From: an uncultured virus (IMG/VR IMGVR_UViG_3300021387_000812)
Taxonomy: Duplodnaviria > Heunggongvirae > Uroviricota > Caudoviricetes
Direction: 5' to 3' (one strand)
Virus record (IMG/VR): IMGVR_UViG_3300021387_000812
Length of the DNA stretch: 64,000 nt
Part shown: positions 1-64,000 of the stretch, in pieces
Numbering within the stretch: position 1 is the first letter of the stretch
Layout: each line of letters opens with the position of its first letter
The notes under the pieces: generated by a model
What the model was told of the DNA's origin: nothing
Databases searched by the model: none
Seen by the model: only the letters and a program-made list of their open reading frames with translations
Position numbers and translations under genes: made by a program

Positions 1-83
1 GGTTGGCAACCTTGAGTACCTTGCATGGCGATACAGTCGCTCCTCCTTTCAATGCTGACAGGGTTGGGGAGCCCTGTTGGCAG

Positions 84-118
84 CAGGCACATGTCGATTG
101 GCATGTGCCTGTTTTTTA
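84..118 (+). terminator. Probable intrinsic terminator
   Basis: CAGGCACATGTC/GGCATGTGCCTG stem followed by a T-tract. Confidence 0.6.
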
Positions 119-460
119 CTCTTCTCAGGAGGATTCTGCAGAACAACGTAATTTGCAGTGAAAAAATTACAGATTAGCCGTTTTAATATTCGGGCGGACA
201 AACTCTCATCCAAACGCCTGGACGAGCTGATTTGTTATTTTTTTCAGACAAATAACTGTAGCCCGAAACAAACATGACTGCCGCAACAGTATGCACAGCC
301 GGAAAACAATTCGAAACCCAAACAGGATACCTTGTCAGGCACAGGTTCTAATCTTAGCTCTGCGGCCGACGGCTTGCGCCTGCTTGATATGTATGAAGGT
401 TACAAGCCTTCGAACTCTTTGAATCAAAAAACTTTTTTATTTTGAAAGGAGAACCCTATT

Positions 461-778
461 ATGACCATCGTGAATGTTGGAGAATTTATGGTAATGGCGA
501 AGGTCCAGAAGTCTATGCCTACTCTCTCTATGCTTGCTGGTAAATATCGTGATGGCGTGACCGACAAACAAAAGTCTTTCCTGCGTACCCTTGGTATCGG
601 AACCTCACAGATCAAATACAAGGGCCAGGCGTCCTTCGTGCTGGAAATCGCCCTGGACCGCAAGAACCGTGGACTGGCGACGCCCGGTCAGATGAGAGCT
701 CTGAAAGAGCATGGCCTGGATGACGTGCATAACATTACCTTCCGTCAGGCGGTCCAAATCCTTGGGACCGCAGAATAA
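461..778 (+). CDS. Hypothetical protein resembling the C-terminal domain of phage SF2 helicases
   Basis: AAGGAG RBS; TDKQ..FL..LGI and LATPGQ motifs. Confidence 0.55.
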   Translation: MTIVNVGEFMVMAKVQKSMPTLSMLAGKYRDGVTDKQKSFLRTLGIGTSQIKYKGQASFVLEIALDRKNRGLATPGQMRALKEHGLDDVHNITFRQAVQILGTAE

Positions 779-788
779 GGAGGACAAC

Positions 789-1235
789 ATGGGTATCAAA
801 GTAACGATTATTACCGACGGAGCCTGCAGTGGTAATCCTGGCCCGGGAGGTTTTGCCGCGATTGTAAGGTGCGGCCATCGGGAACTTGAAGTAATGGGGT
901 ACAATCCCAACACCACAAACAACCGAATGGAACTCACTGCGGTGGTTGCCGCAATGTCGATTTTGAAGAAGCCGTGTGATATTACGATTAAGACCGACAG
1001 TCAGTACGTGTGCACGGGCATCGCGCTCAAAGGTGAATGGCAGCAGCGCGGATGGAGGACCAAGACTGGCGCTTCGTGCGCAAATAAAGACTTATGGCAG
1101 ATCCTGACCAAGCTCGAGGATGAGCGCGGTCATCATATCGTTTACGAGAAGGTCGCCGGACATGCCGGCATCGAGGACAATGAGCGCTGCGACCAGATGG
1201 CGAAAGCGCAGATTCTGGAGAATAAGGAGAAGTAA
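789..1235 (+). CDS. rnhA: Ribonuclease HI
   Basis: TDGACSGNPGPGG, TTNNRMEL, TDSQY, NKDLW, V.GHAG..NERCD motifs; GGAGGA RBS. Confidence 0.95.
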   Translation: MGIKVTIITDGACSGNPGPGGFAAIVRCGHRELEVMGYNPNTTNNRMELTAVVAAMSILKKPCDITIKTDSQYVCTGIALKGEWQQRGWRTKTGASCANKDLWQILTKLEDERGHHIVYEKVAGHAGIEDNERCDQMAKAQILENKEK

Positions 1236-1236
1236 T

Positions 1237-1374
1237 ATGCCTACTTACGAATATGATCCCGCCTTTGAGCCGGATGATGAATACTGGGACAAGCTGTACG
1301 AAGAGAAGATGGATGAGACCGCCTGGCTCGATAAGAGCATGAGCGGCTTCTTTGATTGGTCGGAGGCGAAGTAA
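1237..1374 (+). CDS. Small acidic hypothetical protein
   Basis: AAGGAG RBS; tightly packed with neighbours. Confidence 0.55.
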   Translation: MPTYEYDPAFEPDDEYWDKLYEEKMDETAWLDKSMSGFFDWSEAK

Positions 1375-1563
1375 ATGTATAACGTATGCTTCGTTCTGTC
1401 AGACGGCAACAAGGGCATCACCATGTATGGTGGTGCTCCTGCTGTTTTCATAACCCAGGAGAGTGCCTGGGAGTTTGTTAACCAAACAATGTCCATGACG
1501 GACCACCCTGCATTGATGTGGGTGCGGAAGGTGGTGACTCCGGATGCCGACATGGCAACCTGA
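1375..1563 (+). CDS. Hypothetical protein
   Basis: GGAGG RBS; abuts previous stop. Confidence 0.6.
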   Translation: MYNVCFVLSDGNKGITMYGGAPAVFITQESAWEFVNQTMSMTDHPALMWVRKVVTPDADMAT

Positions 1564-1726
1564 TCCGGACACGATGCCCGTGAGGGATGACTATCTGCCC
1601 AAGTATGTAAAGCAATATGACCGTGACTATTTTGGCTTAATCAATGATCTCCCTGACTACGAAGAAGAGGACGAAGAAGATCTCTACGCGGACTGGGACT
1701 GCGACATCGAGGAGGTGTTCGGGTAA
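1544..1726 (+). CDS. Acidic hypothetical protein
   Basis: Operon packing; TAATG overlap with next gene. Confidence 0.5.
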   Translation: MPTWQPDPDTMPVRDDYLPKYVKQYDRDYFGLINDLPDYEEEDEEDLYADWDCDIEEVFG

Positions 1727-2034
1727 TGGAACCCATCTCTCTGATCGTTGCCGCGATTCTGATGTTTGCTGCATTCTTTGCCGGCATTGCGCTGGCAAAC
1801 TGGTATAACGACAAGGCTCAGGCCGCGCTGAGAGAAGCGATCGAGCGGCAGTACCTGCGACTGAGGGCAGGAGCAGATGCGGATGATCCGTGTAAGCCTT
1901 ATGTGTTCACCCAGCAAAATGTAAAACCGGCTGACCCAATCCCAGGATATGGCCCCATCTCTCCGGAGTTCATGGATGAACTGCGGGCGACAGGCAAAGC
2001 CCGTACCCAATTCAACAAGAGCGAAGTCTCTTAA
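1726..2034 (+). CDS. Membrane-anchored hypothetical protein
   Basis: GGAGGTG RBS; N-terminal hydrophobic helix. Confidence 0.7.
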   Translation: MEPISLIVAAILMFAAFFAGIALANWYNDKAQAALREAIERQYLRLRAGADADDPCKPYVFTQQNVKPADPIPGYGPISPEFMDELRATGKARTQFNKSEVS

Positions 2035-2221
2035 AAATCTTCGCCTGGCGGCGAAGTAGAGACTGGTGAAAAAGATCTTAGGATCGGTCTCCAAAAACTC
2101 TATGACCGACATTGCTGTACTCCGGTCGGCTGTAACCCCACAAATCCGGAGCGTTGGCGTGGATGTGCGTTTACTACGTGTAAAACTATTATTAAAGAAT
2201 TAAATTTATGGAGGTATTACT

Positions 2222-2614
2222 ATGAAGATTACGTTTAAGGGTTTTGTTGGCAAGGATGCTACTCTGCGTACCGTGACCGTCGGTGACAGCCAGGTGGCGG
2301 TACTGGACATCTGGGTGGCCGAGAACATCCGTAGCCGCAGCACTGACAACCAGAAGACCCTGTGGCACAAGGTGACCATCTGGCGGAAGTACGCCGAGAC
2401 CATGGCCCAGTACCTGAAGAAGGGCCGCCGCATTGAGGTGGACGGCATGGCGGAAGCCAAGGCTTACACCACCAGTGACGGGCGCATCGTCCCGTATATC
2501 AACGTGCAGGATGCCAGGATTGAGTTCCTGGACAGGCCGCAGGAGCCTGCTGCACCCGAAGTTCCTGCCGAAGAGGAAGACCCGATGCCTGAGGGAAATC
2601 CCTTCGAGGACTAA
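2222..2614 (+). CDS. ssb: Single-stranded DNA-binding protein 1
   Basis: OB-fold motifs (G.VGKDA, W.KVTIW, YLKKG..I.VDG); acidic tail ending NPFED. Confidence 0.88.
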   Translation: MKITFKGFVGKDATLRTVTVGDSQVAVLDIWVAENIRSRSTDNQKTLWHKVTIWRKYAETMAQYLKKGRRIEVDGMAEAKAYTTSDGRIVPYINVQDARIEFLDRPQEPAAPEVPAEEEDPMPEGNPFED

Positions 2615-2623
2615 TGCAAGACT

Positions 2624-2659
2624 GGGTAGCTGACCGTATGGGTTAGCTACCCTTTTTTT
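2624..2659 (+). terminator. Intrinsic terminator
   Basis: GGGTAGCTGACC/GGTTAGCTACCC stem plus T7. Confidence 0.85.
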
Positions 2660-2703
2660 CGAGTGAAAAAATTACAGTATGAAAAAATTAGGGAGGGATC
2701 TAC

Positions 2704-3780
2704 TTGAAGCATGGACGTACCCCGCAGGAGCTGTGGACTGAACTTGCACGCCGCCGCACTGCGAAGCATGACTACCTGGTGAACACCGAACTGCTGACGA
2801 TGGATGCTGATGACGGCGGTGCGATGCTCACAATGATGGACCGGAACAACAATGTTGCCCAGATCCTGGGGATCAATGAGATTGCCCACAACCAGATCGG
2901 ACAGTCTCTTGGCATCCCTAGTCGCTACTACGACAAGATGCGGCATGAGAACCCGGCGCTGCTGGCTGAGAACGTGAATGCCTGGTTTAACACCGATCCA
3001 AAGAATCGTATGGTGCGGACCCTGGATGGAGTAGCTCGTGCGTTCTTGAGTGACAGCTACCGCCGCATCGACAATGAACAGATCGTTGAGACGGTCATGC
3101 CTATCATCGCTCAGATTGACGGTGCGGAGATCGCATCCTGTGAGGTGACTGACGAGCGACTGTATATCAAGGTTGTGAACCCGCGACTGGAACGTGAAGT
3201 CTCTGTAGGGGACGTTGTTCAGTCGGGCGTGATGATTACCAACTCCGAGGTTGGACTGGGCAGCATGACAATCCAGCCGCTGATCTATCGTCTGGTGTGC
3301 ACCAACGGTATGATTGTCCCGGATGCCAGGCTGCGCAAGTATCACGCCGGCCGCAGAGTGGAAGCCAACGAAGACTTTACAATCTACGCAGATGATACCC
3401 TTCTCGCCGATGATAAAGCCCTGATGCTGAAGGTGCGGGACACCGTTGCTTCTGTGGTGGATGAAGTCCGCTTCGGCAAGCTGGTGGACATGATGAAGGG
3501 TGCAAAAGAAGCAAAGATCACCAGCACCAACATCCCGCAGATGGTTGAACTCGCAGGACCTGACTTCGGCTACACGAAGAAGGAGGGTGAGGGAATCCTG
3601 GATTATCTGATCCGTGGTGGGGATCTGTCCCTGTACGGATTCGGTAACGCAGTGACTCGCTACGCCCAAGACGTGGACTCCTATGACAGGTCGACTGCGC
3701 TGGAGACAATCGGCTATCAGGTGATGACAATGCCTGCCCGTAAATGGAACCATCTGAACACAGTGGAAACTGTGGCCTAA
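2704..3780 (+). CDS. DUF932-like phage protein
   Basis: RAFLSDSY..IDN, NSEVG.GS, RLVCTNGM motifs. Confidence 0.8.
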   Translation: MKHGRTPQELWTELARRRTAKHDYLVNTELLTMDADDGGAMLTMMDRNNNVAQILGINEIAHNQIGQSLGIPSRYYDKMRHENPALLAENVNAWFNTDPKNRMVRTLDGVARAFLSDSYRRIDNEQIVETVMPIIAQIDGAEIASCEVTDERLYIKVVNPRLEREVSVGDVVQSGVMITNSEVGLGSMTIQPLIYRLVCTNGMIVPDARLRKYHAGRRVEANEDFTIYADDTLLADDKALMLKVRDTVASVVDEVRFGKLVDMMKGAKEAKITSTNIPQMVELAGPDFGYTKKEGEGILDYLIRGGDLSLYGFGNAVTRYAQDVDSYDRSTALETIGYQVMTMPARKWNHLNTVETVA

Positions 3781-3869
3781 TTAAGGTCATCGACCTTACG
3801 CTCGCAAATGACTGATAGCATTTTGTATAACGTTTGTAAGTTTTCGAATAAGAATCCACACTAATCCGT

Positions 3870-3902
3870 GTGGGACATTCGAAAATCAATGTAAAGGGGA
3901 GA
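3870..3902 (+). promoter_or_regulatory. Conserved phage promoter-like motif, copy 1
   Basis: GTGGGACATTCGAAAAT-N5-TAAAGGGGAGA; five intergenic copies in the window. Confidence 0.7.
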
Positions 3903-4189
3903 GACGGATTCTCGACCTGGGGCCGTAAAGGGAGCAATGTCTAAAGTAGTTGACGTAACTGGCGGGGTATGTCCCGTTGGGGCGAAACAGGCATCCCTTT
4001 ATGATGAGCGTGAGGTGTGGCTAACGGATGTCGCACTGCTCCCCCCTTACTTTACTTGTTAAAGTAAGGGGGCGAATGGCGCGGGGGGACACCGGATGTG
4101 CTGCCTTGCAGGTGCTAGCGCATGACAGATACAGTTATTCAAAGAACAAAGTAATCAAAATACCTATCTGAGTCCATAGCGCAGGAATC

Positions 4190-4750
4190 GCGGACGACTG
4201 TACGACTGACGAAGGGAGATGCTCTGGAAAATACTGTTTTATATATATAATATAGTATAAAGAACAGGACTGTGTTTAAAAAACCACAAAATAAAAGAAT
4301 TAAGTCAGATAAATACACAAAACAAAAAACACAGTCTGATTAAGAGACTGTGTTCTTTAAATGACTGTTTGTTGATTATAAGTCTGATATAAGAACTGTG
4401 ACTGGAAGAATGGGTGTAATTTAATAGAGTTAGTGGAAAGAATAGTGTGTTGGGAGAGTACGTAATAAGAATAGTTCTCAATAACAAAAAACAGTCATAA
4501 AAGACTATTAATTCTAAACAACAAAAAACACTCATAAAAACAGTCAGGTAAAAAAAATAGTTCTCCTCAACAAAAACAGTCAGAAGTATTTAAGTCATAA
4601 CCAAACACTAACACTTATAATCCCATTTAAACTCTTAAAGAATACGTATTAAGCAAAATACACCAAGTAACAACACAGAGTAATAAACATTAACGTCTTG
4701 AATAAACAGAGTCTTTTATTTTTATTGCGTAATGAAGATAAAAGACTGTA
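4190..4750. other. AT-rich non-coding region with iterated ACAGTC/GACTGT; candidate replication origin
   Basis: Nine ACAGTC/GACTGT copies in both orientations; imperfect direct repeat 4470-4497/4556-4582. Confidence 0.4.
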
Positions 4751-4820
4751 CCGAATACGAACAGCCACCAAAAAGATTAAAACCAGCCGCCGGGTAAATC
4801 CCAGCCGAAAGGAGAACGAG

Positions 4821-5240
4821 ATGCCTAACACACGCTCGGTTAAAGAAGCTCTAAAATGTTTGTCCGCCGCGAATCGGAACGAAGCCTGCGGTAACTGTGC
4901 ATACTTCAGGCCCTTTACAGACGATCCGGATACGGGTTGGTGCGACAAGCGACAGGTAGCCACCGATGCTCTCAGACTTATCGAACAGCACGATGCGCGA
5001 CTGCTCTCTCTCGAAGAACTCAAAACCTATACAGATCCTGTGTATCTCGAAGAAGATCCCTTCGTAGGCTTCGGCTCGTTCTTCTCGTGGGCTATGTGCA
5101 TCGTAGACAAAAATACTATGTACGCAACTATCCGGAACGGAGTTACACACAACTACGACACTAAGAAGTACGGTAAGACCTGGCGCTGCTGGACAGCTAA
5201 GCCAACCGCAAGTCAACAGCAAACGAAGTGGGAAGAGTGA
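4821..5240 (+). CDS. Hypothetical protein, paralog of cassette-array genes
   Basis: AAGGAG RBS; C-terminal YGKTWRCWTAKPT resembles YGELWRCWTERPT of 59430..59870. Confidence 0.75.
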   Translation: MPNTRSVKEALKCLSAANRNEACGNCAYFRPFTDDPDTGWCDKRQVATDALRLIEQHDARLLSLEELKTYTDPVYLEEDPFVGFGSFFSWAMCIVDKNTMYATIRNGVTHNYDTKKYGKTWRCWTAKPTASQQQTKWEE

Positions 5241-5295
5241 CTGGCCGGCAAAATAACTCCCGGCCGTTATTTTTTTGCGGCCAAAGGAGTCATTT

Positions 5296-6243
5296 ATGCA
5301 AAGATCTTTTAAACCAATCAAATGTAAAGATTGCGGTATTCCGATTATTCGGACAAATAGCAGCCAAATCAGATGCCCAGAATGTCAAAAAAAATATCGA
5401 AACACAAAAAAAAGAGAATATAAAATAATAAACAAACAGAATTATAAAATACGCAAACAAAAAGACTGGAACACTATATTCTTACACGACACCAATGAAA
5501 CAGACTTGCCTACATCAAACAATAACTCTAAAATCAATTTAGACGATATCCAAGAACCTTTACCTAACAACAAATTCAATCATTTAACTATCATAGGATA
5601 TGAAGGTAAAACAAACCGCGGAACTGAAAAATGGAAATGTAGATGTGACTGCGGTAACGAAATCGTTCTAAGTCGGAACGACATAATATCAGGCAAAAGG
5701 AAAAGCTGTGGGTGCGGATTGTTTAACTACGAAGACTTAACAGGCAAAATTTTCGGGTATCTTGAAGTTGTTAAGCTTTCCGACAAAAAGAATAAATATC
5801 AACAACGGCTATGGCAATGCCGTTGTTCTTGCGGGAAAACTGTTTACGCAGTAGGAAGTTGGTTAAGAGCGGGAAACATAAAAAGTTGTGGACATGTTAC
5901 ATCTCTTGGAGAAGCTAAAATACAAAGCATCCTGGATAACCGAAAAATTCAATACAAGAAGCAGTTTATCTTCAAGGATTTGAAAAGCTCCAAAGGCGGA
6001 TGTTTGAAATTCGATTTTGCTATTCTCTCATCAGATGGAAGCATTAAATGCCTAATAGAATATCAAGGCATTCAACATTTTCAGGCCAAAAATAATTTTG
6101 GAAAACTTCAAAGAGACGAAACCGATTCATTAAAACGAAACTACTGTAAACAACACGGCATCAGATTATATGAAATTCGGTATGATGAAGATATAAATTA
6201 CGAGTTAGAGTTGATCTTACTAGCAACAAAAGCAGCAGCATAA
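5296..6243 (+). CDS. Free-standing putative homing endonuclease (Cys-repeat DNA-binding modules plus Vsr/DUF559-like nuclease)
   Basis: W.C.C.CG...KSCG repeats; FDF..IEYQGIQH..D..K..YC nuclease motif; low GC; paralog of the intron ORF. Confidence 0.75.
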   Translation: MQRSFKPIKCKDCGIPIIRTNSSQIRCPECQKKYRNTKKREYKIINKQNYKIRKQKDWNTIFLHDTNETDLPTSNNNSKINLDDIQEPLPNNKFNHLTIIGYEGKTNRGTEKWKCRCDCGNEIVLSRNDIISGKRKSCGCGLFNYEDLTGKIFGYLEVVKLSDKKNKYQQRLWQCRCSCGKTVYAVGSWLRAGNIKSCGHVTSLGEAKIQSILDNRKIQYKKQFIFKDLKSSKGGCLKFDFAILSSDGSIKCLIEYQGIQHFQAKNNFGKLQRDETDSLKRNYCKQHGIRLYEIRYDEDINYELELILLATKAAA

Positions 6244-6246
6244 AAT

Positions 6247-6279
6247 GCGGGTCATTCGAAAATACACGTAATGGAGAGA
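6247..6279 (+). promoter_or_regulatory. Conserved promoter-like motif, copy 2
   Basis: GCGGGTCATTCGAAAAT-acacg-TAATGGAGAGA. Confidence 0.7.
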
Positions 6280-6311
6280 GAACTCTCCGAATCTAAAACA
6301 GGAGAACACCT

Positions 6312-6584
6312 ATGGAAACATGTTTTAACTATTGCGATCAAGCTGCAGGATTCTTCTCCAGCGACGAACGCAAATGGATTAACAAAGTCCGCAAGCTAAA
6401 AGAAGAACATCCCGACGAAGTAGAGATTATAAAACAGCCCGAAGACAACGATGGATGCATTTATGCAAAGATACCGACTGCCTGGTTTAAGCTCCGGCCG
6501 CCGGTAAAGCGTGACTACACCGAAGAACAGCTTCAGGAAATGCGGGAGCGAATGAAAACACTCGCAGCCGCCCGGAAAGAGTAA
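6312..6584 (+). CDS. Conserved phage hypothetical protein
   Basis: AGGAG RBS; directly downstream of the promoter motif. Confidence 0.8.
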   Translation: METCFNYCDQAAGFFSSDERKWINKVRKLKEEHPDEVEIIKQPEDNDGCIYAKIPTAWFKLRPPVKRDYTEEQLQEMRERMKTLAAARKE

Positions 6585-6757
6585 CTCTCTACGCAAATCT
6601 CTCCAGAATCTCAACAACTTGTCGTAAAACTTTTTACGATTACGCGCTCGGTGACTGGAAACGGATATTTATCCGTCCAGATTCTCAGAACGCTATTTTG
6701 TTCGATTTTTGCCAGATATTCTCGTTGTTCTCACAAACACTTCTAACATGGATAACT

Positions 6758-6790
6758 GCGGGACATTCGAAAATCGGTATAATGGAGAGA
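6758..6790 (+). promoter_or_regulatory. Conserved promoter-like motif, copy 3
   Basis: GCGGGACATTCGAAAAT-cggta-TAATGGAGAGA, contains TATAAT. Confidence 0.7.
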
Positions 6791-7029
6791 CTGAAATTCG
6801 GTTACCGCACAGTGCGATAAAGGTACTGTGTCGTAATAGTGCTGTGCCGCCAACCCGAAAGAACAGGACGCAACGTTACACTCAGATCAAAAATAATATT
6901 GCATCCTGATTTCTCACCGTCTCTTTCGGTTAAAAAGGCTTAATAGCGGACTGGCCATCTTTGCTGCAGCACACTAACTTCATATCTGCGGTCACAAAAC
7001 CATCTTCTTGCAAAAAGGTTCGCGAATAC

Positions 7030-7170
7030 TTCTGAGTAGTGACCGCAAAGCAAGCTCCCGTCCCGAGAGACGGCCGGTGCAAGTCCGGATATCTCAGCCG
7101 AGTCCTTCTGGATTGGAAGGCGGCTGGGTATATGCCCGTAAGAGTATAGCGGTGCAACTCCGTAAACGGG
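7030..7170 (+). ncRNA. Two T-loop-containing structured RNAs (tRNA-like remnants)
   Basis: CCGG-TGCAAGT-CCGG and GCGG-TGCAACT-CCGT T-arm-like hairpins; closing stems CTGAG/CTCAG and GCCCGT/ACGGGC. Confidence 0.35.
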
Positions 7171-7468
7171 CAAACCACATAAAATGTTAACAATCGCAGA
7201 TTACTGCGTTTATACAGAGAAGCTGAAGCTTAACACACCGTGACTGGACAGTTCGTCAGGCATACCTGCATGACGTTAAAACATCACCTCCTTTCGCAAT
7301 AAGGGACAACCCGTGTTAGGTTAAGCTGATCCCGGTCTCCGCTGGTACACATCCGCATCCGTCTCTGTGCGGCTCCTTTGGGGTAGTGCAGTCCAGTTGC
7401 TCTCCGGGATCTGTAAAAAGTATTCTACCGGCCGGTTACTTAACGGCGGCCGGAAACAATAATGAAAG

Positions 7469-7702
7469 GTGATTTGTATGAATGACATTTGGCATAACTA
7501 CCCGGAACAAAAGCCAGACAGGCTTGTTTCATGCTTTGTGCTCACGACAGACAACCTAACGCAGGCATTCGTTGGTTACTACTTGGATGGAGACTTTTAC
7601 CACCTGAAGTACGATGCAACTGTTGGAACACTGCGGAAAGCAGTAATCAGTAATGTATTTGCGTATGCAAATATTTGTTATGTTGATTACCCTGTGTTGT
7701 GA
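7469..7702 (+). CDS. Hypothetical protein
   Basis: ORF with AAAGGTG RBS; operon packing. Confidence 0.6.
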   Translation: MICMNDIWHNYPEQKPDRLVSCFVLTTDNLTQAFVGYYLDGDFYHLKYDATVGTLRKAVISNVFAYANICYVDYPVL

Positions 7703-7718
7703 TTAAAGGAGAGAGATT

Positions 7719-7934
7719 ATGGAAATTAAAGTAATCAGTGTTGCCGAAAAGAATCAAATGATTATTGACAGGATCGATAATATTTCCCGCAGCCTGGAAT
7801 CTCTTAAATCCAGAGTAACAAAATTCCCGTCGCAAAATACTCCGAGCACACTGCCGCTTTTACGTGGTATGATCCTTAATCTCGAACGTATCAACAAAGA
7901 TCTTGATAACACCAGTAGAATAGGGATCATTTAA
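7719..7934 (+). CDS. Hypothetical protein
   Basis: AAGGAG RBS. Confidence 0.65.
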   Translation: MEIKVISVAEKNQMIIDRIDNISRSLESLKSRVTKFPSQNTPSTLPLLRGMILNLERINKDLDNTSRIGII

Positions 7935-7946
7935 AGGAGTGACTGG

Positions 7947-8162
7947 ATGAAAACAGAGAGATCATTGTGGCTCTCCATAAACAATAACGATCTGCTACCA
8001 GTAGATAAAAACTTCTCCAAGACCTACTACCTGGCTTATAAATCCAATAGCGGCCGGTGGATATTCACAGAACGTGGACCTGTAGACAGACTGCGTGTGG
8101 AACAAAACTTCAAAGCGAACGTCTGGGCTGAGATTGACTGGCCCAAGCCGCCAAAAGAATAA
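7947..8162 (+). CDS. Hypothetical protein
   Basis: AAGGAG RBS. Confidence 0.65.
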   Translation: MKTERSLWLSINNNDLLPVDKNFSKTYYLAYKSNSGRWIFTERGPVDRLRVEQNFKANVWAEIDWPKPPKE

Positions 8163-8219
8163 TCTGCCGCTGGCGCGGCAGGCGAGACTCTGCTACCAAC
8201 TACCGAAAGGAGTGCACTG

Positions 8220-8690
8220 ATGCTTCACTATGTGACTGGTGACTTACTGGACCCAAAGTTTACAATCTTCTGCCACCAAGTTAATTGTCAGGGAGTAATG
8301 GGCGGCGGAGTAGCAAAACAAATCAAAGACAAATACCCTAATGTGTTCACTGCTTATCAAACCAGATGCAGAATCCAAAAAGAGAATAACAAACCACTTC
8401 TTGGTAAAGTGCAGTGGGTAAAAACTCCTGATGGCCGGCTATGTGCTAACATGTTTGCACAAGATAGATACGGCCGCGATAAGTGTTACACAGATTATTC
8501 TGCTTTTCATGTTTGTTTGATCAATATTATTCGCACGATAGAAGAATATGATATGCCGACTGGAGTTATCGCATTTCCATACAAGATTGGTTGCGGACTG
8601 GCTGGCGGTGACTGGAATGTAATCCTTCCAATGATTGAAGAATTTGCAAAGAGAATACCTATGGATGTTTATATTGTTGAGAAGGAGTAA
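8220..8690 (+). CDS. Macrodomain (Appr-1-p/DarG-like ADP-ribosyl hydrolase)
   Basis: GDLL, HQVNCQGVMGGGVA, IAFPYKIGCGLAGGDW motifs. Confidence 0.9.
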   Translation: MLHYVTGDLLDPKFTIFCHQVNCQGVMGGGVAKQIKDKYPNVFTAYQTRCRIQKENNKPLLGKVQWVKTPDGRLCANMFAQDRYGRDKCYTDYSAFHVCLINIIRTIEEYDMPTGVIAFPYKIGCGLAGGDWNVILPMIEEFAKRIPMDVYIVEKE

Positions 8691-8892
8691 TTAAATAGGA
8701 CAGTAACACCAATGCCGAGGGGTGTCTGATGGAAGTAAGAGGAGGGGCTGGAGTGGTCAGAGCATTATCCAGCGGGTAGGCATTGATGTACTCTAAATAA
8801 CTGTCTGGAGCGTGATTGAGATACTGCTTGAATGGTTTTAGCGGAAGCTTCCATTCTTGCAGATTTATATTGTTGAGAAGGAGTGATTAAAT
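8668..8892 (+). repeat. 29-bp direct repeat flanking a 167-bp non-coding insert
   Basis: TTTATATTGTTGAGAAGGAGTRATTAAAT at 8668-8696 and 8864-8892. Confidence 0.85.
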
Positions 8893-9400
8893 GTCTGTTT
8901 ATGCAAGCGGATCGATTGAAGTAATCCTAAAAGCACCTGTTCCAACTGAAGAACTCAGTGAAGCACGGGGTGTTGCATATGTTTATACCAAAGGAAAAAA
9001 GCTCAATATCAACTTTGATGGTAACTGGTACTTTGATGACGTAATCGATTTGATAAAACCATTGAATAAATATATAAAATCTGGATCAATTTCATACCAG
9101 TCTTACGAAAATGATGAAAACGCAAGAGCGACATTTGTTAACGGCGACTGGAAAGAAGAATGGGAGCAGACTTATTATGAGTCAGACCTTCCAAACATTG
9201 ACGTCAGTTCTACAAAACGAGTGAGCGAGATTCTCAATGCTATTGCCGATGACTACGCATATTGCACCGGCGTCAGTGAAACAAAAGAGATGTTTGAGAA
9301 ATTTGGGTTAACCGAAGAAGAGTTTAAACTTTATGGACTGGACTGGCTGACGCCGGAAGGAGTTAACGATGGCAAAGAAGTATCAGGTTCTCCAGATTGA
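8891..9400 (+). CDS. Hypothetical protein (paralog of 38138..38596)
   Basis: Shared F..G.W.EE....YES.LP motif. Confidence 0.75.
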   Translation: MSVYASGSIEVILKAPVPTEELSEARGVAYVYTKGKKLNINFDGNWYFDDVIDLIKPLNKYIKSGSISYQSYENDENARATFVNGDWKEEWEQTYYESDLPNIDVSSTKRVSEILNAIADDYAYCTGVSETKEMFEKFGLTEEEFKLYGLDWLTPEGVNDGKEVSGSPD

Positions 9401-9638
9401 TGCCTGGGCATACGGCGATGACTGGGTTTACAACAACGTTATCCCACTTGGTAAAGTTTATATCGAAGGAGAACCTTCGAAAGTAAAGATTTTAAACGCT
9501 CTCCGCCGCAACAATTATCTGGCGGCTGGGAACAACAAAGACTACGCTATCGATGACAGCTACATCGATACAGCAACCTGGAGCCTTGTAAAGTCGAACG
9601 ATTACATGCCATTGTTCGACCTTGTAGAGATTGCATAA
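9369..9638 (+). CDS. Hypothetical protein
   Basis: AAGGAG RBS. Confidence 0.7.
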   Translation: MAKKYQVLQIDAWAYGDDWVYNNVIPLGKVYIEGEPSKVKILNALRRNNYLAAGNNKDYAIDDSYIDTATWSLVKSNDYMPLFDLVEIA

Positions 9639-9649
9639 GGAGTGATTAC

Positions 9650-10021
9650 ATGCCTTCGATTTTTGATTTGCTAGATTCTGTAAATCATATGATGACCATA
9701 CCTATTGAAGAGTCTGGCTCTAAATTTACTGAACTCTCCGATGCGGCTATCGCAGCGATTGAAAATCTCAGTAAGCATAAAGTGGTTCGTCAGAGCCTTT
9801 TTGATGGATACGGGTATACTTTTAACTTTGATAACGGATATGGCATCAGCATCATTAAGCACTCTGGTTCTTATGGCGGCACTGACGATCAGTTTGAAGT
9901 CGCCGTACTGAAAGGAGATCGAATTTGTTACACAACTCCGATCACAAATGATGTACTAGGCTGGCTAACTGAAGATGAAGTGGTATTCGCAGCAAAGAAG
10001 GTGGCAGCGCTTGGAGATTAA
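9650..10021 (+). CDS. Conserved phage hypothetical protein
   Basis: F.NGYG.S...SYGG...FEVAVL...TPIT.DVLGWL. Confidence 0.75.
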   Translation: MPSIFDLLDSVNHMMTIPIEESGSKFTELSDAAIAAIENLSKHKVVRQSLFDGYGYTFNFDNGYGISIIKHSGSYGGTDDQFEVAVLKGDRICYTTPITNDVLGWLTEDEVVFAAKKVAALGD

Positions 10022-10460
10022 GACAACTTATATTGCTGAAGACGGCACTGAGTTCTCTAATGAAAAAGAATGCCTGGATTACGAGAATGAAAAACTTAAA
10101 CGCATCAAGTTGTTCAAAAACAAAATCAAAGCCTTTAACTCCAATGGCAAACCGCTTGATACCAGTTCTAAAAACTGGTTTATATCCGCGTACACAATTG
10201 CGTTTGAAAGCACTGAAGCGATGCATGAGTTTGCCAGCCTTCTCCAGGATTACGAAGATGATATTGATGCGTATGATCCAGATCTTGGAGAGTATCTTTG
10301 GCATCAAACGGAGCCCGTAACGATGCGGTATATCGAAGCGTTAGATAAAGTCGGAGGATCTGCTGGGACAGACGGCTGGTACAACGTAAAAGCTGCGATC
10401 GATCTTCTTGTCCCTGACTATGTTAAAAACCTGTGGTCAACGGAGAATAAACATGAGTAA
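10011..10460 (+). CDS. Hypothetical protein
   Basis: YIAEDGTEF...EC..YE N-terminus typical of phage proteins. Confidence 0.65.
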   Translation: MEIKTTYIAEDGTEFSNEKECLDYENEKLKRIKLFKNKIKAFNSNGKPLDTSSKNWFISAYTIAFESTEAMHEFASLLQDYEDDIDAYDPDLGEYLWHQTEPVTMRYIEALDKVGGSAGTDGWYNVKAAIDLLVPDYVKNLWSTENKHE

Positions 10461-10878
10461 GGATATTATTTTAAGTTTACATCCTAAATGGTTTAAGCCG
10501 ATAATGGATGGCCGTAAAATCTACGAAGTACGCAAGCGAGCTCCGTTGCAAACAGGTCCGTTTAAAGTGTATCTCTACTGTACCAAAGGTGAAGAAGCCT
10601 GGCTTACAAAAATTATCGGAAAGCAGGAGTCTTACCAGCTTAACAGCACTGTTTGTGGAGAGTTTACCTGTAGGTACATTGTTGACAGACGGCCGCCATT
10701 CTTCGGTGAGAACCGTGGAACCTGTCTGACCGCAAAAGAACTCTATGAATATATGGGCAGCAACGATCATTTATGCTACCTGAATATCAGTAACCCGATT
10801 ATGTACGACAAGCCAAAATCTCTTGAAGACTTTGGACTGACCAGGCCGCCACAAAGTTGGTGCTATGTAAAAGATTAA
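10453..10878 (+). CDS. ASCH domain protein
   Basis: LSLHPKW...I.DGRK.YEVRK and PPQSWCY motifs. Confidence 0.85.
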   Translation: MSKDIILSLHPKWFKPIMDGRKIYEVRKRAPLQTGPFKVYLYCTKGEEAWLTKIIGKQESYQLNSTVCGEFTCRYIVDRRPPFFGENRGTCLTAKELYEYMGSNDHLCYLNISNPIMYDKPKSLEDFGLTRPPQSWCYVKD

Positions 10879-10890
10879 CAGGAGTGAAAT

Positions 10891-11481
10891 ATGGGAAACA
10901 GAGCTTTAATCCAGCCGAAAGGAAAAAATGTTTGTGTTTATCTGCATTGGAACGGTGGAGCGGATTCTGTTGTTCCTTTTCTCAAATATTGCGAGCTTCG
11001 AGGCTTTCGTCCGTTTGAAGATTCTTATGGCCTAGCAAGATTTGTTCAGATTGTTTCTAATTTCTTCGGAGGCAGTTTATCTATTGGTGTTGAAGATCAT
11101 GCTCCGACAGAAGAAGACATAGACTGGATAGATAATGGCCTGTATATTGTAAAAGGCTGGAAGATTGTTGGCCGAAAAGTTTATGAAGGTTATGAAGATG
11201 AAAAAGTAAGCGATTTAAAAGATTTTCTCAAGGAGATTGACAAGTGTCAGCCAGAGAATGATCGGCTTGGAGATCTGTACTTCAACAGCAAACCTGTTAA
11301 AGTAAAAGATATGATAGCAAATAAAATATATCTCATCCGGAAAATGGAAGGACAGCCCTTTGAAAAAGTAATATGCGTAAAGCAAAACGAAGAAAAGGGT
11401 TATATATCACAATTTAATTCATTTGTTCCGTTTGGCAAAAACGATGAAATTAGAGAAATTATATCGTATATCACAATTTAA
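10891..11481 (+). CDS. Conserved phage hypothetical protein
   Basis: MGNRA.I...VYLHWNGG N-terminus. Confidence 0.75.
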   Translation: MGNRALIQPKGKNVCVYLHWNGGADSVVPFLKYCELRGFRPFEDSYGLARFVQIVSNFFGGSLSIGVEDHAPTEEDIDWIDNGLYIVKGWKIVGRKVYEGYEDEKVSDLKDFLKEIDKCQPENDRLGDLYFNSKPVKVKDMIANKIYLIRKMEGQPFEKVICVKQNEEKGYISQFNSFVPFGKNDEIREIISYITI

Positions 11482-11525
11482 TTCATTTGTTCCGTTTGAC
11501 AAAAATGATGAAATTAGGGAAATTA
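11403..11525 (+). repeat. 59-bp tandem duplication
   Basis: 11403-11461 vs 11467-11525, three mismatches. Confidence 0.85.
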
Positions 11526-11582
11526 CATTGCGGTCTTTTGATTTTTAATCAATAAAAAATATCGATTAAATGGAGAGATAGT

Positions 11583-12368
11583 ATGGCTAAGAATGAAATT
11601 AAAACAGCAGAACTGACTGAAGCAGAACTGAAACAGGCTGAAAATAAGAAAGCTGAACCTACTCGTATTAAGATTAAGCGTTTTCCTGTATCTAAGGCAC
11701 GTATTAAGATCGTTGGTGACAGCCCGCTGCTTGTGCATGCATGGTCCGAGAAGGCCAAGAAGCAAATGCTTGAAGCTCAGCAGGATACTGATCCTACCAA
11801 AGGCAAGCGCGGCAAGAAGAAGCAGCATGATGTCCGCGAACCCTTTGCTGACTTTGTGAACGCGGCTTACTGGATTTCTGAGAAGCCTGAAGTTGACGGG
11901 CTGCCAGATGCTGAACAGAAACAGTTGTTCGAAGAAGCCTGGCAGAAGGGCGCTCAGTTCGGATTCCCGGTCATTGCTTTTAAGAAGGCTGCGGTGACTG
12001 CCGTGTGGTCTGCCGGTCTGATTACTTCTCAGCCGTTTATGAAGCGCCTGTTCCATGTTCATGCAGTGAATGGAGCTCACGTTGGCTCCGGCCAGGAGTT
12101 GGCTGTGATTAAGACTGACACTCCGCCGGAACTGTGCGAAGACATGGTGAAGGTTGGTCCGTCCAAGGTCGCTGATCTTCGTTATCGGCCGGCATTCCGT
12201 GACTGGTCTACTGAACTGGAAATCGAACTCATTGAGACCGGAACGTTCACAATGGAAGATATCATCTCTGCCTTCGACATGGGCGGATTTATGAACGGTG
12301 TCGGCGAATGGCGAATCGAGAAGGATGGAGAGTTTGGTTGCTTCCATGTTGAGATTATGGAGGAGTGA
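11583..12368 (+). CDS. Cas7/RAMP-like RNA-binding protein
   Basis: RAMP-like motifs IKIVGDSPLLVH, FGFPVIAFKKA and C-terminal Gly-rich loop GVGEWR...GEFG.FHV; periodic repeat array lies downstream. Confidence 0.65.
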   Translation: MAKNEIKTAELTEAELKQAENKKAEPTRIKIKRFPVSKARIKIVGDSPLLVHAWSEKAKKQMLEAQQDTDPTKGKRGKKKQHDVREPFADFVNAAYWISEKPEVDGLPDAEQKQLFEEAWQKGAQFGFPVIAFKKAAVTAVWSAGLITSQPFMKRLFHVHAVNGAHVGSGQELAVIKTDTPPELCEDMVKVGPSKVADLRYRPAFRDWSTELEIELIETGTFTMEDIISAFDMGGFMNGVGEWRIEKDGEFGCFHVEIMEE

Positions 12369-12370
12369 AA

Positions 12371-12511
12371 ATGATAACAATCGAGATTTATTGGGACGAC
12401 TTAACTGAACGAGCTCAGAATGAAATTCTTAAAAAATTAAACATCACAAATAAAGAACATAATTGGGATGTTTTCCCAATTGCCACAGTGGATATTGAGA
12501 GAGAAGAATAA
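12371..12511 (+). CDS. 46-aa hypothetical protein
   Basis: GGAGGAG RBS; TAATG overlap with next gene; below the ORF-track cutoff. Confidence 0.6.
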   Translation: MITIEIYWDDLTERAQNEILKKLNITNKEHNWDVFPIATVDIEREE

Positions 12512-12990
12512 TGGCATACAGCTATTCTTATGGCAGTGTAGCTAGTTTGTTTAAGAATCCGGCTGAAGTAGCTGGTGTGGTCTGTCAGAAGCTTGCAGAC
12601 AGCGAAACTGGATTGACTCCTAAAGCGTTAGTAGATGCCAGCCGGGATGTAAACGCACCGCTGCATAATGAGTTTGAGTGGGATGATACAATCGCGGCTG
12701 AGAAGTATCGGGAAGAACAGGCCAGATGCATTATCCGTCACCTGATTATCATTCGAACTGACATTCAAGAGATCCGCAAAAACAAAGACCGATCCTTTGT
12801 TAGCACAGGAGAGAACGACAAGGCTTACGTGCCGCTGGACAAAGCGTTATCCAACGAAGTGTGGAAGAACAATCTTCTTAAAGCGGCTAAAGCCGATATG
12901 AAAACGTTTATTTATAAGTACAACCGACTCGCAGAACTGACTGGTGTCATCGATAAGATGAAGGGATTCCTGGACGAAGAAGCGTCCTAA
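12511..12990 (+). CDS. Putative partner protein of the Cas7-like gene
   Basis: LTP..LVD.SR...APLH.EFEWDD..AAEKYR..QAR motif; sits between the RAMP-like gene and the array. Confidence 0.7.
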   Translation: MAYSYSYGSVASLFKNPAEVAGVVCQKLADSETGLTPKALVDASRDVNAPLHNEFEWDDTIAAEKYREEQARCIIRHLIIIRTDIQEIRKNKDRSFVSTGENDKAYVPLDKALSNEVWKNNLLKAAKADMKTFIYKYNRLAELTGVIDKMKGFLDEEAS

Positions 12991-13033
12991 TACTTCTCGA
13001 CATAGGTGTGAAGCCTGAACGTGGTGGGGTCCC

Positions 13034-13342
13034 GGCAGCCGAGGTGAGTTGAGCAGAGTTGATGTTTGTACTGGAGGGTTGGGCAGTCGTGGAAGTGCGG
13101 GATACGGCACGACATGGAACGGTTTGCAGGGGCAGCCGAGGATTGTCTACGACTGGTCAGGTGCGTAACGGTGTGTAGCGGCAGCCAAGGTAGTGTACGT
13201 CACGTTTGTGCAAGGTAACTTTTGGCAGTCATGGTTCGTAATCGTAGTGTAGGACGCGGTGCGTACCGGCAGCCATGGTGAGCAGTGCTAAGTTGAGCTG
13301 TGTACTGGATCGTTGCGTATCAAGTGAGTTTACGGTCTCACT
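13034..13342 (+). repeat. Six-unit repeat array with 5-nt internal periodicity; putative guide-RNA array
   Basis: GGCAGYCRWGG at 13034, 13082, 13131, 13180, 13224, 13268; periods 48/49/49/44/44; closed by AGTGAG/CTCACT hairpin. Confidence 0.8.
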
Positions 13343-13365
13343 CTAATCAAAACTGTGTTTTATAT

Positions 13366-13438
13366 TGGCGTGTGGCGAAGCGGTTAACGCAGCCGGCTTT
13401 GACCCGGTCATTCGCTCGTTCGATCCGAGCCACGCCAG
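13366..13438 (+). tRNA. tRNA-Gln(TTG)
   Basis: Cloverleaf; acceptor TGGCGTG/CACGCCA, anticodon loop CTTTGAC, T-loop TTCGATC. Confidence 0.92.
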
Positions 13439-13709
13439 TTTAACCGGGTGGTTTCCAGCTCCAAGGTTACGTAAAAATCTTCTGACCCTACCGCCGTCTG
13501 TCTAACCAACAGACATAAGTCGAATAGCTAAAGAAGAGAGTAAGACGGTTTGTAGGAGCACCTGCATCGTGAACACAGATCAGAACAAACAATTTAATAA
13601 TCGCACAGGCGGCAAAGAGCTGCTTTAAAGACCCTTACTTTGACTCTGTTCTGAAAAAAGTTCTTAATGCCGGGCTTGTCTCCCTAGACGCGATGCATAA
13701 TTTCATACT

Positions 13710-13812
13710 TCGGTTGCGGCTGCCACATAATAATAAACAAGTCAGGTATACTTGTTGCTCAGCGATTCATCCAGAGACTGCGAAGCTCTCGTTGAGTAAT
13801 AGCCGCAACCGA
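13710..13812 (+). ncRNA. Putative structured RNA
   Basis: 12-bp closing stem TCGGTTGCGGCT/AGCCGCAACCGA enclosing two hairpins, between the tRNAs. Confidence 0.4.
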
Positions 13813-13819
13813 TTCTTCT

Positions 13820-13891
13820 GCCGGATTGGCGCAATGGAAGCGCAGTTGATTTGTAATCATCAGGTTGCAGGTTCGAGTCCTGTATCCGGCT
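13820..13891 (+). tRNA. tRNA-Thr(TGT)
   Basis: Acceptor GCCGGAT/ATCCGGC, anticodon loop TTTGTAA, GGTTCGAGTCC. Confidence 0.9.
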
Positions 13892-14048
13892 CTTACAAAA
13901 CTAAATATAAGGAGCAAAGATATGAAACTGTATGGAGCTGAGATCTCTCAGCAATACATCCAGTACAACGACAAAAAGAAGAGACATATCCGTTACCCGA
14001 ACTCGACGTCTTACCCCAGAGAAGCCGCAGAACAGGAGAGATGGAGCA

Positions 14049-14249
14049 ATGACAAAAGAGAAGTACAAGGATACACATATTTACGTTGGAAAACACGAGC
14101 CTAAGGATTACGTTGTCTGGCGGGTTTTAGGTCCAGCCGGGCCAGAAGAGTATTTCGTAGTGACTGGTTTTGACAATGCGAAACAAGCGATTGTTGGCTG
14201 CTGGGACTGGGAGATTAAAAGAGCAGATACAATGGAACCAGTCTGTTAA
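14049..14249 (+). CDS. Hypothetical protein
   Basis: GGAG RBS; ORF. Confidence 0.5.
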   Translation: MTKEKYKDTHIYVGKHEPKDYVVWRVLGPAGPEEYFVVTGFDNAKQAIVGCWDWEIKRADTMEPVC

Positions 14250-14467
14250 TCTCGTGCTGGCGCACGAGTACATTCTGTTGAACATCGGTTGTGTCCGGTT
14301 CGTCTTCGATGTCTGGTGTTGCGTGTTGCTGCTGCGCCTTCGCTCAATTCTTCGCTCAGGCGTGGGATGGGCGCCGAATCGGATTGCCGAAAGACGCGCG
14401 TTGAATAGAGTTGTTGGGGCGGCAGTGAGACAACCGCCCTGACAATGTAAACGAAGGAGAGATTAAA

Positions 14468-14755
14468 ATGTGGATAGATTACAATTTTAAATCAATCGAG
14501 AACCTTCTCAGTCAGTGCGCGGATCATGGTTATAACTGCGTAGAACTCTGGGAAGGCAGCCTTGGGTATGGACATCTGGTTCTGCTTGCACCGGATGACA
14601 ACTACTGGAACTTTGAGATTATGGAGTATTACATCAACAGCTGGTCAAGCGGACACAAAGTGCGGCGGTTCAAGAAGATCAGCCGCAAACTCCTGAAACA
14701 GATAAAAGATAAAGAGAATGAAGAGATAAAAGGAGAGAGTGATTATGTTTTATAA
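14468..14755 (+). CDS. Hypothetical protein
   Basis: AAGGAG RBS. Confidence 0.7.
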   Translation: MWIDYNFKSIENLLSQCADHGYNCVELWEGSLGYGHLVLLAPDDNYWNFEIMEYYINSWSSGHKVRRFKKISRKLLKQIKDKENEEIKGESDYVL

Positions 14756-15272
14756 AACGATGCGTGACGCCTGTGTTGCATGGGTGAACGGATTTAACGC
14801 TATCCCGCAGAGCCTGCTGGAGAAGCTTGATCCGGATGAGATTCAGGAGATTACGCCGCCGCAGCAGGGCGACCGAGTTTATATTTTCGATGTAGATCAT
14901 GATAACCAGTACGGAGAAGTTGTAAGACGGGACGAAGAAGACGAGAACTATTATGTTATCCGCCTGGACAACTCGCAAGAAGAAGTGCTCGTTAACAAAG
15001 AAGACTTTGAAGTTCAGTACGACAGCTGGCTCCCGATGTGGGGAACAATGTGGACTTTCGGAGACCAGATTGATGAAGAATGGGTGACTGGAGAATATCT
15101 CGGCCCGCATCTTCAAGAGATGGCAGACTGTGGCTTCCGCATCTATGAACAGGAAGATCTTGGACTGGTCTTCGGCATCGACGGCGCAGGATATGACTTC
15201 TATGAAGCCCACTGGCTGCCACTGTACAAAGCTCGTGGCCTGCACTGGCACAAGGAAGGAGCAACAGCATGA
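14739..15272 (+). CDS. Conserved phage hypothetical protein
   Basis: PMWGTMW..GIDGAGYDFYEAHW.PLY motif. Confidence 0.8.
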   Translation: MIMFYKTMRDACVAWVNGFNAIPQSLLEKLDPDEIQEITPPQQGDRVYIFDVDHDNQYGEVVRRDEEDENYYVIRLDNSQEEVLVNKEDFEVQYDSWLPMWGTMWTFGDQIDEEWVTGEYLGPHLQEMADCGFRIYEQEDLGLVFGIDGAGYDFYEAHWLPLYKARGLHWHKEGATA

Positions 15273-15508
15273 CGAGAGACAGATGGATCAAATCGTTTGT
15301 TGAACAGAATAAAGTTGTCGAGCTGGTTAAACGCAGAGGGAATGTCAATTTATATGTTACCCACAGTAAAGATTATGACGGCCGGGCTAGCATGTATCAT
15401 GTCTGGAAGGGAGACCAATGGGTCCTTGTCGGCACAAACTACAGGCAAGCCTGCGAAGTGTTTGAAGGGAGCATAGAAGATGAAGATAACAAGCAAACAG
15501 CTGTTTGA
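15269..15508 (+). CDS. Hypothetical protein
   Basis: ATGA overlap; RBS. Confidence 0.65.
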   Translation: MTRDRWIKSFVEQNKVVELVKRRGNVNLYVTHSKDYDGRASMYHVWKGDQWVLVGTNYRQACEVFEGSIEDEDNKQTAV

Positions 15509-15890
15509 CAAGATGCAGTCATGGCGCCATTGGGACGAGATGCTTCAGAAGGATCTCGAAGGACACTTCAGTTTCAATCCTTCCGGGATGTTCACCCGGC
15601 TGATCAAAGATGCGGCCCGCTGCAATCGGTTCTCCAGCGACGTGTTATTTGATATTAACACGATCAATGACCGGATTAAAGAATACACCGGAGAAGAAGA
15701 GTTCGAACCAATCTGGATCGGATTCCGCAAAGATGGAGTCGACGGTACGAACTACGTGCTCACCCGCATCAACGATGAGTTCGGCTATCACTCCGCGTTG
15801 AGTCAGCACTATTTCGCCCTGTATTCCGTGACTGTAGAGAAGGGTGCATACGATATGTGGTACGTTCACATGTATGAATATCCGATGTAA
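15480..15890 (+). CDS. Hypothetical protein
   Basis: Operon packing. Confidence 0.7.
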   Translation: MKITSKQLFDKMQSWRHWDEMLQKDLEGHFSFNPSGMFTRLIKDAARCNRFSSDVLFDINTINDRIKEYTGEEEFEPIWIGFRKDGVDGTNYVLTRINDEFGYHSALSQHYFALYSVTVEKGAYDMWYVHMYEYPM

Positions 15891-15902
15891 AGGAGAGAGA
15901 TT

Positions 15903-16409
15903 ATGGAAGGCAAGCACATCATCTGGACTAACAATCCTTTTGAACTGACTGATTTCGAAAATGATCTTAAAGAGCAGTATCCTGACGCCGATGAGATTGA
16001 GTTAAGCTGGATGATGAATGAGCTGAACAACCAGTATCTCGAAGACGAAAAACTGAATCTTGAGAAGCCGCTCAACAACAATCTTGTTATGTTCGGAGAG
16101 CTGTCTCTGTGGAATGGAACAAAAACTGGATATAAGGTTCTCAAATCCAGCAATCTGAACGGAATCTTCGACGGAACATGCGGAGATTACATCACATGGT
16201 ATGTAGATGAAGGCGAGATTAAATGCGAAGACACGCATCACGACGGTACAAACCGTTACATCTACCGTGTGCTGAAGAAGCAGTATGATAAGTGGGAGTT
16301 TGAAGACTACTGCTACGACAACGGCATTAAGAAGGCCGTCGAACTGATGACTGAACCGCTTGGTCATTATGTAGCCGAGATTTATGGCTGGGAAAAGGAG
16401 ACCGCATGA
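15903..16409 (+). CDS. Conserved phage hypothetical protein
   Basis: LWNG...GYK and HHDGTN motifs; RBS. Confidence 0.75.
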   Translation: MEGKHIIWTNNPFELTDFENDLKEQYPDADEIELSWMMNELNNQYLEDEKLNLEKPLNNNLVMFGELSLWNGTKTGYKVLKSSNLNGIFDGTCGDYITWYVDEGEIKCEDTHHDGTNRYIYRVLKKQYDKWEFEDYCYDNGIKKAVELMTEPLGHYVAEIYGWEKETA

Positions 16410-16520
16410 AAATCTTTTCATTTGCACGACTGCCCGAAGACATCTTCGGGCTTTTATATTTTGCGGCGGTGGGGATTCTGATCTACGCCGCCGTAAAACT
16501 GACAATCCAGATCAGAAGGG

Positions 16521-16703
16521 ATGAGAGAGATGAAAAACGTGCTCGCATATCACTGCACGGTTTACCTGGACGCGGAGAAGAATGAGACGATCGACGAAGC
16601 CGCCAGCCGGCTGGAGCGCATTCTTAAAGCGGAAGGGATTGATTACCAGTTTTACGATGCGGAACTTCGTAATGAAAAAGGGCAGGCAATAGAATCCAAA
16701 TGA
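16521..16703 (+). CDS. Hypothetical protein
   Basis: ORF; ATGA overlap with next gene. Confidence 0.55.
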   Translation: MREMKNVLAYHCTVYLDAEKNETIDEAASRLERILKAEGIDYQFYDAELRNEKGQAIESK

Positions 16704-17146
16704 CAAAAGAATATTATGGAACAATAGAGCTTGGATCTCAGATTGACATCACAGATCCGTGTTACGATGAAGATGTCTGGTGCAGGATCAACCGTTTTCC
16801 GATCAATCCTGGAACCTATGACTGTTTTGTAGAGTACGCATCCAACAAAGAGACTCGTGGTTTTGGTAAGCGGGTTGCTAAAATAAGCATTGTCAAAAGT
16901 CATACAGATAGGGCCACGAGTTATGAGCGTAAAGGTTCGATCGGTGTCGATGCTGGCATGGCTGGGTTCTTCGCTGTGGATAATGTTAAAATCTTTGAAG
17001 ATGTTATTCTCGCCGGCGAAGTGGAAGACGTTTATCTTGGCGATGGATACTTCTGCTCCAGCTCGGGTTATGGAGACGGCGCCTACGATGTGTACGCCGG
17101 CTACAACAACGATGGTCTTGTAGAAGTTTACATTCAATTCATCTAA
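16700..17146 (+). CDS. DUF4241-like protein
   Basis: ITDPCY, IGVDAG.AGFF, SGYGDG.Y motifs. Confidence 0.7.
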   Translation: MTKEYYGTIELGSQIDITDPCYDEDVWCRINRFPINPGTYDCFVEYASNKETRGFGKRVAKISIVKSHTDRATSYERKGSIGVDAGMAGFFAVDNVKIFEDVILAGEVEDVYLGDGYFCSSSGYGDGAYDVYAGYNNDGLVEVYIQFI

Positions 17147-17156
17147 GGAGAATGTT

Positions 17157-17480
17157 ATGCCTTACGAAGATTGGCTGGCACAGTTTACAGACTGGCGGCC
17201 GGAGTTTGATTACTGGAACCACTTTAGTTTTGTAGATAACCAAGGTCCGGAGCAGGTAAAGCGGCTGTATGATGCCTTTTTTGAAGACTCAAAACAAGAT
17301 TATAAGAAGCTCACGGAGCTGGTAATGACACTCAATCATAAAATCTGGCAGAAGAGCCAGGACCCTTGTGACAAAAGCGTTTGCGACATGTACAGCAAGT
17401 TGTTTGTTTATGCAACAAGGTATGCAAACAAGCACCTTTGCGGCGATGAACTCCGCTACTACCTGCAGGTCACAGATTAA
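17157..17480 (+). CDS. Hypothetical protein
   Basis: AAGGAG RBS; LTELVM.LNHKIW motif. Confidence 0.75.
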   Translation: MPYEDWLAQFTDWRPEFDYWNHFSFVDNQGPEQVKRLYDAFFEDSKQDYKKLTELVMTLNHKIWQKSQDPCDKSVCDMYSKLFVYATRYANKHLCGDELRYYLQVTD

Positions 17481-17643
17481 CCGCGCTGGCGCGCGTTTTA
17501 AACCGGTGGATTCGGCCATTTTGGTGGTCGGGTCTACCGTTTTTGCATGGTTTTGTTGCTGTTTTTTAAACCCGATTGTGAATAAAAAATCAAATAAATG
17601 ATTAAAAAGTAACCTAAAAGTGATTAAAAGGAGAGATTAAAGA

Positions 17644-18051
17644 ATGAATAACACAATTATTATTGGCAATGTTGTCCGGGATGCGGAGCTCAAGAACGTC
17701 AATGTCAACGGTACGCCTACTGCCCGCTGCCGCTTCTCTGTCGCGGTGAATGAAACCCGGAGCAACGGCGAAGCCATCGTGACCTACTTTGAAGTTTCGC
17801 TCTGGCGTGATCGTGCCAGCCGGCTGGCGCAGTATCTCAAGCGCGGCCGTCAGGTAGCCGTGACTGGTCACGTCCGTCTGAATCAGTACACCGATGCCAA
17901 TCATATCGTTCGCAGTTCTCTTCAGCTCCACAGCGCGGAAGTCACGCTCCTGGGCAAGAAGCCGCAGGAAGAAGCTCCTGCTCCTGCTGAAGAGATGGAA
18001 ACCGTATCTGCCGCCGAAGTCGAAGACGACGACGAGTTCCCGTTTGGTTAA
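17644..18051 (+). CDS. ssb: Single-stranded DNA-binding protein 2
   Basis: IIGNVVRDAELK, FSVAVN, YLKRG.QV.V.G; DDDEFPFG tail. Confidence 0.9.
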   Translation: MNNTIIIGNVVRDAELKNVNVNGTPTARCRFSVAVNETRSNGEAIVTYFEVSLWRDRASRLAQYLKRGRQVAVTGHVRLNQYTDANHIVRSSLQLHSAEVTLLGKKPQEEAPAPAEEMETVSAAEVEDDDEFPFG

Positions 18052-18113
18052 TACAAACGGGCCGGATGCCAGGCCCGTTGGATATAGATACTTTTATAAA
18101 GGAGATGATCCCT

Positions 18114-18329
18114 ATGGTCAAAGTAGCCCTGTCTTGCGACGGAGACTACAGTGTTGTTGCTGCGTCTAATCTTGAAACCCCATATCAGATTCTGACACAT
18201 CAGCATATCAATCCTGCAACCCGAAAAGTATTTATTAACGGGCGCGCTCTCAAAGCAGAGCAGTACGACGCGCCAATCTCCGGGTTCACAAGTCCCGGTG
18301 TAACGGTGCATATCACAGTTAAGTTCTGA
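18114..18329 (+). CDS. Small beta-grasp/ubiquitin-like protein (no C-terminal Gly)
   Basis: 71 aa; V.ING..L pattern similar to the N-terminal domain of the next gene. Confidence 0.45.
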   Translation: MVKVALSCDGDYSVVAASNLETPYQILTHQHINPATRKVFINGRALKAEQYDAPISGFTSPGVTVHITVKF

Positions 18330-18362
18330 AGACAAGCAAAGCTTGTTGACTAATAGCCGCAG

Positions 18363-18407
18363 AGTGAAGTTGTTGTAGTGGGGTTCAATAACTTCACTCA
18401 TTTTTTC
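18363..18407 (+). terminator. Intrinsic terminator
   Basis: GAGTGAAGTTGTTG/CAATAACTTCACTC stem plus T-tract. Confidence 0.7.
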
Positions 18408-18468
18408 AGTTCTTAAGTCCGGGTAACCGGACATAAGATAAAAAATAATTATTTAAGGAGAATTGATT

Positions 18469-19083
18469 ATGGTTCAGATTACTCTCGTCTCTAATGACCC
18501 CCGCGTGAAGGACATCGTGTCCGAAGCTACCACCGTCCGTGAAATCCTGGAGAAGCATGACAAGAATTATGCGGTTGCCCAGGTTGCAATCGACAGTGTG
18601 CCGCTGCAGCTGGGCCAGATGGATATGCCCATCGGTGAGCTGATTGGCGGTGCGGAACGCTGCATCATTTCCTGCATGGCGAACAAGGATAACGGCGCCC
18701 AGGCGGTGATTGTCGGTTCTTCCTGCGTGGTAAAGTCCACTCTGACTCCGGATGAGATCAAGAAGATGAAGAAGCTGCATCCCGAAGCGCTGACGATGGT
18801 GGATGAAGACGGCGAGCCCGTGTTCGCAATCGATATCGATGAGCGGACTCCCGGCAGCATCAACTCTTTCGGCGCCTGCTTCGGCAATGCCACCAGCTCC
18901 GATGGTAAGGCGACGATCACCGTGCTTCTGGAGCCCACGACGGAGAACCCGGATGATTTGGTCTACGATAAGCTCGGCAAGGCTCTGTCCAATCTGGACG
19001 AGATGGAGAACGAGCTGCGCGAGATGCTGCCCGAACTGCACGAAGAAGAGCGTCGAGTTCGTGCGATGATTACCAGGATGTAA
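18469..19083 (+). CDS. Ubiquitin-like domain fused to a C-terminal domain
   Basis: About 74-aa beta-grasp-like N-terminus (TTVREIL..IDSVPL) ending ..KDNG; upstream of E2/JAB/E1-like genes. Confidence 0.6.
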   Translation: MVQITLVSNDPRVKDIVSEATTVREILEKHDKNYAVAQVAIDSVPLQLGQMDMPIGELIGGAERCIISCMANKDNGAQAVIVGSSCVVKSTLTPDEIKKMKKLHPEALTMVDEDGEPVFAIDIDERTPGSINSFGACFGNATSSDGKATITVLLEPTTENPDDLVYDKLGKALSNLDEMENELREMLPELHEEERRVRAMITRM

Positions 19084-19090
19084 CACCTTC

Positions 19091-19123
19091 CGACAGGGAG
19101 GGGTCATCCCTCCCTGTCGATTT
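19091..19123 (+). terminator. Intercistronic hairpin / weak terminator
   Basis: CGACAGGGAGGG/CCCTCCCTGTCG 12-bp stem. Confidence 0.65.
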
Positions 19124-19134
19124 AAGGAGGTAAT

Positions 19135-20499
19135 ATGTTTAGAGATTCTGTCACCCTTGAATCGTTCTGTTCAACAGAACTGGCAAGGAACCTGTATGAT
19201 GACACATTTAATAAAAGCGACAGCGTGTATACTCTGACCGCAATGGCATTGCTTTACCGGCGGTTCAGCAATTTCAAACTGTCATATGGTGATAACCCTG
19301 AAATCATTAACACTGACCCGAAAACATTCTCTCTGTATTTCCTGACAAAGTTTAGCATGGATGAGAGAGATGAATACTTTGAAAACCACGGTCTTGCCGA
19401 CAAAATAAAAGCGCTTGACAGGCACAGCCAGTTTTTATCCAACACTATGCACAGCACTGTCAAGATTTATACCATCCCGGATACAAATACAGTGCTGGTT
19501 TATCGTGCCGGTGGGCTTTCAACACCTTATCGCCGGCTGGTAATCAGCTTGATCCACAGCATGTTTGAGTCCATCGCGAAGGCCGAGCCGCTGTCGCAGG
19601 ATGAGATCGAGTTCATGCGCACACTCACGGTCAACGATAAGTCCGCATTCATCGAGCGGATGACCCGCATCGCGAACCGACCCGACTTCAAAGATTTCAA
19701 GCTGCGGTTCACGCTCGCCGGATTCGAGCGGAAGATCTATGAAAAGAAGATCAAGGCCGCTGAAGCCGCAATTAAGAACGCGAAGATTAAAATGGATGAA
19801 GCTCTGGAAGAATATAGGCGGATGAACAACGAGCGCATGGACGCGATGCTCACGCTGGTCGGGCTCCAAGAGAGACACGATAGCATACAAGAAGTGACCG
19901 AAGTCCAGCAGTACATCGCCAGCAACAAACTGCTCAGTGATATTGAGATCGACGACCGCAAGGTTCACTTCAATGTCAAAACCTTCTTGGCGCCATATAA
20001 CTTTGATGAATGGGATACATCGGTCCGCCGCAGTGATACGCTGTTTACTTATCATGTCGGCCGTGGACCCGTCAAAACAATCGATGACGCGAAACTCCTG
20101 CTGTCTGCAATCTTCTCGGAGAACCACTGCCTTAAGGTGAAGATGTGTGCGCACTTTGATATGGACTTCTTTGGTGCGGCTGTTGAAACAGTTGCCGCCT
20201 ATCCGTTTAATAAAATGCCAGGATATGAAGTCTACATTCCGAATCCGCATCTCCAGTATTACAGATGTTTCGGAGAGAACCAGCTGGATATCCTGAATGC
20301 CCTGGGTGAAACCGATATGATCAGCGCGATTGAAGCCTGCATCAATGTTGCCCGGCGAATCTGTATCTTCGATCCCAGCTACAGACATTTTGTTTACGAT
20401 CTGTATGGAAATGAAAACAAATGCATCGTCGCAGAAGATGGAACTGAAATGACGGTTGCAGAAGCTCTGACCTACCTGAAGGAGAAGAAGAATGGCTGA
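19135..20499 (+). CDS. Coiled-coil protein with putative E2-like C-terminal domain
   Basis: PNPHLQYYRCFG resembles the E2 (H)PH....C.G active-site pattern; operon context. Confidence 0.5.
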   Translation: MFRDSVTLESFCSTELARNLYDDTFNKSDSVYTLTAMALLYRRFSNFKLSYGDNPEIINTDPKTFSLYFLTKFSMDERDEYFENHGLADKIKALDRHSQFLSNTMHSTVKIYTIPDTNTVLVYRAGGLSTPYRRLVISLIHSMFESIAKAEPLSQDEIEFMRTLTVNDKSAFIERMTRIANRPDFKDFKLRFTLAGFERKIYEKKIKAAEAAIKNAKIKMDEALEEYRRMNNERMDAMLTLVGLQERHDSIQEVTEVQQYIASNKLLSDIEIDDRKVHFNVKTFLAPYNFDEWDTSVRRSDTLFTYHVGRGPVKTIDDAKLLLSAIFSENHCLKVKMCAHFDMDFFGAAVETVAAYPFNKMPGYEVYIPNPHLQYYRCFGENQLDILNALGETDMISAIEACINVARRICIFDPSYRHFVYDLYGNENKCIVAEDGTEMTVAEALTYLKEKKNG

Positions 20500-21091
20500 A
20501 ATGACTGAAAAGGACGTGAAGAACATCATAGACTGGTGGGCCAGCCGCAAAAAAGCAGATAAACCTGTAAAGATCTATTACACAGCGGATGCCTACATTA
20601 AAACCAACGCTCTGGTCCAGTATCACAATGAAGAAGTGGGCTGGAACATGATCATCAAACCATATAAGGATGGCTATCAGGTTTCAGATATCCTTGTGTA
20701 TCCGCAGAAGGTAAGCCCGGCGTATATATCAGTCGACACAGCGAAGTATGGAATGTGGAAAGCTGAATTAACAGATGAGCAGGACGCGAATCTCTTTGGT
20801 CACGGTCATTCGCATGTGAACATGTCGACCGGAGCCAGCGCTGTGGATGTACGTCAGCAGTACGAAGAGATCGCACTGAAGCACGGCGGGTTCTGGCTGT
20901 TCCAGATTTGGAATAAGCAGGGGAGTATAAACTCCTTCTTTTATGACCTGGAGAATGATCTGGTATATGAAGATGACTTTGTTGAAGTGTGCGTAGAAGT
21001 AAACGGAGAAGACCTGATGGAGTTTGCGCAGGATTCGTTTAATAAACTGGATTACGATATGAGCGATGTACAGACTGGAGTGATTGAATGA
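20492..21091 (+). CDS. JAB/JAMM metallopeptidase
   Basis: EVGW and HSHVNMSTGASAVD (HxH-x7-S-x2-D). Confidence 0.85.
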   Translation: MAEMTEKDVKNIIDWWASRKKADKPVKIYYTADAYIKTNALVQYHNEEVGWNMIIKPYKDGYQVSDILVYPQKVSPAYISVDTAKYGMWKAELTDEQDANLFGHGHSHVNMSTGASAVDVRQQYEEIALKHGGFWLFQIWNKQGSINSFFYDLENDLVYEDDFVEVCVEVNGEDLMEFAQDSFNKLDYDMSDVQTGVIE

Positions 21092-21762
21092 ATCTGTCAA
21101 AATCTTTCGAGTTTTTTGACCCGGAAATGTGCAAAGGCCGGGTGCATATCATCGGCTGCGGCTCGGTGGGTTCCACCGTAGCGGAGCTGCTTGCGAGATT
21201 CGGTATCAAGAAGTTTGCGCTTTACGATTTCGACGTTGTAGAGTCGCATAACCTGGTTAACCAGATGTTCACTCAAATGGATATCGGCCGGCCGAAGGTA
21301 GAAGCTGTGCGGGATATGATCCAGGCGATCAACCCCGAAGCCAACATCAAACTCTATCCTGAAGGCTGGAAGGATCAGGAGCTGGATGGCTATGTCTTCC
21401 TGGGCGTGGATAACATCGAACTCCGCCGCAAGATCGCTACAAAGAACCGCTTCAACGATGCGGTCAAAGCAATGTTCGATTTCCGAACCGGCCTGACCGA
21501 TGCCCAGCATTACGCTACGGACTGGAAAGATGTCAAATCCAAAGCCAACTTCATCAACACTATGAATTTCAGTCACGAAGATGCGATGGTGACCACCAGG
21601 ATGTCCGCCTGCAACGTATCTCTTTGTGTAGCGCCGACGGTGCGGCTGGTAGCGAACGTTGGAGTCACAAACTTTATCAATTTCCTGAAGGGAGAACACC
21701 TGTACAAGCAGATCTCTATGGATGCGTTCAATTTTGAGAAGGGAATCGACGCCATAGGATAA
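21088..21762 (+). CDS. ThiF/E1-like adenylyltransferase
   Basis: IIGCGSVGS, DFDVVESHNLVNQ, G.PKVEA; candidate catalytic Cys in SACN. Confidence 0.9.
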   Translation: MNLSKSFEFFDPEMCKGRVHIIGCGSVGSTVAELLARFGIKKFALYDFDVVESHNLVNQMFTQMDIGRPKVEAVRDMIQAINPEANIKLYPEGWKDQELDGYVFLGVDNIELRRKIATKNRFNDAVKAMFDFRTGLTDAQHYATDWKDVKSKANFINTMNFSHEDAMVTTRMSACNVSLCVAPTVRLVANVGVTNFINFLKGEHLYKQISMDAFNFEKGIDAIG

Positions 21763-21871
21763 TCCAATTGCAATGTATAAGAACTTGTGTTCACTACCGA
21801 TGTAATCGATAGATACTTTCCGAAAAGATAAGACAATTAGAACTTAAAACTTTGTTTTAGATTGCAATGGA
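21763..21871 (+). ncRNA. Retron-like ncRNA A (short)
   Basis: Closing arms TCCA(A)TTGCAAT/ATTGCAATGGA, unpaired G21775, two 5' hairpins, 3' hairpin plus AG. Confidence 0.6.
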
Positions 21872-21880
21872 GAATAAATA

Positions 21881-23023
21881 ATGATATATGTAACAACACG
21901 CAGGTTCAAAAAGAAGAAGAAGATTAACTGGCTGGACCTGATCTCCGAACCAGAACCGCCAGTGAACGAGCTGGCAAGTGATGGTTCAGCGGCAACTATC
22001 ACCCGCCGCTACGAAGAAGTGCCGGCTGAGCTGTTGGATAAAATCGATGTCCCGAAGATGATCAGCATTCTCAAGAATTACAATCAGCGGCATCAGAATC
22101 TCCACGACCGTGACAAGCGTTCCATGTATAAACATTACAGCATCCCGAAGAAGAGCGGCACAGGTCTCCGCCCGATCGACGAGCCCTGCGATGAGCTTCA
22201 GGATGCGCTGCTGGAGCTTAAGAATATCCTGGCAGATAAGTTCGGAGTGCTCCATCACACCAGCGGCTTCGCTTATGTGACTGATCGCTGCACGCTTGAT
22301 GCGGTAAAGAAGCATCAGGCGGGCGAGTGCAACTGGTTTTATCACACCGACGCGTCCGGATTCTTTCCGTCTACCACACTCAAGTTCACGATGAAAATGG
22401 TGAAGATGATCTTCCCACTGAGTGAAATCTGTAAGAGCGATGAAGGCTACAACGAGCTAAAGAAGGCGCTGAGCCTGGGCTTCCTGAACGGTGGCCTGCC
22501 GCAGGGCACAAAATTATCGCCTTACTTAACCAATGTGATTATGATCCCGATTGACTTCAAACTGTTTAACGATCTGGCACACAGAAGGTTTATTTATACA
22601 CGTTATGCAGATGATATGCATATTTCATGCAAACAATACTTCAAAGAAGAACGCATGACTGCTTATATTCAGAACGTCTTTAAGCAGTTCGACGCGCCCT
22701 GGGAACTCAAGCAGGAGAAGACGCACTACGGTTCCCGCAAAGGCAAAAACTATATCCTGGGCGTCTGCCTGAATGCGGATAACAATATCACTGTGGGCTG
22801 GCGCAACAAGAAGCTTTTTAAAGCAAAGACAACAAATCTGATTATGGACTTCCGTAACGGAAATCCCTGGTCCAGAGAAGATCTCATGGAGTACGCCGGA
22901 CTTCTGTCGTACTATAAGATGGTCGAAAAAGAATACTTCGAGAAGAATATTATCCAGCACTTTAACAATAAGTTTAAAGTAGATCTGGAATGGTTGGTAA
23001 AACGTCTCCTTAGTCGCAAATAA
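21881..23023 (+). CDS. Retron-type reverse transcriptase
   Basis: IPKKSG..RPI, DAVKKH (NAxxH-like region X), D..GFFPS, LPQG..LSP, YTRYADD, ILG (VTG-like region Y); no maturase or HNH domain. Confidence 0.88.
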   Translation: MIYVTTRRFKKKKKINWLDLISEPEPPVNELASDGSAATITRRYEEVPAELLDKIDVPKMISILKNYNQRHQNLHDRDKRSMYKHYSIPKKSGTGLRPIDEPCDELQDALLELKNILADKFGVLHHTSGFAYVTDRCTLDAVKKHQAGECNWFYHTDASGFFPSTTLKFTMKMVKMIFPLSEICKSDEGYNELKKALSLGFLNGGLPQGTKLSPYLTNVIMIPIDFKLFNDLAHRRFIYTRYADDMHISCKQYFKEERMTAYIQNVFKQFDAPWELKQEKTHYGSRKGKNYILGVCLNADNNITVGWRNKKLFKAKTTNLIMDFRNGNPWSREDLMEYAGLLSYYKMVEKEYFEKNIIQHFNNKFKVDLEWLVKRLLSRK

Positions 23024-23215
23024 TATCCACAATGAATAGCATTTAATCAATGCTCTATGCATGTCATGCGTAGGATAACATTAAATGGATGGGAGCAACA
23101 CCTGGATCTGCAGAGCAGTAGACTTCAGGAAAAGCTTGCACCATTTCCTGAAGTCTACTGCTCTGCAGATCCAGGTGTATGCAGATTTAAATACTTCGTA
23201 TTGAGATTGTGGATA
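23024..23215 (+). ncRNA. Retron-like ncRNA B (msr/msd with 35-bp perfect hairpin)
   Basis: Arms TATCCACAAT/ATTGTGGATA, G23034, two msr-like hairpins, stem 23098-23132/23144-23178. Confidence 0.78.
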
Positions 23216-23231
23216 AAGTCGATTAAAAAAC

Positions 23232-23264
23232 GTGGGACATTCGAAAATATATATAATGGAGAGA
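23232..23264 (+). promoter_or_regulatory. Conserved promoter-like motif, copy 4
   Basis: GTGGGACATTCGAAAAT-atata-TAATGGAGAGA. Confidence 0.72.
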
Positions 23265-23282
23265 GAAGTATTCTTTTGTTGG

Positions 23283-23315
23283 TAACGCCATAGTCATTCT
23301 ATGGCGTTATTTTTT
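23283..23315 (+). terminator. Intrinsic terminator
   Basis: TAACGCCATAG/CTATGGCGTTA stem plus T6. Confidence 0.75.
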
Positions 23316-23429
23316 CGTTAACGCGGAAAGGAGATGAAGAGATTAGGTATGCGGCGCTGTTCTCGCGGGCCCGCTGATGACTGCCGAGTGTTTTTAGATC
23401 GCGAAGATGAAGATTTTTAAGGAGAACAT

Positions 23430-26264
23430 ATGGCTGGCAAATCGTATTTAAAGAATCAAATCAAACTGGTGTCTTTAAACGCGAACGATATGTTCACGCA
23501 GGATGAGTTCGATAAATATATGGAGCTCATCGGTTTTGTTAACGAGATCGACCGACTGAGCGGCGATAAAAGCCAGGATGCCGCGCTGAAAAAGGCGGAG
23601 CTGGTAGCCGCAAAAAAGAACTGCAGTAAAGAACTCAGTGCGATGATCAAATCGCACAAAGGCGTACCCAGGAAAGTACGCCTGCCGTCGGTGGTGTATC
23701 ACTCAAAGGATGAAGAGATGCCGCCGGGTGTAACATGGCGCAATCTTAAGCGCTCCAAGAAGATCGCAGAGTTTGAGTCGGATATGTCACGCGCCATGGG
23801 CGTGCAGACGAACAAACACACTTTCGATAAGATCATTATCAAGTGGAAAAATCTGGATCTGCTGGAGCAGCTCGTGCTGGATGGGTTCACGATGGACCTG
23901 CTGGTGGACGGGCAGATTGTGCAGAAGAAGTACAGATTCTTCTCAGCTTCCGCTGGTCAACTGCGCCGCGATAAGCTCCAGATGGTCTCGGAAGATATCT
24001 GGGAGAAGATCAAAGATCGTATTGAGTGCGGGTTGGGCTGGAAAGTAATCAACGAAAAAGGTGGAGCGAACGTAAACAAAATGCTCGCGTACCTTGCCTT
24101 GTGTGGCTCAGCAACAAACCCTTGGCCGGGATTTGATATCAGACGATGCATCGTGATACCCGACTGGGAAGGGGAAGTAACCGATCGGATGTTGTATATC
24201 AAGCCTGATTATACGACAGAAGACGGTGTCCGCACTGTAAAGATCAACCATGTGGATGGCGCCGGCATGTACCTGACGGACGCGGAGATCGTACCGGAAG
24301 ATCTTCGCGGCAAGAACTTCATGTTTCGTGGACCGTACTTCAAAGGGCTGTTGAGTCCTTTTGATGTAATTGCCTTTTGCAAGAAGCACGGTGTCGAACC
24401 TGAAATCGAAGACATGTGGCACATCAAACACAATCTTGTCAAGGAAAATATCCAGGTTCTCTTCACTAAAAGCCAATTCAAAATGATTGGCTTTTATTCG
24501 TCTTGGGAAGAATACCAGGACACCTTCGAACGCTGCGGCTGTCAGTTTGGTGTAACCCAGTTTGAAGAAGATGAGTTCCCGGATAAGAACTACAATTATC
24601 AGATGGGGCAGACCCTGACCGACTTCACGGATGAAGAGATCAAACAATACATAGCACACACGCATGACAGAATCCTGAATCTTGCAAGCAACAAGAACGA
24701 GATGCTGAATACTTTGAAAGCCAGAGAGAACTCATTTGCGGCTGATAAAGTAGCACTCGCTCTGTATCCTGAGCTTCTTCGTGATGGCTATAACAAGTCT
24801 CAGCTTAAAGACATCAAGAGAAGAATGCTGATGGACGCAAAATCCGGAGCGATCAAGTGCAAAAACAAGCGTCTCTTTGCGTTGCCGGATTGGTATGCTG
24901 CGTGTGAGTATTGGTTCCTTCACGTAGAACGGCCTTGCGGCCTGCTGAAGAACGGTGAAATCGCCTGCCGCCCATACTTGTCTCACGAGAAGGCAGACGT
25001 GCTCCGTTCTCCGCATCTCTATATGGAACATGCACTCCGCAAAATAGTGCATAACCCGGAGATATACAAATGGCTCTGCTCAGATGGTATCTACACATCG
25101 TGTCACGATCTGATCACAAGAATTTTGCAGTTCGATTGTGACGGAGACCAGTTAAATGTGGTCGTAGATCAAACCATATTAACCGTGGCAGAGCGAAACA
25201 TCAAAGAGTTTGATGTAATCCCACTATTTTACGATGCAAATAAAGCGAAGCCGGAGATAATCTCTCAGGCCGCAATGTTCCACGGTCTCAAGCGGGCTCA
25301 TGAGTTCTCCAACATTGGAGAGATCAGCAACATGCTCACCCGTTTGTGGAACAGAGATAATCCAGACAGACTGGCGGCAGCCTTCCTATGCTACAAAAAT
25401 AATTTGATTATTGATGCAGCGAAAACGGGATACATCAACGACTATACCAACTATCCGGATGTGGAGAAGCGGATCAACAAAGCTACAGGCGGACCTAATG
25501 GCCGCATGCCCTTCTTCTTCCAGTTTAGCCGCAACGGACGTAAGGAGATTGCCAACGGCAAAAAGAAGAAGGTCTGGGCAAAGATTAACAACTCCACAAT
25601 GAATAGGATCTGTCAGGCATTTGACGATATCGGCAACATCAACATGAACTTCGCCGGTGTATCGCCATTTAACTGGCAGATGCTGATGAGCGCTCCGTGC
25701 TTTGATAAGCGGCCAGAGATCGTCTCAACCTTCTGTGAGATAGATAATAGCAAACTGTCACTCTCCATCGTGGAATCCGAAGAGAGCCCGACCGAGCGCG
25801 AACTGATGAAGAATAATGGCATTCTCGAAGAAGACATCATCTATACGCTTACGGAGAAGTACGGTAGTCTTGAAATCTGTTATCCGTATATCACAAAATA
25901 TCTGTTCTCAGGCGAAGGCGTGGGAAAAGCAACACATAAGCAAACCTTCTGGCGGGTGTTCGGCGATATCGCGCTGAAGAATCTGCGCGAGAACCTGAAG
26001 AACCATTACATCTGTGATAAGTGCGGCATGAAGATCCCGAACTGGGTGGATCTGGATCAGCACTTCTGCCCGAAGGATACTCAGGGATTCTATCAGTGCA
26101 TCGACTGCGGCAAGCTGTGCGAACGCATGAACTCCCGGCAGTGCAGGTGTATGGAGTGTCAGGTTCAGCACCGCAACGAGAACAAACGCAACAGTCGTCT
26201 CATGAAAAAACAAATCCAAAAGGAGAGTGGTGAAAAACGTACTTCATTCTTGCCATTAGTGTAG
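23430..26264 (+). CDS. YonO-like single-subunit RNA polymerase (double-psi barrel, RdRP-like)
   Basis: SAGQLR, DGAG, R.P.FKG, LRSPHL, catalytic DCDGD, IIDAAKTG; C-terminal Zn fingers. Confidence 0.85.
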   Translation: MAGKSYLKNQIKLVSLNANDMFTQDEFDKYMELIGFVNEIDRLSGDKSQDAALKKAELVAAKKNCSKELSAMIKSHKGVPRKVRLPSVVYHSKDEEMPPGVTWRNLKRSKKIAEFESDMSRAMGVQTNKHTFDKIIIKWKNLDLLEQLVLDGFTMDLLVDGQIVQKKYRFFSASAGQLRRDKLQMVSEDIWEKIKDRIECGLGWKVINEKGGANVNKMLAYLALCGSATNPWPGFDIRRCIVIPDWEGEVTDRMLYIKPDYTTEDGVRTVKINHVDGAGMYLTDAEIVPEDLRGKNFMFRGPYFKGLLSPFDVIAFCKKHGVEPEIEDMWHIKHNLVKENIQVLFTKSQFKMIGFYSSWEEYQDTFERCGCQFGVTQFEEDEFPDKNYNYQMGQTLTDFTDEEIKQYIAHTHDRILNLASNKNEMLNTLKARENSFAADKVALALYPELLRDGYNKSQLKDIKRRMLMDAKSGAIKCKNKRLFALPDWYAACEYWFLHVERPCGLLKNGEIACRPYLSHEKADVLRSPHLYMEHALRKIVHNPEIYKWLCSDGIYTSCHDLITRILQFDCDGDQLNVVVDQTILTVAERNIKEFDVIPLFYDANKAKPEIISQAAMFHGLKRAHEFSNIGEISNMLTRLWNRDNPDRLAAAFLCYKNNLIIDAAKTGYINDYTNYPDVEKRINKATGGPNGRMPFFFQFSRNGRKEIANGKKKKVWAKINNSTMNRICQAFDDIGNINMNFAGVSPFNWQMLMSAPCFDKRPEIVSTFCEIDNSKLSLSIVESEESPTERELMKNNGILEEDIIYTLTEKYGSLEICYPYITKYLFSGEGVGKATHKQTFWRVFGDIALKNLRENLKNHYICDKCGMKIPNWVDLDQHFCPKDTQGFYQCIDCGKLCERMNSRQCRCMECQVQHRNENKRNSRLMKKQIQKESGEKRTSFLPLV

Positions 26265-26302
26265 ACAAGGACGTCGTAAACGGTTCGTTCTGGCCGTCCT
26301 AT

Positions 26303-26752
26303 GTGCTCTGTAGGGCATTCACCACTTCCGAGAAGCGGTCCGGCTACCGGATAATCAAAATGTTTGAAGGGATGCCGGCCCGCAACATCCCAAGAGTGCT
26401 GTTCACAGAGACAATCGGGCACGAAGACATGATCGACTTCATGTCTTCTTATCAGTGCCAGGATAAGAAGGGTAAACACTATCACCCGCATGGGTATCTG
26501 TGCTGGTATGAATGCAACAGATACGGCGAACCCAACGGTAAAGTCATACCCATTAAAAAAGTACCAGAGTTTGTATGGATCTATGACTTTGCGAATAAAG
26601 GTTATCAAAAACTCAAAAAAGATCGTGAGAAGGTGATGAAACTGAATGAAGTGATTGCAGGTGAACCAAGGGCATCTCCCTTGGAACCATCGGACAGGAA
26701 GATCAAACTCACACAACAGCTGCACAAACAGAGATCAGGAAAGGGTGATTAA
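26303..26752 (+). CDS. Hypothetical protein
   Basis: ORF fills the gap; start uncertain. Confidence 0.55.
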   Translation: MLCRAFTTSEKRSGYRIIKMFEGMPARNIPRVLFTETIGHEDMIDFMSSYQCQDKKGKHYHPHGYLCWYECNRYGEPNGKVIPIKKVPEFVWIYDFANKGYQKLKKDREKVMKLNEVIAGEPRASPLEPSDRKIKLTQQLHKQRSGKGD

Positions 26753-26753
26753 A

Positions 26754-27545
26754 TTGGCAGCTCCCAAAAAGGAAATGAGCGATCAGCTCGCAAAGAACGT
26801 CCGGTTCTATAACCGGGTCATGGAAGTTCCGGAAGAAGCGCAGAAGGAGTTCAACAACGGCCGCTTCTCCGGCACGGATATCAATCCGATGTGGAGAATC
26901 AAGATGCTCACGGAGCTCTTCGGCCCGGCTGGCTTCGGATGGTGGACGCAGAACGTTCGTTACGATTTTGTGGATTGTCCGGAAACGAAGGAGATCCATG
27001 TCTTCTGTGAACTGGAGCTGATCGTCAAAGACCCGGAGACCGGAGAAGCCAGCCAGCCAATCTATGGTGTTGGCGGCAATACCTATCTTACACAGGGCAA
27101 GTATGGCGCCCGTGCGTCGGATGAAGCCAAGAAGATGGCTTATACCGATGCGGTGTCCATCGCCTGTAAGTCTCTCGGCTTCGGCCACAATGTCTGGTTC
27201 TCCAAGGATCAGACCAAGTATACCATCAACGATGTAAACAGCAGTGCTCCAGCGCCAAAATCCGCGCCGAAGGCTGCGGCTAAGGTTGAAACCCAGCCGA
27301 AGGTCCCGGCGAGCTCTGAGCCGGAAAACCATAAGGAAGAACCAGAAGCCAAACACACACCGGATACCGCCACTGTTATCAGTGAGATCGATGCGCGGCT
27401 GAAGGTACTCGGCTCAGATATGAGCCGCGAAGAGAAGAAGGAGTTCGCCCAGAAGGTGATCTACCCGACGCTCGGCACAATGAACTACAAGTCCTGTACG
27501 GACATCACCAAACTTATTGAACTGCGGGATAAACTCCCTGCTTAA
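26754..27545 (+). CDS. Rad52/Sak-like single-strand annealing protein
   Basis: L.ELFGP.GFGW and EA.K.A.TDA...A...LG.G motifs; adjacent to ssb. Confidence 0.75.
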   Translation: MAAPKKEMSDQLAKNVRFYNRVMEVPEEAQKEFNNGRFSGTDINPMWRIKMLTELFGPAGFGWWTQNVRYDFVDCPETKEIHVFCELELIVKDPETGEASQPIYGVGGNTYLTQGKYGARASDEAKKMAYTDAVSIACKSLGFGHNVWFSKDQTKYTINDVNSSAPAPKSAPKAAAKVETQPKVPASSEPENHKEEPEAKHTPDTATVISEIDARLKVLGSDMSREEKKEFAQKVIYPTLGTMNYKSCTDITKLIELRDKLPA

Positions 27546-27564
27546 TTAAAGGAGAATTATTATT

Positions 27565-27951
27565 ATGGCTAACGATGCTCACATCAATTTTGTCGGAACC
27601 GTGCTTCAGGACCCCACCAACCGCCAGGTAAATGGCAACACCGTGCTCAGCCTTCGGGTCGCGGTGCAGACCACCAAGCGCCAGGAAGGATCTCAGTATC
27701 CCGCCAGCGACATCTACGACGTCTCCGTGTGGGGCAAGCAGGCTGAGAGCCTGATGGAACGCTGCAAGGCGAAGTCGAAGGTCTATGTCAATGGTGACTT
27801 CATGCTTGGCGAACCCTGGACGGATCGCCAGAACAAGGAACACCAAGTGCTGCGGGTGAACAACGCGCAGGTCAAGGTTCTCAGCGGTGGCTCTGCGAGC
27901 GCTCCTGCGAACAATAACAGTAACGAAGAAGACGAAGAAGCTCCCTTCTAA
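27565..27951 (+). CDS. ssb: Single-stranded DNA-binding protein 3
   Basis: OB fold (VSVWGKQAE, KVYVNG, WTDRQ); EEAPF tail. Confidence 0.88.
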   Translation: MANDAHINFVGTVLQDPTNRQVNGNTVLSLRVAVQTTKRQEGSQYPASDIYDVSVWGKQAESLMERCKAKSKVYVNGDFMLGEPWTDRQNKEHQVLRVNNAQVKVLSGGSASAPANNNSNEEDEEAPF

Positions 27952-28152
27952 GATGACTCATGCTCAAGAATAATCCCTAAGATTGTTCTTCTCCGGATGT
28001 CATCAGGAGAGTCTCTTTGATAAGGTTGATACCCCAGCAGCTGGAGTCGGGGCACTCCAGCTGCTGGGGACATCTCCGCTTTAGCGGTCGTCGTAAACGA
28101 CGACCGGTAAAGCTACGATTAAAAACAAGTTTTAGATGACATCTTAGAAGGG
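27943..28152 (+). ncRNA. Retron-like ncRNA C (remote copy)
   Basis: Arms CCCTTCTAAGATG..TCAT/ATGA-CATCTTAGAAGGG, G27962, same AT-GTC-AT hairpin and 3' hairpin plus AG as A and B. Confidence 0.62.
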
Positions 28153-28153
28153 A

Positions 28154-30025
28154 TTGGTAAATAAAATGGACGGCATTGCAAACGCGGTAATCAAACTGGC
28201 TGATAATCACTTTGGCGAATATAAGATCCGGAATGGTCAGATCATTCCCACCTATTGTCCCATCTGTCACGGCGGCGAGAGCCATGACAAGGAAACCTTT
28301 GCCATTGGCATGTGGAATGGCTCCTACAACTGCAAACGCGGCAGCTGCCCTGGCACAATGGGCAACGGCGTGGGCCGTGAAGGCTCCTTCAAACAGCTCT
28401 GCAACTACTTTGGCGAAGCGGCTTTCGAGTTCTCTGCGCTGCCGCAGTCTATCCGTGCCGCAAAGAAGACCTATGTAAAACCTGATCCGGATAAGTTCAA
28501 GCCGCTGTCCGAAGAAGCGATGACCTATCTGGCGAGTCGCTGCATCTCCGAGCAGACCGTCAAGGATTTCAAGCTCATGTCGGATGACAAGGGCAACATC
28601 GTCTTCCCGTTCTATCGGGATGGCGAACTGGTGTTTGTCAAGTACCGCAAGAGCAAGAAGCACGTCAAGGGTGAAGGACCCAAGGAGTGGCAGGATTCCA
28701 ACACGGAGCCGATTCTCTTTGGTATGGATAACACTTCCTTTAACCGGCCGCTGGTGATCTGCGAAGGTGAGATCGATGCCCTGTCTCTGTATGAAGCGGG
28801 CGTGCACAATGTTGTCTCTGTGCCCTGTGGGTGCAACAATATGGAATGGATTCAGCTCTGCTGGGAGTATATCGAAAAGTTCAATGAGATCATTCTCTTC
28901 GGCGACAACGACGAGCCCGGTATGGAGATGGTCTCTACGCTGATGAAGCGGCTGGGTGAAGATCGGTGCATGGTTCCGAAGGATTATCCGGAGTTGGTTT
29001 ACAATGGTAAGGATTATAACCGGCAATGCAAGGATGCGAATGAAATCCTGCTGTGCTACGGCCCTGAAGGGCTGAAGGCGCTGGTGGATGCCTGTGAGCC
29101 TGCTCCGATCAAGGGCGTGCTGGATGTGTCCACGATTAACTACGTAGACCCGGCGTCCGTGCCGCGTATTATGACAAAGATTCCCGCGCTGGATCAGCTG
29201 ATTGGCGGCTTTGGCGAAGCGGGTATCACTATTCTATCAGGTAAGCGTGCAGAAGGTAAGTCCACGATCACGTCCACATTCCTGCTCCAGGCAATCCAGC
29301 AGAACTACTCCTGCTGTGTCTACTCCGGAGAGCTGTCCGCCAGCAAGTTCCTGGAATGGATCATGCTGCCGGCAACTGAAAGCAAGTACGTAACCTATGT
29401 CACAGATAAGCGCAGTGGTAAGAACATCTGCAAGGTCCCACTGGAAATCCAGGAGCGCATTCGCAAGTGGATGGCCGGCAAGCTGTATCTGTTTGACAAC
29501 GCCTGCGCGTTCGAAGAAGATCAGCAGACCGCAGTGATGAAGGCATTTGAAATGTGCGCACGTCGGTATGGTTGCAAGCTTTTCGTAATTGACAACCTAA
29601 TGAGTCTCCTGACTACCGCCGATGAAGAGAACAAGGCTCAGGCCAGGTTCATGGCAAAGGTCAAAGGCTTTGCCAACAAATATAAGGTGCACGTCATCGT
29701 TATAGCGCATCCGCGCAAGGAGAAGGCTGACAGCACGTTCAGCAACGATACTGTTTCAGGTAGTTCAGTGATAACTAACCTTGCAGATAACGTATTTTCC
29801 ATAGAACGCCCTAACATCCGCGTCACCAAGAACCGCGATTTCGGAGAGACTGGTTACATTCTTTGTGACTACGATCCTATCAACCGCCGCATTTATCAGA
29901 AGAATCTGGGCGACCGCACCGTCTATGGCTGGGATCACACCGGTATCAAGATTCCGGAAGACCAGGCTTGCGCACTGCCGCAGTTCCAGATTCAGCCCGG
30001 CGAGAGTTCAAAAACTCCGTTCTGA
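28154..30025 (+). CDS. Primase-helicase (T7 gp4/Twinkle-like)
   Basis: CPIC Zn finger, TOPRIM (ICEGEIDALS, DNDEPG, KDANE), SF4 helicase (GKRAEGKS, IDNL, IAHPRK, SGS). Confidence 0.92.
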   Translation: MVNKMDGIANAVIKLADNHFGEYKIRNGQIIPTYCPICHGGESHDKETFAIGMWNGSYNCKRGSCPGTMGNGVGREGSFKQLCNYFGEAAFEFSALPQSIRAAKKTYVKPDPDKFKPLSEEAMTYLASRCISEQTVKDFKLMSDDKGNIVFPFYRDGELVFVKYRKSKKHVKGEGPKEWQDSNTEPILFGMDNTSFNRPLVICEGEIDALSLYEAGVHNVVSVPCGCNNMEWIQLCWEYIEKFNEIILFGDNDEPGMEMVSTLMKRLGEDRCMVPKDYPELVYNGKDYNRQCKDANEILLCYGPEGLKALVDACEPAPIKGVLDVSTINYVDPASVPRIMTKIPALDQLIGGFGEAGITILSGKRAEGKSTITSTFLLQAIQQNYSCCVYSGELSASKFLEWIMLPATESKYVTYVTDKRSGKNICKVPLEIQERIRKWMAGKLYLFDNACAFEEDQQTAVMKAFEMCARRYGCKLFVIDNLMSLLTTADEENKAQARFMAKVKGFANKYKVHVIVIAHPRKEKADSTFSNDTVSGSSVITNLADNVFSIERPNIRVTKNRDFGETGYILCDYDPINRRIYQKNLGDRTVYGWDHTGIKIPEDQACALPQFQIQPGESSKTPF

Positions 30026-30046
30026 TCAACAAGGAGAGATTAAACC

Positions 30047-30616
30047 ATGGGTCATAACATTGAATACTTTGAGTATAAAGAATCCGTCAGCCGGGCAGCC
30101 GTCCAGGCTGAGCTGGATAATTACGTCAAACACGCAACTTGGCAGGAAGGTGGGCATGGTACAGGCGGAATCCGTTGGAACGAGTATGAAGTTTGTAAAG
30201 ATTACGAGCAAGCTGTCAAGTGGATCGAATCTCATGACAAACATAACTACGATTGTCTTGCAGTCAGATATTACGCACCGGTTAATACGCCGAACAATAA
30301 GAAGCTCGAAGAACTCCAGCAAGCAGAGACCGCCGCGATGCATAAATGCGAAGAGAAGTCCAGGGTTATTTACCCATCCACGCTTACGTCCGAACTCATC
30401 ACCTGCAAATCCTGCGGCAGTAAGCTGGCCCGTAAATATCTGCATTCAAACTACTGCCCGGTATGCAGAGCAGATCTTCGTCCCGAATACATGCTCAAAA
30501 CAATCTCTGCCGCACAGCAGAAGTGGAACAATGCAATCCAAAAGCTGAACGAATATAAAATAAAACATAGCAAGAAGGAAATATACTGGTTAGTTAAGAT
30601 TGAATATCATACTTAA
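30047..30616 (+). CDS. Zn-finger hypothetical protein
   Basis: CKSCGS...CPVC; RBS. Confidence 0.75.
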   Translation: MGHNIEYFEYKESVSRAAVQAELDNYVKHATWQEGGHGTGGIRWNEYEVCKDYEQAVKWIESHDKHNYDCLAVRYYAPVNTPNNKKLEELQQAETAAMHKCEEKSRVIYPSTLTSELITCKSCGSKLARKYLHSNYCPVCRADLRPEYMLKTISAAQQKWNNAIQKLNEYKIKHSKKEIYWLVKIEYHT

Positions 30617-30629
30617 GGAGCGTGACAAT

Positions 30630-30803
30630 ATGTCGATCCATATCGTGTTCGAAAATGGCAGTAATCCTTACGTTCGGTATAACATGACAACTGATGAGTT
30701 CACCGAAGAGCTGGAAAAGTGGCAGGTCAACTACGAGATGTTGCCGGTCTCCGTTTTCGGTATGATATATTCTTATCTTGCAAAGGAGAAGACGAATGCC
30801 TAA
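30630..30803 (+). CDS. Hypothetical protein
   Basis: AAGGAG RBS. Confidence 0.6.
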   Translation: MSIHIVFENGSNPYVRYNMTTDEFTEELEKWQVNYEMLPVSVFGMIYSYLAKEKTNA

Positions 30804-31539
30804 CTATGTGATGAATGAAGTTACCTTCCGGGGCAACGAAGAAGAGATTAAGAAGCTGCGTGCTTTATTGAAGTCGAACGTAAACGAATTTGATTTCAAT
30901 AAGGTTATCCCGATGCCTGAGTCTCTGAATCTTGAAGACGGCAGCGATACTGAAGTCGCCATTCAGGCTGCCAAAGCGAAGCGCGCAGGAAAGATTCACT
31001 GCGATTACATCGAAGAACGAATCTGGGCCAGAGAGCGCCATACTTACGATGAGTGGGCGGCAATCGGTGAGAAGTATCTGCAGAATATTGACAAGTATGG
31101 TTTCCCAACCTGGTATGGCTGGCGAAATAAATACTGGGGAACAAAGTGGAACTCCGATGACGTCGAGTGGATCTCTGATAATACTGTGCGGTTTACCACA
31201 GCCTGGAATATGCCGCAGCCTGTGTACGAAAAAATCAGCGAGCTGTTCCCGGATCTCACGTTCTACGTTCTGTTTGCAGATGAAGATATCGGAAACAACT
31301 GTGGCCACGTCTGGTATGAAGAAGGCAACTTCAATGTTGAATACGATGGAGACGTGGAGCTTGCCTGCGAGCTGTGGGGTCTCGATCCATCCGAAATTGA
31401 GCAGTGCGAAGAAGAAGATTATGAATCTGCTGTGTGGCAGGATGGGTATGACGAAGACGACGAGTACGACGACGAAGAACCGGAAACTGAGGAGCTGACG
31501 AATGAGCATGAACGTGTATTTACTACTGCAGGAAACTGA
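30796..31539 (+). CDS. DUF1281/YubB-like protein
   Basis: MPN...N, FDFNKVIPMP, WY.WR..WGTKWN, F.TAW..P motifs. Confidence 0.75.
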   Translation: MPNYVMNEVTFRGNEEEIKKLRALLKSNVNEFDFNKVIPMPESLNLEDGSDTEVAIQAAKAKRAGKIHCDYIEERIWARERHTYDEWAAIGEKYLQNIDKYGFPTWYGWRNKYWGTKWNSDDVEWISDNTVRFTTAWNMPQPVYEKISELFPDLTFYVLFADEDIGNNCGHVWYEEGNFNVEYDGDVELACELWGLDPSEIEQCEEEDYESAVWQDGYDEDDEYDDEEPETEELTNEHERVFTTAGN

Positions 31540-31735
31540 ACAACCGGAGTTCCAGAATAAGTTCGCCGTCCCGGCGTACCCTTCGTCCGTAGTCCTGGGT
31601 GTTTATAAAGATAGGGCCCGAGCAGAGAACGAGAAGCTTCATCTGGAAACCGAAGACGAAAACAAAAGGAAACTTGGTAATCAAAACATTGATTCTACAT
31701 ATTACCTTATTGACGAGCGGCCGGTTCTTGAATGA
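31502..31735 (+). CDS. Hypothetical protein
   Basis: ORF packing; RBS. Confidence 0.6.
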   Translation: MSMNVYLLLQETEQPEFQNKFAVPAYPSSVVLGVYKDRARAENEKLHLETEDENKRKLGNQNIDSTYYLIDERPVLE

Positions 31736-31762
31736 GCCGGTCGCTCATTTTTAACGAAAGGA

Positions 31763-32578
31763 GTGATGTGTTTGAGCTTGCTTAGAGATGGGCACAGATA
31801 CAGTTACTCTCAGTTGTCATCCTTCTCCGAATGTCCCTTCAGTTATTACCTGAAGCATATCGAAGGAGTAAAGGATCAGTCCAATGGTTTTGCGGAGCAG
31901 GGTACTCTGATTCACGACCTGCTGGATAAGTGGGCCAAGAAGGAGCTGACGATCGATCAGCTGGCGCCGGAGTATGCACGCCGCTATCCGGATGAAGTGG
32001 TCACATCCTTCCCAAGGATGCTCACCGCAAAAGGATATGCGGAGAAGACCTACCTGCAGGGCTTAACCTACTTCGAAAATTTCAACGGTTTTCCTGGATT
32101 CTCAGTAGTCTCAGCCGAAGAGAAGTTTGATATGCCGCTTCGCTTGACGGATGGTACAGAGCGGCCGTTCATAGCTTTTGTTGACCTGGTTCTCCGCAAT
32201 GATTTTACCGGCGGCCTTGTCGTGCTGGATCACAAATCCAAATCCTGGGCTGAGTTCAGGCGGCATCGCGAAGAGATGTATAAGCAGCAGTATCTTTACT
32301 CCTATTTTGTCCACGAAAAGTATAACGAATGGCCGGAGTCTCTGATGTTCAACCTGTTTAAAGCCGAAGGGAAGACAGATGAACAGCAGTTCTCCAAAGA
32401 GAAGTTTGATGAAGTGATGCAGTGGGCAACCGACGCCATCAATCAGATTGAATCCTATGAGATTATGGACTGGATGGAGTGCAAGGAGCAGAAGACTCCC
32501 GGCAAACCGGACATGTTCTGCATGGAGATCTGCGGTACACGCGGCGAATGCCCGAACTCGATTGTACGAAAAGGATAA
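31763..32578 (+). CDS. PD-(D/E)XK exonuclease (AddB/Cas4-like, probable Fe-S)
   Basis: SYSQL..F.ECP, GTLIH, E..F, VDLV, DHKS, Q..LY, three C-terminal Cys. Confidence 0.85.
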   Translation: MMCLSLLRDGHRYSYSQLSSFSECPFSYYLKHIEGVKDQSNGFAEQGTLIHDLLDKWAKKELTIDQLAPEYARRYPDEVVTSFPRMLTAKGYAEKTYLQGLTYFENFNGFPGFSVVSAEEKFDMPLRLTDGTERPFIAFVDLVLRNDFTGGLVVLDHKSKSWAEFRRHREEMYKQQYLYSYFVHEKYNEWPESLMFNLFKAEGKTDEQQFSKEKFDEVMQWATDAINQIESYEIMDWMECKEQKTPGKPDMFCMEICGTRGECPNSIVRKG

Positions 32579-32580
32579 TT

Positions 32581-32793
32581 ATGATCAGAGAGATTAAAGA
32601 TAGAACATCTTCGCCCGCAATCTCCCATGCCGAACGAGAGCAAAGGCAGATGGCCGGACTGGCGCTGACAATCCGTGCCGGTCGGTGCAATCCTGCCTGG
32701 TCCGAAGAGAAGCGCAAGGCGTTTACTGGTATTTACCGGCGGCTGTTAACTGATCCAATTGAAGAAGTAAAGAGAGTTGCTGGGGAAAGGTAA
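32581..32793 (+). CDS. Hypothetical protein
   Basis: AAAGGA RBS. Confidence 0.55.
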   Translation: MIREIKDRTSSPAISHAEREQRQMAGLALTIRAGRCNPAWSEEKRKAFTGIYRRLLTDPIEEVKRVAGER

Positions 32794-32841
32794 TAAGTCT
32801 GAAACAAAACAAAATATACATCATCTAAGGAGTGATGTTAT

Positions 32842-33474
32842 TTGAATAAATCAAAAGTAAAAGAGTTGAACCCAGAAGCGTATAACATACTGCGGCACAA
32901 GTGGGGTTCAATGATAACCAGGTGCACCAATCCCAAATCGAAAAACTATGTTAATTATGGTGGCCGCGGCATTACTGTTTGTGATGAATGGCGGAAGTTT
33001 GCAAATTTTTTCCTGTGGAGCATTAATAATGGATTCGAACCGGGATTAAGCATTGATAGGATCGACGTTAACAAAGGATATAGCCCAGATAACTGTAGGT
33101 ATATAACCCTGGAACAGCAACAACGAAACAGAAGGGATAACAGAAGTTTCACAGATCCTTTCGACGGCGAACAACTTTGCTTAGCGGCTATGGCAAAAAA
33201 GTATGATATTCCGGAAGATACTTTTCGTAAACGGATCGATAAATATCACATGCCCTTGGAAAAAGCTTTAACAAAACCAAACGGAGAGACTGTTCGATGG
33301 CATATTGTAATAGATCCCACAGACGGAGAACGTTTATGTCTAACAGACCTTGCACGCAAACATAATATACCACCGTTAACATTGGCAACAAGAATAAGGA
33401 ATGGATGGAACTTGGAAACAGCCGTCCTTGAACCTGTAAAAAGAAGGATGGGCAATAAAGATGGTGCAATTTGA
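32842..33474 (+). CDS. Free-standing HNH homing endonuclease
   Basis: RC.NP...YGGRGI.VC.EW, SIDRID...GYSPDNCR; low GC; overlaps dnaE start. Confidence 0.85.
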   Translation: MNKSKVKELNPEAYNILRHKWGSMITRCTNPKSKNYVNYGGRGITVCDEWRKFANFFLWSINNGFEPGLSIDRIDVNKGYSPDNCRYITLEQQQRNRRDNRSFTDPFDGEQLCLAAMAKKYDIPEDTFRKRIDKYHMPLEKALTKPNGETVRWHIVIDPTDGERLCLTDLARKHNIPPLTLATRIRNGWNLETAVLEPVKRRMGNKDGAI

Positions 33475-36400
33475 ACCTTATCATGTGCACAGTTGTTATA
33501 GCAATCCTTTAACAGCTCCTGACTCAACTATGTTCATTAAAGACTATGCCAAAGTCTACCGCGAACGCGGACACAAGGTTCTTTGTCTGTCTGAGCATGG
33601 TAATCGATCCAACGTATGGGAACAATTCGATATCTGCGAATCCTACAAGAACGACAAGACGAATCCGTACACGATGACTCCGATTGCGGCGGCCGAAGTT
33701 TACTTTGTGCCGGACCGCAAGGCAGAGATCGATGGCAAGCGGGATGCCCGTAACTTCCACCTGATTCTCGTAGCGAAGAACCAGGAAGGATTCTACGAGC
33801 TCAACGAGATTCTGTCTGAAGCGAACATCAGCGGGTATTACTATCATGCCCGTGTGGATTTCGATCTGCTTGGCCAATTGAACTATAAGAACTTCATGTG
33901 CACCACTGCCTGTGTTGCCGGAATCTGTAAAGATGAGAACTACGAGCGCCTGGCCTGCCAGTTAGGAGAGATCTTCCGGGAGAACTTCTACCTTGAAGTC
34001 CAGCATCACCCGCAGGAGATCCAAAAGGAAACCAATATGAAGATTCTGCGGCTGTACCAAAAGTATAGATGGCCGCTGATCTATGGAACAGACTCACATT
34101 ATGTCAACAAGTCAGATAAGATTCTTCGCACAGAGCTGATGCTCTCCAAGGGAATTAGTTACGGCGATGAAGACTCCTTTGATCTCCATCTCCCAACGGC
34201 GCAGGAAGCCTATCAGCTTCTGCTGGATCAGGAGATCCTGTCCAGAGCGCAGATCGAAGAAGCGATGGAGAATACACTAATTCTCCGGGAGTTCGAAGGC
34301 GTCAGCTTCTCTAAGGAGAAGAAGATCCCGAATGCCTATCCGGGCATGACAATCGAAGAACGCAACAATCTCTATAAAACAACCTGCATGAATGAGTATA
34401 TCCGCAAGGCGGGTGTGCCAACAGAAGAAGAAGCCAAAGAACTGCAGAATGAAATGGATGCTGTGGCGGATACCGGCACGGCAGATTACTTCCTGCTCTG
34501 CAAACGCATCGTCGATAAAGGCAGAGAGTACGGCGGCGTCATCACTAAGACCGGAAGGGGATCAGGATCATCCTTCGCTACCAACTTCAGCCTTGGATTT
34601 ACGTCGTTGAACAGGCTGCACAGCCCGGTTAAGCTCTATCCTGAACGCTTCATCAGCAAGGAGAGAATGGCGGCCGGCATACTCCCGGATCTTGACATAA
34701 ATTTAACAAATGTCGAAGCTTTTGAAAGAGCCGGGCAAGAGATCCTTGGTCAGTACGGCTGTCTGCCAATGATCAACTATGGCACAACCAAAGCGCTGTC
34801 TGCTTTCAAGCTGCTGGCAAAAGCCAGAGACCTTGAGTTCTCCCTGGCGAACGAAGTTTCCAAACAGATTAAAGCCTACGAGACAGACGTGAAGCATGCC
34901 ATCGAGAACAACGCGGATGACCCGGATTACAACGTAGATGACGACGTGCAGATTGAATCCTATGTGGAACAGAAGTATCTCAATCTGATCGAAGACTCAC
35001 GGAAGTATAAGGATATTGTTCTGTCCGTAGGTCCGCATCCCTGTGCGCATCTCCTTCTGGATAAGGACATCCGCCGGGAGATCGGCGTCATCAAAATCAA
35101 AGGAGATAAGATCGTCACCTATATCGACGGCACAACAGCGGACGCGTACGGCTATTTGAAGCTGGACCTGCTGCGCGTAACAGTCGTTGAGATCATCGCC
35201 AAAACCTTCCAGCGCATCGGGCTTCCGGTTATGGACGTAGATGAACTACTGGCTAAAATCAAAGATGATGAAGCGGTCTGGAACCTGTACGCAAACGGTG
35301 TAACCCAGGGACTCAACCAATGCGAGCAACCCAAGGCGACAGAGCGCGTCATGCGCTACAAGCCGCGCAACGTAGTGGAGCTCAGCGCATATGTTGCTGC
35401 CATCCGTCCGGGCTTTAAATCAATGCTGGAAACCTTTGTGTCCAGAACGCCATTCAAGTATAATATTCCATCTCTTGATAAGCTTCTGGCTTCCAAAGAG
35501 ATCCCAGATTCATTCTTGATGTACGACGAGCAGGTGCTTTCCATCCTGATCTCCGCCGGCATCAACGCGGCGGATGCGTATGTCTGCCTGAAGGGTATCA
35601 AAAAGAAGAAGTTCGATAAAGTCGAAGCTTTCAAAGAAGTATTCAAAGAAGGCTATGCTAAACACCTGATGCAGGATGAAGGCGCCACTCAAAAAGAAGC
35701 AGAGAAGATTGTTGCTAACGTGTGGGGAATCATTGAAGCCAGTGCGTCCTATCTCTTCAACGCTTCGCACAGTCTTTGCATGGGCTGTGACAGCCTGTAT
35801 GTAGCCTGGCTTAAGGCGCACTATCCTTATGAACTGTACGCAACAATGCTCCAGATCTTCAGCGAGAAGAAGAACAAGGACAAGATTGCAAACATCATCG
35901 CCGAGATGCAGCGCAGCCAGGGCATCCAGATTACTCCCGGCCGCTTCGGTCAGGATAATCGTGACTGGCTGATCGACAAGGAGAATAAAACCATCAGCCA
36001 GAATCTTGCCGGCATTAGGTATATATCACCGCAGGCTGCAAAAGAACTTTACGAACTTGGCAAACAGGATATGGCAGTCATAGGTACAGATTACCTGCCA
36101 GATGTCTTCACGCAGGATGCTAAGAAGCGGCTCGCAAAACTTCGCAAGCAGCTTAAACCGCTGCAGGAGAAGGCAGAAGCGTTCCTGAATAATGGTGGCG
36201 ATGAGTTCGATGCGGAGTTCCTGGACCTGTACGACCAGGGCATGCCGCTGGAACAGGAGATCAAACGAATCAAGTCAGATCCGGCGTCTTATGCGCAGCG
36301 GGCAAAGATGGTAGACAGATATGGTAAGCTGGATTGCTTCACGAATGTGCTTCGCGCAATCCAGATGAACACCATCCTGGATACCCGGAATATCCAGATC

Positions 36401-36913
36401 CTGATCGGCCTGAACTACTTCGCGAAGTTTGGTAAGGCCGGCAAACTGATGAAGGTCTATGAATACTTCTTCAACGGTGATAAGAAGGTATCCAAAACCG
36501 TAAAATCCTTCGAAGCCCGGCTGGAAAACTGCCGCCAGTATGAAGCTTCGCTGGAAGACTCCGAGCTCCCGGCCGGCTTGCGCCTGCGTTATGAGCTCGA
36601 AAACATCGGCCTTTGTCTGTCCACCGCGCCCGACGCTCCGACCAACGCCTATTTCGTTACGGAGATCGACGATAAGTACAGCATCAAGGTGAAGCTGTAC
36701 AGTCTGGTTCGCGGCACGACTGGCACAGTAAAAATCACAAAGAAGGATTACAAACAGCCGATGATGGAAGGCTCCTGTATTCTCATCGAGCATTCTCAGA
36801 AGCGGCCGAAATACGCCTACAATAAAGGGCAAAGAACTGTGGTCCCAGGTGAAGTAGATATCTGGGTCACAGATTACAGGGTTATGCAAAAGGGAGAAGC
36901 GAACGTCGCATGA
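33461..36913 (+). CDS. dnaE: DNA polymerase III alpha subunit (family C)
   Basis: PHP domain (HVHS, EHG, DSHY), GRGSG, PDLD, KLDLL, YLFNASHS. Confidence 0.95.
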   Translation: MVQFEPYHVHSCYSNPLTAPDSTMFIKDYAKVYRERGHKVLCLSEHGNRSNVWEQFDICESYKNDKTNPYTMTPIAAAEVYFVPDRKAEIDGKRDARNFHLILVAKNQEGFYELNEILSEANISGYYYHARVDFDLLGQLNYKNFMCTTACVAGICKDENYERLACQLGEIFRENFYLEVQHHPQEIQKETNMKILRLYQKYRWPLIYGTDSHYVNKSDKILRTELMLSKGISYGDEDSFDLHLPTAQEAYQLLLDQEILSRAQIEEAMENTLILREFEGVSFSKEKKIPNAYPGMTIEERNNLYKTTCMNEYIRKAGVPTEEEAKELQNEMDAVADTGTADYFLLCKRIVDKGREYGGVITKTGRGSGSSFATNFSLGFTSLNRLHSPVKLYPERFISKERMAAGILPDLDINLTNVEAFERAGQEILGQYGCLPMINYGTTKALSAFKLLAKARDLEFSLANEVSKQIKAYETDVKHAIENNADDPDYNVDDDVQIESYVEQKYLNLIEDSRKYKDIVLSVGPHPCAHLLLDKDIRREIGVIKIKGDKIVTYIDGTTADAYGYLKLDLLRVTVVEIIAKTFQRIGLPVMDVDELLAKIKDDEAVWNLYANGVTQGLNQCEQPKATERVMRYKPRNVVELSAYVAAIRPGFKSMLETFVSRTPFKYNIPSLDKLLASKEIPDSFLMYDEQVLSILISAGINAADAYVCLKGIKKKKFDKVEAFKEVFKEGYAKHLMQDEGATQKEAEKIVANVWGIIEASASYLFNASHSLCMGCDSLYVAWLKAHYPYELYATMLQIFSEKKNKDKIANIIAEMQRSQGIQITPGRFGQDNRDWLIDKENKTISQNLAGIRYISPQAAKELYELGKQDMAVIGTDYLPDVFTQDAKKRLAKLRKQLKPLQEKAEAFLNNGGDEFDAEFLDLYDQGMPLEQEIKRIKSDPASYAQRAKMVDRYGKLDCFTNVLRAIQMNTILDTRNIQILIGLNYFAKFGKAGKLMKVYEYFFNGDKKVSKTVKSFEARLENCRQYEASLEDSELPAGLRLRYELENIGLCLSTAPDAPTNAYFVTEIDDKYSIKVKLYSLVRGTTGTVKITKKDYKQPMMEGSCILIEHSQKRPKYAYNKGQRTVVPGEVDIWVTDYRVMQKGEANVA

Positions 36914-36963
36914 CGTTCGCTCTCTAAACTAAAAAGACTCCAATAGAGATAAGGGGTAGAAGC

Positions 36964-37263
36964 ATGGAACGAATTTATGGAATCCCAAGCCTGTTCGGCG
37001 GGCAGGACTTCTATAATCAGAGCGGCGAGCGTGTCGGATATTCTGTGCCGGGCATCGGTGGTGGAGAAGATTATTACTTCACCAACGGCCAGTCAGGATA
37101 CACGGTGGATTCTGTTCTCGGCGGCCAGGATTACTACGGTTCAGAAGGGGAACAGGTACACACCGTCCCGTCCGTTCTCGGCGGAGAAGATATCTTCGGA
37201 GACGTGTCTGGCTTTAGCGTGGATTCGATCCTGGGTGGTTCGGATGTGTTCCTGTACGAGTGA
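36964..37263 (+). CDS. Gly-rich repeat protein
   Basis: Five S/G-xx-GG-x-D-(Y/F/I/V) repeats of about 18-21 aa. Confidence 0.7.
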   Translation: MERIYGIPSLFGGQDFYNQSGERVGYSVPGIGGGEDYYFTNGQSGYTVDSVLGGQDYYGSEGEQVHTVPSVLGGEDIFGDVSGFSVDSILGGSDVFLYE

Positions 37264-37299
37264 TAAAAAGGAGTCCCAAAAGAAAGAAGGGACTTACTT

Positions 37300-37746
37300 A
37301 TGGGCTACATGCTGCCCTTGCGGTTTATCAAGGTATCCAATCGAAATTTAGATCCTAAAAAACAATTCGATGTAACAATCTGCGCAACGAGAATCGTTGC
37401 AATCATGTCAACGAAATCATATCAGGCCCGGCGTGCCATTCACGATGAAAAGAAGTCCGGCACGCTGATCAATGCCTGCGGTCAGGCGGCTGCGAAGTCC
37501 GCCATCTTCCTGGATAACGGCACGGTGGTGGCTTCGCCGCTCTCAGCCAATGTTCTGCTCAACGCAATCGAGCGTTCCAATCAGGCGGCCGGCGTAAAGA
37601 AGGTCGCAAGAATGCGAGTCTATGATGTCTATGATGACGATCCAACAGAAGATACGGAAGAACAGGATGAAGTAGGAGCCTATCTGGATGACATCGAAGA
37701 AGATGAAGACGACGATCTGATCGATACGGATTTCGACGACGAATAA
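37300..37746 (+). CDS. RemA/DUF370-like regulator with acidic tail
   Basis: RIVAIMS..S..ARR.I......LINA.......SAIFLD aligns by eye with RemA. Confidence 0.65.
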   Translation: MGYMLPLRFIKVSNRNLDPKKQFDVTICATRIVAIMSTKSYQARRAIHDEKKSGTLINACGQAAAKSAIFLDNGTVVASPLSANVLLNAIERSNQAAGVKKVARMRVYDVYDDDPTEDTEEQDEVGAYLDDIEEDEDDDLIDTDFDDE

Positions 37747-37749
37747 CGG

Positions 37750-38076
37750 ATGAATAACGCAGCAGTCTGCGTTATCCATATAAAGGCCGGCTTTAAAAGA
37801 GCCGGCCGAAAAAAGATTAAAGGGAGTGATTCTATCTACATCTACGGCGACGAAGACCAGAACGACCTGATGCAACTGATCAACGACTACAAAGAAGAAG
37901 AAGGAGAAGAGATTATGGACAACAGCAAGATCGCGGAACTGGAACGGGACATTCGTAACTATCAGCAGGCGATTGAGAACGCGGAAGGTGCGCTCGATGA
38001 AGCGGAACGGGAGCTGGCTGAAGAGCTGGACCGCCGCTACAATGGTGGCGACACCTGCCCGGAGTGCAATGAATAA
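37750..38076 (+). CDS. Hypothetical coiled-coil protein (start may be 37915)
   Basis: ORF; internal AAGGAG RBS. Confidence 0.5.
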   Translation: MNNAAVCVIHIKAGFKRAGRKKIKGSDSIYIYGDEDQNDLMQLINDYKEEEGEEIMDNSKIAELERDIRNYQQAIENAEGALDEAERELAEELDRRYNGGDTCPECNE

Positions 38077-38090
38077 GTAAAGGATCGTAT

Positions 38091-38123
38091 GCGGGAGCCG
38101 GTTTAATCCGGCTCCCGCTTTTT
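38091..38123 (+). terminator. Intrinsic terminator
   Basis: GCGGGAGCCGG/CCGGCTCCCGC plus T5. Confidence 0.85.
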
Positions 38124-38137
38124 AAAAGGAGAATAGT

Positions 38138-38596
38138 ATGAGTTATTACGCACGCTGGTCAGGCAATTTGAAGCTCAAACAGAAGCCGTCTCAGGATGAG
38201 CTGTCTCAGATCTTCAGCCTGATCACAGTGGATTACTACGATGAGTCCAGTCTCCGTATCGAAACCAGCGACATGAAGAAGTACGACGAAGCGGAAACCG
38301 AAGCGATGTTGGAGAAGCTCGTGCCGTTTATCGCGTCCGGAGAACTTGATTACACCGGAGAAGACGAAGCAAGATGGCGCTATGTGTTTAAGGACGGCCG
38401 CTGGGAAGAAGAGCAGGGTGTGATCATTTATGAAAGCGAACTGCCTGTTCTCAAAGATAAAACCCGGCAGGAGAATCTGATTAACCGCATCATCGACATG
38501 CTCGGCGAGTACGCCCGCACAGAGATTGATTCAGACTGGACAGAGATCAAGGAGCAGCTGACTAACATTATGACAGAAGCAAAGATCTTTCAGTAA
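38138..38596 (+). CDS. Hypothetical protein (paralog of 8891..9400)
   Basis: GED...WRY.F.DG.WEE motif; RBS. Confidence 0.75.
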   Translation: MSYYARWSGNLKLKQKPSQDELSQIFSLITVDYYDESSLRIETSDMKKYDEAETEAMLEKLVPFIASGELDYTGEDEARWRYVFKDGRWEEEQGVIIYESELPVLKDKTRQENLINRIIDMLGEYARTEIDSDWTEIKEQLTNIMTEAKIFQ

Positions 38597-38605
38597 GGAG
38601 AGTCT

Positions 38606-38836
38606 ATGAAAATCGGAAAATATCTGCCGGCCGGCAGGAAAGTTGTTGTAGTGTATCGTACATACGGCCCGCACGGCGAAGATCTCCTTTCAAACCAGTG
38701 TCTCTGGGACGGGGAGAAGATGAGTCCGATTGGTTACGATGAATGCGGCAGTGTGAATGACGAGATAATCGATTATAAATGGGATGGCGATGACTGTCTC
38801 GTAGTCTGGTACGCAAGCAGGTGGATTGAAGGATGA
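38606..38836 (+). CDS. Hypothetical protein
   Basis: RBS; packing. Confidence 0.65.
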   Translation: MKIGKYLPAGRKVVVVYRTYGPHGEDLLSNQCLWDGEKMSPIGYDECGSVNDEIIDYKWDGDDCLVVWYASRWIEG

Positions 38837-39081
38837 GATTAAAGGTCTTCTATGAAGGCGTGGATGTAAAGCCTGGAGATGTGGTGGTTGTCCGGCCGGA
38901 GCGTGAACTTGTAACCGCAAGTGAAGCACAGGAGCTCCACAAGATTACGCAAAACGCTTTCCCGGATAACCGTGTCGTTATTATCTGGGCTGATTCTCAT
39001 ATCCAGAAGTATGACAAGGAAAGTTTCCTTGCGTTTTTGGATAACCTTAAGAGACAAATGGAAGGAGAACAAAATAAATGA
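38833..39081 (+). CDS. Hypothetical protein
   Basis: ATGA overlap. Confidence 0.65.
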   Translation: MRLKVFYEGVDVKPGDVVVVRPERELVTASEAQELHKITQNAFPDNRVVIIWADSHIQKYDKESFLAFLDNLKRQMEGEQNK

Positions 39082-39290
39082 AACTTTATACACTCCCGTT
39101 TTGTCCGAAGTGCGAGCTGGCTAAAGCCAAACTGGATGAAGCCGGCTGCAAGTATGAAGTCGTCTGTGATGAACAGCAGGCGATTGCCATCGGTTTGAAG
39201 GTTGCACCGTGTCTGGTTACTGAATCCGGCAACAGATACGGCTTGAAGGAAATCATTTCAATATGTAAAGGAGAAGGTTCATTTGAGTGA
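39078..39290 (+). CDS. nrdH: Glutaredoxin-like NrdH protein
   Basis: CPKC and APCL motifs; upstream of nrdD. Confidence 0.75.
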   Translation: MKLYTLPFCPKCELAKAKLDEAGCKYEVVCDEQQAIAIGLKVAPCLVTESGNRYGLKEIISICKGEGSFE

Positions 39291-39913
39291 TTTCGCTTAC
39301 GCAGACAAACAACACTACCTGGATTTCATCGAAGAATATTCTAACGCATCCAACGCTGCATCTGGTAGCAAAGTAGATTCCAACGCCAACGTGGAGCACA
39401 AGACAGTCACCACCCTGGCCGGAGAGATCTACAAAAAAGAAGGCATCGCGCTTAACAGGCTGGCGATGCAGCAGAGACTGACTGAACTGTACGGCAGGGA
39501 GCTGGCCGATCAGTACATTGATGACCTGGAGAACCACAGAATCTACCGGCATGATGAGACGGCCCTTGTTGGAACCCCTTATTGCGCGTCCATCACCATG
39601 TATCCGTTCCTTTTACACGGTTTGAAAGGATTGGGCGGTTCATCGACAGCTCCCCACAATCTCAGATCTTATAACGGTTCGTTCGTGAACCTGGTATATG
39701 CGGTAGCTGCGGAGCTAGCTGGCGCTGTTGCAACTCCTGAATATCTGCCGTATATGGATTACTTTATCCGCAAAGAATACGGAGACGATTATTATCTCAG
39801 AGCCGATGAAGTAGTAGACATGTCATCCCTTCATCGCACAATTGATAAAGTGATTACAGACAGCTTCGAGCAAGTTGTTTATTGTATAAATCAGCCAGCC
39901 GGAGCAAGGAACT
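39283..39913 (+). CDS. nrdD: Anaerobic ribonucleotide reductase, exon 1
   Basis: VDSNANV, IY.HD, PYCAS, AGAVA, NQPAGARN; joins exon 2 in frame as ARN-Y-QSVFWN. Confidence 0.88.
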
Positions 39914-41062
39914 CGATGGGTTCCCTTTTGCAGTAATGCAATTGTTAAAAACGTGGTGAACCTACAAATGTAGGGTGTCGCTTAATGCGGCTAACGGGGA
40001 AGACTAAAGTGGGAAAGTTTATTGATTTAACAGGTAAAAAATTCGGACGTCTTTTAGTGATAAAAAGAGGGGAAACAATTAACAAAAGGACAAACTGGGT
40101 ATGTGAATGTGAATGCGGAAATATTGTGGAAATAAACTCATATAATTTATTAAAAGGGCGAACAAAGAGTTGTGGATGTTACCGCAAGGAAAAGTTAAGC
40201 AAAGATAAACTTGTCGATATAACAGGTTTGAAATTTGGACAGCTGACAGTTATATCTTTTGTTGGCAGCCGTTATCATAATGGATTAAGTAATGGAACTT
40301 TGTGGCTTTGCGAATGTTCTTGCGGCAACCAAATAATAGTCCCTAAAATGAATTTAATAAAGGGCTTAACACAATCATGTGGACACAAAGGAACTAGAAT
40401 AAAAGATAAAATAGGACAACGATTTGGTTTGCTCACCGTTGAAAAACTTGATCATATTGATGAAAGAGATAAACATGCTTACTGGTTATGTAAATGCGAT
40501 TGCGGAAACCACACAGTTGTAGATAGCGGAAGCTTAAGTAGTGGAAATACAAAATCTTGTGGATGTTTACATTCGCTTGGTGAGCATCTTGTACAAAAAG
40601 AATTAGAATTATATGGTCTGAGTTTTATTAGAGATGCGTGTTTTGATTCGTTGTTAAGCGAGAAGGGATACCCGTTAAAGTTTGACTTTTTAATATATAA
40701 TAAAGACATTATGGTCTTAATTGAGTATCAAGGAATACAGCATTACATAGATACCGATTATGGAAGATATCAAAGAGAGACATCTGATTTATTAAAAAAA
40801 GAATGGTGTAAAAAAAATAATATACCATTGTATGAAATAAAATATGACGAAGAGATAAATAGTAAACTACAATGGATATTAAAAACCACAAAGTTAATCC
40901 CGTGCCAAGAACTTACAAAAGTAAGTTAAGGTGTAACGACTATCCTGTAAAGGAGTACATTCGCCGTGCAACTCGGCGTTTGGAAGTGCCACGCCCTTGC
41001 TTTGCAAGGTGAAGATATAGTCTATTCCGCTAATAAATATCGGGAAACCGACGGTATTGAAG
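39914..41062 (+). mobile_element. Group I intron in nrdD (1149 nt)
   Basis: P1 GGAACU/GGUUCC with U.G at the splice site; ACGACTA and GAAGATATAGTCT (P7 elements); terminal G41062; splicing restores frame. Confidence 0.9.
40009..40929 (+). CDS. Intron-encoded homing endonuclease (Cys repeats plus Vsr/DUF559-like nuclease)
   Basis: Three D..G.KFG.L.V..W.C.C.CGN..T.SCG repeats; FDF..IEYQGIQHY. Confidence 0.82.
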   Translation: MGKFIDLTGKKFGRLLVIKRGETINKRTNWVCECECGNIVEINSYNLLKGRTKSCGCYRKEKLSKDKLVDITGLKFGQLTVISFVGSRYHNGLSNGTLWLCECSCGNQIIVPKMNLIKGLTQSCGHKGTRIKDKIGQRFGLLTVEKLDHIDERDKHAYWLCKCDCGNHTVVDSGSLSSGNTKSCGCLHSLGEHLVQKELELYGLSFIRDACFDSLLSEKGYPLKFDFLIYNKDIMVLIEYQGIQHYIDTDYGRYQRETSDLLKKEWCKKNNIPLYEIKYDEEINSKLQWILKTTKLIPCQELTKVS

Positions 41063-42348
41063 ATCAAAGCGTGTTCTGGAACATTGCTTACTTCGACGAG
41101 AAGTATTTCAAAGGCATGTTCGAAGACTTTGTGTTCCCGGATGGAGACTCCATGCGTTGGGAGTCCGTATCCTGGCTGCAAAAAAGATTTATGAACTGGT
41201 TCAACGAAGAACGCAGGCGTGCGGTGTTAACATTCCCAGTTGAAACGGTAAACCTTCTGGACGATGGAACCAAATACCTAGATGAAGAATGGGCTGACTT
41301 CGCCGCTGAAATGTGGAGCAAAGGCCATTCATTCTTTATGTACCGCTCAGACAACGTAGACAGCTTGGCAAGCTGCTGCAGGCTCCGCAATGAGATTGAA
41401 GACAACCAGTTTTCCTATACGCTCGGAGCCGGTGGCGTCTCTACCGGGTCTAAGTGCGTCATCACAATCAATCTCAACCGCCTGGTACAGGATGCGGTCA
41501 GAGAATACAACTCCAGCTATCCGGATGTTGCAGATAATTGGGCTCCAGTAAGAGATTATATCTGCAATAAAGTTGATGAGCAGGTCACCAGAGTCCACAA
41601 ATATCTTGCCGCGTTCAACACGATTCTTGAAGACCGCCGCAAAGCTAAGCTGATCCCACTTTACGATGCCGGATTCGTCTCTCCTGAACGTCAGTATCTG
41701 ACAGTCGGGATTAACGGCGGAGTGGAAGCAGCCGAGTTCCTGGGCTGCAAAATCAAACCCAATGATGCGCTTTACGAAGACTTCATGAATCATATCCTGA
41801 AAACAATCTACGAAGCAAACAAACGGGACCGCACGCATAAACTCATGTTTAATACAGAGTTCGTGCCAGCGGAGAACCTTGGGGTCAAGCATGCACGGTG
41901 GGACACCAAGGCCGGATACAAAGTCCCGCGCAAATGCTACAACAGCTACTTCTATGTTGTAGAAGATCCCACCACATCCATCGTAGATAAGTTTATTCTC
42001 CACGGCAAGAAGTTCACTCAGTATCTTGACGGCGGCTCTGCTCTCCATGCAAACCTGGATGAGCATCTGACCAAGTCACAGTACAGGAAACTGATGGACA
42101 TCGCAATCCAGACAGGCTGCCCATACTTTACCTTCAACGTGCCCAACACGGTCTGCCGTGACTGCGGTCACATCTCTAAGATGCGGCTGAAGGCATGTCC
42201 GAAGTGCGGCTCAACCAATCTGGATTACGCAACGCGTATTATCGGATATCTCAAGCTTGTTTCATCCTTCTCTGAAGCAAGGCAGGAAGAAGAGCACATC
42301 CGGTACTACGCCAACCTTCCTGAAAACACAGGTGAATCTAATGCTTAA
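41063..42348 (+). CDS. nrdD: Anaerobic ribonucleotide reductase, exon 2
   Basis: TFPV, SCCRL, TINLNR, PAENLG, GGS, Zn ribbon, glycyl-radical TRIIGYL. Confidence 0.92.
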
Positions 42349-42832
42349 ATATTTAGGTGGAACAATCGTTGCTTCGGAAGTGCCGGACGAGCTATCGCTT
42401 GCAATTGTAATCTCCGGTTGCACACATCAATGTCCGGACTGTCACTCCAAGTATAGCTGGAAGGATACAGGCCAACCGCTGCTCGAACATCTGCCCATCA
42501 TACTCAAACAGTACAAGCAGTACATCACATGCGTCTGTCTGATGGGCGGCGATCAGGATCAGTCCGAACTCAGAGAGATCTGCCAGCAAGTACACGCAGA
42601 AGGTCTCAAAACCTGCCTGTACACTGGTTTGGATGAGATGTCTCAGATAAACAAAAGGCTTTTGGATGAGCTGGATTATATTAAGCTCGGCCGCTTCGAT
42701 AAGAAGGCCGGCCCGCTGAACTCTCCCACAACCAATCAGCGGATGTATATGAAAGACATCTCTCCTTTTGATGAAACGGAAGACTGGTTTGATATCACAG
42801 AACGCTTCTGGCCCAGGAAAGATCTCCTTTAA
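42341..42832 (+). CDS. nrdG: Anaerobic RNR activase
   Basis: EVPDE, GCTHQCPDCHS radical SAM motif, TNQR. Confidence 0.9.
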   Translation: MLKYLGGTIVASEVPDELSLAIVISGCTHQCPDCHSKYSWKDTGQPLLEHLPIILKQYKQYITCVCLMGGDQDQSELREICQQVHAEGLKTCLYTGLDEMSQINKRLLDELDYIKLGRFDKKAGPLNSPTTNQRMYMKDISPFDETEDWFDITERFWPRKDLL

Positions 42833-42835
42833 AAC

Positions 42836-42868
42836 GTGGGACATTCGAAAATAGATATAATGGAGAGA
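42836..42868 (+). promoter_or_regulatory. Conserved promoter-like motif, copy 5
   Basis: GTGGGACATTCGAAAAT-agata-TAATGGAGAGA. Confidence 0.72.
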
Positions 42869-42893
42869 AGACCCATTAAAAGGAGATGAGAAT

Positions 42894-43403
42894 ATGATCT
42901 TTGCAATAGACCCTGGCAACGAACAGAGCGCCTGGTGTGTGATGACCGGCGATTACAAGCTGCTCGACTTTGGCAAGGCGCCAAACAAAGAAGTAATGGC
43001 ACACATGCTCTACGTCTTAAAGGATACATCAACATCTATCTCTCTGATCGATGGTGTAATTATCGAGCGCATCGCTTCGTACGGCATGCCTGTTGGTAGG
43101 GAAGTCTTCGACACCTGCGAATGGATCGGACGCTTCACGCAGGAAGCGGAGAAGCTGGTGAAGGTGGATTACATCTACCGCAAAGAAGAGAAGCTGTATA
43201 TCTGCGGCAGCCCGAAAGCAAAAGACGCTAATATCCGGGCCGCACTCATCGAAAGGTTTGCCCAGCACGATTTTAAGAACGGCCGTGGCACAAAGAGTAA
43301 CCCGGACGTATTCTACGGAGTCAAGGCAGACGTGTGGGCAGCCATCGCAGTCGCGGTAACATATCTGGATATGCAAAAGGAAACTAAAAAGCCCGCCGTG
43401 TAA
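42894..43403 (+). CDS. RuvC-like Holliday junction resolvase
   Basis: IFAIDPG, VIIE, D.WAA.AVA. Confidence 0.7.
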   Translation: MIFAIDPGNEQSAWCVMTGDYKLLDFGKAPNKEVMAHMLYVLKDTSTSISLIDGVIIERIASYGMPVGREVFDTCEWIGRFTQEAEKLVKVDYIYRKEEKLYICGSPKAKDANIRAALIERFAQHDFKNGRGTKSNPDVFYGVKADVWAAIAVAVTYLDMQKETKKPAV

Positions 43404-43435
43404 AAGCGGCGGGCGCTTTATCAGGAGAGAAGCCT

Positions 43436-43756
43436 ATGTCTCATAAAAAAACCTATATCTACCACATGCAGATCGGCCACGACGACAAAGTCGAAGTCGA
43501 CTGCTTCATGGCGGCAGGCAATGCCGGGATCGCAGTAGACTTCTGCAAAGAACTTTACCGCGATAAGAAGTACAACTCCTACCGGGCCAATAAAGTAGGT
43601 GTGTACCACGAAAAAATGGAAACCAGGATTCTGGACGCCGGCACTGAGTATAAACTTCGCCAGGCGGGAGCTGATAAAGGTGAAAAATACAGTGAAAGAG
43701 AGATTGAAAGGCCGCGATTTGTCACGAAGGAAGAAGCAGGTGAACTTGGCCTATGA
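43436..43756 (+). CDS. Hypothetical protein
   Basis: AGGAG RBS. Confidence 0.7.
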   Translation: MSHKKTYIYHMQIGHDDKVEVDCFMAAGNAGIAVDFCKELYRDKKYNSYRANKVGVYHEKMETRILDAGTEYKLRQAGADKGEKYSEREIERPRFVTKEEAGELGL

Positions 43757-44085
43757 CGGTTCTCTTTTTCAGAGTAGAAGAAGTGCTCACAGCTCCGGAT
43801 TCTGATGCCAAAGCACCCAGCGGCAGGCCGGGCATCTCCAACAGCCTTGTAAAGGAGCTGCAAACCAAGTGGAAGGAGCAGCCGGTCGGCACACAGCTCG
43901 TTCTCTACGGAGAATGGGCCAAAGACTGGGATTTCGATGAGAGGAAGTGCACACCGGACGGCCTGTACCTGGTGAAGAAGCTGGAGAGACGCGGTCTGCA
44001 CATCATGGATAAGGCAGAAGGAGCCGAACCCATCACCGAATACCTTGAAAAGAAGCACGTCGATCATCATGTCGTGCTTGCATAA
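43753..44085 (+). CDS. Hypothetical protein, possibly degenerate HAD-like
   Basis: VLFFRVEEVL in place of a DxDGVL motif. Confidence 0.5.
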   Translation: MTVLFFRVEEVLTAPDSDAKAPSGRPGISNSLVKELQTKWKEQPVGTQLVLYGEWAKDWDFDERKCTPDGLYLVKKLERRGLHIMDKAEGAEPITEYLEKKHVDHHVVLA

Positions 44086-44095
44086 GGAGAAGCGT

Positions 44096-44368
44096 ATGAA
44101 GAAGACTTCTAAAAAAAATAAAGCCAAAAAAGAATACATTGTCATCCGCAATCCGGATCAGGACGTTGTAAATAACGTAATCCATAAGATTCAGAACAAC
44201 AACGGCTACTGTCCCTGCCGCTTCGAGCGCACACTGGAGACAAAATGCCGCTGCAAGGAGTTTAAGGAGACGGGTAACTGCATCTGCGGCCTTTACGTAA
44301 AGATTCCAAAGGAAGAAGCCGGAGATCAGCAGAGTATCGACGGGAAAATCTGGTTGGAGGACGTATAA
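44096..44368 (+). CDS. Ferredoxin-thioredoxin reductase catalytic-subunit-like protein
   Basis: GYCPCR, CRC, CICGLY Cys motifs. Confidence 0.75.
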   Translation: MKKTSKKNKAKKEYIVIRNPDQDVVNNVIHKIQNNNGYCPCRFERTLETKCRCKEFKETGNCICGLYVKIPKEEAGDQQSIDGKIWLEDV

Positions 44369-44369
44369 G

Positions 44370-44906
44370 ATGAGCGAAATAGCGCACAGGATAAAGGAAG
44401 TAGCAAGGTTCCACAAGGTATCCTTCGAACAGTTCTTGGAAGACTCAAAAAAGGCCGGATTCGTAGACGATGATGCCGATCCGGAGCTCATTCGTGTCGC
44501 CTATGACCGCATCAAGCTGCCTACAAGAGCAACCAAAGGCTCGGCTGGCTACGATTTTTATCTCCCGTATCCTTTCAGTCTCTATGCGATGCGCAATATG
44601 ACAATCCCGACCGGGATTAACGTGGAATTGGAGCCCGGCTGGATGCTGATGCTTGTTCCGCGCTCTGGACTGGGCACAAAGTATGGCATGCGGTTGGTAA
44701 ATAGTTTAGGTATCATCGACAGCGACTACATTTTTGCAAAAAATGAAGGACACATCCTTGCCGGCATCACCGTCAGCAACAACATGTGCCTGACGGATGG
44801 CGACAGGTTCGCCCAGGGAATCATCGTGCCTTACGGAATAACAAAAGACGATTGCCCGCTCTCTGAAATCAGAGAAGGCGGCTTCGGTTCAACAGGAGTT
44901 AAGTAA
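44370..44906 (+). CDS. dut: Trimeric dUTPase
   Basis: SAGYD, PRSGLG, GIIDSDY, AQGI, R.GGFGSTG. Confidence 0.95.
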   Translation: MSEIAHRIKEVARFHKVSFEQFLEDSKKAGFVDDDADPELIRVAYDRIKLPTRATKGSAGYDFYLPYPFSLYAMRNMTIPTGINVELEPGWMLMLVPRSGLGTKYGMRLVNSLGIIDSDYIFAKNEGHILAGITVSNNMCLTDGDRFAQGIIVPYGITKDDCPLSEIREGGFGSTGVK

Positions 44907-45328
44907 TGAGTGCATTTGATCACGCGTTTAAGATGACAAAAGACAAGATTGTTCACGTTCTGGATGCTCCGTCCGCAAAAGAACGTGTCAGTCGCATAAA
45001 AATGGCGCTCTTTTATCTGAACGAAATCCAGGAGAAGGTGCTTTTGCTTGAGCATTCTTATTATCAACTGATTGAGAACTCTACTGAAGCATCGAAAATG
45101 CTTTTAGCGGATAAAACGCTTATCCGCCAGCTCAATGTGTTAGTCGGAACAGCAAGCGAAATGCTTGAAAAAAAGTGGGATCAAATAAGGAGTGATAAAA
45201 ATGAGTCTGAGTCCGAAGACCACGAGCCAGATGATGAACCAGCCACCGATGATTTTGACATCGGCTACATTGAACCAGACGCCAGCCCAGCAGAAGGCCG
45301 CTGTGCAAAGTGCGGCATCTGTCTGTAA
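44906..45328 (+). CDS. Hypothetical protein
   Basis: TAATG overlap; RBS. Confidence 0.6.
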   Translation: MSAFDHAFKMTKDKIVHVLDAPSAKERVSRIKMALFYLNEIQEKVLLLEHSYYQLIENSTEASKMLLADKTLIRQLNVLVGTASEMLEKKWDQIRSDKNESESEDHEPDDEPATDDFDIGYIEPDASPAEGRCAKCGICL

Positions 45329-45968
45329 CAAACATCAGGACGATGCGCTTGCCTGTGTAGACTGTGTAGTCAAATGCCCGGCAGGATTACAGGCAATCCG
45401 CAAGCTGGATAAGGAGACCTGCAGTCTTCAGCCATATAAGAAGCTTGACATGGGTCCGCAGGCAAAGAAGCTGCGGGCCCTTCGGGATTTTATGGACGCG
45501 GAAGCGTCCGGAGATCCGGTGCGCTACATCATGGAGCACTTCGGAGTATCAACTGAGCACAAAGCAAAGGTTAAGCTGTACAACTGGCGGTGTACCTACG
45601 GCAAAGACTATGCTAAAATTCAACGTGAAATACAGGAGATTTCAGATCGATTAGCTCTGTCTGGTTATCAGATGGAGAATGAATCGTCTAAGCCGGTAGA
45701 AGCTGTAATTGCTCCGAAAACTCCCACAAATTCTGGTAGTTCTGAGCAAAAGCTGAGCCGCAGACAGGAAGAGAAGATCTCGCAGAGCTGCCTGGAGTCT
45801 CTTCGCAGAGAATTGGAAAACGAGATCCTGGCAGCCGAGAAGGATATCGAAAATCTGAATATGGAAATCGCCGCAAAACAACAAAAAATCAAGGATAACA
45901 CAGACAAGATTCAGGCGATCCGTCAGACGCTTGAGATATTTAAGAAGAAGGACGAATTGTACGTATGA
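45192..45968 (+). CDS. Hypothetical coiled-coil protein (start uncertain)
   Basis: Long ORF filling the gap; Cys cluster and C-terminal coiled coil. Confidence 0.6.
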   Translation: MIKMSLSPKTTSQMMNQPPMILTSATLNQTPAQQKAAVQSAASVCNKHQDDALACVDCVVKCPAGLQAIRKLDKETCSLQPYKKLDMGPQAKKLRALRDFMDAEASGDPVRYIMEHFGVSTEHKAKVKLYNWRCTYGKDYAKIQREIQEISDRLALSGYQMENESSKPVEAVIAPKTPTNSGSSEQKLSRRQEEKISQSCLESLRRELENEILAAEKDIENLNMEIAAKQQKIKDNTDKIQAIRQTLEIFKKKDELYV

Positions 45969-46150
45969 ATAAGGATACGAAAGTGGAACCTGGCGAGATG
46001 ATCTTCGTCCGGGATGAAACCGATACGATGATCCTGCGCGTAGTCTCCGATGACGGAGACACATTAACAGCCGAGACCACAAGGGGAGAGCAGGTTGTCT
46101 ACAATCTGATCCCAAAAGAGATGCGCAACCTATTTGAAAAAAGGGGATAA
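45965..46150 (+). CDS. Hypothetical protein
   Basis: ATGA overlap. Confidence 0.6.
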   Translation: MNKDTKVEPGEMIFVRDETDTMILRVVSDDGDTLTAETTRGEQVVYNLIPKEMRNLFEKRG

Positions 46151-46156
46151 AAAAGA

Positions 46157-46783
46157 ATGGAGTTTAGAACTTTGGAAATCGCGGGCTTCAGGCCCGCGAT
46201 GCAGGCGATGCGCAACCCGATGAACAGTTGGGAAAAGAATGACTCCACAGATCTAATGAACGGAATGGGCCTGGGCCCGAATGATAAGGAGCTGACTCTC
46301 CGGCTGCAGAAGGCCGGGCCGGAGCATGCAAAACATCTCCGTCTGATTCAGGTGTACGTAAACATCCGTGCACCCAGGTATTGGTGGACGGAGTGTGACA
46401 CGTACCGCGCCGGCGTTGAGAAGGTCTCCTGTTCCACCATGCATAAACTGATGGCTAGGCCGCTGGCGCTGACTGATTTTGAGTGCGAAACCGAAGCTGA
46501 GCTCGCTCTCGAATCCGTCATCCGTGCGCTCAATGCTCGCATGGAGAACTACAAGGAGCTGATGAAGTCCGGAGCGACGCTCGAAGCCAAAGAGATCTGG
46601 CGCTCCATTATTCAGCTTCTGCCGCAGTCATACATTCAGGAGAGAACCATGATGTTCTCTTATGCGGCGCTCCGCAACATCATTCACCAGCGGCAGGGAC
46701 ACAAGCTCCACGAGTGGGCTCAGTTCATTGAATGGTGCAAGACCCTGCCGGAAGCAAAGGTGTTGTTGTTCGATGATGATTGA
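46157..46783 (+). CDS. ThyX-like (flavin-dependent thymidylate synthase fold) protein
   Basis: H.K.LR, AP.YWW...DTYR, S.STMH, LLP.SY, QR..H.L.EW. Confidence 0.65.
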   Translation: MEFRTLEIAGFRPAMQAMRNPMNSWEKNDSTDLMNGMGLGPNDKELTLRLQKAGPEHAKHLRLIQVYVNIRAPRYWWTECDTYRAGVEKVSCSTMHKLMARPLALTDFECETEAELALESVIRALNARMENYKELMKSGATLEAKEIWRSIIQLLPQSYIQERTMMFSYAALRNIIHQRQGHKLHEWAQFIEWCKTLPEAKVLLFDDD

Positions 46784-46901
46784 CAGCATTATGAACAGGA
46801 TTACCTTCGTGCTCGTGCTGATGATCATCCTGTATCTGATCTGGTGTGATCACGATGACTTCACAAATAATGATGATGATTACAAAACTTAAGGAGATTG
46901 T

Positions 46902-47132
46902 ATGGATCTGATTAAAATTAAAACCAACGATAACAACACATACTATATAAATGCGAACCATGTGAATCAGTTTATGTATAACTCAAACAGTAACACGACA
47001 GTTATATACACAAGAGAAGGACGTCTCAGTTTCGACGGAGATAAAACAAAAGAACTCGCAAAGATGCTGACAACAATTCGCGAAGGAAACCTGATGGTGA
47101 TGGGGGAAGAATGGACAGAGAGAAGTTTATAA
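46902..47132 (+). CDS. Hypothetical protein
   Basis: AAGGAG RBS. Confidence 0.65.
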   Translation: MDLIKIKTNDNNTYYINANHVNQFMYNSNSNTTVIYTREGRLSFDGDKTKELAKMLTTIREGNLMVMGEEWTERSL

Positions 47133-47650
47133 AAGACCTTACAATAGCCGGTGGTAAAAATGTGTATGGATTAATAGGGAGCAACGAGAAGTTGCTCTCT
47201 TTCCTTGAGCGGCGTGGGTTCTTTGACGCACCTGCGAGTACCCGGTTTCACGGAGTCTATGCCGGCGGATTGTACGATCACAGCATGAACGTAACCAAAC
47301 GTCTGCTCTGGCTCACGGAGAGCCTGGATCTTCAGTGGCAGCGGCCGGAGAGTCCCTGGTTGATCGGGATCTTCCACGATCTCTGCAAGTTCGACCAGTA
47401 TGTATTGGCTGACGGCAAGTATAAAACCAATGAAGACCGCAAGTTGAAAGGTCATGGTGACAAATCTGTCGCCATCCTGTCTTATTACATGGATCTCACA
47501 GAAGAAGAGCAGCTCTGTATCCGCTATCACATGGGAGCTTACGAGACTAAAGATTGGAACGAGTTCGACAAGGCCATCCGCAAGTATCCGACGGTGCTCT
47601 ATACCCATCTTGCAGACATGCTTGCGAGCAAAGTAGACGAAAACGAATAA
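47111..47650 (+). CDS. HD-domain phosphohydrolase
   Basis: APAS.RFH...GGL..HS, HDLCK, GHG, YHMG, H.AD. Confidence 0.9.
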   Translation: MDREKFIKDLTIAGGKNVYGLIGSNEKLLSFLERRGFFDAPASTRFHGVYAGGLYDHSMNVTKRLLWLTESLDLQWQRPESPWLIGIFHDLCKFDQYVLADGKYKTNEDRKLKGHGDKSVAILSYYMDLTEEEQLCIRYHMGAYETKDWNEFDKAIRKYPTVLYTHLADMLASKVDENE

Positions 47651-47668
47651 AAGAGAGAAGGTGCGGCC

Positions 47669-48220
47669 GTGATCGGCAAATTAAAGGATATTACCTTGAA
47701 CCGTGACGGCTCGCAAAACGTAACCGTCACAGTCCAGGCAGACTTTAGAGAAGACTTCGATGCGCTCTGCAATAAGGATGTCGAGATCACTATCAAGAAG
47801 GCGTCAGTAAAGAGAAGTCTTGACGCCAACGCATTCTTATGGTTTTTGTGCGGCCAGATCGCGGAGCGATCTTCCAAGTATTCGAAGGCCGGCAAGAACG
47901 ATGTGTATCGGGATGCTATCCGGGCCAAAGGAGTTTACGAACCGCTGATGATCCGTGCGGACGCACTGGAAAGGTTCATCAACCGCTGGGCAGATAAAGG
48001 CACGGGCTGGTTCGCAGAAGTTATCGACGATTATAAGGATAAATATAAAATCGTCCACGCTTACTACGGCAGCTCGACCTACACCACGGCTGAGATGAGC
48101 CGCGTCATCGACTATGTGATTCTCGAAGCCGAAGACCTGGGCATACCCACAATCACACCGAAGGAGATGGAGAAGCTTCTGGGCCGCTGGACAGTAAAAC
48201 AGGAGAAGAGAGTGGCATAA
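47669..48220 (+). CDS. NinB/Orf-like recombination protein
   Basis: RSLDANA..W...IA and GSSTY...EMS..ID...A..LGI. Confidence 0.65.
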   Translation: MIGKLKDITLNRDGSQNVTVTVQADFREDFDALCNKDVEITIKKASVKRSLDANAFLWFLCGQIAERSSKYSKAGKNDVYRDAIRAKGVYEPLMIRADALERFINRWADKGTGWFAEVIDDYKDKYKIVHAYYGSSTYTTAEMSRVIDYVILEAEDLGIPTITPKEMEKLLGRWTVKQEKRVA

Positions 48221-48222
48221 AT

Positions 48223-48501
48223 GTGAGTAAGTCAATCATGCAGACAGAACACGAATGTTATCTCTGCGGCCGGCAGTTCGGATTAGAACGACATCACATT
48301 CTTGCAGGTCCTGCTAACCGTAAACTCTCCGAAAAGTATGGACTCTGGGTTTACCTTTGCCACAACTGCCACACGGGCAACGGCGGCGCCCAGTATGAGA
48401 AGGAACTGAATTTGAGATTAAAGCGCGAAGCGCAGGAAGCGTTTGAAAGGGAGTACGATGGAGAATCATTCAGAGATATCTTCGGTAAAAACTACCTGTA
48501 A
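48223..48501 (+). CDS. Small HNH-like Zn-binding protein
   Basis: CYLCG..LERHH..G...R..S.KYGL.V.LC..CH. Confidence 0.7.
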   Translation: MSKSIMQTEHECYLCGRQFGLERHHILAGPANRKLSEKYGLWVYLCHNCHTGNGGAQYEKELNLRLKREAQEAFEREYDGESFRDIFGKNYL

Positions 48502-48721
48502 CACCGTAAAGAAGGCAACCCTGTGCTGGGATTGCCAGCTGGCAAACGGCAGGTGCAGTTGGTCGGATGAGTTCAAACCTGTCAAAGGTTGGAACGCAAC
48601 ACCGACGCAGATCAAATCATCTGCCCATAATGTTTACCCGATCGTGCACTCGTATGTTGTGCACGACTGCCCGCTGTTCCTGCGGGATGAACCAAGGAAG
48701 CCGCGCAAGATTGTTTTGTAA
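48458..48721 (+). CDS. Cys-rich hypothetical protein
   Basis: TLCWDC..CSWS..PV.GW..CP.F. Confidence 0.65.
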   Translation: MENHSEISSVKTTCNTVKKATLCWDCQLANGRCSWSDEFKPVKGWNATPTQIKSSAHNVYPIVHSYVVHDCPLFLRDEPRKPRKIVL

Positions 48722-48728
48722 AGGGGAG

Positions 48729-49007
48729 ATGCCTATGCTCTTTATCAGTATTATGCAGGTGTTGATCTTCGGAGCTCTGGTTCTGATCTGTGTTCTCGTC
48801 CGGGATATCGCTGTTATGATCTCATCGATGATCCCGGACGAAGAAGAAGAAGAACCAACCGAAGAGATGGTGGAGCTTGCAAAGAAGACAGAAGACGGCC
48901 GCATCTATCATCTCAACTGTAAGATCTGCGGCCATGATTGGTGGTCTATCGAACCATACGTAAAGTATTGTCCGAACTGCGGAGAGAAGAATGAGATTGT
49001 CAAATAG
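48729..49007 (+). CDS. Membrane-anchored Zn-ribbon protein
   Basis: N-terminal TM helix; CKICG..CPNCG. Confidence 0.6.
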   Translation: MPMLFISIMQVLIFGALVLICVLVRDIAVMISSMIPDEEEEEPTEEMVELAKKTEDGRIYHLNCKICGHDWWSIEPYVKYCPNCGEKNEIVK

Positions 49008-49404
49008 TGAAACGTTGTTCAACTCTCTTTCCACGAAGTACGATTACTATGGAACGACCTTTTACAACACAACAAGAGAGAGCGCCCTGGTGAATGATGA
49101 CGGCGACATGATCGTCTTACGCACATGTAGGGTGTACCGAAAACACAATCCAGAGATTACAAACCTGTATTCGACCTGGCGAGTTTATACACCGTTTAAA
49201 CAGGAGTATGAGTTCTCTTTATTCGGGCTGGAAACAGATGGTCAGGATGAGTTGTTTGTAGCAACTGGCGGAGAAGTTATTAATGGGAGTCTTTGGTTCT
49301 TTTGTAACGGGCAGTATTATAAATATTTAACGTCTGATGAATATGAGTATTGTACAAAATACCAAATCATAAACACAGATGAATGGATGGAGTTAATAAA
49401 ATGA
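48991..49404 (+). CDS. Hypothetical protein (C-terminal EWxxL motif)
   Basis: RBS; ends INTDEWMELIK. Confidence 0.65.
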   Translation: MRLSNSETLFNSLSTKYDYYGTTFYNTTRESALVNDDGDMIVLRTCRVYRKHNPEITNLYSTWRVYTPFKQEYEFSLFGLETDGQDELFVATGGEVINGSLWFFCNGQYYKYLTSDEYEYCTKYQIINTDEWMELIK

Positions 49405-49868
49405 CGCTTATAGACCGTAGCAATTTTATGGACCGGATTCATCCGAATAACTTCATAGATATAGATTACTCCAAACCCAATATGAATGACTGGTATGTAC
49501 AACTTGGATATTGGAAATACGGCGCTAAGTGGGTAGATAGTTCAACTGGAATGGTTTACAACTTAGAAGAAGCAAAGATATACCAAAACTTCTATTATTT
49601 TGATAACACCGAAACAATGATATTTACCCTGGATGCTAATATCTGTAGCCCAAGTCTCGGTGTAATACACGCACGGCTGAACCCCAGCGGCATATGTACC
49701 AATAATCCAAATATCTTTTTTGAAGCACCTGATTTTGTTAGCTGCACAGATTTAGTAAGAAGATTAAATGATGGAGACTTCTCAGCTCTAATGGTTTGGA
49801 AAGGTCTGCCGGAAGGAGATTCTCAGGAAAATATCTCACAGGAAGAATGGTTAAAACTCATAACATAA
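49401..49868 (+). CDS. Hypothetical protein (C-terminal EWxxL motif)
   Basis: Ends ISQEEWLKLIT. Confidence 0.65.
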   Translation: MTLIDRSNFMDRIHPNNFIDIDYSKPNMNDWYVQLGYWKYGAKWVDSSTGMVYNLEEAKIYQNFYYFDNTETMIFTLDANICSPSLGVIHARLNPSGICTNNPNIFFEAPDFVSCTDLVRRLNDGDFSALMVWKGLPEGDSQENISQEEWLKLIT

Positions 49869-49874
49869 AAAGGT

Positions 49875-50078
49875 GTGATACGTATGACAGAACATGAACT
49901 CAGGATGATGCGGTATCAGATCCAGAATCTGCTCAATCATATGACAGCCAATGCGTATGAGTATGGCGTTTACATCCAGGACGGCGAAGCGTTTGCTGAC
50001 CTGCTGACGAAGATGGAAAAGCTGATCAACGTCAACCTGAACATACACCCACCCGATAAAGAAGGAGCACGGAAATGA
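49875..50078 (+). CDS. Hypothetical protein
   Basis: Packing. Confidence 0.6.
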   Translation: MIRMTEHELRMMRYQIQNLLNHMTANAYEYGVYIQDGEAFADLLTKMEKLINVNLNIHPPDKEGARK

Positions 50079-50374
50079 ACGTTGTAATCTGTATGCATCC
50101 GAACAACAGTTCCAAATATATGTTTAAGGTTCCAGATAATGTACGGCTTCATGCCGGCGACTACGTCCTGGTTCAAACCAGCCGGTCACCTTCGGAGATC
50201 GCGCTCTGCGTTACGGACAGCTTCGAACCGAAGTATCCTGAGCTTATCGCAAAGCACTGGGATACCGAAGTGAAAAAGCTGAAGCCCGTGATCGCACAAC
50301 TCTATGCGAAAAGGTTTGAGTACGATGAAAAACATGATGTTGAAATTAAGGAAACAGATAACGACTGGAAGTAA
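50075..50374 (+). CDS. Hypothetical protein
   Basis: RBS; ATGA overlap. Confidence 0.65.
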   Translation: MNVVICMHPNNSSKYMFKVPDNVRLHAGDYVLVQTSRSPSEIALCVTDSFEPKYPELIAKHWDTEVKKLKPVIAQLYAKRFEYDEKHDVEIKETDNDWK

Positions 50375-50393
50375 AGTAAAGGAAGTAAAGAAT

Positions 50394-50861
50394 ATGGATA
50401 AACTGAATCTCTCTGCTCCGTGGATTACTTACGTTAGCGAACTCAAGGTGCTGTTTAAGTATGATCCTAATGTACAGATCGAGTACGACCAGGAAGATAA
50501 AGAAGTGAAACTGTACGTCCAGAGTGCGACCAAAGCTGATGCGCTGACCCAGCTCCTTGCCGGAGAAGTTGTCTTCGGCAATGAGACACTGAAGGTTACC
50601 GTGATTCCCGCGAATGAAGATACTGATAAGCTGTCTCTCATGCGCAAGGCGCTCGACGGCAATCCGGTGTTCAAGGAGATCATCGAAGCTCAGCGGCCCG
50701 GTGCAACCTTCAAGTATGCCATGTTCACCAATGACGTGGCCCAGTTCTACAACGACCAGATGGATGATCCCGTAGGCTACAAGACCATGCTTTACGCGGA
50801 CGTTGCGAAGGATGTTTTCGGCGACATTGACGGAACCTTCTATAGCACTGAGCTGAAATAA
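50394..50861 (+). CDS. Conserved phage hypothetical protein
   Basis: LSAPW..Y...LF..DP and V.Q.YND motifs. Confidence 0.75.
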   Translation: MDKLNLSAPWITYVSELKVLFKYDPNVQIEYDQEDKEVKLYVQSATKADALTQLLAGEVVFGNETLKVTVIPANEDTDKLSLMRKALDGNPVFKEIIEAQRPGATFKYAMFTNDVAQFYNDQMDDPVGYKTMLYADVAKDVFGDIDGTFYSTELK

Positions 50862-50871
50862 GGAGAAGACA

Positions 50872-51030
50872 ATGAGAACAATTGAGATCCCGGAAGAGAT
50901 TTACGATCATCTTTGTACGGCTCTGACCTGCTACGAAGCAGCTGAGAGAACTGAGCAGTATGATCCCGGAGAAGCTCTGTATGAAGACATCATGGATGTC
51001 GTAAACGAAATCGAAGAGATTATGAACTAA
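50872..51030 (+). CDS. 52-aa acidic hypothetical protein
   Basis: AAGGAG RBS; below the ORF-track cutoff. Confidence 0.6.
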   Translation: MRTIEIPEEIYDHLCTALTCYEAAERTEQYDPGEALYEDIMDVVNEIEEIMN

Positions 51031-51036
51031 TGCAGA

Positions 51037-51230
51037 TGCGCGGTGGCGGAATAGATTGCTATCAATCCTGCGGAGAGTAAATAAGGACGTGGCTCTCATT
51101 CAAGTACACCTGATTACAGGGGCGCAGGTCACGGCTAAAGTAGACGCTAGGCAGAGCCGAACACGAGACAGATGGAGCAGCCGAAAGGTACACAGTCTGT
51201 CATGTGTGGTGCAAATCCACACCCGCGCAG
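51037..51230 (+). ncRNA. tRNA-like RNA with large insertions
   Basis: Acceptor TGCGCGG/CCGCGCA, D-arm halves TGGCGGAATA...GTAGACGC, T-arm GTGTGG-TGCAAAT-CCACAC. Confidence 0.55.
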
Positions 51231-51253
51231 CAAAAGGTTAAAGGAGCATCTCA

Positions 51254-51520
51254 ATGAAGGTAAACACAAAAATGGGTGTGCTCGAAGCCAAGGTAGTCGA
51301 AGACCCCAATTATCCTGGCATTCAAATCGGATTGAATATCAATGGCGAATGGATCGAGTATGCCTGGGTTGAAGTAGATCAATGCGGCAATGAATCAATG
51401 TTGAAGGTTCACATATTTGATACGATTAGCGATGAGCCGCTTTACACCTTAGAGCAACCAAAACAATTTGTCGAACATTGCCTTGTGAATGGTAGTGGCG
51501 GCAGACTAACTGTGATTTAG
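51254..51520 (+). CDS. Hypothetical protein
   Basis: AAGGAG RBS. Confidence 0.7.
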   Translation: MKVNTKMGVLEAKVVEDPNYPGIQIGLNINGEWIEYAWVEVDQCGNESMLKVHIFDTISDEPLYTLEQPKQFVEHCLVNGSGGRLTVI

Positions 51521-51590
51521 TGAATGGCATCCTGTAAGATACGCCCTGGTTTCCAGGGCGTTTTACTTTACCCATAAGGAGTGAGCGACG

Positions 51591-51857
51591 ATGATCACCA
51601 CAATCTACTACGATACTTTCCATAACAACTATCTGCTCTCCATCAGTGAGCATGCGGCGCCTGGGAGATATGTTGAAGTCTTTCGTGGAACCCGGCCCGC
51701 CGAATCCGAGCAGAATCCCGCAATCGAGAATGAAACCGTGATGGCTGAAGAAGAGTTCGACGAGATCGTTCGTCACCTGATCGGCGAAGAGACGGTCGAA
51801 GAAGAACCCGTTGAAGAAGCGGCTGAAGAGCCTGTCGAAGAGCCGGCTGAAGAATAA
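51591..51857 (+). CDS. Acidic hypothetical protein with EEPVEE repeats
   Basis: RBS; low-complexity tail. Confidence 0.65.
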   Translation: MITTIYYDTFHNNYLLSISEHAAPGRYVEVFRGTRPAESEQNPAIENETVMAEEEFDEIVRHLIGEETVEEEPVEEAAEEPVEEPAEE

Positions 51858-51930
51858 CTGACACAGGATGCTAGGGATCATCCGCATAGGTGGTGGGGAT
51901 GCGGATACTGATAATAAGGAGAGTCGTAAT

Positions 51931-52152
51931 ATGACACAGACACAGCAAATCTTGAACCACCTGCAGGAGCAGGGAAGTATCACGCCGCTGGAAGCTATGC
52001 AGGAGTATGGATGTATGCGGCTGGGAGCAAGGATCTACGATCTCAAGGCGGCCGGCTGGCCGATCACTTCGATTATCGAGAGATCTGTGAACCGCTTTGG
52101 TAAGGAGACAAAATACGCAAAGTATTTTATGAGTGAGAAGAGATGCAGCTAA
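51931..52152 (+). CDS. Winged helix-turn-helix protein
   Basis: IL.HL...GSITPLEA...YG.MRLGARI.DLK. Confidence 0.8.
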   Translation: MTQTQQILNHLQEQGSITPLEAMQEYGCMRLGARIYDLKAAGWPITSIIERSVNRFGKETKYAKYFMSEKRCS

Positions 52153-52466
52153 ACAAAATAAAGAATCTCGACAGAATCATTGAGCTGTTGGAGATCGAAC
52201 ATGAGTGCATGCTCAAAGGAGCGCACGGGGACTGCGACCGAAAGTGTGAAGACTGCGAATTGGTGCAGGACGACTGGGAACTGCATGAGATGTACACGGA
52301 TGTCATATGGGTTATGAAGCAACTTAAACCTGTTGCTCCTGCTTTCCAGCTGGGCGGTTATCCAACGAGAGTTACATCTTTTATGCTTTGTGGCGAATGC
52401 AATCAGCCGATAGCTAGAAGCGACGCGTTCTGTCGTGCTTGCGGCCGGCCGATAGATTGGAGTTGA
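52143..52466 (+). CDS. Zn-ribbon protein of the cassette-array family
   Basis: CGEC...FCRACGRPIDWS C-terminus. Confidence 0.7.
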   Translation: MQLNKIKNLDRIIELLEIEHECMLKGAHGDCDRKCEDCELVQDDWELHEMYTDVIWVMKQLKPVAPAFQLGGYPTRVTSFMLCGECNQPIARSDAFCRACGRPIDWS

Positions 52467-52470
52467 TCGC

Positions 52471-53223
52471 ATGGAGATTGACCATACATATTTAATCGAT
52501 GGAGAACCTTATAGACTCGCGCAGATCTCGACATCTCTTGGCAGCCCGCCTGAGTATACGTTTGTGCCTGCTGCAAACATAGAGCTCAGAACAAACACTC
52601 GTGCTGATGTCATAGACGCAACAGCATCTGTTCCGGCACAGTATCCTATAACGGCAGACGGACTGACTTTTAATGCAGATGAACTGACAGTAGGTTCGAC
52701 GGTAGTAAACTTAGGTACGCCGTATACAGTAGATTCGGCGGCAGTAAGTGCTCCGCCGACTGACGTAGACGGGGACGATGCGACTTTCGTTTGGGACCCG
52801 CCGCGTATAAACGAAATACTAGACGCACGGCATCCGGATGCTATGGATGGTCCGATTGTTGGAAGACGTTCACAAATCATGATGGCCGATGATCCACCGG
52901 AATTAAACCTTGAAACCGTATCTGTCAGCAGACCGGATGATGGCAACGTTGTGCTTGAAGGATTCAGGCCCTTGCATCCCCAAATCCCAACCGGCGACAC
53001 GTATCGTATTGTGCAGCCGAACATAAACATTGCGTCACTAGCAACAACAAATATTTTCAGCGACAACATAGCTGCTGATACGGCGGGCGGTCTGTGGATA
53101 GACGACCAGATGGCAAAGCAAATCGAAGAAGCGAAAGAATTGTTAAAAAATATTTTAAACAAACCAGCCACCGAACCCATTGATAACGATGCCTGGGATG
53201 AACTGTTCACGCCGGCTACATAA
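52471..53223 (+). CDS. Hypothetical protein
   Basis: GGAG RBS; ends IDNDAWDELF. Confidence 0.65.
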   Translation: MEIDHTYLIDGEPYRLAQISTSLGSPPEYTFVPAANIELRTNTRADVIDATASVPAQYPITADGLTFNADELTVGSTVVNLGTPYTVDSAAVSAPPTDVDGDDATFVWDPPRINEILDARHPDAMDGPIVGRRSQIMMADDPPELNLETVSVSRPDDGNVVLEGFRPLHPQIPTGDTYRIVQPNINIASLATTNIFSDNIAADTAGGLWIDDQMAKQIEEAKELLKNILNKPATEPIDNDAWDELFTPAT

Positions 53224-53234
53224 GAGAATAAAAC

Positions 53235-53465
53235 ATGGCTACGATCAATATGACGCATTCAAATCTAACGCGTATTCTCAGTAACATGAACAATGATTGG
53301 ACAACTTCAACTAACATATGGGAAGCCTACTTGGCAAAATATATAAATGGATCATGGAACCCTGACGACGAAGTAGATACAACAAAATGGAGAACAAAGC
53401 AGAGCTCTGACGACAAAGTAGATATAGCGGAGTGGGATAAGCTGACCCAACCGATAAAGGAGTGA
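53235..53465 (+). CDS. Hypothetical protein
   Basis: Ends VDIAEWDKL. Confidence 0.6.
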   Translation: MATINMTHSNLTRILSNMNNDWTTSTNIWEAYLAKYINGSWNPDDEVDTTKWRTKQSSDDKVDIAEWDKLTQPIKE

Positions 53466-53469
53466 GACC

Positions 53470-53661
53470 GTGTTTATTCTTGATCTTCCGGTTCCGGAAA
53501 ACTGCTTTGATTGTTATCTGCTTAACGATGAAATGGGATGGTGTCTGCTTTTCGATGGCGTACCAGCACACGCACATGCGGATAAAGAGAAGCGTCCGGA
53601 CTGGTGTCCGATCATACTTATGGAGATGCAGAATGGAGATAAACAAAGAGCTGAACGATAA
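53470..53661 (+). CDS. Small Cys-rich protein
   Basis: AAGGAG RBS; PENCFDC...RPDWCP. Confidence 0.6.
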   Translation: MFILDLPVPENCFDCYLLNDEMGWCLLFDGVPAHAHADKEKRPDWCPIILMEMQNGDKQRAER

Positions 53662-53908
53662 GTACCGCCGCAAATATATAAGAGTATCTCGTAAGTGGCA
53701 GCGGCTCAAGTTCCACGTTAAGTATTGCCCGAACTGCTACAGCCCGAACATTGGTTTGAACGAGAGCCACACATCCTGGCTGAAAAGGTTTTGGTTGGAG
53801 TGCGACGATTGCTACACCGCCAGTAAAAGCAAACCGACAATCAGGATGGCAATCCGCAGCTGGAACAGAATGAAACCAGACAAGAAGGTAAACGATGAAC
53901 AAGATTGA
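53633..53908 (+). CDS. Lar-like Zn-finger protein
   Basis: CPNC..ECDDC...AI.SWN. Confidence 0.6.
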   Translation: MEINKELNDKYRRKYIRVSRKWQRLKFHVKYCPNCYSPNIGLNESHTSWLKRFWLECDDCYTASKSKPTIRMAIRSWNRMKPDKKVNDEQD

Positions 53909-54326
53909 ACAACTGATGAAGCGAAGGCAGTGCCTTTGGAGTGACGCTAAGAAGTACCTGGCTGAACACCGGCACAGCGATGGCCTTGTCGACCCGGAAG
54001 ATCTCGAAATCTACGACAAGATGACGGACAATGTGATTAAACTCGGAGAAGAGATTGACCGGCTGGTCAGACAATTGGAGATCGACAGGCTGATTGATGC
54101 TCCGGTTGAAAAAAGAATAGCAATCGAACGGTGTCCATGGTGCGGCAGTGCAGGTATACTCACACAAACGTTAATCGAAGGTTATACGAATAGTCACTTC
54201 TATTACGTAGCGTGTTCTAACCCGAACTGTAAGGCAGAAGCGCCGGCAGGCAGATACAGCGACATTGATAGACATGAGCAGATAGCAAAACAAATGGCAA
54301 TCGAAGTCTGGAATAGAAGAGCGTAA
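53895..54326 (+). CDS. Fusion of capsid delta-domain-like helix and Lar-like Zn finger
   Basis: N-terminus resembles the HK97-type MCP scaffold domain; C-terminal CPWCG..C.NPNC..A.E.WNRR. Confidence 0.55.
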   Translation: MNKIEQLMKRRQCLWSDAKKYLAEHRHSDGLVDPEDLEIYDKMTDNVIKLGEEIDRLVRQLEIDRLIDAPVEKRIAIERCPWCGSAGILTQTLIEGYTNSHFYYVACSNPNCKAEAPAGRYSDIDRHEQIAKQMAIEVWNRRA

Positions 54327-54329
54327 GCA

Positions 54330-54367
54330 GTTCGGCCCCTGCCGAAAGGGGCCGAACACTATTTTTT
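54330..54367 (+). terminator. Intrinsic terminator
   Basis: GTTCGGCCCCT/AGGGGCCGAAC plus T-tract. Confidence 0.75.
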
Positions 54368-54378
54368 AGGAGATTGAA

Positions 54379-54579
54379 ATGAAACAGACAGTTGCAATCT
54401 CAGAGAAGTTCTTGCTCAGCACAGAAGAAGCGAGCGACTACTTCAACATCGGCATCAACAAACTGCGCCGGCTGATACAGAACAACACGAACGCCGGTTG
54501 GATTCTATGGAACGGCAACCGCGCATATATAAAAAGGAAAGAGTTCGAAAAATATCTAACTGGAATCTCCAATATTTAA
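54379..54579 (+). CDS. xis: Tn916-type excisionase
   Basis: L..EEAS.YF.IG.NKLR.L...W.L.NGNR..IKRK.FEK. Confidence 0.88.
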   Translation: MKQTVAISEKFLLSTEEASDYFNIGINKLRRLIQNNTNAGWILWNGNRAYIKRKEFEKYLTGISNI

Positions 54580-54580
54580 C

Positions 54581-54610
54581 TTGTAATCTACCCCGACCGC
54601 AGAATATAAT
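54581..54610 (+). promoter_or_regulatory. Possible sigma-A promoter for int
   Basis: TTGTAA-N18-TATAAT between xis and int. Confidence 0.45.
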
Positions 54611-54637
54611 AAGACGTCTGACGTAAAAGGAGTCCAG

Positions 54638-55891
54638 ATGAAAAGGAAGGATAGTAAAGGCAGAGTCCTACGACCTGGAGAATATGAAAGGAGAGATAAG
54701 AGATACGCGTTTAGGTATAAGAATGAAAAAGGGAAGGCCGCATACATATACTCCTGGCGGCTGATCGAGTCTGATCCGCACCCCAAAGATAAGCCGCGCT
54801 GCGAATGTCTCAGAGAACTTGAGAAGTCTATTCTGAAAGATCTTGGAGACGGCATCCAGACCAACTCAAAAATCACGCTCAACCAAAGATGGGATGAGTA
54901 CATCGCAAACAAGCCGAAACTGAAGCAGTCCACCGCTACAAACTATAAGTACATGTACAACAAGTACATCCGGGATGACATCGGCGGCATGCCGATTAAG
55001 GCAATCTCGTACTCGATGTGTAACAAGTTCTTCAACCATCTGATCAATGAAATAGGATTCAAGATTAACAGCGTCGAGATTGTCAACACGATTCTATCCC
55101 CAGTGTTTAAGATTGCGGTGCGAGACGGACTCATCAGATTAAATCCGATGGAAGGAGTTATGACGGAGTTGAAAAAGAATAACAGCGAAGTTGAAACGCG
55201 GCATGCTTTATCGATGGATCATCAGCTTGCGCTGATGGATTTTGTGCGGACTCACCCGACTTACGGGCACTGGTATCCATTGCTGGTCTGCCTGCTCGGT
55301 ACGGGCTGCCGCATCGGTGAAATGCTCGGTCTTCGGTGGCAGGATATTTACTGGAAACAGAACATCATCTCCATAAATCACAGCCTGATCTACCGGTTAC
55401 AAGATGACGGCTCTGTAAAGTTCAGGATCACCACTACAAAAACAAAGAACAGCAACCGGGAGATCCCAATGTTCAAGTCTGTGAAGGAAGTTTTAAGAGC
55501 AGAGTACGAGCGGCAAGCCAAGTCAGGCTTCTGTAGGGCTGAAATCGAAGGGTACTCTGGTTTTATCTGGCAAAACAAGGATGGTTACGTGCTCTCACCA
55601 CACGCGGTGAACAGAGCGCTGGAAAGAATCATCTCTGCGTACAACGATTTCGAAACTGGAAGAGCCGCAGAAGAGAAGAGACGACCAGATCTGCTCCCAC
55701 ACTTCTCAGCCCACCATCTCAGGCACACTTTTTGCACCAGGCTGTGCGAAGTGGAGACAGATATCAAGGTTATCCAGGAGATCATGGGCCACGCGAACAT
55801 CACAACCACGATGGACATCTATAATGAGTCCAACCTGGACCGCAAAAAGAAGAAGTTTGAAGAACTGGAAAAGATTTCAAACGCCTTCTGA
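54638..55891 (+). CDS. int: Tyrosine integrase, Tn916-like
   Basis: KRKDSKGRVL arm-binding domain; TGCRIGE, HHLRHT, IMGH...TMDIY. Confidence 0.95.
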   Translation: MKRKDSKGRVLRPGEYERRDKRYAFRYKNEKGKAAYIYSWRLIESDPHPKDKPRCECLRELEKSILKDLGDGIQTNSKITLNQRWDEYIANKPKLKQSTATNYKYMYNKYIRDDIGGMPIKAISYSMCNKFFNHLINEIGFKINSVEIVNTILSPVFKIAVRDGLIRLNPMEGVMTELKKNNSEVETRHALSMDHQLALMDFVRTHPTYGHWYPLLVCLLGTGCRIGEMLGLRWQDIYWKQNIISINHSLIYRLQDDGSVKFRITTTKTKNSNREIPMFKSVKEVLRAEYERQAKSGFCRAEIEGYSGFIWQNKDGYVLSPHAVNRALERIISAYNDFETGRAAEEKRRPDLLPHFSAHHLRHTFCTRLCEVETDIKVIQEIMGHANITTTMDIYNESNLDRKKKKFEELEKISNAF

Positions 55892-55896
55892 TGCTG

Positions 55897-56123
55897 TACT
55901 AAAAATTTACCAAAATTTTCCGTGAGAATACGTAGCGAAAAGTAGTAAAACGTAGGTAAGATTTTAGTACGACAAAAATAGAGTCAACAAAATCAACGGC
56001 TCCAAGGCGCAAGGCTACTTTTCCCGACGATGAAGCCTGTCGAAACCTGAAATCCCAGTAAAATCAACAGGTTCAGCACTATAAACACCCTACAAAAACA
56101 GCGGTTTACCAAAAATTTACCAA
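55897..56123 (+). other. attP site with replacement 3' end of lysS
   Basis: 56015-56050 reads LLFPTMKPVET*; AAAAATTTACCAA repeats at 55901 and 56111; AAAATCAAC at 55989 and 56060. Confidence 0.72.
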
Positions 56124-56229
56124 TGATCTATCAAAAAACGTCAGACAATAAGGTTTTCGTAATTTAGAACACGACTCGAAAGAGCCGTGTTTTAAGTTTG
56201 GAAAATTTTATACGAAGGTAGGACGAAGG

Positions 56230-56565
56230 ATGGATAAATTAGAGACATGTATTAAATCGTTGGAGTCAAACTTGAGTAAACAGTCAGGCAAAAATACGAT
56301 CACTCTACCTGTAAACACAGTTGCAAACGCACTTGATCTTCTTAAAGAGATAGCAGAGCCGAAAAAACTAACAAATAAAGAATGGCTCGCAACTTTAACT
56401 CCGGATCAGTGGTGGTTGGCGATGGATTGGCTGTTTCATCAGTACGGTAAAAGGTATGATAACTCTTATATTGCTATTGTAGAGTGGTTGAGTATGTCCA
56501 GAGACACATGGGTAGAGCAAGCAATTAAAGGAGAAGGAGTATGGGACAAACCATTTTGGCAATAA
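56230..56565 (+). CDS. Hypothetical protein (cassette family)
   Basis: ALDLLKE motif. Confidence 0.7.
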   Translation: MDKLETCIKSLESNLSKQSGKNTITLPVNTVANALDLLKEIAEPKKLTNKEWLATLTPDQWWLAMDWLFHQYGKRYDNSYIAIVEWLSMSRDTWVEQAIKGEGVWDKPFWQ

Positions 56566-56789
56566 TTAGTGCGGCGGTTGCAGTAGTTGGAGCGATAACA
56601 ATCTTTCGATTAGTGTATGTTGTGTTTAGCAAGTTGATCGATGGCGACACTCATGAAGAATCAGTTGAATTTGGAGACAAGGCGATCGAAACCCTTTTTG
56701 GAGCTATTGTCCTAGCTCTCATCGCGATAGCGTTAAGAATTTTGTATTTCATTGGAACATATCTTATTCTACCGATCTTTGGATTATAA
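56541..56789 (+). CDS. Two-TM membrane protein
   Basis: Two hydrophobic segments; RBS. Confidence 0.7.
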   Translation: MGQTILAIISAAVAVVGAITIFRLVYVVFSKLIDGDTHEESVEFGDKAIETLFGAIVLALIAIALRILYFIGTYLILPIFGL

Positions 56790-56805
56790 AAAAGGAGTGC
56801 GAACA

Positions 56806-57000
56806 ATGGTTTGTGTTAAAGAGATTACTGCCATGTTCAAAGGTAAGGATGGGTCAATGGGATTCCGCACCGGACAAGAATATAAGCTGTGGTACTTCGA
56901 GAAGAACGGCAGGTTCTACATCAGCCGCCCATTCGAAGACGCAACAGCGATATCCTACGACACAATAGCCGCGATTAAAAAGAATTGGGAGATAAAGTGA
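56806..57000 (+). CDS. Hypothetical protein
   Basis: AAGGAG RBS. Confidence 0.65.
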   Translation: MVCVKEITAMFKGKDGSMGFRTGQEYKLWYFEKNGRFYISRPFEDATAISYDTIAAIKKNWEIK

Positions 57001-57257
57001 TGACAGTAGAAGAACTGTATAACATGGTTTCATTCTGCGTAGAACGTGGAGACGATGGACTCTCTGTGTCTACAGCCGAAGATGCGAAGACGCTATGTGA
57101 AGCTCTTAGTTTATTAAAAAAGCAGAAGCCAATGAAGCCGTCATGGAATTGCGGCAGTGCGTACTGTGGAAACTGCGGGCAGAAGCTGCCGCGTAAACAT
57201 CATGAATACGAACGAAACTATTGCTCGAACTGTGGCCAGGCGGTGATTTGGGAATGA
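57000..57257 (+). CDS. Zn-ribbon cassette protein
   Basis: LLKKQ..CGNCG..YCSNCGQAVIWE. Confidence 0.7.
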   Translation: MTVEELYNMVSFCVERGDDGLSVSTAEDAKTLCEALSLLKKQKPMKPSWNCGSAYCGNCGQKLPRKHHEYERNYCSNCGQAVIWE

Positions 57258-57517
57258 TAGATGAACGAAAAAAGGTCGAGTTTATAGAATCCTACATCAA
57301 AGTCGGAAACGACTACCAATGGAATGACAACCACGGACTATTGGTCAGGTGCAAGGATTGCAAACATCGTCCAACAGATCCGAAAAACAAAGGGGTTGGA
57401 CAGTCTTTGGTATTTCCTGATGAAATTTGTCCATGCCAAGTTGGAGACAATTGGTATTCGTGGATGCCGAAAGATGACTGGTTCTGCGCTGGCGGTGAAT
57501 GTAAAGAAGGACAGTGA
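57254..57517 (+). CDS. Cys-rich cassette protein
   Basis: LVRCKDCKH...WFCAGGE. Confidence 0.7.
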   Translation: MIDERKKVEFIESYIKVGNDYQWNDNHGLLVRCKDCKHRPTDPKNKGVGQSLVFPDEICPCQVGDNWYSWMPKDDWFCAGGECKEGQ

Positions 57518-57524
57518 AGTGGGA

Positions 57525-57704
57525 ATGATTGCAGTTGTTATTTTGATTGTTTTGGTTACAGTTTTATCTGTCTATTCTGCGTTTGGAACATATCAGAATC
57601 AACAGGATATAAAAGCGTTGGCAGATGTGACAAAAGGGATAGGCATTAATTCAAAACACATTTGCCAAATCCTTGAGATGCTAAAACAGCAGGAAGGTCA
57701 GTGA
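57525..57704 (+). CDS. Membrane-anchored cassette protein
   Basis: N-terminal TM helix; LKQQE. Confidence 0.6.
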   Translation: MIAVVILIVLVTVLSVYSAFGTYQNQQDIKALADVTKGIGINSKHICQILEMLKQQEGQ

Positions 57705-57709
57705 AGCGA

Positions 57710-58054
57710 ATGGACAGGGAGAAGGTTGTAAAAGAGTTTGAACATTTATTAAATGCAGCAAATGGAAACTATCAGGATTTTGTTGACTTAACCGTTGACG
57801 GAGCCGAAGAGATTCTTGCCTTGCTGAAAGAGCAGGAAGCAAAAGAGCAGTGTTTAAAAACCAAATGCATTTTATGCCCACATTGTGATAATTGCGACGT
57901 TGATGAAAACGGATTACTGAAAGAGCAGGAAGCAATAAAACCCGTAAAACAAATAGAAGAACATGAATGGACAGTATGTGGTTATTGCCGCGAGCATCTT
58001 ATCTCTAAATGGATGTTCTGTCCATATTGCGGAAGGCCGGTGAAATGGGAATGA
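57710..58054 (+). CDS. Zn-ribbon cassette protein
   Basis: MDREKV, two LLKEQEA copies, FCPYCGRPVKWE. Confidence 0.7.
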   Translation: MDREKVVKEFEHLLNAANGNYQDFVDLTVDGAEEILALLKEQEAKEQCLKTKCILCPHCDNCDVDENGLLKEQEAIKPVKQIEEHEWTVCGYCREHLISKWMFCPYCGRPVKWE

Positions 58055-58320
58055 CAAAGGAAGAAGCATATCGTTATATTGATAATCTTAAATGGTTAAA
58101 AGGGTACGACAATACAACAATCGGCGGGAAAACCGTTGGTGAGATATTGGACGAAATCGAAGCTATGCTAAAAGAGCAGGAAGCTGTAAAGATCGAAGTA
58201 AAAAAGATTAACGATAGTGGAAGATGTGGACGATGCCCAAACTGCTTTATGGAATTAAACGAGACGGATTATCCGAAGTTTTGCGGATATTGCGGTCAGA
58301 AGGTGAAATGGAATGATTGA
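58051..58320 (+). CDS. Zn-ribbon cassette protein
   Basis: LKEQEA..FCGYCGQKVKWND. Confidence 0.7.
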   Translation: MTKEEAYRYIDNLKWLKGYDNTTIGGKTVGEILDEIEAMLKEQEAVKIEVKKINDSGRCGRCPNCFMELNETDYPKFCGYCGQKVKWND

Positions 58321-58639
58321 CAGGGAGAAGGTTATTAGAGCAGTTGATTCATGTTTTGAAGACTGGTTAGAGCGACATAGATATTTTTTACATCCGTCAG
58401 ACTTGGAAAAGGTTCGGCAGACAAAAGCTGATGCCCTTGTCCTTCTAAAAGAGCAGGAGTCAAAACTAATTACAACAAAAGTTCGTAAAGTTCTTTGGGA
58501 TGAAACTGATGATGGACCTGTTTACAATATGGATACCTTTTACTGTTGCCCAAAGTGTGGTTATGTTTTATCCAGAACTAACAAAAATAAAGATATTCAC
58601 TTTTGTAGTAAATGTGGGCAGGCGGTGAAGTGGGAATGA
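58313..58639 (+). CDS. Zn-ribbon cassette protein
   Basis: MIDREKV..LLKEQE..FCSKCGQAVKWE. Confidence 0.72.
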   Translation: MIDREKVIRAVDSCFEDWLERHRYFLHPSDLEKVRQTKADALVLLKEQESKLITTKVRKVLWDETDDGPVYNMDTFYCCPKCGYVLSRTNKNKDIHFCSKCGQAVKWE

Positions 58640-58932
58640 ACTTCGAAGCCGTGAACGATCTCCGTAAAAGTACAGATTTCCTTCTCAATGTAAGGAAAGT
58701 AAACGGTTGTCAGTATTCGAAGAAGGAAATGGAAGTAATGCTTGAAGCACTAAATGCCGTAAAACTGTTGGAACCTGCTGAACCGATCTATGTTACGAAT
58801 CCTTATACAGATTTGCCCGTGAGCTATTGTCCCCGCTGCAGGGAATCTATCAGGAAGTTTCAATATGGTGAAGCATACAAAGAATCGAAGTATTGTACTT
58901 TTTGCGGTCAGGCGGTGAAGTGGTGTGATTGA
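58636..58932 (+). CDS. Zn-ribbon cassette protein
   Basis: CPRC..YCTFCGQAVKWCD. Confidence 0.7.
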   Translation: MNFEAVNDLRKSTDFLLNVRKVNGCQYSKKEMEVMLEALNAVKLLEPAEPIYVTNPYTDLPVSYCPRCRESIRKFQYGEAYKESKYCTFCGQAVKWCD

Positions 58933-59235
58933 CAGGGATTTGCTGTTAGAACGGCTTGAACGGCTTGCAGTTGTTCTTGACGAGCTGATGCCACAATGTG
59001 CTGAATTGGTGCGTGATTCCATTGTCCTACTGAAAGAACAGGAAACATAAAATATTTACAAATGCAAAAATTGTGGCACATGGGTTTCGGCTGAAAATGT
59101 TGTCCGTTGTAAGGATTGTAAGCACTACAAAGATGGATTTTGCTATAATCCGAACACATATGACGATAAAAAACAAGGAGAAATACTGTGCCTGATTGGT
59201 TCTGTGCTAACGGGGAACGAAAGGAAGGTTGGTGA
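58925..59235 (+). pseudogene. Disrupted cassette gene
   Basis: MIDRD..LLKEQET with stop at 59048-59050, in-frame VVRCKDCKH after it, then a frameshift before WFCANGERK. Confidence 0.65.
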
Positions 59236-59242
59236 AGTAGAA

Positions 59243-59425
59243 ATGAAAATCAGAATTGAAAAGACATCTGACCCTAATTTTACTATTTATGCTGAATATG
59301 CTAGCTTGGAACAATGTATTAATTTGTTAATAAATGAGGCTAAAGAAAATCAGTATGTCGTTACAAAAAAATTTGACAGTCAATGTGACCGGACTGTGGA
59401 AATTTACGACTTTTATAGGGAGTAA
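59243..59425 (+). CDS. Hypothetical protein
   Basis: Follows junction motif. Confidence 0.6.
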   Translation: MKIRIEKTSDPNFTIYAEYASLEQCINLLINEAKENQYVVTKKFDSQCDRTVEIYDFYRE

Positions 59426-59429
59426 TACC

Positions 59430-59870
59430 ATGCCAACAAGAAACAAAAAATACAAGTACGTTGTAGAGAAGGAAATGGAATGGATTGATGAAGATGTGCG
59501 GATCATAAACGAAAAACTTAATAATGAAAATCCGGGAGACACAAGCCGTTCCACTATTGAATTACATCTTCGTAGAATTTGGGCTGAAAACGAAAGGGCC
59601 AGACTTTATATGTTTATGAGGGAATTTAAGCAAAAGTGTGAAAATCAGAAAGAGCCAAAAATAATTGAGAGGTGCGATCTTGGAAAAGGCAGAAAACGTA
59701 TATGGGTTGAATTTAGATGTAACGGATTGATTTTCGAAAAAAATATGGAAGACATAGACTTTCTTCTGAATTTTAATGCTGAAAGTTGTGGCTACGGTGA
59801 ACTGTGGCGTTGTTGGACGGAGAGACCAACAGATGAGCAGAGAGAGGCGGTGAAGTGGGATGACGATTAA
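59430..59870 (+). CDS. Cassette protein
   Basis: YGELWRCWTERPTDEQREAVKWDD. Confidence 0.7.
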   Translation: MPTRNKKYKYVVEKEMEWIDEDVRIINEKLNNENPGDTSRSTIELHLRRIWAENERARLYMFMREFKQKCENQKEPKIIERCDLGKGRKRIWVEFRCNGLIFEKNMEDIDFLLNFNAESCGYGELWRCWTERPTDEQREAVKWDDD

Positions 59871-60195
59871 AGAATGGGAAAAAGACTTCAAATCATATGT
59901 AACATGGTTAGATATGCCAAGAGATGATTATAAAGGCATCATGAAATACATTGACGATGCTATTAATCTACTGAAAAAGCAGGAAGCGCGAGAATTAACT
60001 ATAGACGAATGGAGAGAATGGAAAGCAAATCCAAAGCGAAATCCAATATGCGAATTATGGGAAAATGATACATCTCCGATGTGGGTTCTTACTCCGGACA
60101 AGGTTCATGAGCCAGCGTTACTTATGGGTAAACTGAAACTGTTTACAGGAAAACCGACTTTTGAACAGTGTAAGGCGGTAAAATGGAATGGATAA
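59860..60195 (+). CDS. Cassette protein
   Basis: LLKKQEA..KPT.EQ.KAVKW. Confidence 0.7.
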   Translation: MTIKEWEKDFKSYVTWLDMPRDDYKGIMKYIDDAINLLKKQEARELTIDEWREWKANPKRNPICELWENDTSPMWVLTPDKVHEPALLMGKLKLFTGKPTFEQCKAVKWNG

Positions 60196-60502
60196 TTTAC
60201 CAGTGGGAATTTTAGCCTTTTGGATTTTAATCGGTGGTTTTATAGGTGGCTTTTTACAAATGATGTTTGCATTATTTGATGACGATGAACTGTCATTTAA
60301 AACAGCATTTTGGTATGCGATGGTGTTTTATGAAAACAATGAAGACAGACTTAATTCCGCTGGATTAACTATAGTTATTGTTGCAATGTCATTATTACTT
60401 TTACCGGGTTATGTTTTGATATTTTTCATAACGTGCTTAAATAAAGCGTTTTGCAAATTGTGGAAAGCATATAAATATGTATTCAGAAAAGAACAGAAAT
60501 AA
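60188..60502 (+). CDS. Membrane protein
   Basis: Two or three hydrophobic segments. Confidence 0.7.
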   Translation: MDNLPVGILAFWILIGGFIGGFLQMMFALFDDDELSFKTAFWYAMVFYENNEDRLNSAGLTIVIVAMSLLLLPGYVLIFFITCLNKAFCKLWKAYKYVFRKEQK

Positions 60503-60627
60503 TATAAAGAAGTGTGGTAAAAATTTGATGACAAACAGGAGGAAAACCAACGTATTACAGTGCTGTTGGTAACTGGTTATGTAAAAAAAGACAGTCGATA
60601 CATACTGCGGACCGGCGGTGAAGTGGG

Positions 60628-60900
60628 ATGGATAAATCAGAAATTATCAGTAGACTCAAAAAAATAGGCTATCATGCAATCCATATTAACGGTGAAAGCC
60701 CGTTTGTTATGAGCCTTGACGATGGAATAGCCGTGAACGAAGCAATTAATATGCTGAATGAGCAAGAAGCGGTTGAATGTATAAATGATCATGGAGTTTT
60801 GCTGTGCGGAAGGTGTAAAAATATTATTGGCTATGACGATGGCTATGGACGCAGCTATAAAAGCAAGTTTTGTTGCGAATGCGGAAGGTCGGTGAAATGA
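60628..60900 (+). CDS. Zn-ribbon cassette protein
   Basis: LNEQEA..FCCECGRSVK. Confidence 0.7.
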   Translation: MDKSEIISRLKKIGYHAIHINGESPFVMSLDDGIAVNEAINMLNEQEAVECINDHGVLLCGRCKNIIGYDDGYGRSYKSKFCCECGRSVK

Positions 60901-61097
60901 AAATGGGATTAACAGAAAGTCATTGGTTTGAAGATGAGGAACCCACATTAACAGAACAACAATTAGAAAATGCGATAGCAGAGAAAGAAAGCGCATATAA
61001 ACGTGGGTACGAAAAAGGTTTTAATGACGCTATGCTTGGCAAACAAGAATTGATGTATGAAGGCATAGACGGAAAATGGCATAAGAAAAATTGGTGA
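60897..61097 (+). CDS. Hypothetical protein
   Basis: Follows junction motif. Confidence 0.6.
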   Translation: MKMGLTESHWFEDEEPTLTEQQLENAIAEKESAYKRGYEKGFNDAMLGKQELMYEGIDGKWHKKNW

Positions 61098-61104
61098 AGT
61101 GGGA

Positions 61105-61515
61105 ATGAGCAGACAATTTAATACTGATGAGTTGATGGTATTTCCACCAGATAATGGAGAGCCTATAACGTTGAATGCATTCGAAAGCATCGAATGCGCC
61201 ATTGAATTCGCTATCGCATTTGATGTGCGAAGTTGGTCTGAAGATTGGATAAGCGCATGGATTTACTCCATTGTATTTGGCCGGGATGATGAAGAATGGG
61301 ATAAAGTGGCGAAGGAGTTCGGCTGGGATGAAGAAGATCGTAAAAGGGTAAACATGATGCATGAACAATGGATAAAAGCGAAGGAAAAGATGGAACAGTC
61401 AAAGATTGTTCGTTGCAGGGATTGCAAATGGTATTCACCGGAAATATCATGGTGTAACAATTTTCATTCACCAAAGGAAGAAACATTTTATTGTGCTGAT
61501 GGGAAAAAGCGGTGA
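61105..61515 (+). CDS. Cassette protein with Cys-rich tail
   Basis: IVRCRDCK..FYCADGKKR. Confidence 0.7.
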   Translation: MSRQFNTDELMVFPPDNGEPITLNAFESIECAIEFAIAFDVRSWSEDWISAWIYSIVFGRDDEEWDKVAKEFGWDEEDRKRVNMMHEQWIKAKEKMEQSKIVRCRDCKWYSPEISWCNNFHSPKEETFYCADGKKR

Positions 61516-61521
61516 AGTGAA

Positions 61522-61719
61522 ATGAAAATAGAAGAATGGAAAAATAAAACTGATGAATGGAAGAACGGTTATTTGGCGTATGTAAATAATTACACTATTG
61601 CATATCCAGATGAAATGAGTAAAGATTGGTGGCTCGGCTTTAATTATGCTTGCAGATATGCAGAGTTAGATAAACAGAATGGTGAATACCCCTTTATATT
61701 TTTTGCAAAAAAGCGGTGA
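61522..61719 (+). CDS. Hypothetical protein
   Basis: Bounded by junction motifs. Confidence 0.6.
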   Translation: MKIEEWKNKTDEWKNGYLAYVNNYTIAYPDEMSKDWWLGFNYACRYAELDKQNGEYPFIFFAKKR

Positions 61720-61725
61720 AGTAGA

Positions 61726-62007
61726 ATGATTGAAAAAAATAGTTATGACTATATTGCAGATGCGGTTAGAACATATTGGAAGAATACTTTCCCACAAGAT
61801 GTAGTAGCATTTTTTCGGCAAAAATATAGTTATGATGACGAATGGGAATGTCTTGAAGAGGTTATTTTTTGCAAAAGTGATTCTGATTATGAAACAATAA
61901 GTTTCTTAAATGATTTTTGCGAAGGACAAACGTGTGTAAAAGACATAACAATCGTACCATTATTAGAAATAACTGAATATTACGCAAGAACAAAACTTAA
62001 TTATTAA
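61726..62007 (+). CDS. Hypothetical protein
   Basis: Bounded by junction motifs. Confidence 0.65.
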   Translation: MIEKNSYDYIADAVRTYWKNTFPQDVVAFFRQKYSYDDEWECLEEVIFCKSDSDYETISFLNDFCEGQTCVKDITIVPLLEITEYYARTKLNY

Positions 62008-62030
62008 ATAGCAAAAGACGGTTAAGTAAA

Positions 62031-62396
62031 ATGATTGATCTGGAGAAGGTTATCAAAGGGCTGGATTCTTGTGCAAAATGGATGGGGAAAGACGATAGTG
62101 ATGCTTGTAATAACTGCCCCTATCATCTTAGTCACTTCAGCTATGATGACAATAATTGCATAGCCGCAGTCAACAATGATGCTATTGCCCTGCTGAAAGA
62201 GCACGAAGCAAAATGGATCTACGGTGAAGATGAAACAGGTATAGATGGGTGGCATTGTTCAGAGTGCAACTTTTTTGAGCCGTGGTTTTATGATTTTACT
62301 GATGATATTGATTTTATAAGGTTCTACAAACACTGTCCAAATTGCGGAAGTAGAATGACATCGTACACAGTGAAACCAACACAAGACAGGTGGTAA
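62031..62396 (+). CDS. Zn-ribbon cassette protein
   Basis: MIDLEKVIKGL..LLKEHEA..CSEC..CPNCG. Confidence 0.7.
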   Translation: MIDLEKVIKGLDSCAKWMGKDDSDACNNCPYHLSHFSYDDNNCIAAVNNDAIALLKEHEAKWIYGEDETGIDGWHCSECNFFEPWFYDFTDDIDFIRFYKHCPNCGSRMTSYTVKPTQDRW

Positions 62397-62402
62397 AGTA
62401 GG

Positions 62403-62669
62403 ATGATTGACCGGGAAAAGGTCGCCAAAGAACTAGCTGTTAGGATACAAAGCGACAGCGAAGAATGGAATACGATTGAATTACCAATCGAACAAGCAAA
62501 AGATATTCTTGCTCTGCTGAAAGAGCGGGAACCTATAGAGCCCGAAGTATTTATGGATGGAATTATAGAACGATATAAATGTAGACGATGCGGAAAACAC
62601 CTTATCAAAACAAGATTTTGGAAAGACAACTACTGTTCACTATGCGGCGGTGAGATATTATGGAAATGA
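62403..62669 (+). CDS. Zn-ribbon cassette protein
   Basis: MIDREKV..LLKERE..YCSLCGGEILWK. Confidence 0.7.
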   Translation: MIDREKVAKELAVRIQSDSEEWNTIELPIEQAKDILALLKEREPIEPEVFMDGIIERYKCRRCGKHLIKTRFWKDNYCSLCGGEILWK

Positions 62670-62899
62670 TAGATAAAAATAAGATAATTGAAGGGTTGGA
62701 ATGCTGTTCCACAAAAAATCTATGCGAGCAGTGCCCATACTACGCCGGCTGGAACGAAGATTGCGTCGGCGCACTGTCGAAAGATGTTCTTAAACTATTA
62801 AAACAGCAGGAGCAGAAGCTGGTTTGCCCAAAGTGTAACGGGCAACCAAAGTGGGTGACATGCGGACTTTGTGGACAGGTGATAAAATGGAATCAATAA
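62666..62899 (+). CDS. Zn-ribbon cassette protein
   Basis: KIIEGLECC..LLKQQE..CGLCGQVIKW. Confidence 0.65.
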   Translation: MIDKNKIIEGLECCSTKNLCEQCPYYAGWNEDCVGALSKDVLKLLKQQEQKLVCPKCNGQPKWVTCGLCGQVIKWNQ

Positions 62900-63285
62900 A
62901 TAAGATTATTGAAGGGCTTGAACATTGTGAGCTTGGGTCAGGCCAGCCTTGCTATGAAAAGGATTGCCCATACTATCTTGACCATGATTGTTTAGATTAT
63001 TTAAAAACTGATATCATTGCGCGGCTAAAAGAACAAGAAGAACGCATCAGGATTTTAGATAGAGCAATCAAATACATACCGCAACCTACAAAACTACTGG
63101 ATGTATTTGGGAATGATTATGCAAAGATCGTAAAATGTAAGCATTGTATATACGGAGAAGGACTACCGGATGGACTGTATCAATGTCACTACGACAAGGA
63201 TTATACCCGCCGCGAACAGAAGCACAGCCCAAGCTGGTTCTGTGCAGACGGAAAGAGAAGGGAACAGAATGAGTTGGAGAGATGA
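62887..63285 (+). CDS. Cys-rich cassette protein
   Basis: KIIEGLEHC..LKEQE..IVKCKHC..WFCADGKRR. Confidence 0.7.
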   Translation: MESINKIIEGLEHCELGSGQPCYEKDCPYYLDHDCLDYLKTDIIARLKEQEERIRILDRAIKYIPQPTKLLDVFGNDYAKIVKCKHCIYGEGLPDGLYQCHYDKDYTRREQKHSPSWFCADGKRREQNELER

Positions 63286-63463
63286 TCCCGTAACTGAAAA
63301 GCAATTGGAAATGATTAAGAACATGCATGAGTTCTCTGACTGGCCGTTACCTAAGTTCACGGGGCAGACCAAAGGTGAAGCTGCCGACTATATCGATACA
63401 TGGATTGTAAAGGCACACGAAAGTATTTTGGATTGCTGGGATGTAACGCAAGGGATTCAGTAA
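63269..63463 (+). CDS. Hypothetical protein
   Basis: PVTEKQL...TKGEAADYID. Confidence 0.6.
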   Translation: MSWRDDPVTEKQLEMIKNMHEFSDWPLPKFTGQTKGEAADYIDTWIVKAHESILDCWDVTQGIQ

Positions 63464-63479
63464 AGGACGGTGAAGTCTG

Positions 63480-63866
63480 ATGGATGAATTAAGACCTTGC
63501 CCTTGGTGTAATGAAACATTGCCGCTCGTTATCTTAACAGAACGATGTTCTTGCGGCAAACACCATTGGGTTTTTGTGAAATGCCATAAATGTGGAGCCA
63601 GTGGGCCTACCGTGCCTTATTATAAAGAGACAGACGATTTAAGTATACGTGAAAAGGCCGCAGCTGGATGGTGGAATAACATGCAGCCAACACAAGCCAC
63701 GATTAAACCAGTACGAGATAAAGAGACAGGCCGGCTCTGGTTATGCAGCGATTGCGGCTGTTACATAGGGTTTGAAGACAACGACGAAGACGATCCGAAC
63801 GAGTTCAGCAACTTCTGTCCGCAATGTGGAAAGATGATAGATTGGAACAATCGAGATGGAAATTGA
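63480..63866 (+). CDS. Lar-like Zn finger fused to a Zn ribbon
   Basis: ELRPCPWC..C.KCGASGP..WN plus FCPQCGKMIDW. Confidence 0.7.
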   Translation: MDELRPCPWCNETLPLVILTERCSCGKHHWVFVKCHKCGASGPTVPYYKETDDLSIREKAAAGWWNNMQPTQATIKPVRDKETGRLWLCSDCGCYIGFEDNDEDDPNEFSNFCPQCGKMIDWNNRDGN

Positions 63867-64000
63867 TATTTTCGATAAACGTGGAAATAAAGTTGACACC
63901 TTAAACCTATGCGAAGCTTGCAGAGAAGCAACGATGATTGCGAAAAAATATAACGCAACTCACAACAAAACTATCATGAAAGTCGACTTATGCGACGACT

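Follow-up and report, generated by a model that had tools for sequence, protein, structure and literature searches.

A probable staggered-array VIPR system in a large phage, with guides predicted to target temperate phages of Clostridia

An uncultured large phage (IMG/VR record IMGVR_UViG_3300021387_000812) most likely encodes a VIPR system of the staggered-array kind that silences the prophages of its host, a reading to which we assign a probability of about 0.88. The 64,000-nt stretch of this record that was analyzed here (the window) belongs to a large phage, as indicated by Pfam matches of its long ORFs to an RNA polymerase-like gene, DNA polymerase III alpha, primase-helicase, NrdD and a tyrosine integrase, and the related records span 95–151 kb. 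VIPR was first described in 2026, and the main texts of the preprints define it as vipr, vap and GGY/NN vrRNAs that are decoded with a 1-nt skip, distinguish seven types, and report tests almost wholly on type II, with Escherichia phage SUSP1 and a Pseudomonas fulva prophage as examples (10.64898/2026.04.26.720920, 10.64898/2026.04.26.720927, 10.64898/2026.10.15.759431). Staggered vrRNA arrays with a 1-nt overlap (legend of Fig. S18) and NNNGG, YNNNG and NNNNG repeats (Methods) are presented in 10.64898/2026.04.26.720920, and non-canonical triplets in 10.64898/2026.10.21.760802. The system, the staggered layout and the loose triplets are hence already in print, and the locus belongs to the VIPR family and does not represent a new system. 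It comprises the following features, all on the plus strand.

11583..12368, +, vipr, 261-aa RAMP/RRM protein assigned to the Vipr family (match to PDB 36PP, phrog_4652, model compared with Csm3/Cas7)
12371..12511, +, 46-aa acidic ORF between vipr and vap, possibly outside the system (no Pfam family)
12511..12990, +, vap-like accessory gene, 159 aa, phrog_15946 (weakly winged-helix-like N-terminal part and C-terminal helical hairpin)
12991..13033, +, array leader (similar motif in close relatives; fold no better than shuffles, z 0.70)
13034..13081, +, unit 1: GGCA junction, 8 pentamers and one block 1 nt short; predicted target, SSB acidic tail
13082..13130, +, unit 2: 9 pentamers; tentative target, mazF/PemK, antisense
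13131..13179, +, unit 3: 9 pentamers; target, gamma-glutamylcyclotransferase (GGCT, also GGACT) gene of temperate phages, sense, wobble skipped
13180..13223, +, unit 4: 8 pentamers; matches at control level
13224..13267, +, unit 5: 8 pentamers; target, SNF2 helicase motif, antisense, wobble skipped
13268..13321, +, unit 6: 9–10 pentamers; predicted target, D-stem/anticodon arm of tRNA-Val(CAC)
13323..13342, +, 3' hairpin at the array end (not significant alone; motif recurs in relatives)
13365..13439, +, tRNA-Gln(TTG), neighbor of the array (tRNA search)

The protein-coding part of the locus consists of vipr, the 46-aa ORF and vap only, on a phage and with no CRISPR array alongside. An earlier, sequence-only reading had taken the RAMP gene for the direct neighbor of the array; this has to be corrected, given that the 46-aa ORF and the conserved 159-aa gene, which was missing from that account, stand in between. 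In agreement with the same reading, none of the cas1/2/3/5/6 families was detected by Pfam among the 13 long ORFs of the window, and the array is followed by tRNA-Gln(TTG), which may supply the 3' end of the array transcript. An Rfam search over 11300–14000 found only two tRNAs and no hammerhead, a promoter and terminator scan of the locus stayed at chance level, and the locus showed no sign of a processing enzyme, a ribozyme or a tail on each guide. Two RNA runs (X1 and X2; contigs only, without a silent control stretch) contain a 208-nt contig in vap and a 185-nt contig in vipr, with no differences, and none on the array; these contigs are not counted as expression. Just 5' of vipr, over the 3' end of the ORF at 10891–11481, there is a 62-nt tandem duplication (11403–11528; 94% identical, period 64) that is absent from every fetched locus.

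Elsewhere in the window, a gene run at 18469–23023 includes a ThiF/E1-like gene (21088–21762) and a reverse transcriptase (21881–23023), both present in six related large-phage records; the product of 18469–19083 appears ubiquitin-like by eye, yet has no Pfam match. The reverse transcriptase was considered as a required VIPR partner and rejected, being present in the six large-phage records but in none of 24 smaller VIPR records. The 944-aa protein encoded at 23430–26264 has a Pfam RdRP match and is, we presume, probably a YonO-type phage RNA polymerase.

The 261-aa protein is, judging by sequence comparison and modeling, a member of the published Vipr family with a RAMP fold that includes the thumb and the G-loop. 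It matches SUSP1 Vipr (PDB 36PP) with E = 8.7e-8 by phmmer on PDB sequences and E = 2.5e-7 with a profile, and phrog_4652 is common to both proteins, so that the resemblance to VIPR systems suspected from the sequence alone now rests on homology. The RAMP/RRM fold that had been guessed is likewise supported by an AlphaFold model (pLDDT 81.6), which is Csm3/Cas7-like by Foldseek (E 5.8e-5) and by structural alignment (Z 9.2, rmsd 5.3, 154 aligned). Pfam has no family for either vipr or vap. In the phmmer alignment, H52, R202, E242, W243 and R244 correspond to SUSP1 H17, R138, D177, W178 and R179, although the H52 stretch alone is not significant; the SUSP1 residues are reported to hold G1, G2 and Y3 (10.64898/2026.04.26.720927). 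N238 replaces C173 of the SUSP1 Y3 pocket and is invariant in 55 relatives, a substitution that may explain why A is tolerated at triplet position 3. Altogether, 1120 Vipr homologs were retrieved; full-length ones with 28–34% identity are found in Gordonia and Mycobacterium phages (H1–H32), which would be easy laboratory models.

The vap family is present in 88 of the 90 vipr loci (among 132 distinct ones) that continue for 1300 nt or more downstream, as detected with an HMM made from 73 proteins of those same loci. The best structural matches of the vap model (pLDDT 93.9) are weak, comprising winged-helix chains (Z 4.7–5.3) and also helical ones; Foldseek returned nothing at E ≤ 0.001, and an Atlas search only unnamed viral clusters. 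Neither sequence nor profile comparison linked vap to SUSP1 Vap1 (phrog_5926), and the two proteins may both be winged-helix-like.

The six units of the array start with GGCAGYCRWGG at 13034, 13082, 13131, 13180, 13224 and 13268 (periods 48, 49, 49, 44 and 44), the sole plus-strand matches in the window; repeats, periods and pentamer parse all stand as first read. The lag-5 peak predicted from that parse is present: against 1000 shuffles, 13034–13321 peaks at lags 5, 10 and 15 with z 3.3, 6.0 and 4.1 (4.5, 4.9 and 4.2 for G-G). G comes first in 44 of the 52 full pentamers, which together with the 4-nt block GTTG makes up the 45 of 53 blocks counted by hand before; it occupies position 1 or 2 in 51 and position 3 in none. 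Strict GGY is found in only 11, in keeping with the earlier impression that the array is looser than the described GGY/NN. The scaffold is a series of degenerate G-N-H/NN pentamers, a consensus related to GGY/NN. Across 93 distinct units, with the first pentamers excluded, G accounts for 87% of position 1 and 1% of position 3, whereas position 2 is G in 47% or T in 39%; the NN frequencies track codon positions 1–2 of sense genes (r 0.68). The last block of unit 1 (13078–13081) is 1 nt short, giving the period of 48, and is probably a deletion that cuts this guide to eight pairs.

Periodic arrays recur at homologous loci, as had been anticipated. In 18 close loci, 96 of the 111 unit lengths equal 5n-1 (4 mod 5), and in a second clade, that of smaller VIPR phages, 153 of 186 units have a period of 4 mod 5; adjacent guides thus appear to overlap by 1 nt, as in staggered arrays. 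With a loose tract pattern, pentamer tracts joined by 4-nt (or 4 + 5n) gaps are seen in 85 of the 88 vap-bearing loci (85/90 overall), whereas SUSP1 has neither the vap family nor such tracts. The claim that a hairpin closes the array holds in part: taken alone, 13323–13342 folds no better than shuffles (z -0.99), but the same motif closes the arrays of three relatives (L001, L049 and L128).

In this clade, the NN pairs specify DNA targets by a 1-nt skip, a conclusion supported by computation; the gapped targets in other phages that the sequence-only reading had proposed were found, and the gap is 1 nt. For the guide tests, the 15 of 111 units that are not 4 mod 5 were excluded, except unit 1 of the window, which was put in by hand, and a locus with an identical array (L062) was left out of the guide counts. 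In the first 1.0 Mb of loci, perfect matches appeared with skip 1 (two guides on an SNF2 gene, wobble skipped) and none with skip 0 or 2. In 3.15 Mb of prophage DNA, 23 of 100 clade guides pass a strict threshold with skip 1, compared with 0 (skip 0), 1 (skip 2), 1 (skip 3), 2 (reversed) and 2 (complemented) for the same guides. When positions 3-4, 2-3 or 1-2 are taken as NN, 2, 4 and 9 of 95 guides pass, the last value probably due to low complexity. The computation fixes the register of the guide such that the GGCA junction stays unpaired; the AG of GGCAG shows no enrichment beside the targets (1.2 and 1.5 of 23 weighted guides), and mismatches are most frequent at the last NN (10% vs 3–4%). 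The remaining 77 guides, including unit 4, have no strict target in the 3.15-Mb set, and four of the 23 that pass have only scattered best matches, so that not every single case is convincing.

The targets converge. Guides of different phages fall on conserved motifs of amidoligase, GGCT, MetK, SNF2, terminase, ParB-methylase, SSB and DUF2800 genes, on either strand and mostly at codon positions 1–2. The 3.15-Mb set was collected via the amidoligase and GGCT proteins of one temperate phage record, G036, and the counts for these two genes are partly circular because G036 itself was found by unit 3; the SNF2, MetK, terminase, methylase, SSB and DUF2800 matches are free of that circularity. The second clade of smaller VIPR phages, searched on the same prophage set at a looser threshold, yields 37 of 130 guides with matches against 14, 6 and 6 in controls; against the large-phage clade, its guides gave 2 matches vs 3, 2 and 5 in controls. 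No tblastn match to the eight targeted families was found in the window, in the six related large-phage records (G002–G007) or in the G001 pieces. Inside vipr or vap genes (L077, L061 and L111), unit 5 and guides of relatives gave near matches that were not counted, being off the wobble phase with 14–16 of 16–18. A guide of the large-phage clade matches, at 18/18, an SNF2 gene in two phages that have their own staggered VIPR array (L083 at 2788, L085 at 2165). In loci L304–L505, most convergent guides appear to lie on one physical strand of the prophage, though the genes are on both, the SSB-tail and DUF2800 guides being exceptions.

Three window guides, units 3, 5 and 1, appear to aim at one family of Clostridia temperate phages, the assignment of unit 1 being a prediction. 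The sole exact match of unit 3 in IMG/VR (18/18) is in the GGCT gene (PF06094) of G036, among 19 distinct sites at 17/18 or better. Although chance might explain this single match, the same 27.6-kb record is also hit by the guides of other phages, at 20/20 and 16/16 in its amidoligase gene and at 16/18 in the same GGCT gene, in each case with the skip on codon position 3. Unit 5 matches 16/16 in 12 of 201 genomes (the family of G088), with 63 matches at one mismatch or fewer vs 6 in the control. Its target is the GAALLMEM-GTGK motif of a prophage SNF2 helicase, antisense and with the wobble skipped: of the 10 perfect loci that were retrieved, nine encode GAALLMEM-G, five of them in intact SNF2-like ORFs (PF00176 in L544) and four in ORFs that break off past the motif. 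In L564, L565, L567 and L568, near 1501, SNF2-type ORFs end right past this target. Unit 1 matches 15/16 in L486 and L478 at DDDEDFL just 5' of the stop codon of a prophage Enc34-type SSB (PF10991); the SSB tail accounts for 7 of 18 distinct matches at 14/16 or better, and the guide of a relative matches it 16/16 as far as the stop codon. The assignment is weaker because the guide is of low complexity. No target was found for unit 4 (14 matches at one mismatch or fewer in 201 genomes vs 17 in the control). The best amidoligase loci belong to Pullichristensenella, Limiplasma, Christensenellales, Oscillospiraceae and other Clostridia, and we infer a Clostridia host solely from where the targets lie. 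PMC11318856, citing another paper, states that amidoligase genes are linked to superinfection exclusion. The targets look picked for conservation rather than for that role because many guides also match replication and packaging genes.

For units 2 and 6, the matching sites cannot clearly be called prophage genes. In 301 genomes of the order, unit 6 matches in four (control 1), all in 3' duplicates of tRNA-Val(CAC). These observations raise the possibility that the filament formed on the att core in tRNA-Val(CAC) acts as a roadblock to excision or integration rather than silencing a gene, a reading that deserves attention even if we lean against it. The duplicates in G133 and G259 are identical to the 3' part of the intact tRNA-Val(CAC) of the same genome, DUF2800, tail, lysis or recombinase genes flank the sites in G263 and G133, and the NN core of unit 6 is shared by 7 of 18 close arrays with altered triplets. 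However, no att copy was found in viral contigs (no match at 18 nt; nine at 16 nt, all unrelated) or in the target-family records (0/40 at 3 mismatches in 20), no integrase using the site was found, and the recombinase beside the G133 tRNA is of the serine type.

Alternatively, the same system might act partly against the host chromosome, with unit 2 silencing a mazF toxin gene (anti-defense) and unit 6 the tRNA-Val(CAC) gene; we regard this as rather unlikely. Unit 2 is perhaps, on sequence matches, directed antisense at mazF/PemK: it scores 17/18 in 3 of 201 family genomes, all in mazF (control 0), and 16/18 in two more. These best sites lie between dinB-like and YitT-like genes (labels by eye) with no evident prophage, and prophage-borne PemK copies score only 13–15/18. 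Against this, no perfect mazF match exists in the 201 + 301 + 13 genomes searched, and unit 2 has no site in the 301 order genomes (control 2) or in 13 genus genomes. Intact tRNA-Val(CAC) genes match the unit 6 core at 14–15/16 and the guide of L001 at 13–14/14, but for the whole of unit 6 att-like fragments, themselves selected with this guide, score higher (18/20) than intact tRNAs (14–15/20). Silencing of this tRNA is further disfavored by codon usage, given that the phage does not avoid GTG (32% of Val codons in the window and 14% in relatives, parallel to GCG and ACG).

The view that target RNA or DNA is cut or destroyed by the complex, the 159-aa protein serving as nuclease, as proposed for VIPR types III–V, appears very unlikely. 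Vap has conserved H52, E56, W57, R67, Q70 and R94 and no assigned family, and the fold of Vipr is closest to Csm3, which cuts RNA; but the guides match both coding and template strands and therefore point to DNA, and the vap model gives weak winged-helix-like and helical matches only. That the array is decayed or silent and its matches are chance hits on common peptide motifs is highly improbable, despite the short block of unit 1 and 37 exact viral matches of unit 2 to an unrelated motif (VSGTTIT[FL]G, all in long repeat proteins and rejected as chance), which show that chance matches at the motif level exist, since skip-1 matches far exceed the controls, guides of several phages converge on G036, and vipr and vap are intact.

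For the preferred reading, prophage silencing by a staggered-array VIPR system, the parts of the locus, their linkage, the register, the skip rule and the target family are established by sequence or computation, and the filament, the triplex, silencing and the requirement for vap are carried over by analogy from the SUSP1 work. The array would be transcribed and either cut at the GGCA junctions or loaded in phase-shifted blocks, yielding six guides of 8–10 pentamers. Vipr protomers would coat each guide, one per pentamer, hiding the G-N-H triplet and presenting the NN pairs, which would read double-stranded DNA as two bases followed by one skipped, as shown in print for SUSP1 and computationally here. 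By analogy with SUSP1, the filament, together with the DNA-binding-like accessory protein, may block transcription of the target, which would be a conserved motif of one of the eight gene families listed above, read at codon positions 1–2 in Clostridia temperate phages. Since the targets lie in one family of temperate phages, we propose that the large phage suppresses the resident prophages of its host during infection.

The system resembles type II, as typified by SUSP1, in its Vipr family protein, two-gene core, pentamer guides, 1-nt skip and wobble skipping, as well as in targeting both strands and competing mobile elements with no self-target found. It differs from type II in that the guides abut via the 4-nt GGCA junction in units of 44–49 nt and lack per-guide tails, whereas the SUSP1 tracts (L162) are separated by 68–73 nt or more, lack a 4-nt junction and belong to separate vrRNAs of about 100 nt, each with a conserved 3' tail. 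Further differences are the G-N-H triplet in place of GGY, the accessory protein (phrog_15946 as opposed to phrog_5926), the length of Vipr (261 aa vs 195) and the targets of the window clade, which comprise a tRNA arm and, in full prophages, genes of replication, packaging and cargo. The 1-nt overlap, resulting in a period of 5n-1, and the degenerate pentamer are shared with the published staggered VIPR arrays. The text of 10.64898/2026.04.26.720920 does not tie these arrays to a type, and its target searches are confined to types II, III and V; tables S1–S3 or data S1–S4 of that preprint may already include the present clade with its type. The RRM/RAMP fold with thumb and G-loop is held in common with Cas7/Csm3 of class 1 CRISPR, but there is no repeat-spacer array, and a 5:3 gapped code replaces contiguous pairing, consistent with the lack of skip-0 guides noted above.

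The novelty here lies in the decoding of the targets and in two unusual guides, units 2 and 6. A word search of the main texts of two VIPR preprints found no mention of tRNA, toxin, Clostridia or amidoligase, and tRNA/att and mazF would be target classes not found by that search. It is tentatively conceivable, though we would not favor it, that a guide of the unit 6 type blocks recombination at the tRNA-Val(CAC) att core, that unit 2 silences mazF, and that GGCA together with the loose G-N-H triplets suffices for packing guides without tails or a processing enzyme; if so, VIPR would be an RNA-guided tool of anti-recombination and anti-defense. Under the preferred reading of prophage silencing, the computation extends the 1-nt skip code to tail-less staggered arrays with a far looser scaffold and provides concrete targets in an anaerobic Clostridia system, in which the guides in effect read conserved amino acid motifs of a prophage family. 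Such a compact multi-guide array may also be useful for engineering.

Follow-up and report, generated by a model that had tools for sequence, protein, structure and literature searches.

A phage-borne retron-like reverse transcriptase accompanied by several candidate template RNAs

In a 64,000-nt stretch of DNA from an uncultured virus of the Caudoviricetes (hereafter the window), a retron-like reverse transcriptase (RT) is accompanied by three candidate template RNAs, elements A, B and C, and together these represent a real and widespread retron-like multi-template system. Our preferred reading, to which we assign a probability of about 0.55, is that the phage carries a retron-like reverse-transcription system working from several templates. 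Retrons are bacterial defences in which an RT, one msr-msd non-coding RNA (ncRNA), plus an effector, give rise to branched msDNA, with one template RNA per enzyme. Here, three folded RNAs share one scaffold and carry different inserts, so that a single enzyme is likely to produce a number of distinct small DNAs. If this is true, the retron lineage itself includes a branch that is carried by phages and pairs each enzyme with several templates, and that branch is common: the RT family numbers 529 relatives in one viral collection and 67 metagenome loci. The source phage is large and comes from gut or rumen.

All three elements follow a common layout of closing stem, unpaired G, two 5' hairpins and variable middle (Table 1). 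The earlier note on this DNA had described three intergenic elements with one architecture, a conserved hairpin-2 pattern and dissimilar middles, and we recovered each of these features: the elements lie where they had been placed, and motif and folds agree. The hairpin-2 motif CTNNNNATGTMATNNNNAG occurs three times in the 64 kb, compared with a shuffled mean of 0.09, and three or more copies were present in none of 100 shuffles. As RNA, each element is predicted to fold into a structure closed by its complementary ends, a1 and a2, at -22.1 kcal/mol for A (z -2.7; 1 of 200 shuffles as good), -99.9 kcal/mol for B (z -13.1) and -106.4 kcal/mol for C (z -11.1). The middle of A is short and weakly folded, that of B is a 35-bp perfect stem with an 11-nt loop (23098-23178, seen as a self-match of the sequence), and that of C consists of two GC-rich stems (28032-28069 and 28078-28113). 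The closing stem of C overlaps the SSB stop codon, while the terminator-like hairpin downstream of B would, judging from its sequence, terminate a transcript holding element A, the RT gene and element B.

Table 1. Features of the RT region. Bit scores refer to covariance model R1; those of A, B and C, which are in its seed, follow by construction.
Feature	Coordinates	Strand	Remarks
p454, first cassette gene	19135-20499	+	long central helix; upstream of RT in 102/158 loci
p199, JAB/MPN (JAMM) metallopeptidase	20492-21091	+	in 110/158 loci
ThiF/E1-like adenylyltransferase	21088-21762	+	Pfam ThiF 4.9e-28
Element A (template-RNA candidate)	21764-21870	+	directly upstream of RT gene; 37.3 bits
Element A, a1	21764-21774
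Element A, unpaired G	21775
Element A, hairpin 1	21781-21792
Element A, hairpin 2	21794-21812
Element A, AG	21859-21860
Element A, a2	21861-21870
Reverse transcriptase, 380 aa, YADD active site	21881-23023	+	retron-like sister lineage
Element B	23024-23215	+	first base is the base after the RT stop codon; 38.7 bits
Element B, a1	23024-23033
Element B, G	23034
Element B, hairpin 1	23038-23054
Element B, hairpin 2	23055-23073
Element B, a2	23206-23215
Intrinsic-terminator-like hairpin and T run	23281-23311	+	13-pair stem, then TTTTCGTT; consensus match only
Element C	27943-28152	+	between SSB and primase-helicase genes; 20.2 bits
Element C, closing stem	27943-27961 with 28136-28152		2-nt bulge
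Element C, G	27962
Element C, hairpin 1	27967-27989
Element C, hairpin 2	27991-28009

Because A, B and C are part of the seed of R1, which models the 5' module, independent support comes from the relatives. With filters off, R1 matched only A, B and C in the window (next best at most 13.2 bits), and in 155 related loci it found 112 further copies (E<=0.5), 112/112 of them on the RT strand. Hairpin 2, counted in an alignment fitted to the model, is paired in 91.3% of cells versus 71.4% in shuffles (slid controls reach at most 59%), with 141 double-change cells versus 41 in shuffles. Hairpin 1 forms at least 5 pairs in 30 of 39 elements, compared with 23% of shuffles. A perfect downstream complement of the 10 nt before the G is present in 43 of 101 elements, versus 3.6% when a1 is swapped. 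At the junction, ATG is invariant in 30 seeds and absent at the expected place in 13 of 115 model matches, and AG directly precedes 55 of the 76 best a1/a2 matches, though the ATG and AG of the junction logo are partly imposed by the selection of elements.

Element length in the relatives ranges from 106 to 373 nt, with a variable middle of 48-274 nt, and copies are dispersed or paired. Copies recur upstream of the RT, downstream of it and between SSB and primase; an R1 match occupies the position of element C in 7 of 10 distinct related loci holding both the SSB and primase genes. Two related phage records carry five copies each, which in the one checked all lie within ~11.5 kb around the RT, and relatives scanned whole held no copy away from the RT region. 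Among close relatives the scaffold is near-identical and the middle has diverged. These observations support A, B and C as one RNA-like family tied to the RT by strand, covarying hairpins and complementary a1/a2. The earlier note had proposed a dispersed ncRNA family belonging to this RT, with a conserved scaffold and variable payload, to be checked by scanning the genome and relatives with a covariance model built from A, B and C. That scan bears out both proposals, as the RT strand, covarying hairpins and complementary ends recur in more than 100 relative copies and the middles diverge fast among close relatives.

The RT had been called retron-type. By every profile tried this appears correct, yet the enzyme falls outside the typed retrons sampled, as a sister clade. 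In a PADLOC search the best 25 models were all retron RTs, led by RT_II-A (5.4e-41), and an NCBIfam search gave retron_St85_RT at 7.8e-45 versus Drt2 at 1.9e-10, although the NCBIfam retron score of 153.4 bits lies below the cutoff of 235. The best PADLOC score was 139 bits, compared with 140-300 bits for typed retron RTs on one another's models; 23 Bacteroidales retron RTs reached 290-717 bits on the model of their own type. The best solved relatives of the enzyme are the RTs of retrons Ec83 (1.2e-27) and Ec78 (7.5e-26), matched over residues 73-374, with Drt2 at only 4.6e-4, and relative to solved retron RTs it carries an N-terminal extension of ~75 aa. In a tree whose typed retrons represent types I-C, II-A, III-A, VII-A2, XI and XIII only, 14 phage RTs join 15 typed retron RTs in a group apart from the group II, UG17 and DRT2 RTs (support 100/98), and the phage clade is sister to the 15 retron RTs (100/100 and 100/99). 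Motif 7 of retron RTs carries a 'VTG' signature according to the available text of PMC8632793. The aligned residues are ILG in the RT of the window (against VTG in Ec83, Ec78 and a third solved retron RT), and the position reads xLG in 14/14 phage RTs and xTG in 15/15 retron RTs. A diversity-generating retroelement (DGR) was considered separately and rejected, as the payloads match nothing else in the window beyond chance 9-16 nt words and the RT matches retron-type, not DGR-type, models.

The same source (PMC8632793), in the portion available, defines retron ncRNAs by complementary ends, a G that directly follows a1, hairpins on the 5' side and a variable portion for the template. The phage elements resemble them in having complementary ends, an unpaired G after a1, 5' hairpins, a variable part and one copy upstream of the RT, and along its full length, C-terminal region included, the RT is nearest in sequence to those of retrons (such as Ec86/Eco1, Ec83, Ec78/Eco7 and St85/Sen2). 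Unlike retrons, which have one ncRNA per RT, the phage system has three template candidates here and up to five in related records. Its RT forms a sister clade with xLG for VTG and the extra N-terminal region, and is coded in the replication module of ~150 kb phages rather than in a bacterial defence locus. The neighbours of the RT are an E1, a JAB and an E2-like protein, with no known retron effector family matched in the PADLOC search, and msDNA is here a prediction from sequence. Engineered retron arrays, in which a single retron RT works on several ncRNAs that differ in payload (as described in the available text of 10.1101/2023.07.17.549397), are man-made, and the phage system would be their natural counterpart.

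In the retron-like scheme that we favour, the probable binding site of the RT on A, B and C is their conserved 5' module, made up of hairpin 1 and of hairpin 2, whose triloop reads GUN. The a1/a2 duplex would place the conserved unpaired G beside the conserved ..U-A-G preceding a2; synthesis would start at that junction, most likely on the 2'-OH of the G, and proceed through the variable middle towards hairpin 2, yielding DNA. Copying of the whole middle would give DNAs of at most ~48 nt (A), 132 nt (B) and 126 nt (C), and the predicted B and C products would form strong DNA hairpins (-47.8 kcal/mol, z -13.8, and -37.7 kcal/mol, z -10.0, respectively). A long msd-type hairpin is nonetheless not general, since a payload fold better than that of shuffles (z<-2) was seen for no more than 13 elements out of 39, A (z -0.7) not being one of them. 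As a guess, the phage might use the products to counter host defence, as decoys or sponges that occupy DNA-binding proteins of that defence.

The earlier note knew of no description of this arrangement, which no longer holds in general because one phage RT with many template RNAs has been published for a different RT family: UG27, a phage RT with ncRNA arrays, was described in 2022 (Mestre et al., PMC9226505) and in September 2026 (Li et al., bioRxiv 10.64898/2026.09.22.753630). In the available text of Li et al., UG27 arrays give RT-dependent cDNA hairpins of 50-100 nt and both helper proteins are needed. UG27 is likewise phage-borne, with one RT, several scaffold-conserved, sequence-diverse RNAs and conserved partner genes; the RT of the window is also encoded within a fixed multi-gene cassette and is without the retron VTG signature. 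The elements might be copied in the manner of UG27, that is, over the inner part only, starting at an internal motif and yielding short free cDNAs with no 2'-5' branch, with the neighbouring proteins needed as helpers. We regard this as unlikely, given that the RT is far from UG27: the PADLOC RT_UG27 profile (PDLC03765) scored 36.7 bits (E 9e-11) on the RT of a related phage (L002), against a threshold of at least 120 bits set in the available text of Li et al. for their own profiles. That profile gave no match in three other related records and was not among the best 25 PADLOC models for the RT of the window. None of A, B and C contains the UG27 start motif ATCN7TANAG, which occurs twice elsewhere in the window versus 7.3 expected, and a junction of a1/a2 plus G is the retron design.

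That the system simply belongs to the published UG27 family is hardly credible. At 380 aa the RT is inside the UG27 range of 380-450 aa, but besides the profile scores the UG27 enzyme is a class 2 UG/Abi RT with YSDD, whereas the phage RT is retron-like with YADD. The UG27 helpers (sORF and bORF) are without known domains, while two of the three conserved neighbours here are clearly recognisable as JAB and E1. UG27 RNAs form tandem arrays whose units measure about 150 nt (~135-167 nt), carry the motifs AUCN7UANAG and UUYA and in many cases contain a pseudoknot, compared with dispersed elements of 106-373 nt with a1/a2 and a G junction. Quite improbable, too, is that the elements are RT-bound RNAs which are not normally copied, acting for example in translation or stability control of flanking genes or serving as templates only after a trigger. 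The GGAG ribosome site of the RT gene does overlap the 3' end of a2 in element A, as it does in the related locus L001, many payloads are without a strong fold, and type VI retrons have been reported to have no constitutive msDNA and to copy on a trigger (available text of 10.1101/2025.10.22.683967). A purely regulatory role, however, explains neither a fast-diverging middle of 48-274 nt in a conserved scaffold nor the conserved G/AG junction. The location of the elements among RT, RNA polymerase, SSB and primase-helicase genes, together with the terminator-like hairpin 3' of B, could instead suggest RT-independent cis-acting signals of replication or transcription (an origin, single-strand initiation hairpins, terminators or processing sites). 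We consider this very unlikely in view of the strand bias (112/112), the confinement of copies to the RT region in relatives scanned whole, the presence of elements also in loci that have the RT but different downstream replication genes, and the point-by-point agreement of the architecture with retron template RNAs.

Read as a retron-like system with several templates, the locus offers a natural case in which to study how a retron-like RT would produce ssDNA in multiplex, and its natural scaffold/payload boundaries could help engineering; the template arrays of UG27 (2026) are found in phages with a quite different RT (bioRxiv 10.64898/2026.09.22.753630). It also suggests a connection of reverse transcription with an E1/JAB cassette that can be put to the test.

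The RT lies within a fixed four-gene cassette with an E1-like ThiF protein, a JAB peptidase (p199) and a 454-aa protein (p454). The ThiF gene occurs in 124 of 158 loci (49-68% identity), always directly upstream of the RT; in PADLOC its product matches E1-E2 (Cap2-type) models (best 7.3e-22), while its NCBIfam matches are all below cutoff. In p199, residues E48, H106-S107-H108, S116 and D119 are invariant in 50 sequences, the AF2 model (pLDDT 92.9) matches CSN5 and Rpn11 in Foldseek at E 1.3e-7 to 1e-6, and Prok-JAB is matched weakly by 12 of 50 family members (best E 0.0027). No match to p454 was found in Pfam, PHROG or PADLOC, and Foldseek returned nothing at E<=0.001 for its AF2 model (pLDDT 89.1, pTM 0.55). 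VIA-align paired this model with the Knl1 RWD structure 4nf9_A (Z 6.9, rmsd 3.1, 88 aligned) and with 9gy4_F (Z 6.3), a weak likeness of residues 255-409 to RWD (UBC/E2-like) domains that makes an E2/RWD-like domain possible; H372, C378 and G380 are invariant in 49 sequences. None of the four cassette proteins has a conserved C-terminal Gly. Contigs of public runs, of which those from RNA libraries cover coding parts only, showed no DNA product, RNA end or branch.

Type II CBASS carries Cap2 and Cap3, an E1/E2/JAB accessory module. The phage cassette resembles it in the Cap2-type E1-E2 match of the ThiF protein, the adjacent JAB, the possible E2/RWD-like domain with its invariant Cys, and the position of an E1/JAB module next to a nucleotide polymerase. 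Unlike in CBASS, the E1 is a protein distinct from the one with the E2-like part, the partner is an RT and not a CD-NTase, and the tie to the RT is one of fixed adjacency. Our literature searches found no report linking an RT with an E1/JAB cassette, and the E1/JAB/E2-like genes may regulate or modify the RT system. A fuller proposal, which we think unlikely to hold in all its parts, is a multiplexed phage retron of a lineage sister to all typed retrons, in which one enzyme makes different small DNAs from several fast-evolving payload RNAs, the DNAs acting as counter-defence decoys against host DNA-sensing immunity, and in which a ubiquitin-like E1/E2/JAB conjugation cassette modifies or switches the RT or its products. 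No crAss-like or Xanthomonas phage was among the RT matches tallied; ThiF-like genes occur in those phages as well, at no more than 33% identity.

We consider it very probable (about 0.85) that the three intergenic elements A, B and C are RNAs associated with the retron-like reverse transcriptase (RT) encoded in the same window. The features from which the earlier note had proposed a dispersed family of retron-type RNAs were borne out: closing stems formed by the complementary ends a1 and a2, an unpaired G directly after a1 (21775, 23034 and 27962), an AG on the 3' side, hairpins 1 and 2 (together the 5' module) and middles, or payloads, that are unlike one another. The hairpin-2 motif occurs three times in the window against 0.09 expected, and as RNA, B and C fold much more stably than shuffled sequences (z -13.1 and -11.1), A modestly so (z -2.7). 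When R1, a covariance model of the 5' module built from 30 seed copies, was run with filters off, A, B and C were its only matches in the 64 kb. By comparison with Rfam at gathering score, the window yielded a tRNA gene (13820-13891) as its sole match and nothing on the elements, while a permissive Rfam scan of 21700-28250 returned only sub-threshold miRNA-precursor matches, located on the long hairpins.

The same family accompanies related RTs. These were found in 529 confirmed stretches of a viral collection (80 retained), 67 metagenome loci and 7 contigs from metagenome-assembled genomes (MAGs); a large protein collection contained 4178 relatives at E<=1e-5, the best 120 of which are 50-98% identical, and among 50,697 deposited phage records a full-length relative occurred only in MT835544.1 (39% identity). 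Across 155 loci, R1 gave 41 + 71 = 112 matches at E<=0.5, including 27 seeds that came from these loci, and all 112 lie on the RT strand. Covariation in homologs, which the earlier note had named as a check on its proposal, was present: in an alignment fitted to R1, and hence biased towards structure, 91.3% of 688 hairpin-2 cells were paired versus 71.4% after shuffling, with 141 double changes versus 41 in shuffles and at most 59% pairing for slid partners. Hairpin 1 had at least 5 pairs in 30 of 39 elements, compared with 23% of shuffled segments. The a1/a2 pairing could be assessed in 101 of 115 matches (of the others, 13 lacked ATG where it was expected and one was too close to the end of its locus); the 10 nt before the G paired downstream at 10/10 positions in 43 of these, 9/10 in 33, 8/10 in 24 and 7/10 in one, whereas swapping a1 among elements gave 3.6% at 10/10 and 30.7% at 9/10. 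An AG precedes 55 of the 76 best a1/a2 matches.

The 51 complete distinct elements range from 106 to 373 nt (median 276). Comparison of five phages that are close relatives shows an element to be near-identical over its first ~76 nt and last ~25 nt, and strongly divergent, with indels, in the middle. Elements recur 300-480 nt upstream of the RT start and directly behind the RT stop, where they often come in tandem pairs, and one lies between the SSB and primase-helicase genes in 7 of 10 distinct loci containing both. A genome search with R1 found 5 copies in each of two related records, and in record G406, where the copies were compared with the RT coordinates, all of them fell within ~11.5 kb around the RT and the rest of the 112 kb yielded no copy; such counts are lower bounds, because this search missed a copy found by cmsearch (L072:8140). 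One MAG (G002, the source of locus L153) contains two different members of the RT family on contigs L160 and L161 (E 8e-131 and 1e-122); these probably represent two phage contigs that were placed in one bin.

The earlier note had called the RT retron-type, and this is correct as a statement of nearest affinity. The best 25 PADLOC models are all retron RTs (top RT_II-A, 5.4e-41, 139 bits), and the closest solved structures are those of retrons Ec83, Ec78 and others (aligned residues 73-374), with group II RTs at ~1e-11 and Drt2 at 4.6e-4. As a class assignment the label did not hold fully: the NCBIfam model retron_St85_RT matches at 7.8e-45 and 153 bits, under its cutoff of 235 (Drt2, 1.9e-10), and the phage RTs fall outside the sampled retrons. 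For reference, 23 bona fide retron RTs, taken from 401 Bacteroidales genomes, reach 290-717 bits with their own type and 140-300 bits with other types. In a tree of 14 phage RTs, 15 of these 23 retron RTs and 6 others, which holds no UG27 sequence, omits L167, L172, L173, L175, L178, L179, L180 and L182, and takes the frame of ten phage rows from the match start so that some N-termini are truncated, all phage RTs fall into a single clade (100/100) whose sister group comprises all 15 retron RTs (100/99), and the two together are split from group II, UG17 and DRT2 RTs (100/98). The N-A-x-x-H of retron Ec83, which we take to be a retron motif, aligns with A-V-K-K-H in the window RT. At the position of VTG, given as the signature of retron motif 7 in PMC8632793, the window RT has ILG, and all 14 phage RTs have xLG versus xTG in all 15 retron RTs. 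A DRT2-type RT (PADLOC Drt2 9.7e-132, YSDD) was encountered in a Bacteroidales genome, L195, at 3565-5142 on the - strand; it is followed by ~2 kb (1519-3565) without an ORF of at least 120 aa.

Use of many templates by one phage RT has been published for UG27. In UG27 systems, described from gut phages, the RT belongs to class 2 UG/Abi (YSDD in the five systems tested) and is accompanied by two helper proteins without known domains, and ncRNA units of ~150 nt in tandem arrays give rise to hairpin cDNAs of 50-100 nt starting at the AUC within AUCN7UANAG (PMC9226505; 10.64898/2026.09.22.753630). The window system is not a UG27 system: the PADLOC RT_UG27 profile is not among the best 25 models for the window RT, and it reaches 36.7 bits on a relative's RT and has no match in three further related records; all 38 aligned members of the window RT family carry YADD at the active site, as opposed to YSDD; and the UG27 start motif is absent from A, B and C. 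A diversity-generating retroelement was likewise rejected, because the payloads have no look-alike elsewhere in the window; payload matches sought there and in related loci were found only in the same strain. The claim of the earlier note that the arrangement was undescribed needs narrowing. Since UG27 already provides a published case of one phage RT with many templates, the window system does not represent a new category, but a natural retron-clade system with several ncRNAs was not found in the literature, where the supplements of the UG27 papers were covered only partly or not at all. Engineered retron arrays exist (10.1101/2023.07.17.549397).

For the RT-associated RNAs we propose the following scheme. 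One transcript, with A and B on either side of the RT gene, would terminate at a terminator-like hairpin (23281-23311), and C would belong to the transcript of SSB and primase. The RT would bind the common 5' module, and the a1/a2 duplex would set the G opposite the U-A-G preceding a2; synthesis would begin at this G/U-A-G junction and the payload would be copied. Copying of whole payloads would give DNAs of at most 48 nt (A), 132 nt (B) and 126 nt (C), of which B and C are predicted to fold strongly (-47.8 kcal/mol, z -13.8, and -37.7, z -10.0) and A hardly at all (-3.3, z -0.7). Across the family, payloads reach z<-2 against shuffles in only 13 of 39 cases, and 28 of 39 contain an uninterrupted stem of at least 10 pairs. 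That the elements are copied into DNA at all seems likely to us; retron-like priming from the G is a tentative idea to which we give slightly less than even odds, and a role of the products as decoys against host defence is a guess. Among the 20 public runs listed, all in the form of contigs, two RNA-library runs gave five short contigs, which lie on coding parts (25283-25529, 26610-26949, 27107-27296 and 27510-27761) and not on A, B or C, and are uninformative on element expression or msDNA. The DNA-run contigs are interrupted at the long hairpin of B. Restriction-site-like words are present in the B and C stems, about as many as chance gives per 35-bp stem. Both in the window (21861-21883) and in the related locus L001 (7979-8003), the GGAG ribosome-binding site of the RT shares bases with the 3' end of a2 in the element that lies upstream, so RNA folding could gate RT translation in both phages.

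The window is a portion of a large phage; for two relatives, whose RTs are 66% and 50% identical, the genome is complete, has terminal repeats and measures 150,578 and 148,117 bp, respectively. The elements occupy the gaps between ThiF and RT (A), RT and RNA polymerase (B), and SSB and primase (C).

Genes and elements of the RT region of the window
Feature	Coordinates	Strand	Remarks
p454, 454-aa protein	19135-20499	+	
p199, 199-aa protein	20492-21091	+	
ThiF/E1-like protein	21088-21762	+	
Element A	21764-21870		
RT	21881-23023	+	
Element B	23024-23215		
YonO/RdRP-like RNA polymerase, 944 aa	23430-26264	+	PF05183 1.3e-6, phrog_8308 7e-167
Two more genes between RNA polymerase and SSB		+	
SSB	27565-27951	+	Pfam SSB 2.7e-16
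Element C	27943-28152		
Primase-helicase	28166-30025	+	

The order p454, p199, ThiF, RT on one strand is retained in nearly all loci that extend far enough upstream. Of 158 loci, 124 contain ThiF, 110 contain p199 and 102 contain p454, and the downstream RNA polymerase is seen in only 27. From its sequence and structure model, p199 is a JAB/MPN peptidase: its JAMM motif is invariant, and the confident model (pLDDT 92.9) has CSN5/Rpn11 as best structural matches (E 1e-7). The ThiF protein matches Cap2-type E1-E2 models. For the whole p454 model, Foldseek found nothing at E<=0.001; residues 255-409 weakly resemble RWD domains of the UBC-like fold (Z 6.9 and 6.3), and H372, C378 and G380 are invariant, so that in the model an E2-like domain at 255-409 is possible, nothing firmer. 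Comparable E1/JAB/E2-like gene combinations are familiar from Cap2/Cap3 of CBASS and from ubiquitin-like systems of bacteria; next to the trio in the window (19135-21762), no ubiquitin-like protein could be recognised.

A conserved C-terminal Gly, the mark of an E1 substrate, was sought in all four cassette proteins and found in none. ThiF-like genes at most 33% identical also occur in crAss-like and Xanthomonas phages (crAss001-like, Xanthomonas jumbo), and no such phage is among the tallied RT matches in deposited phage records. Fixed adjacency is thus the sole basis for tying the RT to the cassette. A complex prediction for ThiF, p454 255-454 and RT scored 0.00, which is no answer and not evidence either way. 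In the literature searched, no paper was found that connects a retron-type RT with ThiF or JAB genes; two papers that mention retrons, ThiF and reverse transcriptase deal, going by title and abstract, with CRISPR-Cas systems and with prophages.

The 944-aa protein matches PF05183 (eukaryotic-type RdRP) weakly and phrog_8308 strongly, and ends in Cys-rich zinc-ribbon-like repeats; its sequence makes it a candidate YonO-like single-subunit RNA polymerase. The replication region contains a second, separate SSB gene at 17644-18051 (Pfam SSB 1.2e-20). Sigma-70-like promoter matches number 9 versus 8.9 expected, and the one at 21734-21763 has no evidential value. A 38-nt stretch at ~23227-23264 recurs on a different contig in two DNA runs. 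The 15-nt motif GGGACATTCGARAAT has 6 copies with at most 2 mismatches in the window versus 0.34 expected, all on the + strand (3872, 6249, 6760, 23234, 37946 and 42838), and a word resembling it lies 3' of element B' in L001. The motif probably has a regulatory role, as a phage-specific promoter or another kind of word, perhaps one for the YonO-like RNA polymerase.
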